Shown here: piece after piece, positions 1 to 64,000 of the stretch
Layout: each line of letters starts with the position of its first letter
How positions within the stretch are numbered: position 1 is the first letter of the stretch
Assembly: GCF_003018235.1 (NCBI RefSeq)
Contig: NZ_CP027437.1
DNA: 64,000 nt
From: Escherichia coli
GTDB lineage: Bacteria; Pseudomonadota; Gammaproteobacteria; Enterobacterales; Enterobacteriaceae
Reading direction: 5' to 3' (one strand)
The notes under the pieces: model-generated
What the model saw: the letters and a program-made list of their open reading frames with translations, nothing else
Told to the model about the DNA's origin: nothing
The model's database searches: none
Program-made: the position numbers and the translations under genes

Positions 1-306
1 TTATCCATCGGTGAGCAAATCACCATGCTGTTGATCCTGATGTTGACCTCGAAAGGAATGGCTGGCGTACCACGCGCCTCAATGGTGGTTATCGCCGCCA
101 CGCTCAACCAGTTCAATATTCCGGAAGCGGGGCTGATCTTGCTGATGGGCGTTGATCCGTTCCTTGATATGGGGCGTTCCGCGACAAACGTCATGAGCAA
201 CGCAATGGGCGCTGCGATGGTGAGTCGGTGGGAAGGCGAACATTTCGGCGAGGGTTGTCGGGGTAAAGCATTAAAACCCAATGAATCGAACGTTGCTCTG
301 CCCTGA
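1..306 (+). CDS. DAACS-family (DctA/GltP-like) dicarboxylate/amino-acid:cation symporter, C-terminal fragment; 5' end lies outside the window
   Basis: Frame 1 is open from position 1 to a stop at 304-306. The C-terminal sequence (…GVPRASMVVIAATLNQFNIPEAGLILLMGVDPFLDMGRSATNVMSNAMGAAMVSRWE) resembles the conserved C-terminal region of GltP/DctA-type symporters as I recall them. Confidence 0.6.
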   Translation, partial: LSIGEQITMLLILMLTSKGMAGVPRASMVVIAATLNQFNIPEAGLILLMGVDPFLDMGRSATNVMSNAMGAAMVSRWEGEHFGEGCRGKALKPNESNVALP

Positions 307-413
307 GGGGGATCTTAAGCAATCAGAAGCCAATGACTACGCATTTTTATAAGCCGGATCATGAAGTTAGACGGCAATTAAGTAACACTAACGTTTAAGG
401 TGAAAAGTGAAAT

Positions 414-1610
414 ATGTCCAAACCATTTATCTGGCAAGAACCGTTTCTACAAAATAAAGACGGTACAGAATATACATTAATTAGCGATCAACATATTACA
501 GTAACGGAATTAGACGGCGAAGAAGTGATAAAAATCGCTCCTGAAGCATTAACGCTGCTTGCCCGGCAGGCATTTTATGAAGCCTCTTTTTTCTTACGTT
601 CCGCTCATTTGCAACAGGTCGCCAGCATTCTTAACGATCCGCAGGCCAGTAGTAATGATAAATACGTTGCGTTGCAGTTATTACGTAATGCTGAAGTCTC
701 AGCAAAAGGGGTATTACCCAACTGTCAGGATACCGGCACCGCAACTATTGTTGCCAGTAAAGGGCAACAGATATGGACGGGAGGTAACGACGCTGAAGCC
801 TTAAGCAAAGGCATTTACAGTACTTTCCAGGAAAATAATCTGCGCTTTTCACAAAATGCGCCGCTGGATATGTATACCGAAGTCAATACGCAAACCAATC
901 TCCCGGCGCAGATTGATATCAGCGCTGTCGCTGGTAATGAGTACCATTTTCTCTGTGTTAATAAAGGGGGCGGCTCCGCCAATAAAGCCGCACTTTATCA
1001 GGAAACCAAATCCTTATTGCAACCAGAAAAACTGACCGCATTTTTAATCGAAAAAATGAAATCGCTGGGCACCGCTGCCTGCCCGCCTTACCACATCGCC
1101 TTTGTCGTCGGAGGGCTTTCAGCCGATCAAACCTTAAAAGTTGCCAAGCTGGCCTCTACGAAATATTACGACAATTTGCCCACCAGCGGAAACGAGCAGG
1201 GACAAGCATTCCGTGATATTGAGCTGGAAAAAGTGTTGCTCGAGGTCAGTCAGCAATTTGGTATTGGTGCGCAATTTGGGGGTAAATATTTCGCTCATGA
1301 TATTCGCGTCATTCGTCTGCCGCGTCACGGTGGCTCTTGCCCGATAGCTATGGCGCTCTCCTGTTCTGCCGATCGCAATATCAAAGCAAAAATTAACAAG
1401 CACGGTATCTGGCTGGAAAAACTCGAACACAATCCGGGGCAATATATTCCAGCCTCACTGCGGGAAGAAAATCACGCGCAACATGTACAACTGGATCTAA
1501 ACCGTCCGTTGCGTGACGTGATGCAGGATCTCGCCAGATTACCGGTAGGCACCCGCGTGTCGTTAAGTGGTCCCATCGTAGTGGCACGCGATATCGCCAC
1601 GCCAAAATAA
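414..1610 (+). CDS. Class I (Fe-S) fumarate hydratase / L(+)-tartrate dehydratase family protein, N-terminal 398 aa; reading frame interrupted relative to full-length FumA-type enzymes
   Basis: 398-aa ORF whose sequence aligns, from memory, with FumA/TtdA. The C-terminal domain continues in the -1 frame (next feature). Confidence 0.75.
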
Positions 1611-1636
1611 AAGCGCGGCTGGATAACGCCGAACCG

Positions 1637-2065
1637 ATGCCGGATTACCTGAAGCATCATATTGTCTATTACGCTGGCTCGGCGAAAACACCGGAGAACA
1701 TGGCCTGCGGTTCACTGGGTCCAACCACGGGCGGTCGAATGGACGGTTATGTCGATACCTTCCAGGCGGCTGGCGGCAGTCTGGTGATGTTATCGAAAGG
1801 TAACCGCAGCCAGCAGGTCACCGATGCCTGTCACAAACATGGTGGCTTCAATCTGGGTAGTATTGGCGGTGCAGCTGCGTTACTGGCGCAAGAATATGTC
1901 AAAAGTCTGCGTTGCCTGGAATACCCGGAGCTGGGTATGGAAGCGGTGTGGATGATGGAAGTGGAAAATCTGCCCGCATTCATCCTGGTAGATGATAAAG
2001 GCAATAATTTCTTTAGTCAGTTTGAGCAGCAACACCGCTGCGCCAGTTGCCCTGCGGGACATTAA
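1637..2065 (+). CDS. Class I fumarate hydratase family, C-terminal (beta-type) domain fragment; probable continuation of the 414-1610 ORF after a frameshift
   Basis: 142-aa ORF ([12 protein letters not shown]…[12 protein letters not shown]…[12 protein letters not shown]) matching my recollection of the FumA C-terminal domain. The same frame read upstream (…[21 protein letters not shown]) matches the FumA linker. Confidence 0.7.
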
Positions 2066-2074
2066 GGAAAATGA

Positions 2075-2677
2075 ATGGAAGCGCGAATTTCAACTGAACG
2101 GCATGTGCAGCGCCAGCAGAAATTGAAGGAACAGGTCGATACGCGCATCGCGGCGGCGATAGAGAAAAAAGGGATTTTGATTGTTTTCACCGGCAATGGC
2201 AAAGGGAAATCCACTGCCGCGTTTGGTACTGTGACGCGCGCGGTGGGTCATGGCAAAACGGTGGGGGTTGCGCAGTACATCAAGGGGCAATGGGACAACG
2301 GCGAATACAACCTTCTCCAGCCGCTGGGGGTTGAGTTTCATATTATGGGAACCGGTTTTACCTGGGAGACACAGAACCGGCAAGCGGATATCGACGCGGC
2401 GAAAGAGGTCTGGTCGGAAAGCAAACGGATGCTGGCTGACAAGCGTTACGACTTAGTGGTGCTTGATGAGCTGACCTATATGCTGGCTTACCATTATCTG
2501 GATACCGAAGAAGTGATCGCTTCTCTGCAAAACCGCCCGGCACAACAAAGTGTCATTGTCACCGGACGCGGTTGCCACAGTCAGATATTAAAAATGGCGG
2601 ATACGGTCAGCGAAATCCGCCCCGTCAAACATGCTTTTGATAACGGCATTCAGGCCCAGCCGGGTATCGACTGGTAA
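2075..2677 (+). CDS. Cob(I)yrinic acid a,c-diamide / cob(I)alamin adenosyltransferase family protein (CobA/CobO/BtuR-like P-loop ATPase), a paralog rather than btuR itself
   Basis: 200-aa ORF with a P-loop (IVFTGNGKGKSTAAFG) and overall similarity to BtuR as recalled (…VLDELTYM…VIVTGRG…VSEIRPVKHAF). RBS AAGGA lies 6 nt upstream and the start is 10 nt past the fumarase stop, so the genes look co-transcribed. Confidence 0.75.
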   Translation: MEARISTERHVQRQQKLKEQVDTRIAAAIEKKGILIVFTGNGKGKSTAAFGTVTRAVGHGKTVGVAQYIKGQWDNGEYNLLQPLGVEFHIMGTGFTWETQNRQADIDAAKEVWSESKRMLADKRYDLVVLDELTYMLAYHYLDTEEVIASLQNRPAQQSVIVTGRGCHSQILKMADTVSEIRPVKHAFDNGIQAQPGIDW

Positions 2678-2680
2678 TAA

Positions 2681-2713
2681 CTGCGCCTGGCATCCCGCCA
2701 GGCGCAGGTTTTA
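2681..2713. terminator. Probable bidirectional intrinsic terminator between the convergent CobA-like and LysR genes
   Basis: Perfect 11-bp inverted repeat ctgcgcctggc / gccaggcgcag with a 5-nt loop (2681-2707), followed by gtttta. Confidence 0.5.
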
Positions 2714-3616
2714 CATCTCCTGCGGTACAACCGATTTCGCCAGCAACCATTCACGAAATTGCTGCAAGTGCGGTGAGTCAGACTTCTCTTCCTGCCACGT
2801 CATAATAAAACGATTACCGGTACGAATAGGCACATCACAGGGGATCACCATATCGCCACTATCCAAATCATGTTGAATAGCGAAACGTGGTAACAGCGCC
2901 ACGCCGAGATTAGAGCGCACGGCGGCAATCAGCATTGAAAGCAAATCGAAACGTGGTCCGTTGTTGACCAGCGGACTGCTAACGCCAGATAAGGCAAACC
3001 ACTCTTCCCAGCCAGTAATACGGGTACTTTGATGCAGAAGTGGTAACTCTGTAAGCAGTTCTGCCACTGACAGTTTTTGATCGGACATTGCAAGCAAACT
3101 GCCGCTGCATACCGGCAAAATCTCCTCATCAAAGAGATATTCTACTTCCGCCCAGGGCGCGCAAAAATTTTCGCGCATAATGACAGCATCGTACTCCCGA
3201 TTAAGAAAATCGCCGTTATTAGCTAAAGAGTGAATATTAACAATAATATCGGGATGTAACTTTGTGAATTCATGTAAATTTGGGATTAACCAGTGGGTAC
3301 TAAACGTAGGATTCACGGCAAGTTCAATAACCTGAACCGTAGGCTGCCAGGTCATAATGGTATTGGTATCGCGTTCCAGCTTATTTAATGTTTCTTTTAC
3401 TATCCCCAGGTAATACTTCCCTGCATCATTAAGAAAAATACGTTTTTTAGAGTGTGAAAATAACGGAGTATGTAAAAATTCCTCCAGCGCACTCACTTGT
3501 CTGAATACTGCACTTTGGGTCAACGCTAACTCCTCTGCCGCTTTGGTATAACTTTCATGACGTGCGACGACCTCAAAAGTCACCAGCAGCTCCGTTTTAG
3601 GTATTTTTCCTCGCAT
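2711..3616 (-). CDS. LysR-family transcriptional regulator
   Basis: 301-aa ORF with an N-terminal HTH (…YTKAAEELALTQSAVFRQVSALEEFL…) and LysR-type substrate-binding domain architecture. AT-rich upstream region at 3617-3900. Confidence 0.8.
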   Translation of the reverse strand: MRGKIPKTELLVTFEVVARHESYTKAAEELALTQSAVFRQVSALEEFLHTPLFSHSKKRIFLNDAGKYYLGIVKETLNKLERDTNTIMTWQPTVQVIELAVNPTFSTHWLIPNLHEFTKLHPDIIVNIHSLANNGDFLNREYDAVIMRENFCAPWAEVEYLFDEEILPVCSGSLLAMSDQKLSVAELLTELPLLHQSTRITGWEEWFALSGVSSPLVNNGPRFDLLSMLIAAVRSNLGVALLPRFAIQHDLDSGDMVIPCDVPIRTGNRFIMTWQEEKSDSPHLQQFREWLLAKSVVPQEM

Positions 3617-4180
3617 AATGCCGTCCCTTAAAAATAGTTTAAACCATCAAAAATACATTACTTATTACGAAGTAATGGTAACCAAAGCAGCAATAAATAA
3701 TTTATAAGAATCATGATTGACATTTATAACCCAGTAAGCCTGGCGTGACAAATATCTTAATCAGATAATAATAATCCGAAAAGCACAGCGCCTTTCGAAT
3801 TATCCGGAATCACATTAAGTGAAAATTATTAAATTGATATCATTTATCATATCTGTGGATATTATGATAAACAATCAACAAAGATTTTATTTTTGATTTA
3901 TAGCATATCCCTCTAAGAATTTTTGCGATGCTGCAATATCCGGGGTAAAGACCCGATCCTGGCTGACAAATGGCACGACTTGACGATAAGCGGTGAACAT
4001 CGCTTTTGTTGATTTACTTAACGCTACGGTCAAACGCTGGGAAGCCAGTGCATCAGGTAACGATTCGAAATTCGCCGTCGTTCTTATTCGTGGCTTGCGG
4101 TCGGTTGCGGCAATCCACAGTGGCTGTGGTCATGCAGTCAAGCCAGCGGTCAGATTTCGACCGTGGTTAACATTTAAGGC

Positions 4181-4205
4181 ATAAAAAAGGCCATCATACG
4201 ATGGC
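4181..4205 (-). terminator. Rho-independent terminator of the suc operon (and 3' end of sdhX)
   Basis: On the minus strand: hairpin GGCCATCGTATGATGGCC followed by TTTTTT. Confidence 0.7.
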
Positions 4206-4281
4206 CAACCATGTCGAAACCGACAGCCCTTCGCCATTCCTGTAGAGGGAAGCGGCGAGGGCTATTTCTTATTACAGATAT
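4182..4281 (-). ncRNA. sdhX: SdhX (RybD) sRNA derived from the sucD 3' UTR
   Basis: A ~100-nt segment between the sucD stop and the intrinsic terminator, at the position where sdhX is described in E. coli K-12. Assigned by position and terminator only; I cannot verify the seed sequence from memory. Confidence 0.5.
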
Positions 4282-5151
4282 TTATTTCAGAACAGTTTTC
4301 AGTGCTTCACCGATATCCGCCAGGCTGCGAACGGTTTTCACGCCTGCGGCTTCCAGAGCAGCGAATTTCTCATCCGCAGTCCCTTTACCACCGGCAATGA
4401 TGGCACCCGCGTGGCCCATACGTTTGCCTTTCGGCGCAGTCACACCAGCGATGTAACCCACAACAGGCTTGGTAACGTGCTCTTTGATGTACGCAGCCGC
4501 TTCTTCTTCAGCGCTACCGCCGATCTCACCGATCATCACGATCGCTTCGGTCTGCGGATCTTTTTCGAACATTTCGAGGATGTCGATAAAGTTAGAGCCA
4601 GGGATCGGGTCGCCGCCGATACCGACACAGGTCGACTGACCGAAACCGTAATCCGTGGTCTGTTTAACCGCTTCATAGGTCAGTGTACCGGAACGGGAAA
4701 CGATACCCACTTTACCCGGTTTGTGAATGTGACCAGGCTGGATACCGATTTTGCATTCACCCGGAGTGATAACGCCTGGGCAGTTCGGGCCGATCATACG
4801 AACGCCAGCTTCGTCCAGTTTCACTTTCACAGTCAGCATATCCAGCGTCGGGATGCCTTCAGTGATGGTGATAATCAGTTTGATGCCTGCATCAATAGCT
4901 TCCAGAATGGAGTCTTTGCAGAACGGTGCTGGTACGTAGATAACAGAAGCGGTAGCGCCAGTAGCAGCAACAGCTTCACGCACGGTGTTGAACACCGGCA
5001 GGCCGAGGTGGGTGGTGCCGCCTTTACCTGGGGTTACGCCGCCAACCATTTTAGTGCCGTATGCAATGGCCTGTTCTGAGTGGAAAGTCCCCTGGCTACC
5101 GGTAAAGCCCTGGCAGATAACCTTGGTGTTTTTATCAATTAAAATGGACAT
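4282..5151 (-). CDS. sucD: Succinyl-CoA synthetase alpha subunit
   Basis: 289-aa ORF, recognised from memory as SucD ([24 protein letters not shown]…). Confidence 0.97.
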
Positions 5152-6317
5152 TATTTCCCCTCCACTGCGGCAACAACCTGCTGAGCTGCATCCGTCAGAC
5201 CTTTTGCTGCAATAATATTCAGGCCGCTGTCAGCCAGTTTCTTCGCGCCGAGTTCGGCGTTGTTACCTTCCAGACGTACCACGACCGGTACGTTAACACC
5301 CACTTCCGCTACCGCGCCGATGATACCGTCAGCGATCAGGTCGCAACGAACGATACCGCCGAAGATGTTAACCAGAACGGCTTTCACTTTGTCGTCAGAG
5401 AGGATGATTTTGAACGCTTCGGTTACACGTTCTTTGGTTGCGCCGCCGCCAACGTCAAGGAAGTTAGCTGGTTCGCCGCCGTGCAGTTTAACGATGTCCA
5501 TCGTACCCATCGCCAGACCTGCGCCGTTAACCATACAACCGATGTTACCGTCCAGCGCAACGTAGTTCAGTTCCCACTGTGCAGCCTGTGCTTCACGTGG
5601 ATCTTCCTGCGACTGGTCACGCATTTCGCGCAGATCAGGCTGGCGGAACAGTGCGTTGCCATCAGCGCCCAGTTTGCCGTCGAGGCAAATCAGATCGCCC
5701 TGTTTGGTGATGACCAGCGGGTTGATTTCGATCAGCGCCAGGTCGCGCTCCAGGAAAATGGTCGCCAGGCCCATGAAGATTTTGGTGAACTGCTGAACCA
5801 GTTTACCTTCCAGACCCAGTTTGAACGCCAGCTCGCGTCCCTGATACGGCATCGGGCCAGTCAGCGGATCAAGCGCAACTTTGTGGATCAGGTGCGGAGT
5901 TTCTTCCGCCACTTTTTCGATTTCCACGCCGCCTTCGGTGGAGGCCATAAAGACCACACGACGGGAACTACGGTCAACAACGGCACCGAGATACAGCTCT
6001 TTAGCGATATCGGTCGCTGCTTCAACCAGAATCTGGTTAACCGGTTGGCCATTGGCATCTGTTTGATACGTTACCAGACGCTTGCCCAGCCAGTTTTCTG
6101 CAAAAGCACGGATGTCTTCTTTGCTGTTTACAACTTTCACACCGCCCGCTTTACCGCGGCCACCAGCGTGAACCTGACATTTCACTACCCACGGACCGGC
6201 ACCGATTTTTGAAGCGGCTTCTTCTGCTTCGCGCGGAGTAGTACAGGCATAACCCACCGGTGCTGGTAAGCCATAGCGGGCAAAAAGTTGTTTTGCCTGA
6301 TATTCATGTAAGTTCAT
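5151..6317 (-). CDS. sucC: Succinyl-CoA synthetase beta subunit
   Basis: 388-aa ORF ([18 protein letters not shown]…); ATGA overlap with sucD. Confidence 0.97.
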
Positions 6318-6410
6318 GTGTTCTGTCCATCCTTCAGTAATCGTTATCTTTTAAACCGTAGACCGACACCCTATCCACGTCGGTCTACAGTGCAGGTGAA
6401 GCTTAAACTA

Positions 6411-7628
6411 CTACACGTCCAGCAGCAGACGCGTCGGATCTTCCAGCAACTCTTTGATCGTTACCAGGAAGCCCACGGATTCGCGACCATCGATCAGACG
6501 GTGATCGTAGGACAGCGCCAGGTACATCATCGGCAGGATCTCAACCTGACCATTCACCGCCATCGGACGATCTTTGATAGCGTGCATACCCAGAATTGCG
6601 CTCTGCGGCGGGTTGATGATCGGCGTAGACATCAGGGAACCGAACACACCACCGTTGGTGATGGTGAAGTTACCACCGGTCAGATCTTCAACCGTCAGCT
6701 TGCCGTCACGGCCTTTAACTGCCAGCTCTTTGATTTTCTTCTCGATGTCTGCCATGCCTAGGGTATCGACATCACGCAGTACCGGCGTCACCAGGCCGCG
6801 CGGCGTAGAAACCGCCATGCTGACGTCGAAATAGTTGTGGTAAACCACATCATCGCCGTCGATAGACGCGTTCACTTCCGGGTAACGTTTCAGGGCTTCA
6901 ACCACCGCTTTCACGTAGAAGGACATAAAGCCCAGACGAATACCGTGACGTTTTTCAAACGCTTCACCGTACTGCTTACGCAGATCCATAATCGGCTTCA
7001 TGTTGACTTCGTTGAACGTGGTCAGCATAGCGGTGGAGTTTTTCGCTTCCAGCAGACGCTCTGCCACACGCTTACGCAGGCGAGTCATCGGCACACGTTT
7101 TTCGCTACGTGCAGCCAGAGCCGGTTGCGCCGCCGGAGCAGCCGCTGCCGGAGCAGACTCTTTCGCCGGGGCTTTCGCCAGATGTTTTTCCACATCTTCA
7201 CGAGTCAGACGACCACCCACACCGGTGCCTTTAATGGCGCTGGCGTCGAGGTTGTGTTCAGCCAGCAGGCGACGGATCGCCGGGCTTAACGCATCGTTGT
7301 TTTGCTCTTCCAGAGACGCCTGCTGGCGTTGCGCCGGAGTGGACGCTTTCTCTTCAGATTTGGCGCTGGTTTCTTTACCGGCGCTGTTGCCTTCACGCAG
7401 GCGACCAAGGATCTGACGAGACGTTACCGTTGTACCTTCATCTTCCAGAACCGCATCCAGAATGCCGTCTGCTGATGCCGGTACTTCCAGTACCACTTTG
7501 TCAGTTTCGATTTCTACCAGCACTTCATCACGTACGACTGCGTCGCCGGGTTTTTTATGCCAGGTTGCGACGGTGGCATCGGCTACGGATTCAGGCAGGT
7601 CAGGGACCAGAATATCTACGCTACTCAT
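6411..7628 (-). CDS. sucB: 2-oxoglutarate dehydrogenase E2 (dihydrolipoyl succinyltransferase)
   Basis: 405-aa ORF with a lipoyl domain (…[12 protein letters not shown]…) and a catalytic domain ending …DPTRLLLDV. Confidence 0.97.
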
Positions 7629-7642
7629 TGTGTATCCTTTAT

Positions 7643-10444
7643 TTATTCGACGTTCAGCGCGTCATTAACCAGATCTTGTTGCTGTTTCTGGTGAACGGAC
7701 ATATACCCTACCGCCGGAGAGGCGGAGGCCGGGCGGCCTGCATAACGCAGAGAAGCCCCAAACGGAATCACTTCACGGAAATGATGCTGGCTGCAGTACC
7801 ATGCGCCCTGGTTGAGCGGCTCTTCCTGGCACCAGACAAAATCCTTGACGTGAGCAAACTGCTGCAACACTTCCTGCATCGCTTTATGCGGGAACGGGTA
7901 GAGTTGCTCGATACGCACAATGGCGACATCGTGTTGATTGTTCTTACGACGCTGTTCCAGCAGGTCGTAATAAACCTTACCAGAACACATCACTACACGC
8001 TTAACGCCCTTCGGATCAAGCTCGTCGATTTCACCGATGGCTGGCAGGAAGGTGCCGTTCGCCAGTTCTTCGAGGCTGGAAACCGCCAGCGGATGACGCA
8101 GCAGGGATTTCGGCGACATCACGACCAGCGGACGACGCATCCCGCGCAGCGCCTGACGACGCAGCATGTGGTAAACCTGTGCCGGGGTAGAAGGTACGCA
8201 AACCTGCATGTTTTGCTCAGCACAAAGTTGCAGATAACGTTCCAGACGCGCGGAGGAGTGCTCCGGCCCCTGCCCTTCGTAACCGTGCGGCAGCAACATC
8301 ACCAGACCACACATCCGGCCCCATTTCTGTTCGCCAGAGGAGATGAACTGGTCGATAACCACCTGAGCACCGTTAGCGAAGTCACCGAACTGCGCTTCCC
8401 AGATAGTCAGAGTGCGTGGTTCTGCGGTGGCATAACCATATTCAAACGCCAGCACTGCTTCTTCAGACAGTACGGAGTCCCAGACACGGAACGCGCCCTG
8501 GCCGTTATGGATGTGTTGCAGCGGCGTGTAAGTGGAACCGTTAGACTGGTTGTGGATCACCGCGTGGCGGTGGAAGAAGGTACCGCGACCGGAGTCTTCA
8601 CCCGACAGGCGAACCGGAATGCCTTCGTCAACCAGCGTGGCGTAAGCGAGGTTTTCCGCGCCGCCCCAGTCGAACAGTTTCTCACCAGCTGCCATCGCCT
8701 GGCGATCGCCATAAATCTTGGCAACGCGAGACTGCATTTCAACTGCTTCCGGCACCGTGCTGATGCGTTTAGCCAGTTCCTGCAGGCGCTTCATCTCAAC
8801 TTTGTTCGGGTACTCTTCGTCCCATTCGTGGTTGAGGTACGGCGACCAGGTGAAAGAGTGCATGTTCATCGGACGCCACTCTGCTACCACGCAATCGCCA
8901 GCATCCAGCGCATCGCGGTACAGGTTAACCATCTCGGTGGCATCTTCCAGCGTCGCGACTTTTTCCTGCTCCAGCTTGTCAGCGTAGATTTTGCGCGGCG
9001 TCGGATGTTTTTTGATTTTCTGATACATCAGCGGCTGGGTTGCGCTCGGCTCGTCGGCTTCGTTGTGGCCGTGACGGCGGTAGCATACCAGGTCGATAAA
9101 GACATCACGTTTAAAGGTGTTACGGAAATCGAGCGCCAGACGGGTCACAAAGGCAACGGCTTCCGGATCGTCCGCGTTAACGTGGAAAATCGGGGCCTGA
9201 ACCATCTTACCGATATCAGTACAGTACGGTGTAGAACGAGCATCCAGCGGATTAGAGGTGGTGAAGCCAACCTGGTTGTTGATAACGATACGTACCGTAC
9301 CGCCAACTTCATAACCACGCGCTTTCGACATGTTCAGGGTTTCCTGAACCACGCCCTGCCCGGTCACTGCGGCGTCACCGTGGATGGTAATTGGCAGCAC
9401 TTTGTTGCTGCTCGGCTCATCAAGTCTGTCCAGACGGGCACGAACAGAACCGATAACTACCGGGCTGACAATCTCAAGGTGAGACGGGTTAAACGCCAGC
9501 GCCAGGTGCACCAGGCCGCCATCGGTCTGGAAGTCAGACGAGAAGCCCATGTGGTATTTCACGTCGCCTGTGCCAAGGTGTTCTTTATGTTTACCGGCGA
9601 ACTCGTCGAACAAGTCTTGCGGTTTTTTACCCAGCACGTTCACCAACACGTTCAGACGACCACGGTGCGCCATTCCGAGAACCACTTCGCGGGTGCCGCT
9701 GTTGCCAGCGTGGCGGATCATCTCTTTAAGCATCGGGATTAACGCGTCACCGCCTTCCAGCGAGAAGCGTTTTGCGCCAGGGAATTTTGCGCCGAGGTAA
9801 CGTTCAAGGCCTTCAGCGGCGGTCAGTTCGCTTAAGAAGCGTTTTTTCTCTTCGCTATTGAAAGTCGCGCGACCAGACTCGATACGCTGTTGGATCCAGC
9901 GTTTTTCTTCAGTGCTGGTAATGTGCATATACTCGGCACCAATCGGGCCGCAGTAGGTTTGCTTGAGGGCTTCCAGCAGCTCGCCGAGTTTCATGGTTTC
10001 TTTGCCGCTGGCAAATGAACCGACGTTGAAGGTCTCCTGGAAGTCTGCTTCGGTCAGATCGTGGAAAGACGGATCCAGATCGGCCACTTTATCTTGCTGC
10101 CACAGTCCCAGCGGATCGAGATTCGCATGCTGGTGACCACGGAAGCGGTATGCGTTAATGAGCTGCAGGACTTTAACCTGCTTCACATTGGTGTCAGGGT
10201 CGGAGATCGTTGAAGAGTAACGTGAAGCGTCTTTCGCCAGGCGGCGGAAATATTCACGCGTTTGAGAGTGGAATTGATCCGGTTTGACTCCCGTACCAGG
10301 TAACTGCTGGAACGTCGAACGCCAGTTAGCGTCAACCGAGTCAGGATCGGTTAAGAAGTCTTCATAGAGCTGTTCTATCCAGCTCTGGTTTGCGCCAGAG
10401 AGGTAAGAAGAGTCCAACCAGGCTTTCAAAGCGCTGTTCTGCAT
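7643..10444 (-). CDS. sucA: 2-oxoglutarate dehydrogenase E1 component
   Basis: 933-aa ORF ([30 protein letters not shown]…). Confidence 0.97.
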
Positions 10445-10644
10445 CGTGATCCCTTAAGCATCTTTTTTATGCTTACTTCGCCGTGGATACTACCACGCAC
10501 AGTGATGTGCGTGCCGGGGTTCACTTGCGAGCTCTTGTCTACGTAGTGGCTCGCGAAGGAACCTTTAAAAACTGTCTTAGTGTCAGGGGCAGTTTTTAAA
10601 GATTTCCTGAATAGCCGGGGGATTTCCCCGGCATCAACATTTAA

Positions 10645-11361
10645 TTACGCATTACGTTGCAACAACATCGACTTGATATGGCCGATGGCGCGCGTCGGGT
10701 TCAGTCCCTTCGGACATACACTGACGCAGTTCATGATGCTGTGACAGCGGAATACGCTGAATGCATCGCTCAAACCGTCGAGGCGGCTGTCAGTCTCGGT
10801 ATCACGGCTATCGATCAGGAAACGATATGCCGCTAACAAGCCTGCCGGGCCGATAAACTTATCGGGATTCCACCAGAAAGACGGACAAGAGGTTGAACAA
10901 CATGCGCAGAGAATACATTCATACAGCCCGTCGAGTTTTTCGCGCTGCTCTGGCATCTGTAAATGCTCGCGAGCTGGCGGATTTTGTCCATTATTCAACA
11001 GGTAAGGCTTAATTTTCTCATATTGCGCATAGAATTGTCCCATGTCTACCACCAAATCGCGGATCACCGGTAAACCTGGCAGCGGGCGAATCACAATCTT
11101 CTTGCCCGGCTGGTTGAGTGCCGAAATCGGGGTAATACAGGCCAGACCATTCTTGCCGTTCATGTTCAGACCGTCGGAACCGCACACACCTTCACGGCAG
11201 GAGCGACGGAACGACAGGCTGGGATCTTTCTCTTTCAGCTGGATAAGCGCATCCAGCAGCATCATGTCACGACCTTCTTCCGCTTCCAGGGTGTAATCCT
11301 GCATACGCGGAGCATCATCAACATCCGGGTTATAGCGATAAATTGAAAACTCGAGTCTCAT
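10645..11361 (-). CDS. sdhB: Succinate dehydrogenase iron-sulfur subunit
   Basis: 238-aa ORF with Cys clusters typical of SdhB. Confidence 0.97.
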   Translation of the reverse strand: MRLEFSIYRYNPDVDDAPRMQDYTLEAEEGRDMMLLDALIQLKEKDPSLSFRRSCREGVCGSDGLNMNGKNGLACITPISALNQPGKKIVIRPLPGLPVIRDLVVDMGQFYAQYEKIKPYLLNNGQNPPAREHLQMPEQREKLDGLYECILCACCSTSCPSFWWNPDKFIGPAGLLAAYRFLIDSRDTETDSRLDGLSDAFSVFRCHSIMNCVSVCPKGLNPTRAIGHIKSMLLQRNA

Positions 11362-11376
11362 TTTCCTGTCTCCGCA

Positions 11377-23891: not shown

Positions 23892-24813
23892 TGTGCAGCC
23901 GCCACGCTAATTGTTCGAAATAACGTTGTTGATCTTGCCGCGCTTTCAGTGCCTCTTCCAGTGAACACTGGACAAAATGAATCGGCTGACCGAGCGGAAT
24001 TTGCGCCAGATGGTACATATCAGCCTCAATGATACAGGCAATACGCGGATAACCACCGGTGGTCTGTGCGTCGTTCATCAATACAATCGGCTGGCCGTTA
24101 TGCGGCACTTGCACCACACCCGGCAACAAACCGTGAGATAACAGTTCGCGATCGGTGGTGCGTTTTAAAATTTGCCCCTGTAAGCGATAGCCCATTCGGT
24201 TACTTTGCGAGCTAAGCTGCCAGGGCGAACGCCAGAATGCATCCTGCGAGGCGCGATCGAACTCATGATATTCCGGCCCCGGCAAGGCGCGAATGCGGTT
24301 GCCCCACAGCAGCTGTTTAACGCCCTGCGCTTCCATAAAATCACGCTTCGCTTTGCCAATCGGGAGTCGGTCACCATCCTTCAGTAAACGGCCTTCCAGC
24401 CCGCCAATCCCCACTTTGAGATCGGTGCTGCATGACCCCATTACCGGCGGAACATCAATACCACCCGCGACCGCCAGATAACTGCGCATCCCGTGCTGCG
24501 GGCGTTTAAGCGTTAAACGCTGGCCTGCTTTCATCGGCAATCGCCAGCCAGTCCAGACGGCGTTATCATCCAGCCGCGCTTCGCAACCGGCCCCCGTCAG
24601 AGCAAACCACCCATCAGTTTCGAACTCAACCGTTAACTGGCCGAGCGTGATCTCCAGCGCGGGGGCATTGGCGTCATTACCCACCAGTAGGTTAGCAATG
24701 CGTAACGCGGGCATATCCAGTGCGCCGCAGTGGCTGATACCCGACTGGCGAAAACCGTGACGACCGCCATCCTGCACAGTGGTATACATGCCCGCACGAA
24801 TAATCTTCAGCAT
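23881..24813 (-). CDS. pxpC: 5-oxoprolinase subunit C (allophanate hydrolase subunit 2-like)
   Basis: 310-aa ORF recognised as YbgK. Confidence 0.9.
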
Positions 24814-25463
24814 ACTCCCTCCTTCTGCGGTACAAAGCGCACGCTGTCTCCCGGTCGTAATAAGATGGGTTCGTCACGCGCCGGATCAAACAGGCTGAGT
24901 GAGGTATGACCAATCAACTGCCAGCCACCCGGCGTTGCCAGCGGATAAATACCAGTCTGCGGCCCGCCGATCCCGACAGAACCTGCCGGAACGAGCAAGC
25001 GCGGTTCAGCGCGCCGTGGCGTGTGTAGTTGTTCCGGCAAACTCCCGAGATACGGGAAGCCCGGTTGAAAACCTAAAAACCAGACCACGTATTCCACGGA
25101 GGAGTGCAATTCAACAACCTGTTTTTCGCTCAACCCACAATGCGCCGCGACCACCGCCAAATCCGGTCCGCCTGCGCCACCGTAAACCACCGGAATTTCA
25201 ATAAAACGAGACTCCGGCTCCAGCGCCTCACTCTCCTCCCACCAGCGTTGCAAACGCTCTATGGCATCCAGCGCCAGCGACTCAGGATTACGTAAAATCA
25301 CCGTGATATTGTTCATGCCGGGAATGGCTTCAACCACATTCGGCATATCCACCAGACGCTGCGCCAGTCGCCAGATCCGTTTCTGGCTAGCCAGCGTCAC
25401 CGGCGGTTCCAGCTCCAGCACTACCGCCGTTTCACCTATCAGATAACAACGCGCTCGTTGCAC
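24807..25463 (-). CDS. pxpB: 5-oxoprolinase subunit B (allophanate hydrolase subunit 1-like)
   Basis: 218-aa ORF recognised as YbgJ. Confidence 0.9.
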
Positions 25464-25485
25464 TTTCGATCCCTCTGATTATTCG

Positions 25486-26229
25486 TTATGCAGGATTAGG
25501 AATATCAATAAAGGTCACATCAAGATCGGTATTTTCATTCAGCCACTCGCTCAACGCGCGAATACCACCGCGTTCAGTGGCATGGTGACCCGCAGCATAA
25601 AAATGCAATCCCTGCTCGCGGGCTGAATGAATGGTCTGTTCAGAAACTTCGCCAGTAATAAAAGCATCCACGCCAAAACGCGCGGCGCTATCGATAAAAC
25701 TTTGCCCGCCCCCCGTGCACCAGGCGACGCGCTGGACCACCTCAGGTCCGGTATCGCCACACCATAACGGCTTACGTCCCAGACGCGCTTCAATCCAGGA
25801 AGCCAGCTCCAGTCCCGGCACAGGCATGGTCAGTTCGCCCCACGGCACCAACGGCTCAATTTCGCCCATGACCGTGATCCCCAGTAACGCCGCCAGCTGT
25901 GCGTTATTGCCCAGCTCAGGATGTGCGTCAAGCGGCAAATGCCAGCCATACAGGTTGATATCATTCGCCAGCAACGTTTTTAAACGGTTACGCTTCATGC
26001 CGCGAATGACCGGAGATTCGCCTTTCCAGAAGTAGCCATGATGCACAATGACCGCATCCGCGCCCAGACGCACTGCCTCATCGAGCAAAGCCTGGCTGGC
26101 AGTGACACCGGTAACAATTTTTTGCACCGTCTCTTTGCCTTCCACCTGCAAACCATTCGGCGCGTAATCACTAATCGCCGCGCTGTTCAGTTTTTCGTTA
26201 ATCAGTTGTTCCAGTTCGGTGTTTTTCAT
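25486..26229 (-). CDS. ybgI: GTP cyclohydrolase 1 type 2 / NIF3-family metal-binding protein
   Basis: 247-aa ORF recognised as YbgI. Confidence 0.93.
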   Translation of the reverse strand: MKNTELEQLINEKLNSAAISDYAPNGLQVEGKETVQKIVTGVTASQALLDEAVRLGADAVIVHHGYFWKGESPVIRGMKRNRLKTLLANDINLYGWHLPLDAHPELGNNAQLAALLGITVMGEIEPLVPWGELTMPVPGLELASWIEARLGRKPLWCGDTGPEVVQRVAWCTGGGQSFIDSAARFGVDAFITGEVSEQTIHSAREQGLHFYAAGHHATERGGIRALSEWLNENTDLDVTFIDIPNPA

Positions 26230-26316
26230 CTTCGCGCCTTCCGTATTCTGATAGCTACACCGTTAACATAGCGTTACCTCGCCTGTTCGTCGATAGCCAA
26301 TCTTTTGACATATTAA

Positions 26317-27981
<1,665 letters not shown>

Positions 27982-28022
27982 CAGGCCAGCACCATGCCTG
28001 ATAAAACGCTCGCTGCGTTTTA

Positions 28023-29441
28023 TCAGGCTCCTTTCCTCGCTTCTTCGTACGCTGCCAGCGTTCGCAGCCTTGCCTCTTTGTGATCAACTATCGGTTGCGG
28101 ATAATCCAGCGTCACACCTGCTTTCTGCGCCCACTTCCACGGCTCATGCACCACTTTCCCTGGCACATCGCGCAGTTCCGGTAGCCACTGGCGGATAAAC
28201 TCGCCTTCGCGGTCAAATTTCTCGCCCTGGGTTGTCGGGTTAAAAATACGAAAATACGGCGCTGCATCGGTTCCGGTTGAAGCGGCCCACTGCCAGCCAC
28301 CGTTATTAGCTGCCAAATCACCATCAATCAGCTGCGACATGAAATATCGCTCACCTTCGCGCCAGTCGATCAATAAATCTTTCACCAAAAAACTGGCTGT
28401 AATCATCCGTAGCCGGTTATGCATCCAGCCAGTGGTGTTAAGCTGACGCATGGCAGCATCAACAATCGGGTATCCCGTTTTGCCTTCCTGCCAGGCCTTT
28501 AAATGCGCGGAATTGCTCTGCCACTGCACGCGGTCGGTCCAGACAATAAACGGACGATGTTTACACAGCGAGGGGTAATACGTTATCAGATGACGGTAAA
28601 ACTCGCGCCAGATCAGCTCATTAAGCCAGATACTACCGGCCCCACCGTCCAGCGCCTGCGGCTGTTCCGCCAACAAGCGATGCAGACACTGGCGAGGCGA
28701 TAACCCGCCCGTTGCCAGGCTGGCGGACAAACGACTGGTGCCTTCCACTGCCGGAAAATCTCGTTGTTGCTCATATTCTCCGGCACCGTTCTGGCAAAAC
28801 TGGCGTAATTGCGCAATCGCAGCTTTTTCTTCCACCGGGAAATGCGCAGTATCGAAAGGCTGACGAGGATAATTCAGCGTAATGGATGGCGCGGGATCTA
28901 TCGATCCACTACTACGTACTTTTGGCGCAGCGACGCACTCCGGCATCCCTTCCCGCAGCCGTTTCAGCCAGGCGTTTTTAAATGGCGTAAAGACTTTGTA
29001 CATCTCATGATTGCCAGTCATCACCGCCCCCGGCGGCAGGATCACGCTGTCGTCAAATCCTTCACACACCACGTTACGCAGCGTTCTCTCAACCTGCGCA
29101 TCCCGCGCCCGCTCATTCACCTCATACTGATAGTTATAAAACAGATGGGTAACACGATTTTCCGCGCACACCTGTTTAACTATTTCGACGCTGGCAGCAA
29201 AGTCATCCACTTCATGAAACAGCAAAGGAATGCCTTTTTCCGCCAGCGCGATTTGTAGCCCATTCAGTTGAGCATTGATAAGTTCAGCCTGACGCGGCGA
29301 CACATTATGCGCCGCCCACTGGCGTGGTGTAGCGATATACAACGCCAGCACGCGTGCAGACGAATAGCGGCAAGCGGCAGCCAGCGCGAGATTATCGTGC
29401 TGACGTAAATCCTGGCGAAACCAGACCAGATGGGTAGTCAT
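28023..29441 (-). CDS. phr: Deoxyribodipyrimidine photolyase
   Basis: 472-aa ORF (MTTHLVWFRQDLRQHDNLALAAA…). Confidence 0.95.
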   Translation of the reverse strand: MTTHLVWFRQDLRQHDNLALAAACRYSSARVLALYIATPRQWAAHNVSPRQAELINAQLNGLQIALAEKGIPLLFHEVDDFAASVEIVKQVCAENRVTHLFYNYQYEVNERARDAQVERTLRNVVCEGFDDSVILPPGAVMTGNHEMYKVFTPFKNAWLKRLREGMPECVAAPKVRSSGSIDPAPSITLNYPRQPFDTAHFPVEEKAAIAQLRQFCQNGAGEYEQQRDFPAVEGTSRLSASLATGGLSPRQCLHRLLAEQPQALDGGAGSIWLNELIWREFYRHLITYYPSLCKHRPFIVWTDRVQWQSNSAHLKAWQEGKTGYPIVDAAMRQLNTTGWMHNRLRMITASFLVKDLLIDWREGERYFMSQLIDGDLAANNGGWQWAASTGTDAAPYFRIFNPTTQGEKFDREGEFIRQWLPELRDVPGKVVHEPWKWAQKAGVTLDYPQPIVDHKEARLRTLAAYEEARKGA

Positions 29442-29947
29442 AAAACTCCTGAATGGCGCAAGTTAATCACATGCGGCCAAAGTTCGAAATAACGCTGCCC
29501 TGAAAGCCAGGCGTTAGGATAAAGCGCCATATAGTGTTTGATACGCATCAGCGGCGCAAGAAGCGGTTGCTCGCCACGGCGATAACTGTCGATAAGCGCC
29601 GCCAGCTGCTGGCGTTCTGTGGAATAAATATGCGGGCGAAAATACCCCTGAACGTGCATCAAAACGTTGGTGTGATCGCGCGGGTTGGCGGGATGAGAAA
29701 GCAAAACAATTACGCGTTGACGGTACTGGCTGTAAAAATCATCCAGATTTTGCCACTGATGAATATCAGCCACAAACGGGCCAAGTTTGCGGTATTCCGG
29801 CTGAGAATGAGCCAGAAAGACGAGTTTATAGCGGCTGTGATAATCGAGAAGCGCCCCGCGCGTTAAGCCATGTTCTTTCAGTCGATATAGCTCATAAATC
29901 GCGAAGATGCGGATTAGGGTGCTTTCATCAAATCGTTGCTGATTCAT
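29438..29947 (-). CDS. ybgA: DUF1722-family protein
   Basis: 169-aa ORF; 4-nt overlap with the phr start. Confidence 0.9.
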   Translation of the reverse strand: MNQQRFDESTLIRIFAIYELYRLKEHGLTRGALLDYHSRYKLVFLAHSQPEYRKLGPFVADIHQWQNLDDFYSQYRQRVIVLLSHPANPRDHTNVLMHVQGYFRPHIYSTERQQLAALIDSYRRGEQPLLAPLMRIKHYMALYPNAWLSGQRYFELWPHVINLRHSGVL

Positions 29948-30856
29948 TACTGCTCCTGAGATATTAACAGGAGTAAGTGTAGACGTTGGGAAATGATGTT
30001 TGTGAAGTTAATCCTGTTGTAGCAGGGCAAAATTACGAAAGCACGCTCCCCGCAAGGACTGACGCCAGATAGTTTCTGTCCATGGCTGCCCTTTCCATTC
30101 AAACGTGAAATCAATAAGTTCATCAGGGACATCGCAAACAATATGAAGTCAGATTTCTTCTCTGCCGTGACTCTTTTCACTCATTGCGTAACTGTCATGC
30201 TCTGGATTATTTAATTCTTTCAGTGGAATTTTTTCCTCAAAGGCTTTATTTAGCCGCCCCTGATTTCCTTTTACAGCGAATAAATAATCACCTCCCTGTT
30301 TTTGTATCTTCTCTGCAATATCTTTCTGGCAACCCATCGCATCAGTTGTGATAATTTTTCCTTTAATATCCAACATGTTAAGAAGTTCAGGGGTAACTCT
30401 AATCTCATTGGATTTCTCATCCGTCTTGATCTGTCCGATGACCAGACTGTGCATTGTTCAGAACGCACTAATGACATGAATCGCTCCCCTGCGGCGACTC
30501 TTGTCATAAGAGTGCCGGAGCGTTTTTCCATCAATTGCAATGACGCCTTTATCATCTGAAGAATGGCAGTCACGCATCCAGTTAATAAAGCACTCGTGAA
30601 ATTTTGCAGGACTGATACAGGATACAACTCTGGCAATGGTATCGTGAACAGGAATACCATTTTCAAAATCACCATATTGTTTTAAAAAATCGAGATGTGT
30701 TTCCCCAAAATCCTCTATATCTTCCCAGCCTTCTGCACCAGAAATAACGGCACAAATAGTCAACAGTAGAATATCCGACAATTTATGTTCCACTTTCCAG
30801 GCTTGTCTGTAATCGGGAATAATAGAAATATGTTCCATCAGTTTTTTAAGTTCCAT
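29947..30856 (-). mobile_element. ISAs1-family (H-repeat-associated) transposase gene, disrupted (in-frame TGA at 30458-30460 and a downstream frameshift)
   Basis: Three consecutive minus-strand ORFs (30458-30856, 30149-30454, 29947-30180) which I recognise as pieces of an H-rpt/ISAs1-type transposase ([32 protein letters not shown]… / …[28 protein letters not shown]…). Confidence 0.75.
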
Positions 30857-31020
30857 TTTGTGCTCCTTAATTATGTAAGGAGTATTTGATCATGTATAAG
30901 CAATAAAAAACAGCTTCAGGTAATGAGGAATATCTCAATTTTTAAACATAAAATGCGAATTATTTAGCACAAAAAAGCAGCGTTACGTGATCTTTCCCTG
31001 GTGATAAACGAGAAATAAAT

Positions 31021-31053
31021 AAAAGGGGCGAGGCTGATTTCGCCCCCTTTTAT
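31021..31053. terminator. Probable intrinsic terminator downstream of the orphan immunity gene
   Basis: Hairpin aggggcga…tcgcccc flanked by A/T runs on both strands. Confidence 0.5.
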
Positions 31054-31056
31054 TAT

Positions 31057-31422
31057 TTAACAATATTTAACTTCATATTTCCCTATAATATCGAACACAT
31101 GGTCATAAGTACTGATAATTATGTGCTGAACTCCATCTCTTTGGATATCCTCTACTAAATCGAAACTTGATTTAGTATATTGTTCAAAAGGATAATCATC
31201 AACTTTGTATATAGATAACTTTTCAATTTTGCTAATAAAAAACTCGAGACTAATATCATAAGCATCTTTAATAGCAGGTTTGCAGGCAGACAACGATAAG
31301 GAAGCTTTGATGGTAAAGTTAAATGGATACAGATTTAACTCTGTCCCAGTTAAAATCAACGCATCTCGACCATATATTTGACCATATTTTGTTTCTAGTG
31401 CTTTTACAATCATATTAGCCAC
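31057..31422 (-). CDS. Putative immunity protein paired with the orphan Rhs C-terminal toxin
   Basis: 121-aa AT-rich ORF whose start (GTG 31422 or ATG 31413) abuts or overlaps the stop of the upstream orphan toxin frame, the usual toxin/immunity arrangement. No recognisable family. Confidence 0.55.
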   Translation of the reverse strand: MANMIVKALETKYGQIYGRDALILTGTELNLYPFNFTIKASLSLSACKPAIKDAYDISLEFFISKIEKLSIYKVDDYPFEQYTKSSFDLVEDIQRDGVQHIIISTYDHVFDIIGKYEVKYC

Positions 31423-31882
31423 AACCTCTTGTCCTCACTGTTCTGCCGCCATTTTGAGTTGAAAATCTTCGATCTAAATTAATTTTTGACAATTCCTCTG
31501 GAGTAGCCCATCTCGAAGGAATCTTCGATACACCGGCTGCTTTGGCAGCATAAAGTCGTCTGTTATCTAAAGTAAAGACTGAATCTTTATGAGCACCTTG
31601 TGATAACAATCTCTCTTGAACATTTACAGGTAAATCCCGCATTCTAACTTTTCTAATAGGTTCAACGTGATTTATATATGACGGGTCATTTATAAGTCTG
31701 TGAATAAGTCCATTAACATTTCTTCCGTCTTCAAAAACACCATTCATACTATCTTGTGAGAATAGAATTGTTTTAGGACTTACTGGTGATAATCCAAGAG
31801 GATCTATCCATGATAACGGGTTTGGAACATAACTATAGAGGTTTAATCCCCCCTCCAGCCCTATCGGGTCAGGATGCGCAAT
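31415..31882 (-). pseudogene. Orphan Rhs C-terminal toxin module (start-less fragment retaining only the DPxGL end of the Rhs core)
   Basis: Minus-strand frame reads …DPIGLEGGLNLYSYVPNPLSWIDPLGL followed by a ~125-aa unique domain (…MNGVFEDGRNVNGLIHRLIND…TLDNRRLYAAKAAGVSKIP…). The frame opens after a stop at 31883-31885 with no in-frame start until M at 31747. Confidence 0.7.
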
Positions 31883-32006
31883 CTACCTATCTGAACGATC
31901 GTACCATCAACTTCGTATATAAATTATCAAGACTGTAACGTCATAGCGCCATGACTTACTGTTATGATTTCATAAACAGGGAAGATATAATTCCTTACCC
32001 GATATA

Positions 32007-32435
32007 TTATTGGTGCTTCGATTTAAAAAACTCCCAATACTTTGGAGTATATCCTTTAAATGCTCTATGTTTCCCTTTTTCATAAGCTTTCAGGAAACAT
32101 TCGTAAGCCTCATCGTTTTCACCTAATTCTAGACAAACACCCCCTAAGTTAATCAGTTCAGATGTGGAATATAGTGGAATTTCACACTTAAAAATTTCAA
32201 CTGCCCAGTATTTTGCCTCATTATATTTTTTAAGGTCAAAATACACACCATAAATGCAACGAATCAACCATGCAGAAACTCCATCACCAAAAGAATATTT
32301 CGGCTCAGGTAAACTATCCCACAAAGAAAGATAAAGTTTTAAAGCACCATAGGCATCTCCTTGATCTTCAAGAACGTTACCATCTTCGATTTGCTTTACT
32401 ATGCTTTCTTCAAGCACTGGTCTGGTACTACTCAT
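32007..32435 (-). CDS. Putative cognate immunity protein for the main Rhs C-terminal toxin
   Basis: 142-aa AT-rich ORF 73 nt downstream of the Rhs stop on the same strand. No recognisable family. Confidence 0.55.
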   Translation of the reverse strand: MSSTRPVLEESIVKQIEDGNVLEDQGDAYGALKLYLSLWDSLPEPKYSFGDGVSAWLIRCIYGVYFDLKKYNEAKYWAVEIFKCEIPLYSTSELINLGGVCLELGENDEAYECFLKAYEKGKHRAFKGYTPKYWEFFKSKHQ

Positions 32436-32508
32436 TGCAAGCTACTCCATATGTATAAAATGAAAATTCACATAGTTCTAACTAGCTAATATATAACAAC
32501 CGATTTCT

Positions 32509-35500
32509 CTATTTTATGATTGGCGGTACAATTGGAGGTGTCACTGGTGGTAAGTATACTTGACCAAGTTTAGCCCCAGCAGAACGGTTAAGAGAATAAT
32601 GATCCAAATAATAATTTTTTGAATCCAGCATCCAATCCCTGACAGGTTTAGACTTCGGCCCCAAAAATCTACCAGTATTATTCCACCATGTAACGGCATC
32701 TGTCTTATGAGACATATCTGCTTCACTTAATGGATGCCAGACACCTTCAGAATCTTTAAACTCCATCCGGGAACCTGTCCCTCTAATTTTTCCATCATTT
32801 CTCATCCGAGCAATAACCTCACGGCCTGTTCGGCTATTCTTCCCTGGGGTTCTTCCTAAGAAATCACAACGTTTTGACAGCCCTAATGGGTCAATCCACC
32901 CCAGCGGATTAGGCGCATAAGCATACAGGTTCAGCCCGCCCGCCAGCCCTATCGGGTCCGTTACCATGAACCGCCCGACATCCGGATCATAGTACCTGTG
33001 CAGATTGTAATGCAGCCCCGTTTCCCTGTCGAGGTACTGTCCCTGGTAGCGCAGGTTCTGCTCCACCCCGCCGTGGTCCTTCTCCTGTATCGTGTTACCC
33101 CAGACCTGATACCCCGTCTCCCACACGATTTTCCCGTCGCTGTCCGTCATCTCTTCCGGCGCGCCGTTCACATCCGTGTGAAAATACAGTATCCGGTTCG
33201 GGCCCTCTTTACCCACCTTATCCACCCGCGCCAGCGGTTCATAACTCCCCGGGTCGCTGTAGATATACAGGCTGCTTATTCCCTCCGGCCTGCTCTCCTG
33301 CGCCAGCCGCATTCCGTCCCATAAAAATGTCGTCCGGTTGTACGGTTTACCGTCAGGGCTGATGTGCTGTTTTTCCGTCCGCCTCCCCAGCGCATCGTAC
33401 ACATACCGGTACGTTCCCCGCGCTGTCGTCACTTCCACCATCCGGTGTTCCGCATCATAACGGTAACTCTGCGTGCCGCTCCGGCCCTCCTTTTCCACCG
33501 CACGGCCAAATTCGTCGTAACGGTAGTGCACACCACGGTAAGACATCAGCCGGTTGAACGGCACCACGCTGTTTTCTGCCGTGGCCCTTTCCCCCGCGCG
33601 CCGCGCCAGCAGGTTTCCCGCCGCGTCGTACTCCCAGCTCGCCAGATACCCCTCATCCTCCGAGCGGCACGCCGTGATGCGCCCCGTGGGGTCGTAGAAG
33701 TAATCCGTTTCCCCCCGCCGGCTGTGCCGCGTCTTCAGCAGTTCATCCTCGCCGCTGTAGCTGTACTGCCGGTCCGTGAACGTCTCCGGTACCACCCCGC
33801 GCATCCCGCTGTATGTCTCCCTGCGCTTCAGCCGCCCGGCGGGGTCATAAAGCTGCCGCGTGCTCAGTCGCCCCTGACTTCTGAGCACTTCCCGGTGCAG
33901 GGCGTCACGTGTGAACTCGCTGATGACCTCCCGGTCCAGATTTATCTGCTGGAGATGGCCGCTGCCGTAGTACAGATGACGCTGCGTTCTGCCGTCCGGA
34001 AAGGAGGTGGCTGTCCGGTTGCTGAGTTCATCGTACTGATGGGTCAGGACGCCCTGCGCCGTCTCCTCAGTCAGCATCCGCCCCAGTCTGTCGTAACTGA
34101 AGCGGATAATCTCCGGTGCGTCCATTTCCCCGGCATCCGACCGTCGGCGGCGGATTTCCAGTAGCTGGTCTGCCGCATCATGGACGTATTCCGTACGGCT
34201 ATCGGCTGTCTCCTTTGCCGTGAGCCGGCCCGCCGCATCACGTGCCAGCCGGTGGCGGATTTCACCGCCCCGGTCCCCTGTGAACACCACTTCCGTGACC
34301 GCGTTCAGCACGTTGTAACGGTACGTCTGGCGGCAGCCGTCCGGATTTATCTGCTCCGCCAGACGGTCCAGCACATCATGGCGGAACCGGTAGTTTTCTC
34401 CGTTCTCGTTCGTGAGCGTGACCAGACGCCCGTAAGCATCGTACCCGAACGCCGTCCTGCGCCCCGTCGCGTCTGTCCGGCTGCGCACCCGGCCCTGCCC
34501 GTCCCGCTGCCAGCGCGTTATCCTCCCCATCGGGCTGGTGTACTTCACGAGCCTGCCCGCCGCGTCCGACTGGTAATTCACCGTGCGGCCGTCCGCCAGT
34601 ATCACCTCCGTCAGGTGGCCGCTGTCGTCATACCCGTAGCGCGTGCTGTGGCTCTGCGCGTCTGTCATCCGTATCAGCCGCGTGCGTTCGTCGTAGAACC
34701 AGGCCGTCTGCGAGCCGGAACAGTCCGTGTGCCGCATGAGCTGTCCGTCTTCGTTCCACTGAAGGTATTTATTCCCCCCGCGCGCATCCGTTATCTGCAC
34801 CACCTGACCGTGGCGGTCATACTGATACCGGGTGTTCTGCTGCAGCGGGTCGGTCACCGCAAGAAGATTGCCGCGTTCATCGTACTCACAGCACCAGCTG
34901 TTCCCCGCCGCGTCCACCTCCGTTTCCGGCTGGTGCCACACCGGGTGCCACTGTGTCTGTGCCACCCGCCCCAGCGGGTCGTGCGTCTCCGTGATATGCC
35001 CCTGCCGGTCATACACATAGCGCCATTTGCCGCCCTGCGCATCGGTCATTCCCAGTAACAGCCGTTCTTCGTCGCTCCAGCGGAACGTCGTCACCTGCCC
35101 GGCTTCGTCCTGGTACGCCGTCACCTGGTTCTGCGCGTCCCACTGATGATAACGCGTGCGCCCCAGCCCGTCCGTCACGCACAGCCTGCGTGCCGCGAGG
35201 CTCCACGCCAGCCGGTACTGTTCACCGCTGTCCGTGTGGTGCCCCGTCACCCGCCACGCTGCGTCATCCGGGCCTTCATACCAGCCCCACTGGTAATAAT
35301 ACCCTTCGCCGCCCGGCTGGCGGTGCAGGGTCATGCAGTGGTTTTCGTCGTAAGCAAACTCGCGCAGCAGGTGCCCCGTGCTGTCGTACACGCCGTTCAG
35401 GTCGCCGGCCTCGTCATAGCGGTAACGACGCAGCAGTAAAGGAGCCGTCTCAGGGAAATGCTGATAAATCTGTGTCACCCGCCGGGGATGCGCCGCCAGT

Positions 35501-37188
35501 TCATAATGCAGACGGATGCACGGACGCTGCTGTTCACCGCTGATTTGCGTGATGCGCCCCAGCTCGTCGTAGTACAGATTCAGACAGTTGCTGTTGCGGT
35601 CGCCCAGCATTTTCAGCCGCTGGTGCTGCGGGTGATGCGGGTCGGCTTCAAACAGAAAAAACTGCCCGTCATCGCTGCTGATAAGCCAGTGCCCCTGCTC
35701 ACCCCGCCGTACTGCCAGTCCTTCGCCGGGGCTGTAAAACCCGCTCCCCGGCAGCACAGCCTCCATATCCAGGCGTCGTCCCATGCCCGACACAAAGGTC
35801 ATACAGTTTTCGTCAGCAGTACCCGGCGTGCGCACGAGGCTGACTTCATACATCACGCTCCAGCCCTGCCCGAACATCCCTTCCGTGCGGTCGTCACGAC
35901 TGCTGTACACGCGCTGCCAGTCCAGCGGAAAGTGGCCCGGCAGACTGAAGTCAAAATCATCGTCATCGGCCAGATATTTGGCTCCGGTGGCGGCATTGAC
36001 CGGATGCGGAAGGGCACTGATGGCCTTCTGCGTCATCACCCCCATCCCGACACTGGCAGCAAAACAGGCGATTTTAGAAAGCATTTTGCCCGGGCGAAGA
36101 AACATCAGCGCCACGGTTGCCACCAGGGTTATCTGCGACCTGCCGCTTCTGATATCCCTGACCACCAGTAACGGACCGCCAATGCGGACATCCGGTGACA
36201 CAAACGCCCCGTTCCCCGGCTCATTCACCACCCTGGCCTCGCAGGTGCAGCGTGCCCCGCTGCGTGCCGCCGGCTGGCTGTTGATACGCACATCCCGCGC
36301 GCCTTCCGCGATATATTCCGCTGCGGGCGGTTCATCATCGCCTTTGAACAGATTACTGATGCTGCCAATAACCGCATTCACTCCCTGAAAGGCGGTTTCC
36401 AGCATACCGCCCGGACTCAGCAGGTTAAGGGCCGTTCCCAGGGGGTCATCCAGAAAGGCGGCTTTTTTTTGTGCGAGAAACTGCGTCAGTGAGGAGGGAT
36501 GTTTATGGCAGTCGATTTTATCGTCAGGGGTCGGGGTGGAGCCCGGGGCCGCACTGGCCACGGTGGGCTGCCATAGTTCCGACACAAAATGTGTCACGCC
36601 ATCCACCATTTCAGAACGCCCTTCTTCCGTACTGAGCTGGTCATGCAGCGCCCGGGACATCAGCACAGGCCCTGTCACCGGGTTAACCGCCAGGGCTATG
36701 GCCCCCGCCATTTCCAGATATTCCCCGGCCACATCCAGGAACGTTCTGGCGTCCTCCTGACGCTGCGCTTCTTCCTGTTCCGCCTTCGCCTGCGCCTCCT
36801 GCGCCTCAATGTCCTGCCGCGATGCCGCAGTCGCCGCGGCCCGCGCGGCAGGTTTGCTGTTGATCCATGTGTCGCCAGAGCCGGTGAGGATGTAACCTTC
36901 AATCTGAGGCGGGAAAAGCATATTTGCGAGGTCTGAACAGACTTCGCTGACCTTTTCTGTCACGCCGGTGTACACCATCGCCACACCCGCCACAAAACCG
37001 GTCAGCACGACGGCCGTGCACCCCATAGTGATCCCCGCTGACGTCGCCAGTAACGAGGTTGTGCCGACAATGAGGGCATCAATAACGACATTTGCGGCCA
37101 CCTCCAGCACCGCCCCCAGCACATCTGCCATAAACGACGTATGCAGCAGGGCATCACCCTGCCTTGCCGCCCAGAATGCCTCTTCCAT
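32509..37188 (-). CDS. Rhs-family polymorphic toxin with N-terminal prePAAR motif, transmembrane segments, PAAR-like motifs, YD-repeat core and variable C-terminal toxin domain (putative T6SS-delivered effector)
   Basis: 1559-aa ORF. N-terminus [16 protein letters not shown] matches AARxxDxxxH; hydrophobic stretches follow; PAAR-like motifs (…WINSKPAAR…, …[11 protein letters not shown]…); many YD repeats; core ends [27 protein letters not shown], then a ~120-aa tip. Core is very GC-rich, tip AT-rich. Confidence 0.85.
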   Translation of the reverse strand: [1559 protein letters not shown]

Positions 37189-37206
37189 GTCCCGTTCCCT
37201 GTGTGA

Positions 37207-37436
37207 TTAATTCGTCCCGGCTTCCTGCCGCATCCTGAAGCGCAGATTCTTTTTAATTTCAGCCCAGCGCGTCATATCTGCCGGGGTCAGCGGTGTGGTT
37301 CTGGCGTAGGTGAAGGCCATCATGACCCGCTCACCCGGCAATACAAATGCCACCTGACACTGGTACACCTGCTCGTTACCCCGGAGAAACTGGCTCTGTA
37401 TTTGCAAACCGCCTCATTGAGATAATATTCCGTCAT
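37207..37436 (-). pseudogene. Possible remnant of an Eag/DUF1795-like chaperone gene immediately upstream of rhs
   Basis: ATG at 37436 with an AGGA RBS gives MTEYYLNEAV… then terminates; the +1 frame continues as …QIQSQFLRGNEQVYQCQVAFVLPGERVMMAFTYARTTPLTPADMTRWAEIKKNLRFRMRQ, ending 19 nt before the rhs start. Family assignment is from memory and weak. Confidence 0.35.
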
Positions 37437-38190
37437 AATAGAAGTCGTCCTTTTTAATAAATGAATTATTTATTGACAGGTTCTGTTTTTTAATCATGAA
37501 TGTAATGTCTATCACCGCTTTACAGCACTCTTTATCTTTCAAGCGGTAATCACTAATAACATTAAGCAATTACCCATATTTACAATGACCGGAACTGATA
37601 TGCCGTTATGTATTTAACAATCCCAACATATTCACCATACCAATAAAATCACGAGTAACAAACACGCTACCGCCTCCATATAAAAAATGGACAGCTTATA
37701 AAATTGCATCTTGCATAGAAAGGGCTGAGATATCGAGTGTATTTTAATTATCAACTATAAATCTTGAATATTTTCATTAACAGAAACACATCTTATCCCA
37801 TTAGATATGTTAACAATCAATTATTCTTAACATATCACTAAAGTATATATTACTCTCTTTACTATCTGTTTTTATTGCGGTAGCGATATTAATAGCAAAA
37901 TTCGGAATTTATTTAGATGCTGGAATAAGAAAAAATGATGACGGCTTTCTTACCTTACCCTGAAGTTTCAGGAAAGTGTGTAAGGAAGGATGCAACCTAA
38001 CTGGAGATTTCTGAGGATCTAGTTGCTTAGAGCGACAATGAAGGTGAACGCATCCAGAGTAGTCCTATGAAAGGATACTATTGAAAATTGATGCTAAAAC
38101 AGTGATTAAATGAACAACACCATGGAACCCGTTGATTCAAAACGCCTAAACCAGCCCCCTGATACGAGGCTGGCTTAAACGCGCAGGCAA

Positions 38191-38397
38191 TCAGTAAAAA
38201 TCACCAGTTGCCTTTTCTGCCTGATCCATCCACACCGGTTTCTCGCTGGTTTTCGACCAGACGCGGTGCAGGTAGCTGTAAAAGCGGGCGCGGTCTTTCC
38301 AGAAAAGCATGAAAGGCAGCGCCAGAACGCCCGCTGCAACCGCATAAGTACGGCGTAAAAAGATAAGCCATGCAGGATATTCTCTGTAGAGTTCCAT
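38191..38397 (-). CDS. ybfA: DUF2517-family small protein
   Basis: 68-aa ORF ([40 protein letters not shown]…). Confidence 0.9.
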
Positions 38398-38604
38398 ACT
38401 TTTCTCCCCCTTTTGTATCTACCCGGTGAATGGCACCGGAAAAATGAATTTGTTTATCTGATGAAAATAGTACCGCCTTTTGTGTAATTTTACTACTCAT
38501 CCGACCACTTATTTTTGCTTATTGATGGTTTATTTACATTCATACCGTAATTAAGTTACACAAAGGTTAAATTAATACTAAACATTAGTTAAATCATGGC
38601 TTTT

Positions 38605-38709
38605 GCCATTTTTATACTTTTTTTACACCCCGCCCGCAGATTTTTGCGAAATCTTTGCAGCCAGAATTCTACCCTTCCGGTATCACTTTTAGGCCACTGG
38701 AGGTGCACT
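38605..38709 (+). promoter_or_regulatory. kdpFABC promoter region with a KdpE-binding T-rich repeat
   Basis: TTTTTATACTTTTTTTACA at ~38609-38629, immediately upstream of kdpF; resembles the KdpE operator as I recall it. Confidence 0.55.
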
Positions 38710-38799
38710 GTGAGTGCAGGCGTGATAGCCGGCGTGTTGCTGGTGTTTTTATTACTGGGTTATCTGGTTTATGCCCTGATCAATGCGGAGGCGTTCTGA
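38710..38799 (+). CDS. kdpF: K+-transporting ATPase small subunit F
   Basis: 29-codon ORF starting at [32 protein letters not shown]. Its stop overlaps the kdpA ATG. Confidence 0.85.
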
Positions 38800-40472
38800 T
38801 GGCTGCGCAAGGGTTCTTACTGATCGCCACGTTTTTACTGGTGTTAATGGTGCTGGCACGTCCTTTAGGCAGCGGGCTGGCGCGGCTGATTAACGACATA
38901 CCTCTTCCCGGTACAGCGGGCGTTGAACGTATACTCTTTCGTTTACCTGGCGTCTCTGACAGTGAGATGAACTGGAAGCAGTATCTCTGTGCCATTCTCG
39001 GCCTGAACATGCTGGGGCTGGCGGTGCTGTTTTTTATGTTGCTCGGTCAGCACTATCTGCCGCTTAATCCACAGCAGTTGCCAGGGCTGTCGTGGGATCT
39101 GGCGCTGAATACCGCCGTCAGCTTTGTCACCAATACCAACTGGCAATCTTATAGCGGTGAAACCACGTTGAGCTATTTCAGCCAGATGGCGGGCTTAACG
39201 GTACAAAACTTTCTTTCTGCCGCCAGCGGGATTGCGGTGATTTTTGCCCTCATTCGTGCGTTTACCCGCCAGAGCATGAGCACACTCGGGAATGCCTGGG
39301 TCGATCTGTTACGTATCACGTTATGGGTGCTAGTCCCTGTGGCGTTGTTGATCGCACTGTTTTTTATTCAACAAGGTGCACTGCAAAACTTTCTGCCCTA
39401 TCAGGCGGTGAATACCGTTGAAGGAGCGAAACAGCTGTTACCCATGGGTCCGGTGGCTTCTCAGGAAGCGATAAAGATGCTCGGCACTAACGGCGGTGGC
39501 TTCTTTAATGCCAACTCGTCGCATCCGTTTGAAAACCCAACCGCACTGACCAACTTCGTGCAGATGCTGACGATCTTCTTGATCCCAACGGCACTGTGCT
39601 TTGCCTTTGGCGAAGTGGCGGGCGATCGCCGTCAGGGGCGCATGTTGCTGTGGGCGATGTCAGTGATTTTTGTCATCTGCGTAGGCGTGGTGATGTGGGC
39701 AGAAGTTCAGGGTAATCCTCATCTGCTGGCGCTGGGTGCGGACAGCAGCATCAATATGGAAGGTAAAGAGAGCCGTTTCGGCGTGCTGGTCAGTAGCCTG
39801 TTTGCGGTCGTGACTACGGCGGCTTCCTGTGGCGCGGTGATTGCGATGCATGATTCGTTTACCGCTCTCGGTGGCATGGTGCCGATGTGGCTGATGCAAA
39901 TTGGTGAAGTGGTATTCGGCGGTGTCGGTTCTGGTCTTTACGGCATGATGCTGTTTGTTCTGCTGGCGGTGTTTATTGCCGGGCTGATGATTGGTCGTAC
40001 ACCGGAATATCTGGGTAAAAAAATCGACGTACGTGAGATGAAACTGACCGCGCTGGCGATTCTGGTCACCCCGACGCTGGTGCTGATGGGCGCGGCGCTG
40101 GCAATGATGACCGACGCCGGACGTAGCGCCATGCTCAACCCTGGCCCGCATGGTTTTAGCGAAGTGCTGTACGCCGTGTCATCCGCCGCTAACAACAACG
40201 GCAGCGCCTTTGCCGGATTAAGCGCCAACTCTCCGTTCTGGAACTGTTTACTGGCGTTCTGCATGTTTGTCGGTCGCTTCGGGGTGATTATCCCGGTGAT
40301 GGCAATTGCCGGTTCGCTGGTGAGTAAAAAGAGCCAACCCGCCAGCTCCGGCACATTGCCAACGCACGGCCCGCTGTTTGTTGGCCTGTTAATCGGCACC
40401 GTGTTGCTGGTTGGCGCACTGACCTTTATCCCTGCCCTGGCGCTTGGTCCGGTGGCGGAATATCTCTCCTGA
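38799..40472 (+). CDS. kdpA: K+-transporting ATPase subunit A
   Basis: 557 aa from [30 protein letters not shown]. The ORF track extends upstream, but the start is set by the kdpF overlap. Confidence 0.95.
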
Positions 40473-40494
40473 TGATATTGAGTGAGCACTGAAT

Positions 40495-42543
40495 ATGAGT
40501 CGTAAACAACTGGCGCTATTCGAACCAACACTTGTCCTTCAGGCGCTGAAAGAAGCGGTGAAAAAATTAAACCCGCAGGCGCAATGGCGCAATCCGGTGA
40601 TGTTTATCGTCTGGATCGGCAGTCTGCTGACCACCTGTATTAGCATCGCGATGGCAAGCGGTGTGATGCCTGGCAATGCGCTGTTTAGCGCGGTAATTAG
40701 CGGCTGGCTGTGGGTCACCGTACTGTTCGCTAATTTCGCCGAGGCGTTGGCAGAAGGCCGCAGTAAAGCGCAGGCCAACAGTCTGAAAGGGGTGAAAAAA
40801 ACTGCCTTTGCCCGCAAGCTGCGTGAGCCGAAATATGGCGCTGCGGCGGACAAAGTTCCCGCCGATCAACTGCGTAAAGGCGATATCGTACTGGTGGAAG
40901 CTGGCGATATTATCCCCTGCGATGGTGAAGTCATTGAAGGGGGCGCATCGGTCGATGAAAGCGCCATCACCGGGGAATCGGCACCGGTGATCCGTGAATC
41001 CGGCGGCGATTTTGCCTCCGTCACTGGCGGCACGCGTATTCTTTCTGACTGGCTGGTGATTGAGTGCAGCGTTAACCCCGGCGAGACATTTCTGGATCGG
41101 ATGATCGCGATGGTGGAAGGCGCGCAGCGACGCAAAACGCCGAACGAGATTGCCCTGACCATCCTGCTGATTGCCCTGACTATCGTCTTTTTACTGGCAA
41201 CCGCCACGCTGTGGCCGTTTTCCGCGTGGGGCGGTAATGCAGTCAGCGTAACGGTACTGGTGGCGCTGCTGGTCTGTCTGATCCCAACGACCATTGGCGG
41301 TCTGTTGTCAGCGATCGGCGTCGCCGGGATGAGTCGGATGCTGGGCGCGAATGTGATTGCCACCAGCGGACGTGCAGTTGAAGCGGCGGGTGACGTTGAC
41401 GTCCTGCTGCTGGATAAAACCGGCACCATCACACTCGGTAACCGTCAGGCGTCGGAGTTTATCCCCGCGCAGGGCGTGGATGAAAAAATGCTGGCTGACG
41501 CCGCACAACTGGCTTCGCTGGCTGATGAAACGCCGGAAGGCCGCAGTATTGTGATCCTCGCCAAGCAGCGTTTTAACCTGCGCGAGCGCGATGTGCAGTC
41601 GCTCCATGCCACCTTTGTACCGTTTACTGCGCAAAGCCGGATGAGCGGGATCAACATCGACAACCGCATGATCCGTAAAGGTTCTGTCGATGCCATTCGC
41701 CGCCATGTTGAGGCTAATGGTGGTCACTTCCCAGCCGATGTTGATCAAAAAGTCGATCAGGTTGCGCGTCAGGGGGCCACGCCGCTGGTGGTGGTGGAAG
41801 GTTCCCGTGTGCTGGGCGTTATTGCGCTGAAAGATATCGTCAAAGGCGGTATTAAAGAGCGCTTCGCCCAGCTGCGCAAAATGGGCATTAAAACGGTGAT
41901 GATTACCGGCGATAACCGTCTGACTGCCGCCGCCATTGCTGCGGAAGCGGGCGTCGATGATTTTCTCGCCGAAGCGACACCGGAGGCCAAGCTGGCATTG
42001 ATTCGTCAGTATCAGGCGGAAGGCCGTTTGGTGGCGATGACCGGCGACGGCACCAATGATGCTCCGGCGCTGGCGCAGGCAGATGTCGCGGTAGCGATGA
42101 ACTCCGGTACTCAGGCGGCGAAAGAAGCGGGCAATATGGTGGATCTCGACTCTAACCCGACCAAGTTGATCGAGGTGGTGCACATTGGCAAACAGATGCT
42201 GATGACCCGTGGCTCGCTGACCACCTTCAGCATTGCCAACGATGTGGCGAAATACTTCGCCATTATTCCGGCGGCGTTCGCGGCAACATATCCACAGTTA
42301 AATGCGCTGAACATCATGCGCCTGCATTCGCCCGACTCCGCAATCCTCAGTGCGGTCATTTTCAACGCCTTGATTATCGTCTTTTTGATTCCCCTGGCGT
42401 TAAAAGGCGTGAGTTATAAACCGCTTACCGCTTCTGCCATGTTGCGCCGTAACTTATGGATTTACGGTCTGGGTGGGCTGCTGGTGCCGTTTATTGGTAT
42501 CAAAGTCATTGATTTACTGCTGACCGTTTGCGGTCTGGTGTGA
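40495..42543 (+). CDS. kdpB: K+-transporting P-type ATPase subunit B
   Basis: 682-aa ORF with P-type ATPase motifs ([21 protein letters not shown]). Confidence 0.97.
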
Positions 42544-42551
42544 GGTTTACC

Positions 42552-43124
42552 ATGCGTGGATTACGTCCGGCATTATCGACATTTATCTTTCTGTTATTGA
42601 TTACTGGCGGCGTTTACCCGCTGCTAACCACCGCGCTGGGGCAATGGTGGTTTCCCTGGCAGGCCAACGGTTCGTTGATCCGTGAAGGTGATACGGTGCG
42701 CGGTTCGGCATTAATCGGGCAGAATTTTACCGGCAACGGCTATTTTCATGGTCGCCCGTCGGCAACGGCAGAAATGCCCTATAATCCACAGGCTTCTGGC
42801 GGGAGCAATCTGGCGGTCAGTAACCCTGAGCTGGATAAACTAATAGCCGCACGCGTTGCTGCATTACGGGCCGCTAACCCTGATGCCAGCGCGAACGTTC
42901 CGGTTGAACTGGTGACGGCATCGGCAAGCGGGCTGGACAATAACATCACCCCGCAAGCGGCAGCCTGGCAGATCCCACGCGTGGCGAAAGCGCGTAATCT
43001 CAGCGTTGAACAGCTCACGCAACTGATCGCAAAATACAGCCAACAACCGCTGGTGAAATATATCGGCCAGCCGGTCGTCAACATTGTCGAACTCAATCTG
43101 GCGCTGGATAAGCTTGATGAATAA
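42552..43124 (+). CDS. kdpC: K+-transporting ATPase subunit C
   Basis: Start at the ATG giving [25 protein letters not shown] (190 aa). Confidence 0.93.
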
Positions 43125-45801
43125 CGAACCCTTACGTCCCGACCCCGATCGTCTGCTGGAACAAACTGCCGCGCCGCATCGGGGGAAGCTGAAAGTTTTC
43201 TTCGGTGCCTGCGCAGGCGTCGGGAAGACCTGGGCGATGCTGGCAGAAGCCCAGCGACTGCGGGCGCAAGGGCTGGATATTGTGGTTGGCGTGGTAGAAA
43301 CCCACGGGCGGAAAGATACCGCCGCAATGCTGGAAGGGCTGGCTGTTCTGCCGTTAAAACGCCAGGCGTACCGTGGGCGGCACATCAGCGAGTTTGATCT
43401 CGATGCCGCCCTCGCCCGCCGTCCGGCACTGATCTTAATGGACGAACTGGCGCACAGTAATGCGCCAGGTTCTCGTCATCCTAAACGCTGGCAGGACATC
43501 GAAGAGCTGCTGGAAGCTGGCATTGATGTTTTCACAACCGTCAACGTTCAGCATCTGGAAAGTCTGAATGATGTGGTCAGCGGCGTCACCGGAATTCAGG
43601 TACGGGAAACCGTGCCCGATCCTTTTTTCGATGCCGCCGACGACGTGGTGCTGGTGGACTTGCCCCCGGACGATCTGCGTCAACGGCTGAAAGAAGGTAA
43701 AGTCTATATTGCCGGGCAGGCGGAACGCGCCATTGAACATTTTTTTCGCAAAGGCAATCTGATCGCCCTGCGCGAACTGGCACTGCGCCGTACTGCCGAT
43801 CGCGTAGATGAGCAAATGCGCGCCTGGCGGGGGCATCCTGGCGAAGAGAAAGTCTGGCACACGCGCGACGCGATCCTTTTATGCATCGGGCATAACACCG
43901 GCAGCGAAAAACTGGTCCGCGCGGCGGCGCGGCTGGCGTCACGGCTGGGTAGCGTCTGGCACGCGGTGTATGTTGAAACCCCTGCCCTGCATCGCTTACC
44001 GGAGAAAAAACGTCGGGCAATTCTCAGCGCCTTACGTCTGGCGCAGGAGCTGGGCGCAGAGACGGCAACACTTTCTGATCCAGCGGAAGAGAAAGCGGTA
44101 GTGCGTTATGCCCGTGAACATAATCTTGGCAAGATTATTCTCGGTCGCCCGGCCTCGCGCCGCTGGTGGCGTCGGGAAACGTTTGCTGACCGACTGGCGC
44201 GCATCGCCCCCGATCTCGATCAGGTGCTGGTCGCGCTTGATGAACCACCCGCCCGCACGATAAACAACGCGCCGGATAGCCGCTCTTTTAAAGACAAGTG
44301 GCGGGTACAGATTCAGGGATGCGTGGTTGCCGCCGCGTTATGCGCCGTTATCACCTTAATTGCCATGCAGTGGCTGATGGCGTTTGATGCCGCCAACCTG
44401 GTGATGCTGTATCTACTTGGCGTGGTGGTGGTGGCGCTATTTTATGGGCGCTGGCCTTCGGTGGTTGCTACCGTCATTAATGTGGTGAGTTTCGATCTCT
44501 TTTTTATCGCCCCACGCGGCACGCTCGCCGTCTCTGATGTGCAATATCTGCTGACCTTCGCGGTGATGTTAACCGTCGGGCTGGTGATCGGGAACCTTAC
44601 TGCTGGCGTTCGTTATCAGGCGCGGGTAGCCCGTTACCGCGAGCAACGCACACGGCACTTATATGAAATGTCGAAAGCTCTGGCGGTGGGCCGCAGTCCG
44701 CAGGACATCGCCGCCACCAGCGAACAATTTATTGCCTCCACGTTTCATGCCCGCAGTCAGGTGTTGTTGCCCGATGACAACGGTAAATTGCAGCCGTTAA
44801 CACATCCGCAAGGAATGACGCCGTGGGACGATGCCATCGCGCAGTGGAGTTTTGATAAAGGCCTGCCTGCGGGCGCGGGCACCGACACGTTACCCGGTGT
44901 ACCGTACCAGATTTTGCCGCTAAAAAGCGGCGAGAAAACCTACGGGCTGGTGGTGGTGGAACCGGGGAATCTGCGCCAGTTGATGATCCCGGAACAGCAA
45001 CGCCTGCTGGAGACGTTTACGCTGTTAGTCGCCAATGCCCTTGAGCGGCTGACACTGACCGCCAGCGAAGAACAGGCGCGGATGGCAAGCGAACGAGAAC
45101 AGATCCGCAACGCCCTGCTGGCGGCGCTTTCGCATGATTTACGCACGCCGCTTACGGTGCTGTTCGGTCAGGCAGAAATCTTAACGCTCGATCTGGCGAG
45201 CGAAGGATCGCCCCACGCCCGCCAGGCCAGCGAGATTCGTCAGCATGTGCTGAACACGACCCGACTGGTGAATAATCTACTGGATATGGCGCGAATTCAG
45301 TCCGGCGGCTTTAATTTGAAGAAAGAGTGGTTAACGCTGGAAGAAGTGGTCGGCAGCGCGCTGCAAATGCTGGAACCGGGTTTATCGTCGCCCATCAATC
45401 TTTCTCTGCCAGAACCGCTGACCTTAATCCACGTTGACGGGCCACTCTTTGAACGGGTGCTGATTAATCTGCTGGAGAACGCGGTGAAATACGCGGGTGC
45501 GCAGGCCGAAATTGGTATCGATGCCCACGTTGAGGGCGAAAATCTACAACTGGATGTCTGGGATAATGGCCCCGGTCTTCCGCCAGGCCAGGAGCAGACG
45601 ATATTTGATAAGTTTGCTCGCGGGAATAAAGAGTCGGCGGTACCGGGTGTAGGGCTTGGGCTGGCAATTTGTCGGGCGATTGTGGATGTACACGGCGGCA
45701 CCATTACCGCGTTCAACCGACCGGAAGGTGGTGCCTGTTTTCGTGTTACACTTCCCCAGCAAACTGCCCCTGAACTTGAAGAATTTCATGAGGATATGTG
45801 A
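43117..45801 (+). CDS. kdpD: Sensor histidine kinase KdpD
   Basis: Start at the ATG giving [41 protein letters not shown] (894 aa); 8-nt overlap with kdpC. Confidence 0.95.
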
Positions 45802-46475
45802 CAAACGTTCTGATTGTTGAAGATGAACAGGCTATTCGTCGCTTTCTGCGCACGGCGCTGGAGGGCGATAGGATGCGCGTCTTTGAGGCCGAAACGCTGC
45901 AACGCGGCTTGCTGGAAGCGGCTACCCGTAAGCCAGATTTGATTATTCTCGATCTCGGCCTGCCCGATGGTGATGGGATTGAGTTTATCCGCGACCTGCG
46001 CCAGTGGAGCGCAGTGCCGGTGATTGTGCTTTCCGCACGTAGCGAAGAGAGCGACAAAATCGCCGCGCTGGATGCCGGAGCGGATGATTATCTGAGTAAG
46101 CCGTTTGGCATTGGCGAATTGCAGGCCCGTCTGCGCGTCGCATTACGCCGCCACTCTGCCACCACCACGCCCGATCCGCTGGTGAAATTTTCCAATGTTA
46201 CCGTCGATTTAGCGGCTCGAGTGATCCATCGCGGTGAGGAAGAGGTGCATCTCACCCCGATTGAGTTCCGCCTGCTGGCGGTGTTGCTTAATAATGCGGG
46301 AAAAGTGCTCACCCAGCGCCAGCTCCTTAACCAGGTGTGGGGGCCAAACGCGGTCGAACACAGTCATTATTTGCGTATTTATATGGGGCATCTGCGACAA
46401 AAACTGGAACAGGATCCCGCCCGCCCACGCCATTTCATTACTGAAACCGGTATTGGGTATCGGTTTATGCTTTGA
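45798..46475 (+). CDS. kdpE: Response regulator KdpE (OmpR family)
   Basis: 225-aa ORF ([37 protein letters not shown]…). Confidence 0.95.
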   Translation: MTNVLIVEDEQAIRRFLRTALEGDRMRVFEAETLQRGLLEAATRKPDLIILDLGLPDGDGIEFIRDLRQWSAVPVIVLSARSEESDKIAALDAGADDYLSKPFGIGELQARLRVALRRHSATTTPDPLVKFSNVTVDLAARVIHRGEEEVHLTPIEFRLLAVLLNNAGKVLTQRQLLNQVWGPNAVEHSHYLRIYMGHLRQKLEQDPARPRHFITETGIGYRFML

Positions 46476-46749
46476 ATTGTTATTCAATAAATTCGCTTTA
46501 ATAGTGATTAATTTATTATTAAACCTGCTCCAAATATTATTATTTGGCAGGTTTAATTTCTTAACGCAAATATAAAACACGAAATTACAACATTTAAGTA
46601 ACAAAACAGCATCTAATATAGCAATATTCATAATTAATGATTTATTATCTGGGGTATGATCGTTTTTTTTTGATCTTCTTCACAGATTATAGCCATTTCA
46701 TGGATAGAATAACTCTACCTTCAACTGACACAGCAAGAGGTAAAGGTAA

Positions 46750-46854
46750 ATGGAAAATAATAACCGCTTAATGCCTCATATAAGGCGGACAACCCATATC
46801 ATGAAGTTTGCCCATCGTAATAGTTTTGACTTTCATTTCTTTAATGCCCGCTAG
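46750..46854 (+). CDS. speFL: speF leader / ornithine-sensing ribosome-arrest peptide
   Basis: 34-codon ORF MENNNRLMPHIRRTTHIMKFAHRNSFDFHFFNAR, ~310 nt upstream of speF. Not in the ORF track (below its length cutoff). The HIRRTTHIMKFAHRNSFDFHFFNAR portion matches SpeFL as I recall it. Confidence 0.75.
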   Translation: MENNNRLMPHIRRTTHIMKFAHRNSFDFHFFNAR

Positions 46855-47164
46855 TCTTCTGACTAAAGGGCACCCCAACGTACAGGTCTCCCTGACTTTA
46901 AGCATTACAGGTTAATACCTGTATCCTTCGGTGCTCATATACTGCTAACCCTTTTAAACTCTAAATAATTCGAGTCGCAGCACTTGCAACTTGAGGTATG
47001 ACGAGTATAGCCAGTTACCGGGCTGGTCTGGGTTATTGCATCTACAAAAAGCAAACTACTGATTTATTTATCAGCGGTGGGGTTTTGCTTTTTTTCCGGC
47101 GTGATCGATTTCTCCTTTGAGAAATTGAGGACCTGCTATTACCTGAAATAAAGAGATGAACAAA

Positions 47165-49363
47165 ATGTCAGAATTAAAAATTGCCGTTAGTCGTTCTTGC
47201 CCGGATTGTTTTTCAACTCATCGCACATGCGTGAATATTGACGAAAGTAATTATATTGACGTTGCCGCCATTATTTTATCGGTCAATGATGTGGAACGTG
47301 GAAAACTCGATGAAATAGACGCTACTGGCTATGGCATTCCTGTTTTTATTGCAACGGAAAATGAAGAACGTGTACCCGCAGAATATCTGCCACGTATTTC
47401 TGGTGTCTTCGAACATTGCGAATCACGTAAAGAGTTTTATGGACGTCAGTTAGAAACCGCTGCAAGCCATTATGAAACGCAACTGCGCCCGCCCTTCTTC
47501 CGCGCACTGGTCGATTATGTTAATCAGGGCAATAGTGCTTTTGACTGCCCTGGTCATCAGGGGGGTGAGTTTTTCCGTCGCCATCCGGCAGGCAATCAGT
47601 TCGTGGAATACTTTGGTGAGGCGCTGTTCCGTGCTGACTTGTGCAACGCCGACGTAGCGATGGGCGATCTGCTGATTCACGAAGGCGCGCCATGCATTGC
47701 ACAGCAACATGCGGCTAAAGTCTTTAATGCCGATAAAACCTATTTCGTTTTAAACGGTACTTCATCTTCTAATAAAGTGGTCTTAAACGCATTGCTGACG
47801 CCGGGCGATCTGGTGTTGTTTGACCGCAATAACCATAAATCTAACCACCACGGTGCGTTGCTACAGGCTGGCGCGACACCGGTTTATCTGGAAACCGCAC
47901 GTAACCCGTATGGTTTTATCGGTGGTATTGACGCTCACTGTTTTGAAGAAAGTTACCTGCGTGAGCTGATTATAGAAGTTGCACCGCAGCGGGCAAAAGA
48001 GGCTCGTCCTTTCCGCCTCGCCGTTATTCAGCTAGGCACTTACGACGGTACGATTTATAACGCCCGTCAGGTGGTGGATAAAATTGGTCATCTGTGTGAC
48101 TACATCCTCTTTGACTCCGCATGGGTCGGCTATGAGCAGTTTATCCCGATGATGGCGGACTGTTCACCACTGTTGCTGGATCTTAATGAGAACGATCCGG
48201 GTATTCTGGTTACGCAATCCGTACATAAACAGCAGGCTGGTTTTTCTCAAACTTCACAAATCCATAAAAAAGACAGCCACATCAAAGGGCAACAGCGTTA
48301 TGTACCGCACAAACGCATGAACAACGCCTTTATGATGCACGCCTCCACCAGCCCGTTCTATCCGCTGTTTGCCGCACTGGATATCAACGCCAAAATGCAT
48401 GAAGGTGTCAGCGGTCGTAATATGTGGATGGATTGTGTGGTAAATGGCATTAATGCCCGCAAACTGATCCTCGATAACTGTCAGCATATTCGTCCGTTCG
48501 TACCTGAACTGGTGGATGGTAAACCCTGGCAGTCGTATGAAACAGCGCAAATTGCGGTTGATCTGCGCTTCTTCCAGTTTGTACCAGGGGAACACTGGCA
48601 TTCTTTTGAAGGCTATGCAGAGAATCAATACTTTGTTGATCCGTGCAAACTGTTGCTGACAACCCCAGGTATTGATGCACGTAACGGCGAATATGAAGCG
48701 TTCGGTGTACCCGCGACGATTCTTGCTAATTTCCTGCGCGAAAATGGCGTAGTGCCGGAAAAATGCGATCTTAACTCCATCCTCTTCCTGCTGACTCCAG
48801 CAGAAGATATGGCCAAACTTCAGCAACTTGTTGCCCTGCTGGTACGCTTCGAAAAACTGCTGGAATCTGATGCGCCGCTGGCGGAAGTGCTACCTTCCAT
48901 CTACAAACAGCATGAAGAGCGCTACGCCGGTTATACGCTTCGTCAGTTGTGCCAGGAAATGCATGATTTGTATGCCCGCCACAACGTGAAACAACTGCAA
49001 AAAGAGATGTTCCGTAAGGAACACTTCCCACGCGTCAGCATGAATCCGCAAGAAGCTAACTACGCCTATTTACGCGGTGAAGTGGAGCTGGTTCGTCTGC
49101 CGGATGCAGAAGGCCGTATCGCTGCCGAAGGTGCGCTTCCTTATCCTCCGGGTGTGCTGTGTGTTGTTCCGGGTGAAATCTGGGGTGGTGCTGTTTTGCG
49201 TTACTTCAGCGCTCTGGAAGAAGGGATCAACCTGCTGCCAGGTTTTGCACCGGAGCTGCAGGGTGTCTATATCGAAGAACATGATGGTCGTAAGCAAGTT
49301 TGGTGCTATGTCATCAAGCCTCGTGATGCGCAAAGCACCCTGTTGAAAGGGGAAAAATTATGA
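47165..49363 (+). CDS. speF: Inducible ornithine decarboxylase
   Basis: Start at the ATG giving MSELKIAVS… (732 aa). Confidence 0.95.
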   Translation: MSELKIAVSRSCPDCFSTHRTCVNIDESNYIDVAAIILSVNDVERGKLDEIDATGYGIPVFIATENEERVPAEYLPRISGVFEHCESRKEFYGRQLETAASHYETQLRPPFFRALVDYVNQGNSAFDCPGHQGGEFFRRHPAGNQFVEYFGEALFRADLCNADVAMGDLLIHEGAPCIAQQHAAKVFNADKTYFVLNGTSSSNKVVLNALLTPGDLVLFDRNNHKSNHHGALLQAGATPVYLETARNPYGFIGGIDAHCFEESYLRELIIEVAPQRAKEARPFRLAVIQLGTYDGTIYNARQVVDKIGHLCDYILFDSAWVGYEQFIPMMADCSPLLLDLNENDPGILVTQSVHKQQAGFSQTSQIHKKDSHIKGQQRYVPHKRMNNAFMMHASTSPFYPLFAALDINAKMHEGVSGRNMWMDCVVNGINARKLILDNCQHIRPFVPELVDGKPWQSYETAQIAVDLRFFQFVPGEHWHSFEGYAENQYFVDPCKLLLTTPGIDARNGEYEAFGVPATILANFLRENGVVPEKCDLNSILFLLTPAEDMAKLQQLVALLVRFEKLLESDAPLAEVLPSIYKQHEERYAGYTLRQLCQEMHDLYARHNVKQLQKEMFRKEHFPRVSMNPQEANYAYLRGEVELVRLPDAEGRIAAEGALPYPPGVLCVVPGEIWGGAVLRYFSALEEGINLLPGFAPELQGVYIEEHDGRKQVWCYVIKPRDAQSTLLKGEKL

Positions 49364-50679
49364 GTCAGGCTAAATCGAACAAAATGGGCGTCGTTCAGTT
49401 AACCATACTGACGATGGTCAACATGATGGGCTCCGGTATCATCATGCTGCCGACAAAGCTTGCCGAAGTTGGGACAATTTCAATTATCTCCTGGCTGGTG
49501 ACAGCCGTAGGCTCAATGGCACTGGCATGGGCATTCGCAAAATGCGGTATGTTCAGCCGTAAATCAGGCGGTATGGGCGGTTATGCGGAGTATGCTTTCG
49601 GTAAATCCGGGAACTTTATGGCGAACTATACCTACGGCGTCTCACTGCTAATTGCTAACGTCGCGATTGCTATTTCGGCGGTTGGTTACGGCACCGAACT
49701 GCTCGGCGCGAGTTTGTCGCCAGTGCAGATTGGTCTTGCGACCATCGGGGTGCTGTGGATTTGTACCGTGGCTAACTTTGGTGGTGCGCGCATTACCGGG
49801 CAAATCAGTAGCATTACCGTGTGGGGGGTCATTATTCCGGTGGTAGGCCTGTGCGTTATCGGCTGGTTCTGGTTTAGCCCGACGCTTTACGTTGATTCCT
49901 GGAATCCGCATCATGCACCGTTCTTCAGTGCGGTAGGTTCTTCCATCGCTATGACGCTGTGGGCTTTTCTTGGTCTGGAGTCTGCGTGTGCGAATACTGA
50001 TGTAGTGGAAAACCCGGAACGTAATGTGCCAATCGCGGTACTCGGCGGTACGTTAGGTGCGGCGGTGATTTATATCGTCTCCACCAACGTGATTGCAGGG
50101 ATTGTGCCTAATATGGAGCTGGCAAATTCAACGGCACCATTTGGCCTGGCCTTCGCACAGATGTTCACGCCAGAAGTGGGTAAAGTCATTATGGCGCTGA
50201 TGGTGATGTCCTGCTGCGGTTCGCTGCTTGGCTGGCAGTTCACCATTGCCCAGGTGTTTAAATCTTCATCTGATGAAGGCTACTTCCCTAAAATTTTCTC
50301 CCGTGTAACCAAAGTGGATGCACCGGTGCAGGGAATGTTGACCATTGTGATTATCCAGAGCGGGTTGGCGCTGATGACGATTAGCCCGTCGCTAAACAGT
50401 CAGTTCAACGTGCTGGTTAACCTAGCCGTGGTGACCAATATCATTCCGTATATTCTGTCAATGGCGGCATTAGTCATTATTCAGAAGGTCGCTAATGTGC
50501 CCCCCTCAAAAGCGAAAGTTGCAAACTTTGTTGCTTTTGTTGGCGCGATGTACAGCTTTTATGCGCTGTACTCATCCGGGGAAGAAGCCATGCTATACGG
50601 TTCCATCGTGACCTTCCTCGGTTGGACACTGTATGGTCTGGTCTCACCACGCTTTGAACTGAAAAATAAACACGGTTAA
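49360..50679 (+). CDS. potE: Putrescine/ornithine antiporter
   Basis: 439-aa ORF; 4-nt overlap with the speF stop. Confidence 0.95.
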   Translation: MSQAKSNKMGVVQLTILTMVNMMGSGIIMLPTKLAEVGTISIISWLVTAVGSMALAWAFAKCGMFSRKSGGMGGYAEYAFGKSGNFMANYTYGVSLLIANVAIAISAVGYGTELLGASLSPVQIGLATIGVLWICTVANFGGARITGQISSITVWGVIIPVVGLCVIGWFWFSPTLYVDSWNPHHAPFFSAVGSSIAMTLWAFLGLESACANTDVVENPERNVPIAVLGGTLGAAVIYIVSTNVIAGIVPNMELANSTAPFGLAFAQMFTPEVGKVIMALMVMSCCGSLLGWQFTIAQVFKSSSDEGYFPKIFSRVTKVDAPVQGMLTIVIIQSGLALMTISPSLNSQFNVLVNLAVVTNIIPYILSMAALVIIQKVANVPPSKAKVANFVAFVGAMYSFYALYSSGEEAMLYGSIVTFLGWTLYGLVSPRFELKNKHG

Positions 50680-50689
50680 TTAAGCAAAG

Positions 50690-50722
50690 CAAAAAAGGGC
50701 GATCTTCCGACCGCCCTTTTTC
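50690..50722. terminator. Bidirectional intrinsic terminator between convergent potE and pgm
   Basis: aaaaaagggcgatcttccgaccgccctttttctt: a GC hairpin flanked by A- and T-runs. Confidence 0.6.
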
Positions 50723-50735
50723 TTATTTAATGTGT

Positions 50736-52376
50736 TTACGCGTTTTTCAGAACTTCGCTAACAATCTCAACCGCTTCTTTCTCGATCTGCTTGCGATGCT
50801 CTTCACCGAGGAAGCTTTCGCAATAAATCTTGTACGCGTCTTCCGTGCCTGACGGACGCGCGGCGAACCAGCCGTTGTCAGTCATCACTTTCAGACCGCC
50901 AATAGAAGCACCGTTGCCCGGAGCAGCAGTCAGGCGTGCGGTGATCGGGTCACCTGCCAGGGTGCTGGCGCTCACCATTTCCGGAGACAGCTTAGACAGC
51001 GCCGCTTTTTGTGCGGAAGTCGCAGCTGCCTGCAAACGGTTGTAGCTCGGCGCACCAAAGCGTTTTGCCAGTTCGTTGTAGTGTTCCTGCGGGTTCTTAC
51101 CGGTGACAGCGGTGATTTCCGCCGCCAGCAGACACATGATGATGCCGTCTTTGTCGGTGGACCACGGCGTGCCGTCGAAACGCAGGAAGGAAGCCCCCGC
51201 ACTCTCTTCGCCGCCAAAGCCGAAGCTGCCGTCAAACAGACCATCAACAAACCATTTGAAACCTACCGGGACTTCTACCAGTTTACGGCCCAAATCGTTG
51301 ACCACACGGTCGATCATCGCAGAAGAAACCAGCGTTTTACCGACAGCAACATCTTTGCCCCACTGCGGACGGTGCTGGAACAGGTAGTTGATCGCCACCG
51401 CCAGGTAGTGGTTCGGATTCATCAAACCTGCCGGAGTGACGATACCGTGACGGTCATAATCCGGGTCGTTAGCAAACGCCAGATCGAACTTATCACGCAG
51501 TGCCAGCAGACCCGCCATCGCACACTCGGAGGAGCAGTCCATACGGATCGCACCGTCTTTATCTAGGTGCATAAAGCGGAAGGTTTGATCGACCTGATCG
51601 TTAACGATGGTCAGGTTGAGGTTGTAATACTCGCCAATGCGCTTCCAGTATTCGATACCGGAACCACCCAGCGGATCAACGCCCAGCGTCAGGCCCGCTT
51701 TCTGAATCGCCGCCATATCAACGATATCGGCCAGCCCTTCCACAAACGGCTGCACCAGATCCTGCTCTTTCACATGACCGGATGCCATCGCTTCGTCGAG
51801 GGAGATACGCTTCACGCCTTTCAGGCCATCGGCCATCAGTGCGTTGGCCCTGTCTTCCACCACTTTGGTGACGTTAGTATCAGCCGGGCCACCATTTGGC
51901 GGATTGTACTTGATACCACCATCTTCCGGCGGGTTATGGGACGGTGTAATCACGATACCGTCTGCCAGCGGGCCACCTTTTTTATTGTGAACCAGAATGG
52001 CATTGGAAATGGCAGGTGTCGGAGTGAAGCCATTGTTTTCCTGCACAATGACATCAACGCCGTTCGCTGCCAGCACTTCCAGAACGGAAATGAACGCAGG
52101 CTCGGACAGGGCGTGAGTATCTTTACCCACATAGCAAGGGCCAGTGATGCCGTTTTTCGCACGTTCTTCAGCAATTGCCTGAGCGATCGCCAGAATGTGC
52201 GGCTCGTTAAAGCTGTGGCGCGCTGCACTGCCACGGTGACCGGAAGTACCGAATTTCACCGCGTGCTCCGCATTCCCTGCTTCTGGTTTCAGTACATAAT
52301 ATTGCGCCGTTAGTTGGGCGACGTTAATCAAATCACTCTGTTGTGCAGGTTGGCCTGCACGATTGTGGATTGCCAT
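50736..52376 (-). CDS. pgm: Phosphoglucomutase
   Basis: Start at the ATG giving [27 protein letters not shown] (546 aa); active-site TPSHNP present. Confidence 0.95.
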
Positions 52377-52401
52377 TGCTTTGTCCTTTGTCTGCAACGT
52401 T

Positions 52402-52947
52402 TTAGATAGTTCCGCAAACCTTCTCAATCAATTCCGCCGGGAATTGCATCGACTGCATGATGTGTTCGATCATGCTGCATTTACGGCCGGTGTTGGTGTT
52501 GGTGATCACCCAATACGGCGTGCCAGGCACATGTTTCGGCTTGGTCTGATTACCATTTTTCAGCAGCGTTTGTTCATCTGCCGCAAAGTAAACGCGTGTA
52601 CGACCGTGCAACGATTCCGTTGCTTCGGCAAACGCCTGGGCGTCAAGAGAATATAGTGTAGACAACAGCAGCATAAAGCGATTGACCGCTCGCTTTTGCT
52701 CTGCGTATTCATCCGAAAGCAGAAGTTCACGCATTGCGCGAACCTTGTCTTTAATCGTTTTGACCGGCTTCGCTTCGACGATAGCAGGTGACGCAACGCG
52801 AACCTCTTTCGTCACCGGAGCAGCAGGCTGTGATGCGGCGGAAAATTTCAACATACGCCGTAAAATGTCGGATGCGCTCTCGCCGATATGCTTAGTGTGG
52901 CTGGCAATATAGCTGTAGAGTTCATCATCAACTTCAATCGTTTTCAT
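52402..52947 (-). CDS. seqA: Negative regulator of replication initiation SeqA
   Basis: Start at the ATG giving [33 protein letters not shown] (181 aa). Confidence 0.95.
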
Positions 52948-53131
52948 CTTAATCCAGTGCAGTGTCTTAGCTGAATACAAGTCGCCAGGAGTATATGAAT
53001 AAATCCCGGCAGCGGATAGCGTCAAGCCTGGCTTGCAGAAAAACTCGGAATAAACCTTATTTGTTGCAGCCCTGTGGCACAATGGTCAACATAATACCCT
53101 AACCCGACAACGCGAAAAAAAGAACTTTGCC

Positions 53132-53896
53132 ATGAAATTGAATATCCGCGCGCAAACTGCACAAAACCAGCACAATAATTCTCCCATCGTTCTTGTCCAT
53201 GGTCTGTTTGGCAGTCTCGACAACCTTGGCGTACTGGCTCGCGATCTGGTAAACGATCACAATATCATCCAGGTTGATATGCGTAACCACGGTCTTTCAC
53301 CGAGAGATCCAGTGATGAATTACCCGGCGATGGCGCAGGATCTTGTTGATACCCTGGATGCACTGCAGATCGACAAAGCAACATTTATCGGTCACTCCAT
53401 GGGCGGTAAAGCGGTAATGGCACTTACTGCACTGACCCCCGATCGGATTGACAAGCTGGTGGCAATTGATATTGCTCCGGTCAATTATCACGTTCGCCGG
53501 CATGATGAGATTTTCGCGGCCATCAACGCAGTCAGTGAATCGGACGCACAAACTCGCCAGCAAGCAGCAGCAATAATGCGCCAGCATCTTAATGAAGAAG
53601 GGGTGATTCAGTTTCTGCTGAAATCTTTTGTTGATGGGGAGTGGCGCTTTAACGTGCCGGTATTGTGGGATCAGTATCCGCATATTGTGGGTTGGGAGAA
53701 AATCCCGGCATGGGATCACCCTGCCCTGTTTATCCCTGGCGGCAATTCTCCGTATGTTAGCGAGCAGTACCGCGATGATTTACTGGCACAATTTCCACAG
53801 GCACGGGCGCATGTGATTGCAGGCGCGGGTCACTGGGTCCATGCTGAAAAACCGGATGCGGTATTACGCGCTATCCGTCGCTATCTCAATGATTAA
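53132..53896 (+). CDS. ybfF: Alpha/beta-hydrolase-fold esterase
   Basis: 254-aa ORF with a GHSMGG nucleophile motif. Confidence 0.92.
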   Translation: MKLNIRAQTAQNQHNNSPIVLVHGLFGSLDNLGVLARDLVNDHNIIQVDMRNHGLSPRDPVMNYPAMAQDLVDTLDALQIDKATFIGHSMGGKAVMALTALTPDRIDKLVAIDIAPVNYHVRRHDEIFAAINAVSESDAQTRQQAAAIMRQHLNEEGVIQFLLKSFVDGEWRFNVPVLWDQYPHIVGWEKIPAWDHPALFIPGGNSPYVSEQYRDDLLAQFPQARAHVIAGAGHWVHAEKPDAVLRAIRRYLND

Positions 53897-54035
53897 CGCA
53901 ACTGATTAAAAACCCAGCGCCCGCGTCGCTTTCCGCGCGCGGGCGTTGGCGTGACTCATCGCGCTGATGTATTATGGCGCGCTATCCATCCGGGCAGAGG
54001 CCTGGCTGATTGTTTCCCCCGAAGTCACCAAAATC

Positions 54036-54329
54036 ATGGCCAAAGAACAAACGGACCGTACGACATTAGATCTGTTCGCGCACGAGCGTCGACCGGGACG
54101 ACCGAAAACTAATCCGCTTTCGCGCGATGAACAGCTGCGTATTAATAAACGCAACCAGCTAAAACGCGACAAAGTACGTGGCCTTAAGCGTGTCGAACTG
54201 AAGCTGAACGCGGAAGCTGTCGAGGCGCTGAACGAGCTGGCGGAATCGCGCAATATGAGCCGTAGCGAACTGATCGAAGAGATGTTAATGCAGCAACTGG
54301 CGGCGCTGCGTAGTCAGGGCATCGTTTAA
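54036..54329 (+). CDS. ybfE: CopG-family small protein YbfE
   Basis: Start at the ATG giving [41 protein letters not shown]… (97 aa). Confidence 0.85.
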
Positions 54330-54468
54330 ATTTCCACTTTCATGTAGCACAGTGTGCAGTCCTGCTCGTTTGCTGATTCCGCAAGACTGCCTGTTCTGCT
54401 ATGATTGCCTTTATCCGTGGGCAATTTTCCACCCCCATTTCAATAAGTTTCAAGAGGTTATTTCACTC

Positions 54469-54999
54469 ATGGCTATCACTGGCATCTTTTTCGGCAGCGA
54501 CACCGGTAATACCGAAAATATCGCAAAAATGATTCAAAAACAGCTTGGTAAAGACGTTGCCGATGTCCATGACATTGCAAAAAGCAGCAAAGAAGATCTG
54601 GAAGCATATGACATTCTGCTGCTGGGCATCCCAACCTGGTATTACGGCGAAGCGCAGTGTGACTGGGATGACTTCTTCCCGACTCTCGAAGAGATTGATT
54701 TCAATGGCAAACTGGTTGCGCTGTTTGGCTGTGGTGACCAGGAAGATTACGCTGAATACTTCTGTGACGCATTGGGCACCATCCGCGACATCATTGAACC
54801 GCGCGGTGCAACCATTGTTGGTCACTGGCCAACTGCGGGCTACCATTTCGAAGCGTCAAAAGGTCTGGCAGATGACGACCACTTTGTCGGTCTGGCTATC
54901 GACGAAGACCGTCAGCCGGAACTGACCGCTGAACGTGTAGAAAAATGGGTTAAACAGATTTCTGAAGAGTTGCATCTCGACGAAATTCTCAATGCCTGA
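54469..54999 (+). CDS. fldA: Flavodoxin 1
   Basis: Start at the ATG giving [27 protein letters not shown] (176 aa). Confidence 0.95.
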
Positions 55000-55208
55000 T
55001 GTGATGCGGCGTAGACTCATGTCTACGCCGTATTAATAGATAATGCCAATCAAAATAATTGCTACAAATTTGTAACTTTTGCTGTTGTACCTGTACAATG
55101 TCCCGGTGTTCAAGTGGCCTTGCCGTTGTAAATGTAAGCTGTGCCACGTTTTTATTAACAATATTTGCCAGGGACTTGTGGTTTTCATTTAGGCGTGGCA
55201 ACTCTATA

Positions 55209-55295
55209 ATGATACGCATTATCTCAAGAGCAAATTCTGTCACTTCTCCTAATGAAGTGAACCGCTTAGTAACAGGACAGATTCCGCATGACTGA
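55209..55295 (+). CDS. uof: Upstream ORF of fur (leader peptide coupled to fur translation)
   Basis: 28-codon ORF MIRIISRANSVTSPNEVNRLVTGQIPHD whose stop overlaps the fur start by 8 nt. Confidence 0.7.
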   Translation: MIRIISRANSVTSPNEVNRLVTGQIPHD

Positions 55296-55734
55296 TAACA
55301 ATACCGCCCTAAAGAAAGCTGGCCTGAAAGTAACGCTTCCTCGTTTAAAAATCCTGGAAGTTCTTCAGGAGCCGGACAACCATCACGTCAGTGCGGAAGA
55401 TTTATACAAACGTCTGATCGATATGGGTGAAGAAATTGGTCTGGCTACGGTATATCGCGTACTGAACCAGTTTGACGATGCTGGTATCGTCACCCGCCAC
55501 AATTTTGAAGGCGGTAAATCCGTATTTGAACTGACACAGCAACATCACCACGATCACCTGATCTGCCTCGACTGCGGCAAGGTTATCGAATTTAGTGATG
55601 ATTCCATCGAAGCGCGTCAGCGTGAAATTGCCGCAAAACATGGCATTCGCCTGACTAACCACAGTCTCTATCTTTACGGTCACTGTGCCGAAGGCGATTG
55701 CCGCGAAGATGAGCACGCGCACGAAGGCAAATAA
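55288..55734 (+). CDS. fur: Ferric uptake regulator
   Basis: 148-aa ORF (MTDNNTALKKAGLKVTLPRLKILEVLQEPDNHHVSAEDLYKRL…). Confidence 0.97.
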   Translation: MTDNNTALKKAGLKVTLPRLKILEVLQEPDNHHVSAEDLYKRLIDMGEEIGLATVYRVLNQFDDAGIVTRHNFEGGKSVFELTQQHHHDHLICLDCGKVIEFSDDSIEARQREIAAKHGIRLTNHSLYLYGHCAEGDCREDEHAHEGK

Positions 55735-55817
55735 GCCAGCCGGAACGAGAAAAGCCAACCTGCGGGTTGGCTTTTTTATACACGGGAAATAAGAAAAGCG
55801 AGAGTTACAGCTCTCAC

Positions 55818-56144
55818 TTATTTGTTATTACTGCGAATTTCCTGCCAGACCTTATCACAATCGGCTTTCACCGCCTGATCATTACCGGTTTGCGTTGCGC
55901 GCAGACACTGCTGATAATCCAGTACGCGTACACTTTCCTGGTCGGCAAACTGCTGATGTTGTTTCTCTTTCTTCAGCACGTTTAACACGCTCTGGCAGGC
56001 TTCAATTTTTTCTGGCGAACCTTGTGCGGTGTTGATACAGGCGCTGTATGCCTCTTTCAGACGACTGTCTTCCTGTGGCGCGGTTGATTGCGCACAAGCT
56101 ACCAGCCCCGATGCCATTATGGCGATGAGAATCAGTTTTTTCAT
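55818..56144 (-). CDS. chiQ: Chitooligosaccharide-related lipoprotein ChiQ
   Basis: 108-aa ORF with lipoprotein signal MKKLILIAIMASGLVAC, downstream of chiP on the same strand. Confidence 0.85.
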   Translation of the reverse strand: MKKLILIAIMASGLVACAQSTAPQEDSRLKEAYSACINTAQGSPEKIEACQSVLNVLKKEKQHQQFADQESVRVLDYQQCLRATQTGNDQAVKADCDKVWQEIRSNNK

Positions 56145-56193
56145 AGCAAATTCCTCAAACGTGCGGCAGGCACAAAACCTGCCGCGTCGGGCA

Positions 56194-57600
56194 TCAGAAG
56201 ATGGTGAATGGTGCGATTACCATAAATTTCACGTCACGCTCATCCTGGAAAATGTTGCCGTAACCACCGCCCCAGCTTGGGATGTCGGAGTGGTTGTCGT
56301 ATTCGGTGAAGTGCAGTTTGAACATCGTGCCTTTGGCGCGACCGTCCTGAATGGTGTAGACCGCATCCAGGCTGTAGGCAGACTCTTCAATAGTCCGGTT
56401 TTTGTCGTAGTACGCATCCGGATTGCTCTGCCAGGTAGCGGGTTTAGCATCCCATGCGTAAACGTAGGAAGCGCCGATGGCGAAGCCTGGAAGATTCCAG
56501 TTTTTCAAGTCATACATCGCACCGAAGAAGACCGCTTTTTCGCCGTTGGCGTTGAAGTCAGAACGGTTATCCCACCAGATATCCAGGCGACCGTTGGAGG
56601 AAGCGTAGGTTGGAGTCATACGTTGCAGGAAGTATCCCTGCTGACCGTCGGCTTTAACCCAGGTGCCTTCCAGACGCAAATCCACTACATCAGCCGCCCG
56701 GTAACCAAAGGTCAATGCTTGCAGCCAGGCAGTGCCGTCGTAAAGGTCGTTGACGCTGCGATCGTCAACTTTATCGCGCGTACCGTAGAACTGGTAGCTG
56801 GTGGTTAACGGGCTACCGGCGATATCAAATTTGTAGCTGGCTTTGGCAAAGTATTGATCGATATACCCTTCCGCCTGACCAAATGCTGCTTCCAGTACGA
56901 AGTTATTTTTGAAGTCGTATTTCGCACCGATGGAGTGCAGATAATCAACTTTGGTGGTTTTATCGTTCTGATAAAACTCATCCATTTCCAGATGCCACGG
57001 TGCTTTGTATTCGTTGGTCCACATGTAGGAGAAACTCAACGCACCAGCATCGCCGTAATCAAAATTCGCCCCGGCTTCCGCCCCCTGATAAGTACCCGGC
57101 ATAAAGCTCCAGTGCGGCGCTAACAGCGTTTGACCAGTTGGCTGAATGTAACCTGCCCTCGCCCAAACCGGACCGTATTTAAATTTGGCCGCTGCTTTAT
57201 ACAGGCTTATACCGCTTTTATCGCCGGACCAGTCTTCGTCATAGGCTTTATTACTTTTTGAAAACGCGATTTCGTTCGGGTGAGAGCTGTCACCGTTTTC
57301 CGCCATTTCAATCGCCGTAAACGCGGCAATATCAAGGCCGAACATATCAGCAGCATAACCGGACTGAAAATCGAGGTTGGCGTTCCAGGTGGAGTGAGAA
57401 AGGTTGGTTTTGTATTTGTCGCCGTCGGTAACATCTTTACGGTCGCGTTCACGCTGCCAGTAATAGATACCGCCGGTTAAGGTTGAATCGTCGATGAATC
57501 CTTCGGCGCGAGCCTCCGGCATTGCCATAAAGCCCGACATTGCTGTAACACCGGCGATAGCCAGCGCCAGCGTACTACGTTTGCCACTAAACGTACGCAT
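56194..57600 (-). CDS. chiP: Chitoporin (OprD-family outer-membrane porin)
   Basis: 468-aa ORF with signal peptide and C-terminal …[12 protein letters not shown] beta-barrel terminus. Confidence 0.93.
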
Positions 57601-57953
57601 GGGTTAATCCTCTTTGACGTATAAATTGCTGCACCAAAGGTGAACAGCGAAAAAAATAAAAATTAAAAAAGTAGCGTTGAGAAAAGTCTCGCTGACTACA
57701 GGAACAGACTATTTTTCGCGACGCGAATTATCAATCTCTTTCTGTAACCAGAATGTAAGAACATGAGCAACCGCACATATTTTGATGATTTTTGTTACAA
57801 GGCTTAAGTTTGCAGTTGAAAGGCTTGCAGAAGAATAAAAACGTGAAATTCCAGCAAGATGAAAGCGGTTACATTTTATTTAATTATGTTTTGTGATTTT
57901 AAATTTATTTTATGGATAAATTGCGAAGCGGAATTAATTCGCGAAGAAAAGCA

Positions 57954-57984
57954 GAAAAAAACGCCGCAGAGCGCGGCATTTTGA
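57954..57984 (-). terminator. Probable glnS intrinsic terminator
   Basis: On the minus strand: GCCGCGCTCTGCGGC hairpin followed by T7, ~65 nt after the glnS stop. Confidence 0.55.
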
Positions 57985-58002
57985 ATTGTTTGCATGTTTC
58001 AT

Positions 58003-64000: not shown

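What the first reader, a model, noticed from the sequence alone, without database searches (positions are those of the whole stretch)
50680..50735. potE and pgm are directly convergent, separated by 56 bp
From memory, E. coli K-12 carries additional small genes (ybfP, ybfG/ybfH) between pgm and potE. Here the two genes are separated only by a 56-bp spacer containing a bidirectional terminator. This suggests the window represents the uninterrupted state, or a lineage lacking that insertion. My recollection of the K-12 gene content here is not certain.
Basis: partly seen in the sequence, partly recalled or inferred. Interest (0 to 1): 0.2.

Follow-up and report, generated by a model that had tools for sequence, protein, structure and literature searches.

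The report
Compact potE–pgm junction, no K-12 insert
In this E. coli window the potE and pgm genes end tail to tail, 56 bases apart, around one shared terminator hairpin; this is the commonest E. coli arrangement, and K-12 differs only by an extra 1.7 kb accessory segment, so the finding is correct but ordinary.

Summary
potE (49360-50679, +) and pgm (50736-52376, -) converge across a 56-bp spacer. The spacer holds one A6/GC-hairpin/T5 element (50691-50722) that folds as an intrinsic terminator on both strands.

MG1655 has 1,747 bp here, carrying ybfP, the ybfG pseudogene (DUF2625) and the ybfI pseudogene. So the stated refutation, K-12 showing the same 56-bp junction, fails.

The two alleles differ by exactly 1,692 bp. 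That segment is bounded by a 13-bp direct repeat, AAAAAAGGGCGAT, which is the left arm of two paralogous terminator hairpins.

Among 5,426 complete E. coli genomes:
- 3,163 have the compact junction.
- 1,851 have the K-12 segment.
- At least 246 lack speF-potE altogether and have kdpE-REP-ybfP-pgm.
- 2 have hairpin-BIME-hairpin.

E. albertii has a 57-bp spacer. About 55 other Enterobacteriaceae species keep kdpE-speF-potE/pgm-seqA synteny, and none has ybfP or ybfG.

Whether the window's lineage never had the segment or lost it by deletion between the 13-bp repeats is unresolved, at roughly even odds. This is known pangenome variation, so interest is low.

The parts
49360..50679 (+). potE, the putrescine-ornithine antiporter and last gene of the speFL-speF-potE operon
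   Evidence: 439-aa ORF. NF007938 scores 856 bits and TIGR04299 849.6 bits. RefSeq annotation of matching genomes agrees.
50680..50735 (.). 56-bp intergenic spacer between the convergent potE and pgm stop codons
   Evidence: The same 55-56-bp spacer occurs in 3,163 of 5,426 complete E. coli genomes (sampled sequences).
50691..50722 (.). Shared bidirectional intrinsic-terminator-like hairpin: an A6 run, an 8-bp GC-rich stem, a 4-nt loop, an 8-bp stem and a T5 run
   Evidence: Terminator scan. RNA folds give -21.5 kcal/mol (- strand, z = -5.2) and -15.3 kcal/mol (+ strand, z = -2.8). The same A-run/hairpin/T-run design, with at least 7 different stem sequences, occurs in 38 of 55 potE-pgm spacers (54 of other genomes, plus the window's own).
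50691..50703 (.). AAAAAAGGGCGAT, the breakpoint interval. This 13-mer occurs once here and twice in K-12, where the copies flank the extra 1,692 bp
   Evidence: The blastn flanks overlap by 13 bp. The two copies lie at island positions 12 and 1704, 1,692 bp apart.
50736..52376 (-). pgm, phosphoglucomutase, downstream of seqA
   Evidence: 546 aa; TIGR01132 scores 1073.7 bits over positions 1-546. RefSeq annotation agrees.
46332..46476 (+). Last 144 bp of kdpE plus the next base (context). K-12's ybfI pseudogene is a diverged second copy of this stretch, lying inside the segment that the window lacks
   Evidence: K-12 island positions 82-226 match window 46332-46476 at 91% nucleotide identity. 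tblastn aligns KdpE residues 177-225 to ybfI at 84%.

Best explanation
The window carries the island-free, majority E. coli allele of the kdpE-speFL-speF-potE / pgm-seqA region. The speF-potE operon and the seqA-pgm unit converge on a single GC-rich hairpin, which has an A-run on one side and a T-run on the other.

Read on either strand, the hairpin is followed by a U-tract. It therefore most likely acts as an intrinsic terminator for both transcription units, a bidirectional terminator, and keeps each polymerase out of the opposing gene. Shown here: the geometry, the fold energies, and the conservation of the design across species. Inferred: that termination actually happens at this site.

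The difference from K-12 is one indel of exactly 1,692 bp, with its ends inside a 13-bp direct repeat (AAAAAAGGGCGAT). In K-12 that segment holds, in order:
- a second terminator hairpin directly after potE;
- a partial REP;
- a 145-bp copy of the 3' end of kdpE (ybfI);
- a DUF2625 pseudogene (ybfG);
- the E. coli-restricted lipoprotein gene ybfP;
- a BIME (a cluster of REP repeats).

None of this is present in the window. Whether the window's lineage never had the segment or lost it is left open; see the rival explanations.
For: Gene identities and 56-bp spacing.

Hairpin. The A-run/hairpin/T-run architecture is kept in 38 of 55 spacers (54 other genomes plus the window's own) although the stem sequence differs, with at least 7 stem types.

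K-12 annotation and the exact indel.

Census of 5,426 complete E. coli genomes: 3,163 compact (all 23 full-length rows shown were single pieces of 300-301 bp); 1,851 with at least 80% of the K-12 segment; 246 kdpE-REP-ybfP-pgm; 2 hairpin-BIME-hairpin.

No YbfP or YbfG hit in the window.

Bidirectional terminators between convergent E. coli genes are an established class (Ju et al. 2019, as summarised in 10.1101/2022.10.23.513370). ybfP is already listed as an accessory gene enriched in phylogroup A (10.1101/096479).
Against: No transcript 3'-end data were available, so termination in either direction is inferred from sequence. On the potE strand the stem has an A/C mismatch and is weaker (-15.3 kcal/mol, z = -2.8), and the simple scan did not call it a terminator on that strand. 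The cited work also argues that some bidirectional terminators act mainly as pause sites and need polymerase collisions.
Confidence: 0.9

Rival explanations
1. Primary absence. The compact junction is the ancestral Escherichia state, and the window's lineage never carried the ybfI-ybfG-ybfP segment. K-12 and its relatives gained it later.
For: E. albertii has a 57-bp single-hairpin spacer. About 55 Enterobacteriaceae species keep kdpE-speF-potE/pgm-seqA synteny with no YbfP or YbfG hit. YbfP has only 27 sequence clusters in 5.8 billion proteins, and every cluster that carries a source name is labelled E. coli, so the gene is a recent addition to the genus. The compact form is the majority. It occurs in strains of phylogroups B2 and E (APEC O18, O127:H6, O157:H7), which by general knowledge branch outside the A/B1 group that includes K-12.
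Against: Every sampled compact E. coli junction carries the hairpin type that lies next to pgm in K-12 (loop region CTTSCGAC). The hairpin directly after potE in K-12, in other segment-bearing strains, in E69 and in the outgroup E. albertii is the other type (loop GAAT). No E. coli genome has potE, the GAAT-type hairpin and pgm directly joined (best match 97.8%). The segment's alleles are deeply diverged (94.6% nucleotide identity for the AJ5 variant of the segment; YbfP down to 63% aa), which argues that it is old in E. coli.
Confidence: 0.5
2. Secondary deletion. An ancestor of the window's lineage had two terminator hairpins with the segment (or at least a BIME) between them. Recombination between the 13-bp left arms removed everything in between. 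That left potE's own flank fused to the pgm-proximal hairpin.
For: The breakpoints fall exactly in a 13-bp perfect direct repeat, which is a classic substrate for short-repeat deletion. The window's hairpin loop and right arm are identical to the pgm-proximal hairpin of strains that carry ybfP (L003, L005, L092, L097). The outgroup and K-12 have the other hairpin type after potE. Strain HH97 equals K-12 minus exactly those 1,692 bp, with 1 mismatch in 375 bp. It is the only such genome among 5,426, so the same join has arisen on a K-12-like haplotype. The rare hairpin-BIME-hairpin state is likewise K-12 minus the DNA between a second repeat pair of about 42 bp.
Against: This needs the segment to predate most E. 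coli diversification. It then needs either several losses or spread of the deleted allele by recombination. Outgroups give no sign of the segment. HH97 could equally be the unfilled site of the K-12 haplotype.
Confidence: 0.42
3. Artefact. The compact junction results from assembly collapse across repeats.
For: None. The only formal ground is that the K-12 segment is flanked by repeats (hairpin arms, REP/BIME).
Against: The identical 301-bp junction occurs at 100% identity in independent complete genomes. The same 55-56-bp form occurs in 3,163 complete assemblies, and RefSeq annotates it.
Confidence: 0.01

Closest known systems
E. coli K-12 MG1655 pgm-ybfP-ybfG'-ybfI'-potE region (b0688-b0692)
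   Same: Same flanking genes and orientation. potE and pgm are 97-98% identical in nucleotide sequence. The pgm-proximal hairpin differs by 1 nt from the window's.
   Different: K-12 has 1,747 bp instead of 56 bp. The extra DNA holds a second hairpin after potE, a partial REP, a kdpE 3' fragment (ybfI), a DUF2625 pseudogene (ybfG), ybfP and a BIME.
Compact potE/pgm junction of other E. coli (e.g. ETEC1738, APEC O18, O157:H7) and of E. albertii
   Same: A 55-57-bp spacer with a single A-run/hairpin/T-run. The E. coli copies share the window's breakpoints and hairpin type.
   Different: The E. albertii hairpin has the GAAT loop and a perfect GATC stem end, which is the K-12 potE-proximal type. 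Its pgm-side flank also differs.
Bidirectional transcription terminators between convergent E. coli genes (Ju et al. 2019; ynaJ-uspE example in 10.1101/2022.10.23.513370)
   Same: A hairpin-encoding element placed between convergent gene ends and readable on both strands.
   Different: The window's element looks like a canonical intrinsic terminator on both strands, with GC stem and U-tract. The class described in that paper is said not to resemble intrinsic terminators and to depend on polymerase collisions. No 3'-end data exist here.

Membership tests
Bidirectional intrinsic terminator | GC-rich stem-loop that folds on both strands | tested here: met
   -21.5 kcal/mol (- strand, z = -5.2) and -15.3 kcal/mol (+ strand, z = -2.8). 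The stem is 8 bp with 6 GC pairs.
Bidirectional intrinsic terminator | U-tract directly 3' of the hairpin on each strand (A-run upstream and T-run downstream in the DNA) | tested here: met
   A6 at 50691-50696 and T5 at 50717-50721.
Bidirectional intrinsic terminator | Lies between the 3' ends of convergent transcription units | tested here: met
   potE stop at 50679 and pgm stop at 50736.
Bidirectional intrinsic terminator | Transcript 3' ends map to the U-tracts in both directions | not testable with these tools
   No transcriptome data were available.
K-12-type ybfP/ybfG/ybfI accessory segment | ybfP, DUF2625 (ybfG) and kdpE-fragment (ybfI) sequence between potE and pgm | tested here: not met
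   tblastn of YbfP and YbfG gives no hit in the 64-kb window, and KdpE hits only the full kdpE gene. The spacer is 56 bp.
K-12-type ybfP/ybfG/ybfI accessory segment | Two terminator hairpins: the GAAT-loop type after potE and the CTTSCGAC type before pgm | tested here: not met
   The window has a single hairpin of the second type.
REP/BIME-containing intergenic region | REP palindromes (GCCGGATGCGGCG...) in the spacer | tested here: not met
   The REP part of the K-12 segment matches the window only at 58002-58034, not in the spacer.

The most novel reading that the evidence does not exclude
The compact E. coli potE-pgm junction is a scar rather than the primitive state. On this reading all E. 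coli descend from an ancestor that carried speF-potE and a ybfG-ybfP cassette in tandem between kdpE and pgm. That tandem would have formed when two alternative occupants of the locus were merged, which left a duplicated kdpE tail (ybfI) and a duplicated terminator hairpin. Today's alleles (potE only, both cassettes, ybfP only, hairpin-BIME-hairpin) would then arise by deletions between the internal direct repeats of 13, about 42 and about 145 bp. Terminator hairpin arms and REP flanks would thus act as recombination substrates at a small multi-allele hotspot.
Probability: 0.35. Interest if true: 0.3.

Novelty: already known. Interest (0 to 1): 0.1.

Why it matters
It matters little. The junction is the standard arrangement in most sequenced E. 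coli and is annotated in thousands of RefSeq genomes. ybfP is already listed in the literature as a phylogroup-associated accessory gene.

The one modest point of wider interest concerns the kdpE-pgm interval as a whole. It exists in at least four structural alleles whose boundaries coincide with short direct repeats: terminator arms, REP flanks and a duplicated kdpE tail. That makes it a tidy natural example of how small accessory cassettes are gained and lost between convergent core genes. About 4.5% of complete E. coli genomes have no inducible ornithine decarboxylase/antiporter operon at all.

Tried and rejected
- Rfam scan of 46400-53200 at E <= 1. It gave only sub-threshold MicX hits (23.7 and 20.1 bits against a gathering score of 75) lying on the hairpin, plus a weak isrH hit. 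No sRNA is supported.
- Small ORFs overlapping the spacer (50492-50692 on the - strand, 66 aa; 50730-50852 on the + strand, 40 aa). Both lie inside or antisense to potE or pgm, nothing supports them, and I treated them as chance.
- Mobile-element origin of the K-12 segment. No transposase or integrase is annotated in it. YbfP has no Pfam domain and ybfG is DUF2625. I did not search phage or plasmid collections.
- Search for a donor lineage of ybfP outside E. coli. Only 27 clusters were found, and every one that carries a source name is labelled E. coli. The 63%-identical variant sits in an ordinary E. coli background.
- Search for an E. coli genome with potE, the GAAT-type hairpin and pgm directly joined, which would be the expected ancestral form under primary absence. 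None was found.
- Attempt to derive the ybfP-only state from K-12 by one recombination between kdpE and ybfI. It does not fit: those strains have a REP/BIME rather than ybfG after kdpE, and their kdpE tail is only 89% identical to ybfI.
- Searches (stop codon in the ybfG pseudogene; script error) failed and were rerun. The offsets and 1,692-bp spacing of the two 13-mer copies are nevertheless taken's output.

Full report
**Observation**

The window has a 439-aa ORF at 49360-50679 (+) and a convergent ORF ending at 50736 (-). NCBIfam identifies them as the putrescine-ornithine antiporter PotE (NF007938, 856 bits) and phosphoglucomutase Pgm (TIGR01132, 1073.7 bits, full length from the ATG at 52376). 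The upstream ORF is SpeF.

RefSeq annotation of the closest complete genome, ETEC1738, shows the same gap.

The spacer contains A6, then GGGCGATC, TTCC and GACCGCCC, then T5 (50691-50722). As RNA it folds to -21.5 kcal/mol on the pgm strand (z = -5.2) and -15.3 kcal/mol on the potE strand (z = -2.8, with one A/C mismatch). Each strand has a U-tract after the stem.

**K-12 comparison**

MG1655 has 1,747 bp between the pgm and potE stop codons. The interval is annotated with ybfP (lipoprotein), ybfG (pseudogene) and ybfI (pseudogene).

blastn aligns the window to K-12 at 96.9% on the speF-potE side and 97.9% on the pgm side. The two alignments overlap by 13 bp at window 50691-50703.

That 13-mer, AAAAAAGGGCGAT, occurs twice in K-12, 1,692 bp apart. 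It is the left arm of two similar hairpins:
- Directly after potE: GGGCGAT-TGAATG-ATCGCCC.
- Directly before pgm: GGGCGATC-TTGC-GACCGCCC, which is 1 nt different from the window's hairpin.

The K-12-only DNA reads, from potE towards pgm:
- hairpin 1;
- a partial REP with its flank (a ~42-bp imperfect direct repeat of the sequence upstream of ybfP);
- a 145-bp copy of the 3' end of kdpE (ybfI; 91% nucleotide identity to window 46332-46476; 84% aa identity to KdpE residues 177-225);
- ybfG (DUF2625, one in-frame stop);
- ybfP on the opposite strand (no Pfam domain);
- a BIME;
- hairpin 2.

**How common each form is**

I searched the 5,426 complete E. coli genomes with four queries.

| Query | Genomes matching at >=80% coverage |
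|---|---|
| 301-bp query across the window's junction | 3,163 |
| K-12 1,747-bp interval | 1,851 |
| kdpE-REP-ybfP junction | 246 |
| Synthetic hairpin1-BIME-hairpin2 junction | 2, both at 90% identity |

For the window-junction query, all 23 full-length rows displayed were single pieces of 300-301 bp.

The kdpE-REP-ybfP query came from an unexpected third form, found while inspecting the remaining genomes. In it, kdpE is followed by a REP/BIME, a ybfP allele and pgm, and there is no speFL-speF-potE at all.

The hairpin1-BIME-hairpin2 form was first seen in the divergent strain E69.

The compact form is thus the majority allele, and the locus is a small multi-allele region.

**Outgroups**

A scan of one genome per species with PotE returned 80 loci. 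About 55 of them keep potE convergent on pgm-seqA downstream of speF, and nearly all of those also have kdpE upstream. None gave a YbfP or YbfG hit.

The potE-pgm spacer ranges from 35 to 1,086 bp. E. albertii has 57 bp with a single hairpin.

In 38 of the 55 spacers (54 from other genomes plus the window's own) an A-run/GC-hairpin/T-run is present, with at least seven different stem sequences. This supports selection for the design, a terminator readable in both directions, rather than for the sequence.

Longer spacers in Salmonella, Citrobacter, Kluyvera, Yokenella, Trabulsiella and Intestinirhabdus hold a 158-161-aa Pyridox_ox_2 gene. The spot is therefore variable across the family.

**Polarity**

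At the gene level the segment is clearly an E. coli-specific addition. YbfP has only 27 clusters among 5.8 billion proteins, and every one that carries a source name is labelled E. coli.

The hairpins complicate the simple reading that K-12 gained an insert and the window is pristine:
- Every compact E. coli junction I sampled (window, APEC O18, S2, O157:H7, LH50-c, S42, APEC20/16, HH97) carries the hairpin type that lies next to pgm in segment-bearing strains.
- The hairpin directly after potE in K-12, AJ5, E06, E69 and the outgroup E. albertii is the other type, with the GAAT loop.
- No E. coli genome joins potE, the GAAT-type hairpin and pgm directly (best match 97.8%).
- Strain HH97 is K-12 minus exactly the 1,692 bp, with one mismatch in 375 bp, and it is unique among the 5,426 genomes.
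- The segment's alleles are old. One segment variant, in strain AJ5, is 94.6% identical in nucleotide sequence. YbfP alleles go down to 63% aa identity in backgrounds that are 97-98% identical to the window.

These points fit a deletion between the 13-bp repeats. Against that stand the outgroup state, the majority status of the compact form, and its presence in B2 and E strains. By general knowledge, not tested here, those phylogroups branch outside the A/B1 group. I leave the question at roughly even odds.

**Function**

The most likely role of the 56-bp spacer is a shared bidirectional terminator for the speFL-speF-potE and seqA-pgm transcription units. Such elements are an established class between convergent E. 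coli genes. Termination itself is inferred and was not measured.

**Novelty**

This is known, ordinary pangenome variation. The compact junction is annotated in thousands of RefSeq genomes, and ybfP is already reported as an accessory gene enriched in phylogroup A. Nothing in the spacer suggests an sRNA or another hidden element.

Noticed in passing
L003 5239-6050; L004; L005; L092; L097 (no counterpart in the window): At least 246 of 5,426 complete E. coli genomes (4.5%) lack speFL-speF-potE entirely. They have kdpE, a REP/BIME, a ybfP allele and pgm instead, so the inducible ornithine decarboxylase/antiporter operon is not universal in E. coli.
   Followed up: partly
window 46332-46476 versus L001 5722-5871 (ybfI): K-12's ybfI pseudogene, annotated as a winged helix-turn-helix fragment, is a diverged duplicate of the last 145 bp of kdpE (91% nucleotide, 84% aa identity). 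This implies that ybfG once lay directly downstream of a kdpE tail.
   Followed up: partly
L092 8001-8474; L005 5375-5869; P0001-P0027: YbfP is essentially confined to E. coli (27 clusters in 5.8 billion proteins), yet its alleles differ by up to 37% in amino acids. The flanking core DNA is 97-98% identical. This points to a fast-evolving or long-maintained polymorphic lipoprotein.
   Followed up: partly
window 36000-60000: The window is 99.0-99.2% identical to only four complete genomes (MEI003, HCP5S3_I2, LCP30S3_I5, ETEC1738) and about 97.3% identical to the rest of the E. coli genomes listed. It therefore comes from a rare, divergent E. coli lineage.
   Followed up: no
L008 (CP089930.1, 'E. 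coli E69') 1-9399 versus window 43339-52592: E69 is 90.6% identical to the window from kdpD through potE, which is E. albertii-like divergence, but 96.3% identical from the pgm-proximal hairpin onward. A recombination breakpoint therefore sits in the potE-pgm spacer itself.
   Followed up: partly
L014 7385-7870; L016 6471-6956; L018; L020; L045; L050; L054; L056: Salmonella enterica subsp. arizonae and diarizonae, Citrobacter, Kluyvera, Yokenella, Trabulsiella and Intestinirhabdus carry a conserved 158-161-aa Pyridox_ox_2 (PF12900) gene between potE and pgm. Some Kluyvera also carry a DUF1294 gene there. The same intergenic spot is variable across the family.
   Followed up: partly
L094 (NZ_CP116409.1, strain HH97) 140-235: HH97 is the only complete genome whose junction equals K-12 minus exactly the 1,692 bp between the two 13-bp repeats, with 1 mismatch in 375 bp. 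It is a clean empty-site or deletion allele on a K-12-like haplotype.
   Followed up: yes
L096 1946-2227 (strain E06): In strain E06 an IS200C transposase gene lies between ybfP and where pgm would be expected. This is a further structural variant of the locus.
   Followed up: no

What the first reader, a model, noticed from the sequence alone, without database searches (positions are those of the whole stretch)
55209..55295. uof leader ORF translationally coupled to fur
A 28-codon ORF ends 8 nt inside fur, and its start sits within the fur promoter region, where a Fur box is expected. This matches the known uof-fur coupling. It is too short for the ORF track, so it is easily missed.
Basis: partly seen in the sequence, partly recalled or inferred. 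Interest (0 to 1): 0.2.

Follow-up and report, generated by a model that had tools for sequence, protein, structure and literature searches.

The report
Known uof leader ORF of fur
This is the already described and routinely annotated 28-codon "uof" leader reading frame that overlaps the start of the E. coli iron regulator gene fur, so the finding is correct but ordinary.

Summary
ATG 55209 to TGA 55295 is a 28-codon ORF (MIRIISRANSVTSPNEVNRLVTGQIPHD) ending 8 nt inside fur (ATG 55288). Its ATG lies inside a Fur box (55205-55223) and overlaps the TATAAT -10 hexamer (55205-55210).

It is the known uof. RefSeq annotates exactly these bases as "uof: fur leader peptide". The peptide passes NCBIfam NF011344 (81.3 bits, cut-off 71). 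The leader differs from K-12 at two bases, one giving S14P.

Mechanism, from the literature on K-12: uof translation is coupled to fur translation, RyhB blocks uof initiation, and Ser6 UCA links decoding to MiaB. The geometry, the UCA codon and a hexamer complementary to RyhB nt 42-47 (which holds G44/C45) are all present.

Comparison added three qualifications.
- The ORF alone is not significant: 12% of shuffled spacers give an equivalent one.
- Among 54 Enterobacteriaceae leaders the frame is labile. It is frameshifted in Salmonella and the Klebsiella oxytoca group, and shows no codon-position signature.
- A hairpin inside uof (55240-55260) is conserved with compensatory changes.

The Fur-regulated promoter should start transcription inside uof. 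Only transcripts from the upstream promoter (TTGTAA-18-TACAAT, 55070-55099) or from fldA read-through can carry the uof AUG.

Verdict: supported, already known, low interest.

The parts
55209..55295 (+). uof coding sequence: 28 codons plus TGA, carrying the S14P allele relative to K-12
   Evidence: sequence and translation. (RefSeq annotation at the same bases). (NF011344, 81.3 bits against a cut-off of 71).
55288..55734 (+). fur coding sequence (148 aa). Its ATG lies 5 nt upstream of the uof stop codon.
   Evidence: (NF006999, 309 bits against a cut-off of 146)..
55205..55223 (+). Fur box TATAATGATACGCATTATC (16 of 19 consensus positions), covering the uof ATG and codons 2-5
   Evidence: the only match in 64 kb, with 0 expected. 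PMC7867234 states that the Fur box overlaps the -10 motif of Pfur-a.
55182..55210 (+). Pfur, the Fur-repressed promoter: -35 TTTTCA, 17-nt spacer, -10 TATAAT. The inferred start of transcription is about 55216-55218, inside uof.
   Evidence: 10 of 12 matches. PMC6191717 and PMC7867234 place Pfur and its start sites within the uof ORF. The exact start site here is inferred.
55070..55099 (+). Puof, the upstream promoter TTGTAA-18-TACAAT that can give uof-fur mRNA containing the uof AUG
   Evidence: The same hexamers are listed for 'uof-fur' in PMC3946193.
55224..55226 (+). Ser6 UCA codon, the MiaB (ms2i6A37)-sensitive codon described in the literature
   Evidence: codon list. PMC7466049.
55228..55233 (+). 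GAGCAA, complementary to RyhB nt 42-47 (UUGCUC), which include G44/C45. Mutation of G44/C45 abolishes repression of uof-fur.
   Evidence: pairing. (RyhB sequence). PMC6191717. The bases from 55203 to 55247 are identical to K-12. Assigning this hexamer as the partner of G44/C45 is my inference.
55240..55260 (+). Conserved RNA hairpin inside uof codons 11-18: UCACUUC, 7-nt loop, GAAGUGA. The S14P SNP (55248) lies in its loop.
   Evidence: -8.5 kcal/mol, z -4.35. (equivalent hairpins in other genera). (90.4% of cells paired, 6 of 6 pairs with changes on both sides, 0 of 500 shuffles as high).
55274..55277 (+). fur Shine-Dalgarno-like AGGA, 10 nt before the fur ATG. It lies inside uof codons 22-23 and is predicted to pair weakly with UCC at 55283-55285.
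   Evidence: The block ACAGGAC...CCGCATGAC is almost invariant in 44 leaders.
54469..54999 (+). fldA, the upstream gene. fldA read-through transcripts also carry uof-fur.
   Evidence: annotation mapped to the window. PMC4161252.
55748..55777 (.). fur terminator hairpin: 13-bp stem with an A-run on one side and a U-run on the other, so probably bidirectional with chiQ
   Evidence: -23.4 kcal/mol, z -6.3. The simple scan missed it.

Best explanation
The feature is uof, the known leader ORF of fur in Escherichia coli.

On mRNAs that start upstream (from Puof at 55070-55099, or from fldA/ybfE read-through), ribosomes initiate at AUG 55209 and translate 28 codons. They pass through the hairpin at 55240-55260 and across the fur Shine-Dalgarno region. 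They terminate at UGA 55293-55295, 5 nt past the fur AUG. Termination next to the AUG and unfolding of the fur initiation region allow fur to be translated, so Fur synthesis follows uof translation.

When iron is scarce, Fur no longer represses ryhB. RyhB then pairs around the uof initiation region and blocks uof initiation, and so indirectly blocks fur. Decoding of Ser6 UCA depends on the Fe-S enzyme MiaB, which gives a second iron-dependent brake. The Fur box over the uof ATG and the -10 hexamer gives transcriptional autoregulation of the internal promoter Pfur.

Shown here: the anatomy, the identity to annotated uof, and the presence of every sequence element. Taken from the literature on K-12: the coupling, the RyhB control and the MiaB effect. 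Inferred: the start sites in this strain, and that the two SNPs are neutral.
For: - Exact coordinates and the 8-nt overlap.
- The same bases are annotated as uof in RefSeq, and in all 40 rows taken at even steps through the ranking of 5424 E. coli genomes.
- NCBIfam NF011344 'fur leader peptide' scores 81.3 bits against a cut-off of 71. The exact peptide is named 'fur leader peptide' on at least 1000 contigs.
- Only two SNPs relative to K-12 in 321 nt.
- Fur box 16 of 19, unique in the window. Both promoters are found, and Puof matches PMC3946193.
- Ser6 UCA is present (PMC7466049).
- A complement to RyhB nt 42-47, which include G44/C45, is present (PMC6191717).
- Literature statements of coupling and RyhB control: PMC7534054, PMC12683245, PMC4161252.
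Against: - No translation data can be examined here.
- uof has no clear Shine-Dalgarno sequence, and its AUG sits in the stem of a predicted hairpin formed by the Fur-box palindrome.
- Pfur should start transcription inside uof (PMC6191717; PMC7867234), so those transcripts cannot use the coupling.
- The RyhB-uof duplex is no better than 44% of random windows, and PMC3018821 also found the published pairing not predictable.
- The ORF frame is not conserved across Enterobacteriaceae and shows no codon-position signature.
Confidence: 0.93

Rival explanations
1. The ORF is an evolutionary by-product. On this reading its ends are fixed by DNA and RNA signals: the ATG by the Fur box and -10 hexamer (TATAATGA), and the C-terminal codons by the fur Shine-Dalgarno region and start. 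The middle is constrained by an RNA hairpin. Translation of the frame would then add little to fur control.
For: - 12% of shuffled spacers give an equivalent ORF.
- Of 54 Enterobacteriaceae-type leaders with the same TATAATG, 14 have a premature stop 18-48 nt before fur, including Salmonella at -27 and the Klebsiella oxytoca group at -36.
- A control frame without any start requirement is open up to fur in 25 of 54 leaders, against 40 of 54 for the ATG frame.
- Entropy by codon position is 0.39, 0.33 and 0.45, so there is no third-position excess.
- 1-nt indels are as common as 3-nt indels.
- The hairpin shows compensatory changes.
Against: - Published reporter and mutational work in K-12 shows that fur translation depends on uof translation (cited in PMC7534054, PMC12683245 and PMC6191717).
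- The ORF is intact in all E. coli rows sampled.
- It stays in frame across a 3-nt indel (distances -79 and -82) in about 15 genera.
- A leader ORF that acts only by being translated is not expected to show constraint on its peptide.
Confidence: 0.06
2. For most fur mRNA, meaning the transcripts from the Fur/OxyR-controlled Pfur, the uof region acts as an untranslated 5' leader. It would hold the hairpin and the RyhB site but no uof AUG. Coupling would then apply only to the minority of transcripts from Puof, fldA or ybfE. This is a limit on the scope of the main explanation rather than an alternative identity.
For: - The -10 TATAAT at 55205-55210 places the start site about 7 nt downstream, inside uof.
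- PMC6191717 reports that the Pfur transcript, which starts within the uof ORF, is the one reduced by RyhB. The Puof uof-fur transcript is not destabilised.
- PMC7867234 places both fur start sites inside uof.
- The hairpin is conserved even where the ORF is broken.
Against: - The relative abundance of the transcripts is not known here.
- The original coupling experiments showed a strong effect on Fur synthesis.
Confidence: 0.35
3. uof is a transcription-attenuation leader peptide of the trpL or hisL type. In that case ribosome position on the leader would choose between a terminator and an antiterminator ahead of fur.
For: It is a short leader ORF that contains a hairpin. It is listed with the attenuation leaders in EcoCyc's 'leader peptide' class (PMC7815308).
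Against: - No terminator-like site lies between uof and fur, because the two ORFs overlap.
- The hairpin at 55240-55260 is followed by AACCGCUUAG, not by a U-run.
- There is no run of regulatory codons.
Confidence: 0.01

Closest known systems
uof (b4637, UniProt LPFUR_ECOLI, NCBIfam NF011344), the RyhB-regulated fur leader peptide of E. coli K-12
   Same: Same locus (fldA-uof-fur-chiQ), same length, same 8-nt overlap, same Fur box, same Ser6 UCA and same RyhB-complementary hexamer. 27 of 28 residues are identical.
   Different: S14P (55248, T in K-12 and C here), which lies in the hairpin loop. One further SNP at 55202, in the Pfur spacer 7 nt before the ATG. Both occur in other natural strains: strain 118UI is 100% identical over 181 nt, and 393 records are at least 99% identical.
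uORFs from the same Fur-box ATG in other Enterobacteriaceae
   Same: The same TATAATG start embedded in the Fur box and -10 hexamer, the same hairpin position and the same fur initiation region.
   Different: - Cedecea, Mangrovibacter and others: the uORF ends in an ATGA overlap (+4).
- Salmonella: 16 codons, stopping at -27.
- Klebsiella oxytoca group: 14 codons, stopping at -36.
- Yersinia, Serratia and Pantoea: 4-codon mini-ORFs (MRRN/MRRK).
- PMC7867234 states that Y. enterocolitica lacks uof.
Leader ORFs targeted by sRNAs, such as thrL and ivbL with GcvB (PMC7534054)
   Same: An sRNA blocks initiation of a leader ORF and thereby lowers expression of the downstream gene.
   Different: Those leaders act through transcription attenuation. 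uof acts through overlapping-ORF translational coupling, with no terminator.
speFL, the leader peptide of speF (also in this window, 46750-46854 +)
   Same: A short annotated leader ORF that controls the gene downstream.
   Different: From my own knowledge, speFL senses ornithine by nascent-peptide stalling and Rho-dependent termination. Its peptide sequence matters, whereas the uof peptide shows no constraint.

Membership tests
uof / fur leader peptide (NCBIfam NF011344, EcoCyc b4637) | Short ORF (28 codons) immediately upstream of fur whose stop codon overlaps the fur start region by 8 nt | tested here: met
   55209-55295 against the fur ATG at 55288.
uof / fur leader peptide (NCBIfam NF011344, EcoCyc b4637) | Peptide passes the curated equivalog model | tested here: met
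   81.3 bits, cut-off 71, profile positions 1-28 of 28.
uof / fur leader peptide (NCBIfam NF011344, EcoCyc b4637) | Same genomic position as annotated uof (between fldA and fur) | tested here: met
   Annotated in all 40 sampled rows of 5424 genomes.
uof / fur leader peptide (NCBIfam NF011344, EcoCyc b4637) | Ser-UCA at codon 6 (MiaB-dependent decoding) | tested here: met
   (TCA at 55224-55226). PMC7466049.
uof / fur leader peptide (NCBIfam NF011344, EcoCyc b4637) | RyhB pairs with the uof initiation region | tested here: inconclusive
   The sequence is identical to K-12 from 55203 to 55247, and GAGCAA is complementary to RyhB 42-47. The best duplex, -14.9 kcal/mol, is matched by 44% of random windows. 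PMC3018821 reports the same difficulty.
uof / fur leader peptide (NCBIfam NF011344, EcoCyc b4637) | uof is translated and fur translation depends on it | not testable with these tools
   Known only from K-12 experiments (Vecerek et al. 2007, cited in PMC7534054 and PMC12683245). The original paper is not held.
Fur-repressed promoter (Fur box) | 19-bp site close to GATAATGATAATCATTATC that overlaps core promoter elements | tested here: met
   (16 of 19, unique in the window, 0 in shuffles). (overlaps the -10 hexamer).
Transcription-attenuation leader peptides (trpL type) | Intrinsic terminator between the leader ORF and the structural gene, with an alternative antiterminator | tested here: not met
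   the ORFs overlap, no terminator-like site lies between them, and no U-run follows the hairpin.

The most novel reading that the evidence does not exclude
Across Enterobacterales, the conserved functional units of the fur leader may be the Fur-box-embedded AUG and an RNA hairpin about 28-38 nt upstream of the fur AUG. The overlap of the uORF with fur would then be evolutionarily labile: +8, +4, a premature stop, or a 4-codon mini-ORF, depending on leader length modulo 3. On this reading uof-fur coupling is a lineage-restricted elaboration found in Escherichia, Citrobacter, Enterobacter and relatives. The hairpin would have its own, still unassigned role, for example stabilising or regulating Pfur transcripts that lack the uof AUG.
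Probability: 0.35. Interest if true: 0.3.

Novelty: already known. Interest (0 to 1): 0.1.

Why it matters
As an annotation it matters little. uof has been in EcoCyc, UniProt and RefSeq since the 2007 description, and NCBI's pipeline calls it automatically.

It is a good positive control for the scan. A reader without tools correctly recognised a 28-codon regulatory ORF, its overlap with fur and the Fur box.

The comparative results add some value. They show that conservation of the ORF is a weak test for this kind of leader. They also show that the model taken from K-12 (uof-fur coupling, Ser6 UCA) should not be transferred automatically to Salmonella or Klebsiella, where the frame is broken. 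Finally, they point to a conserved hairpin in the fur leader whose function could be tested.

Tried and rejected
- The original paper (Vecerek et al. 2007) could not be read by DOI or by a guessed PMC id. Its content is cited only through later papers.
- No supplementary start-site tables are held for PMC4161252, so the start sites are inferred from promoter hexamers plus statements in PMC6191717, PMC7867234 and PMC3946193.
- Unconstrained RNAduplex of full-length RyhB against 230-330 nt gave meaningless duplexes with very long loops. The restricted run gave a plausible three-block pairing that is no better than background. I therefore do not claim sequence evidence for RyhB targeting.
- RNAalifold on the MAFFT alignment A2 did not recover the hairpin, because hairpins of different loop length were put out of register. 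A covariance-model alignment was used instead, and that alignment leans towards the modelled structure.
- Rfam gave nothing at gathering threshold in the whole window. Around fur it gave only sub-threshold hits, most of them at the fur terminator. No tRNA genes were found.
- Folding of the fur initiation region gave only a weak structure, with the Shine-Dalgarno GGA paired to UCC (z -1.8 at best). Its bases are almost invariant in 44 leaders, so covariation can say little about it.
- The attenuation-type leader peptide model was rejected on anatomy.
- Longer in-frame starts (TTG 55059, ATG 55098, TTG 55176) were considered. ATG 55098 lies inside the Puof -10 hexamer, and TTG 55176 has AGGGA only 2 nt upstream. 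Neither is annotated anywhere, so both were rejected.

Full report
**1. The observation**

Reading the window and translating it confirms the finding base for base.
- ATG is at 55209-55211, followed by 28 sense codons encoding MIRIISRANSVTSPNEVNRLVTGQIPHD, with TGA at 55293-55295.
- fur starts at ATG 55288 and runs to 55734 (148 aa). Its product scores 309 bits against the NCBIfam Fur equivalog NF006999.
- The two frames share 8 nt (CATGACTGA).

The consensus GATAATGATAATCATTATC has exactly one match with at most 3 mismatches in the 64 kb window. This is TATAATGATACGCATTATC at 55205-55223, and no match occurred in 100 shuffles. The site contains the uof ATG. It also contains a perfect TATAAT hexamer (55205-55210), which forms a promoter-like site with TTTTCA at 55182 and a 17-nt spacer.

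Two qualifications apply.
- The ORF alone is not statistically remarkable. 12% of dinucleotide-preserving shuffles of the fldA-fur spacer give an ATG ORF of at least 28 codons that ends over the fur start.
- The frame is open back to 55059, so a mechanical ORF list shows a 78-aa TTG-start ORF that contains uof.

**2. Identity**

The 811 nt around the site match 5424 of 5426 complete E. coli genomes at 95% identity or better. The features under the match are fldA, 'uof: fur leader peptide' and fur.
- In strains ETEC1738 and 118UI the annotated uof maps exactly onto 55209-55295.
- In K-12 MG1655 the gene is b4637, 'RyhB-regulated fur leader peptide', 87 nt.
- All 40 rows taken at even steps down the ranking of 5424 genomes carry the uof annotation.
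- The peptide passes the curated NCBIfam equivalog NF011344 'fur leader peptide' (81.3 bits, cut-off 71).
- The exact sequence is on record under that name on at least 1000 contigs.

Over 321 nt the window differs from K-12 at two bases. One is 55202 (C here, T in K-12), which lies in the Pfur spacer 7 nt before the ATG. The other is 55248 (C here, T in K-12), which changes Ser14 to Pro. Both occur in natural strains: 118UI is 100% identical over 181 nt. The neighbourhood is the standard kdpDE ... pgm-seqA / ybfF-ybfE-fldA-uof-fur / chiQ-chiP-glnS.

**3. Mechanism**

What is known comes from K-12 experiments, which I could read only through later papers because the original is not held.
- fur translation is coupled to uof translation, and RyhB blocks uof initiation and so lowers Fur synthesis (PMC7534054; PMC12683245).
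- Inverting RyhB G44/C45 abolishes the repression (PMC6191717).
- Ser6 UCA is read preferentially by MiaB-methylthiolated tRNA-Ser, which links decoding to iron (PMC7466049).

Every sequence element needed for this is present in the window.
- The 8-nt overlap.
- A weak fur Shine-Dalgarno sequence, AGGA at 55274-55277, 10 nt from the AUG and inside uof.
- Ser6 TCA at 55224-55226.
- GAGCAA at 55228-55233, complementary to RyhB nt 42-47. The RyhB sequence was taken from the K-12 record.

The best restricted duplex has three blocks:

| RyhB nt | Window bases |
|---|---|
| 60-65 | 55210-55215 |
| 42-47 | 55228-55233 |
| 38-41 | 55238-55241 |

Its energy of -14.9 kcal/mol is matched by 44% of random windows. 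PMC3018821 likewise found the published model not predictable. The RyhB step therefore rests on experiment, not on sequence.

uof has no clear Shine-Dalgarno sequence. Its AUG lies in the stem of a predicted hairpin formed by the Fur-box palindrome.

**4. Promoters: a limit on the scope of coupling**

The -10 hexamer overlaps the uof ATG, so transcription from this Fur-controlled promoter should begin at about 55216-55218, inside uof. The literature agrees. PMC6191717 calls Pfur 'located within the uof ORF', and PMC7867234 places both fur start sites inside uof.

Only transcripts that start upstream can carry the uof AUG. The scan finds TTGTAA-18-TACAAT at 55070-55099. PMC3946193 lists this same hexamer pair as the constitutive 'uof-fur' promoter. 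PMC4161252 adds read-through from fldA and ybfE. PMC6191717 reports that RyhB lowers the Pfur transcript but not the Puof transcript. How much Fur is made through coupling therefore depends on the mix of transcripts, which I cannot measure.

**5.

A degenerate pattern on the fur N-terminus brought in 120 Enterobacterales loci. TATAATG, the -10 hexamer and Fur box with its embedded ATG, was found within 130 nt upstream of fur in about 70 of them.

Outcomes for the 54 Enterobacteriaceae-type leaders (45 unique), reading from that ATG:

| Outcome of the uORF | Leaders | Examples |
|---|---|---|
| Ends +8, as in E. coli | 31 | Escherichia, many Citrobacter, Enterobacter, Leclercia, Kosakonia, Phytobacter, Pseudescherichia, Pluralibacter gergoviae, Kluyvera, Superficieibacter, Siccibacter, Intestinirhabdus |
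| Stop lost, 49 codons | 1 | Enterobacter asburiae |
| Ends +4 (ATGA overlap) | 6 | Cedecea, Mangrovibacter and others |
| Fused in frame to fur | 1 | Enterobacter sp. R1 |
| Stops 18-48 nt before fur | 14 | Salmonella diarizonae and arizonae (16 codons, caused by a 1-nt shorter hairpin loop), Klebsiella oxytoca group (14 codons), Citrobacter amalonaticus |

One further leader (L096, Leclercia NCTC13032) also stops early, but it carries several extra single bases that may be assembly errors.

Yersinia, Serratia and Pantoea have only 4-codon mini-ORFs, in line with PMC7867234, which states that uof is absent from Y. enterocolitica.

A control frame with no start requirement reaches fur in 25 of 54 leaders, against 40 of 54 for the ATG frame. 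In 18 unique 28-codon ORFs the entropy by codon position is 0.39, 0.33 and 0.45, so there is no coding signature. Ser6 UCA is replaced by CCA in Enterobacter, Leclercia, Kosakonia and Phytobacter. The N-terminal codons are the Fur box, and the C-terminal codons are the fur initiation region.

Conservation across genera therefore gives only weak support for selection on the frame. This does not contradict a leader that works simply by being translated. It does mean that the K-12 model should not be assumed for Salmonella or Klebsiella.

**6. A conserved hairpin inside uof**

UCACUUC-loop-GAAGUGA at 55240-55260 folds at -8.5 kcal/mol with z = -4.35. Hairpins with a different stem sequence occupy the same position in other lineages.
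- In Enterobacteriaceae the 3' end of the hairpin lies 28-30 nt before the fur AUG. Examples are ACUUCC/GGAAGU, CGCUCA/UGAGCG in Cedecea, and GCCC/GGGC in Mangrovibacter.
- In Yersinia, Pectobacterium and Dickeya the stem is AGGCU/AGCCU. In Serratia it is AGGCG/CGCCU or AGGCA/UGCCU. In these groups the 3' end lies 34-38 nt before the AUG.

On a covariance-model alignment of 92 leaders, 90.4% of cells form standard pairs and all 6 pairs show changes on both sides. There are 21 compensatory cells against 4.3 +/- 1.7 in shuffles (0 of 500 as high), and slid controls give 8 or fewer.

Three caveats apply. The alignment is fitted to the modelled structure. About a third of the rows are gapped at these columns. 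RNAalifold on a plain MAFFT alignment failed to recover the hairpin.

The element is not in Rfam. The S14P SNP falls in its loop. The Salmonella frameshift is a change in the length of the same loop. The function of the hairpin is unknown to me.

**7. Verdict**

The feature is already known and automatically annotated, and interest is low. The most novel reading that the evidence leaves open is this: the hairpin and the Fur-box AUG are the conserved units, and the uof-fur overlap is a lineage-restricted elaboration.

Noticed in passing
window 55240-55260 (+); equivalent positions in L004-L123: An RNA hairpin inside uof codons 11-18 is kept across Enterobacterales with different stem sequences. 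On the covariance-model alignment all 6 pairs show changes on both sides, and 0 of 500 shuffles score as high. It is not in Rfam and its function is unknown.
   Followed up: yes
window 55182-55223 (+): The Pfur -10 TATAAT overlaps the uof ATG, so transcripts from this Fur-controlled promoter should start inside uof and lack its start codon. The literature (PMC6191717, PMC7867234) agrees. How this fits with the coupling model is not resolved here.
   Followed up: partly
window 55202 and 55248: Two SNPs relative to K-12 MG1655. 55202 (C for T) lies in the Pfur spacer 7 nt before the uof ATG. 55248 (C for T) gives S14P and lies in the hairpin loop. Both are found in other natural strains, for example 118UI.
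   Followed up: yes
L070, L079 (Salmonella enterica subsp. diarizonae and arizonae); L073, L109, L123 (Klebsiella oxytoca group); L082, L085 (Citrobacter): The same Fur-box ATG is present, but 1-nt indels shift the frame. The uORF is only 14-16 codons and stops 27-36 nt before the fur ATG, so there is no overlap with fur.
   Followed up: yes
L028 (Enterobacter asburiae), L033 (Enterobacter sp. R1), L009/L042/L093/L038/L091/L108: In E. asburiae, fur codon 2 is ACA, which removes the uof stop and gives a 49-codon ORF running 71 nt into fur. In Enterobacter sp. R1, the leader ATG is in frame with fur with no stop, so a 22-residue N-terminal extension is possible. Six other leaders end with an ATGA overlap (+4) instead of +8.
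   Followed up: partly
window 55002-55035 (+): A very stable 15-bp hairpin lies 3 nt after the fldA stop (-25.4 kcal/mol, z -7.9) with no U-run after it. It could be a partial terminator or an mRNA-stabilising element, which would fit fldA read-through into uof-fur.
   Followed up: partly
window 55748-55777: The fur terminator has a 13-bp stem flanked by an A-run and a U-run, so it is probably bidirectional with the convergent chiQ. The simple terminator scan missed it. The only Rfam hits there are sub-threshold.
   Followed up: partly
window 46750-46854 (+): A second annotated leader peptide lies in the window: speFL (34 aa, MENNNRLMPHIRRTTHIMKFAHRNSFDFHFFNAR), upstream of speF-potE. Most of the kdpE-speF spacer around it (46478-47022) does not align to K-12 by megablast, and speF-potE is only about 94.7% identical to K-12.
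   Followed up: partly
window 31009-38186, 46474-50686 and 1-6366: Strain-variable content. About 7 kb between ybfA and ybgA, the rhsC position in K-12, matches neither K-12 nor strain 118UI. speF-potE is present here but absent from 118UI. ybfP-ybfG of K-12 are absent here. The first 6.4 kb match the 118UI region annotated sucC, sucD, a LysR-type regulator, cobO and class I fumarate hydratase.
   Followed up: no
window 55059-55295 (+): The uof frame is open for 78 codons, with in-frame TTG 55059, ATG 55098 and TTG 55176. ORF finders therefore report a longer ORF with the wrong start instead of uof. ATG 55098 lies inside the Puof -10 hexamer.
   Followed up: partly
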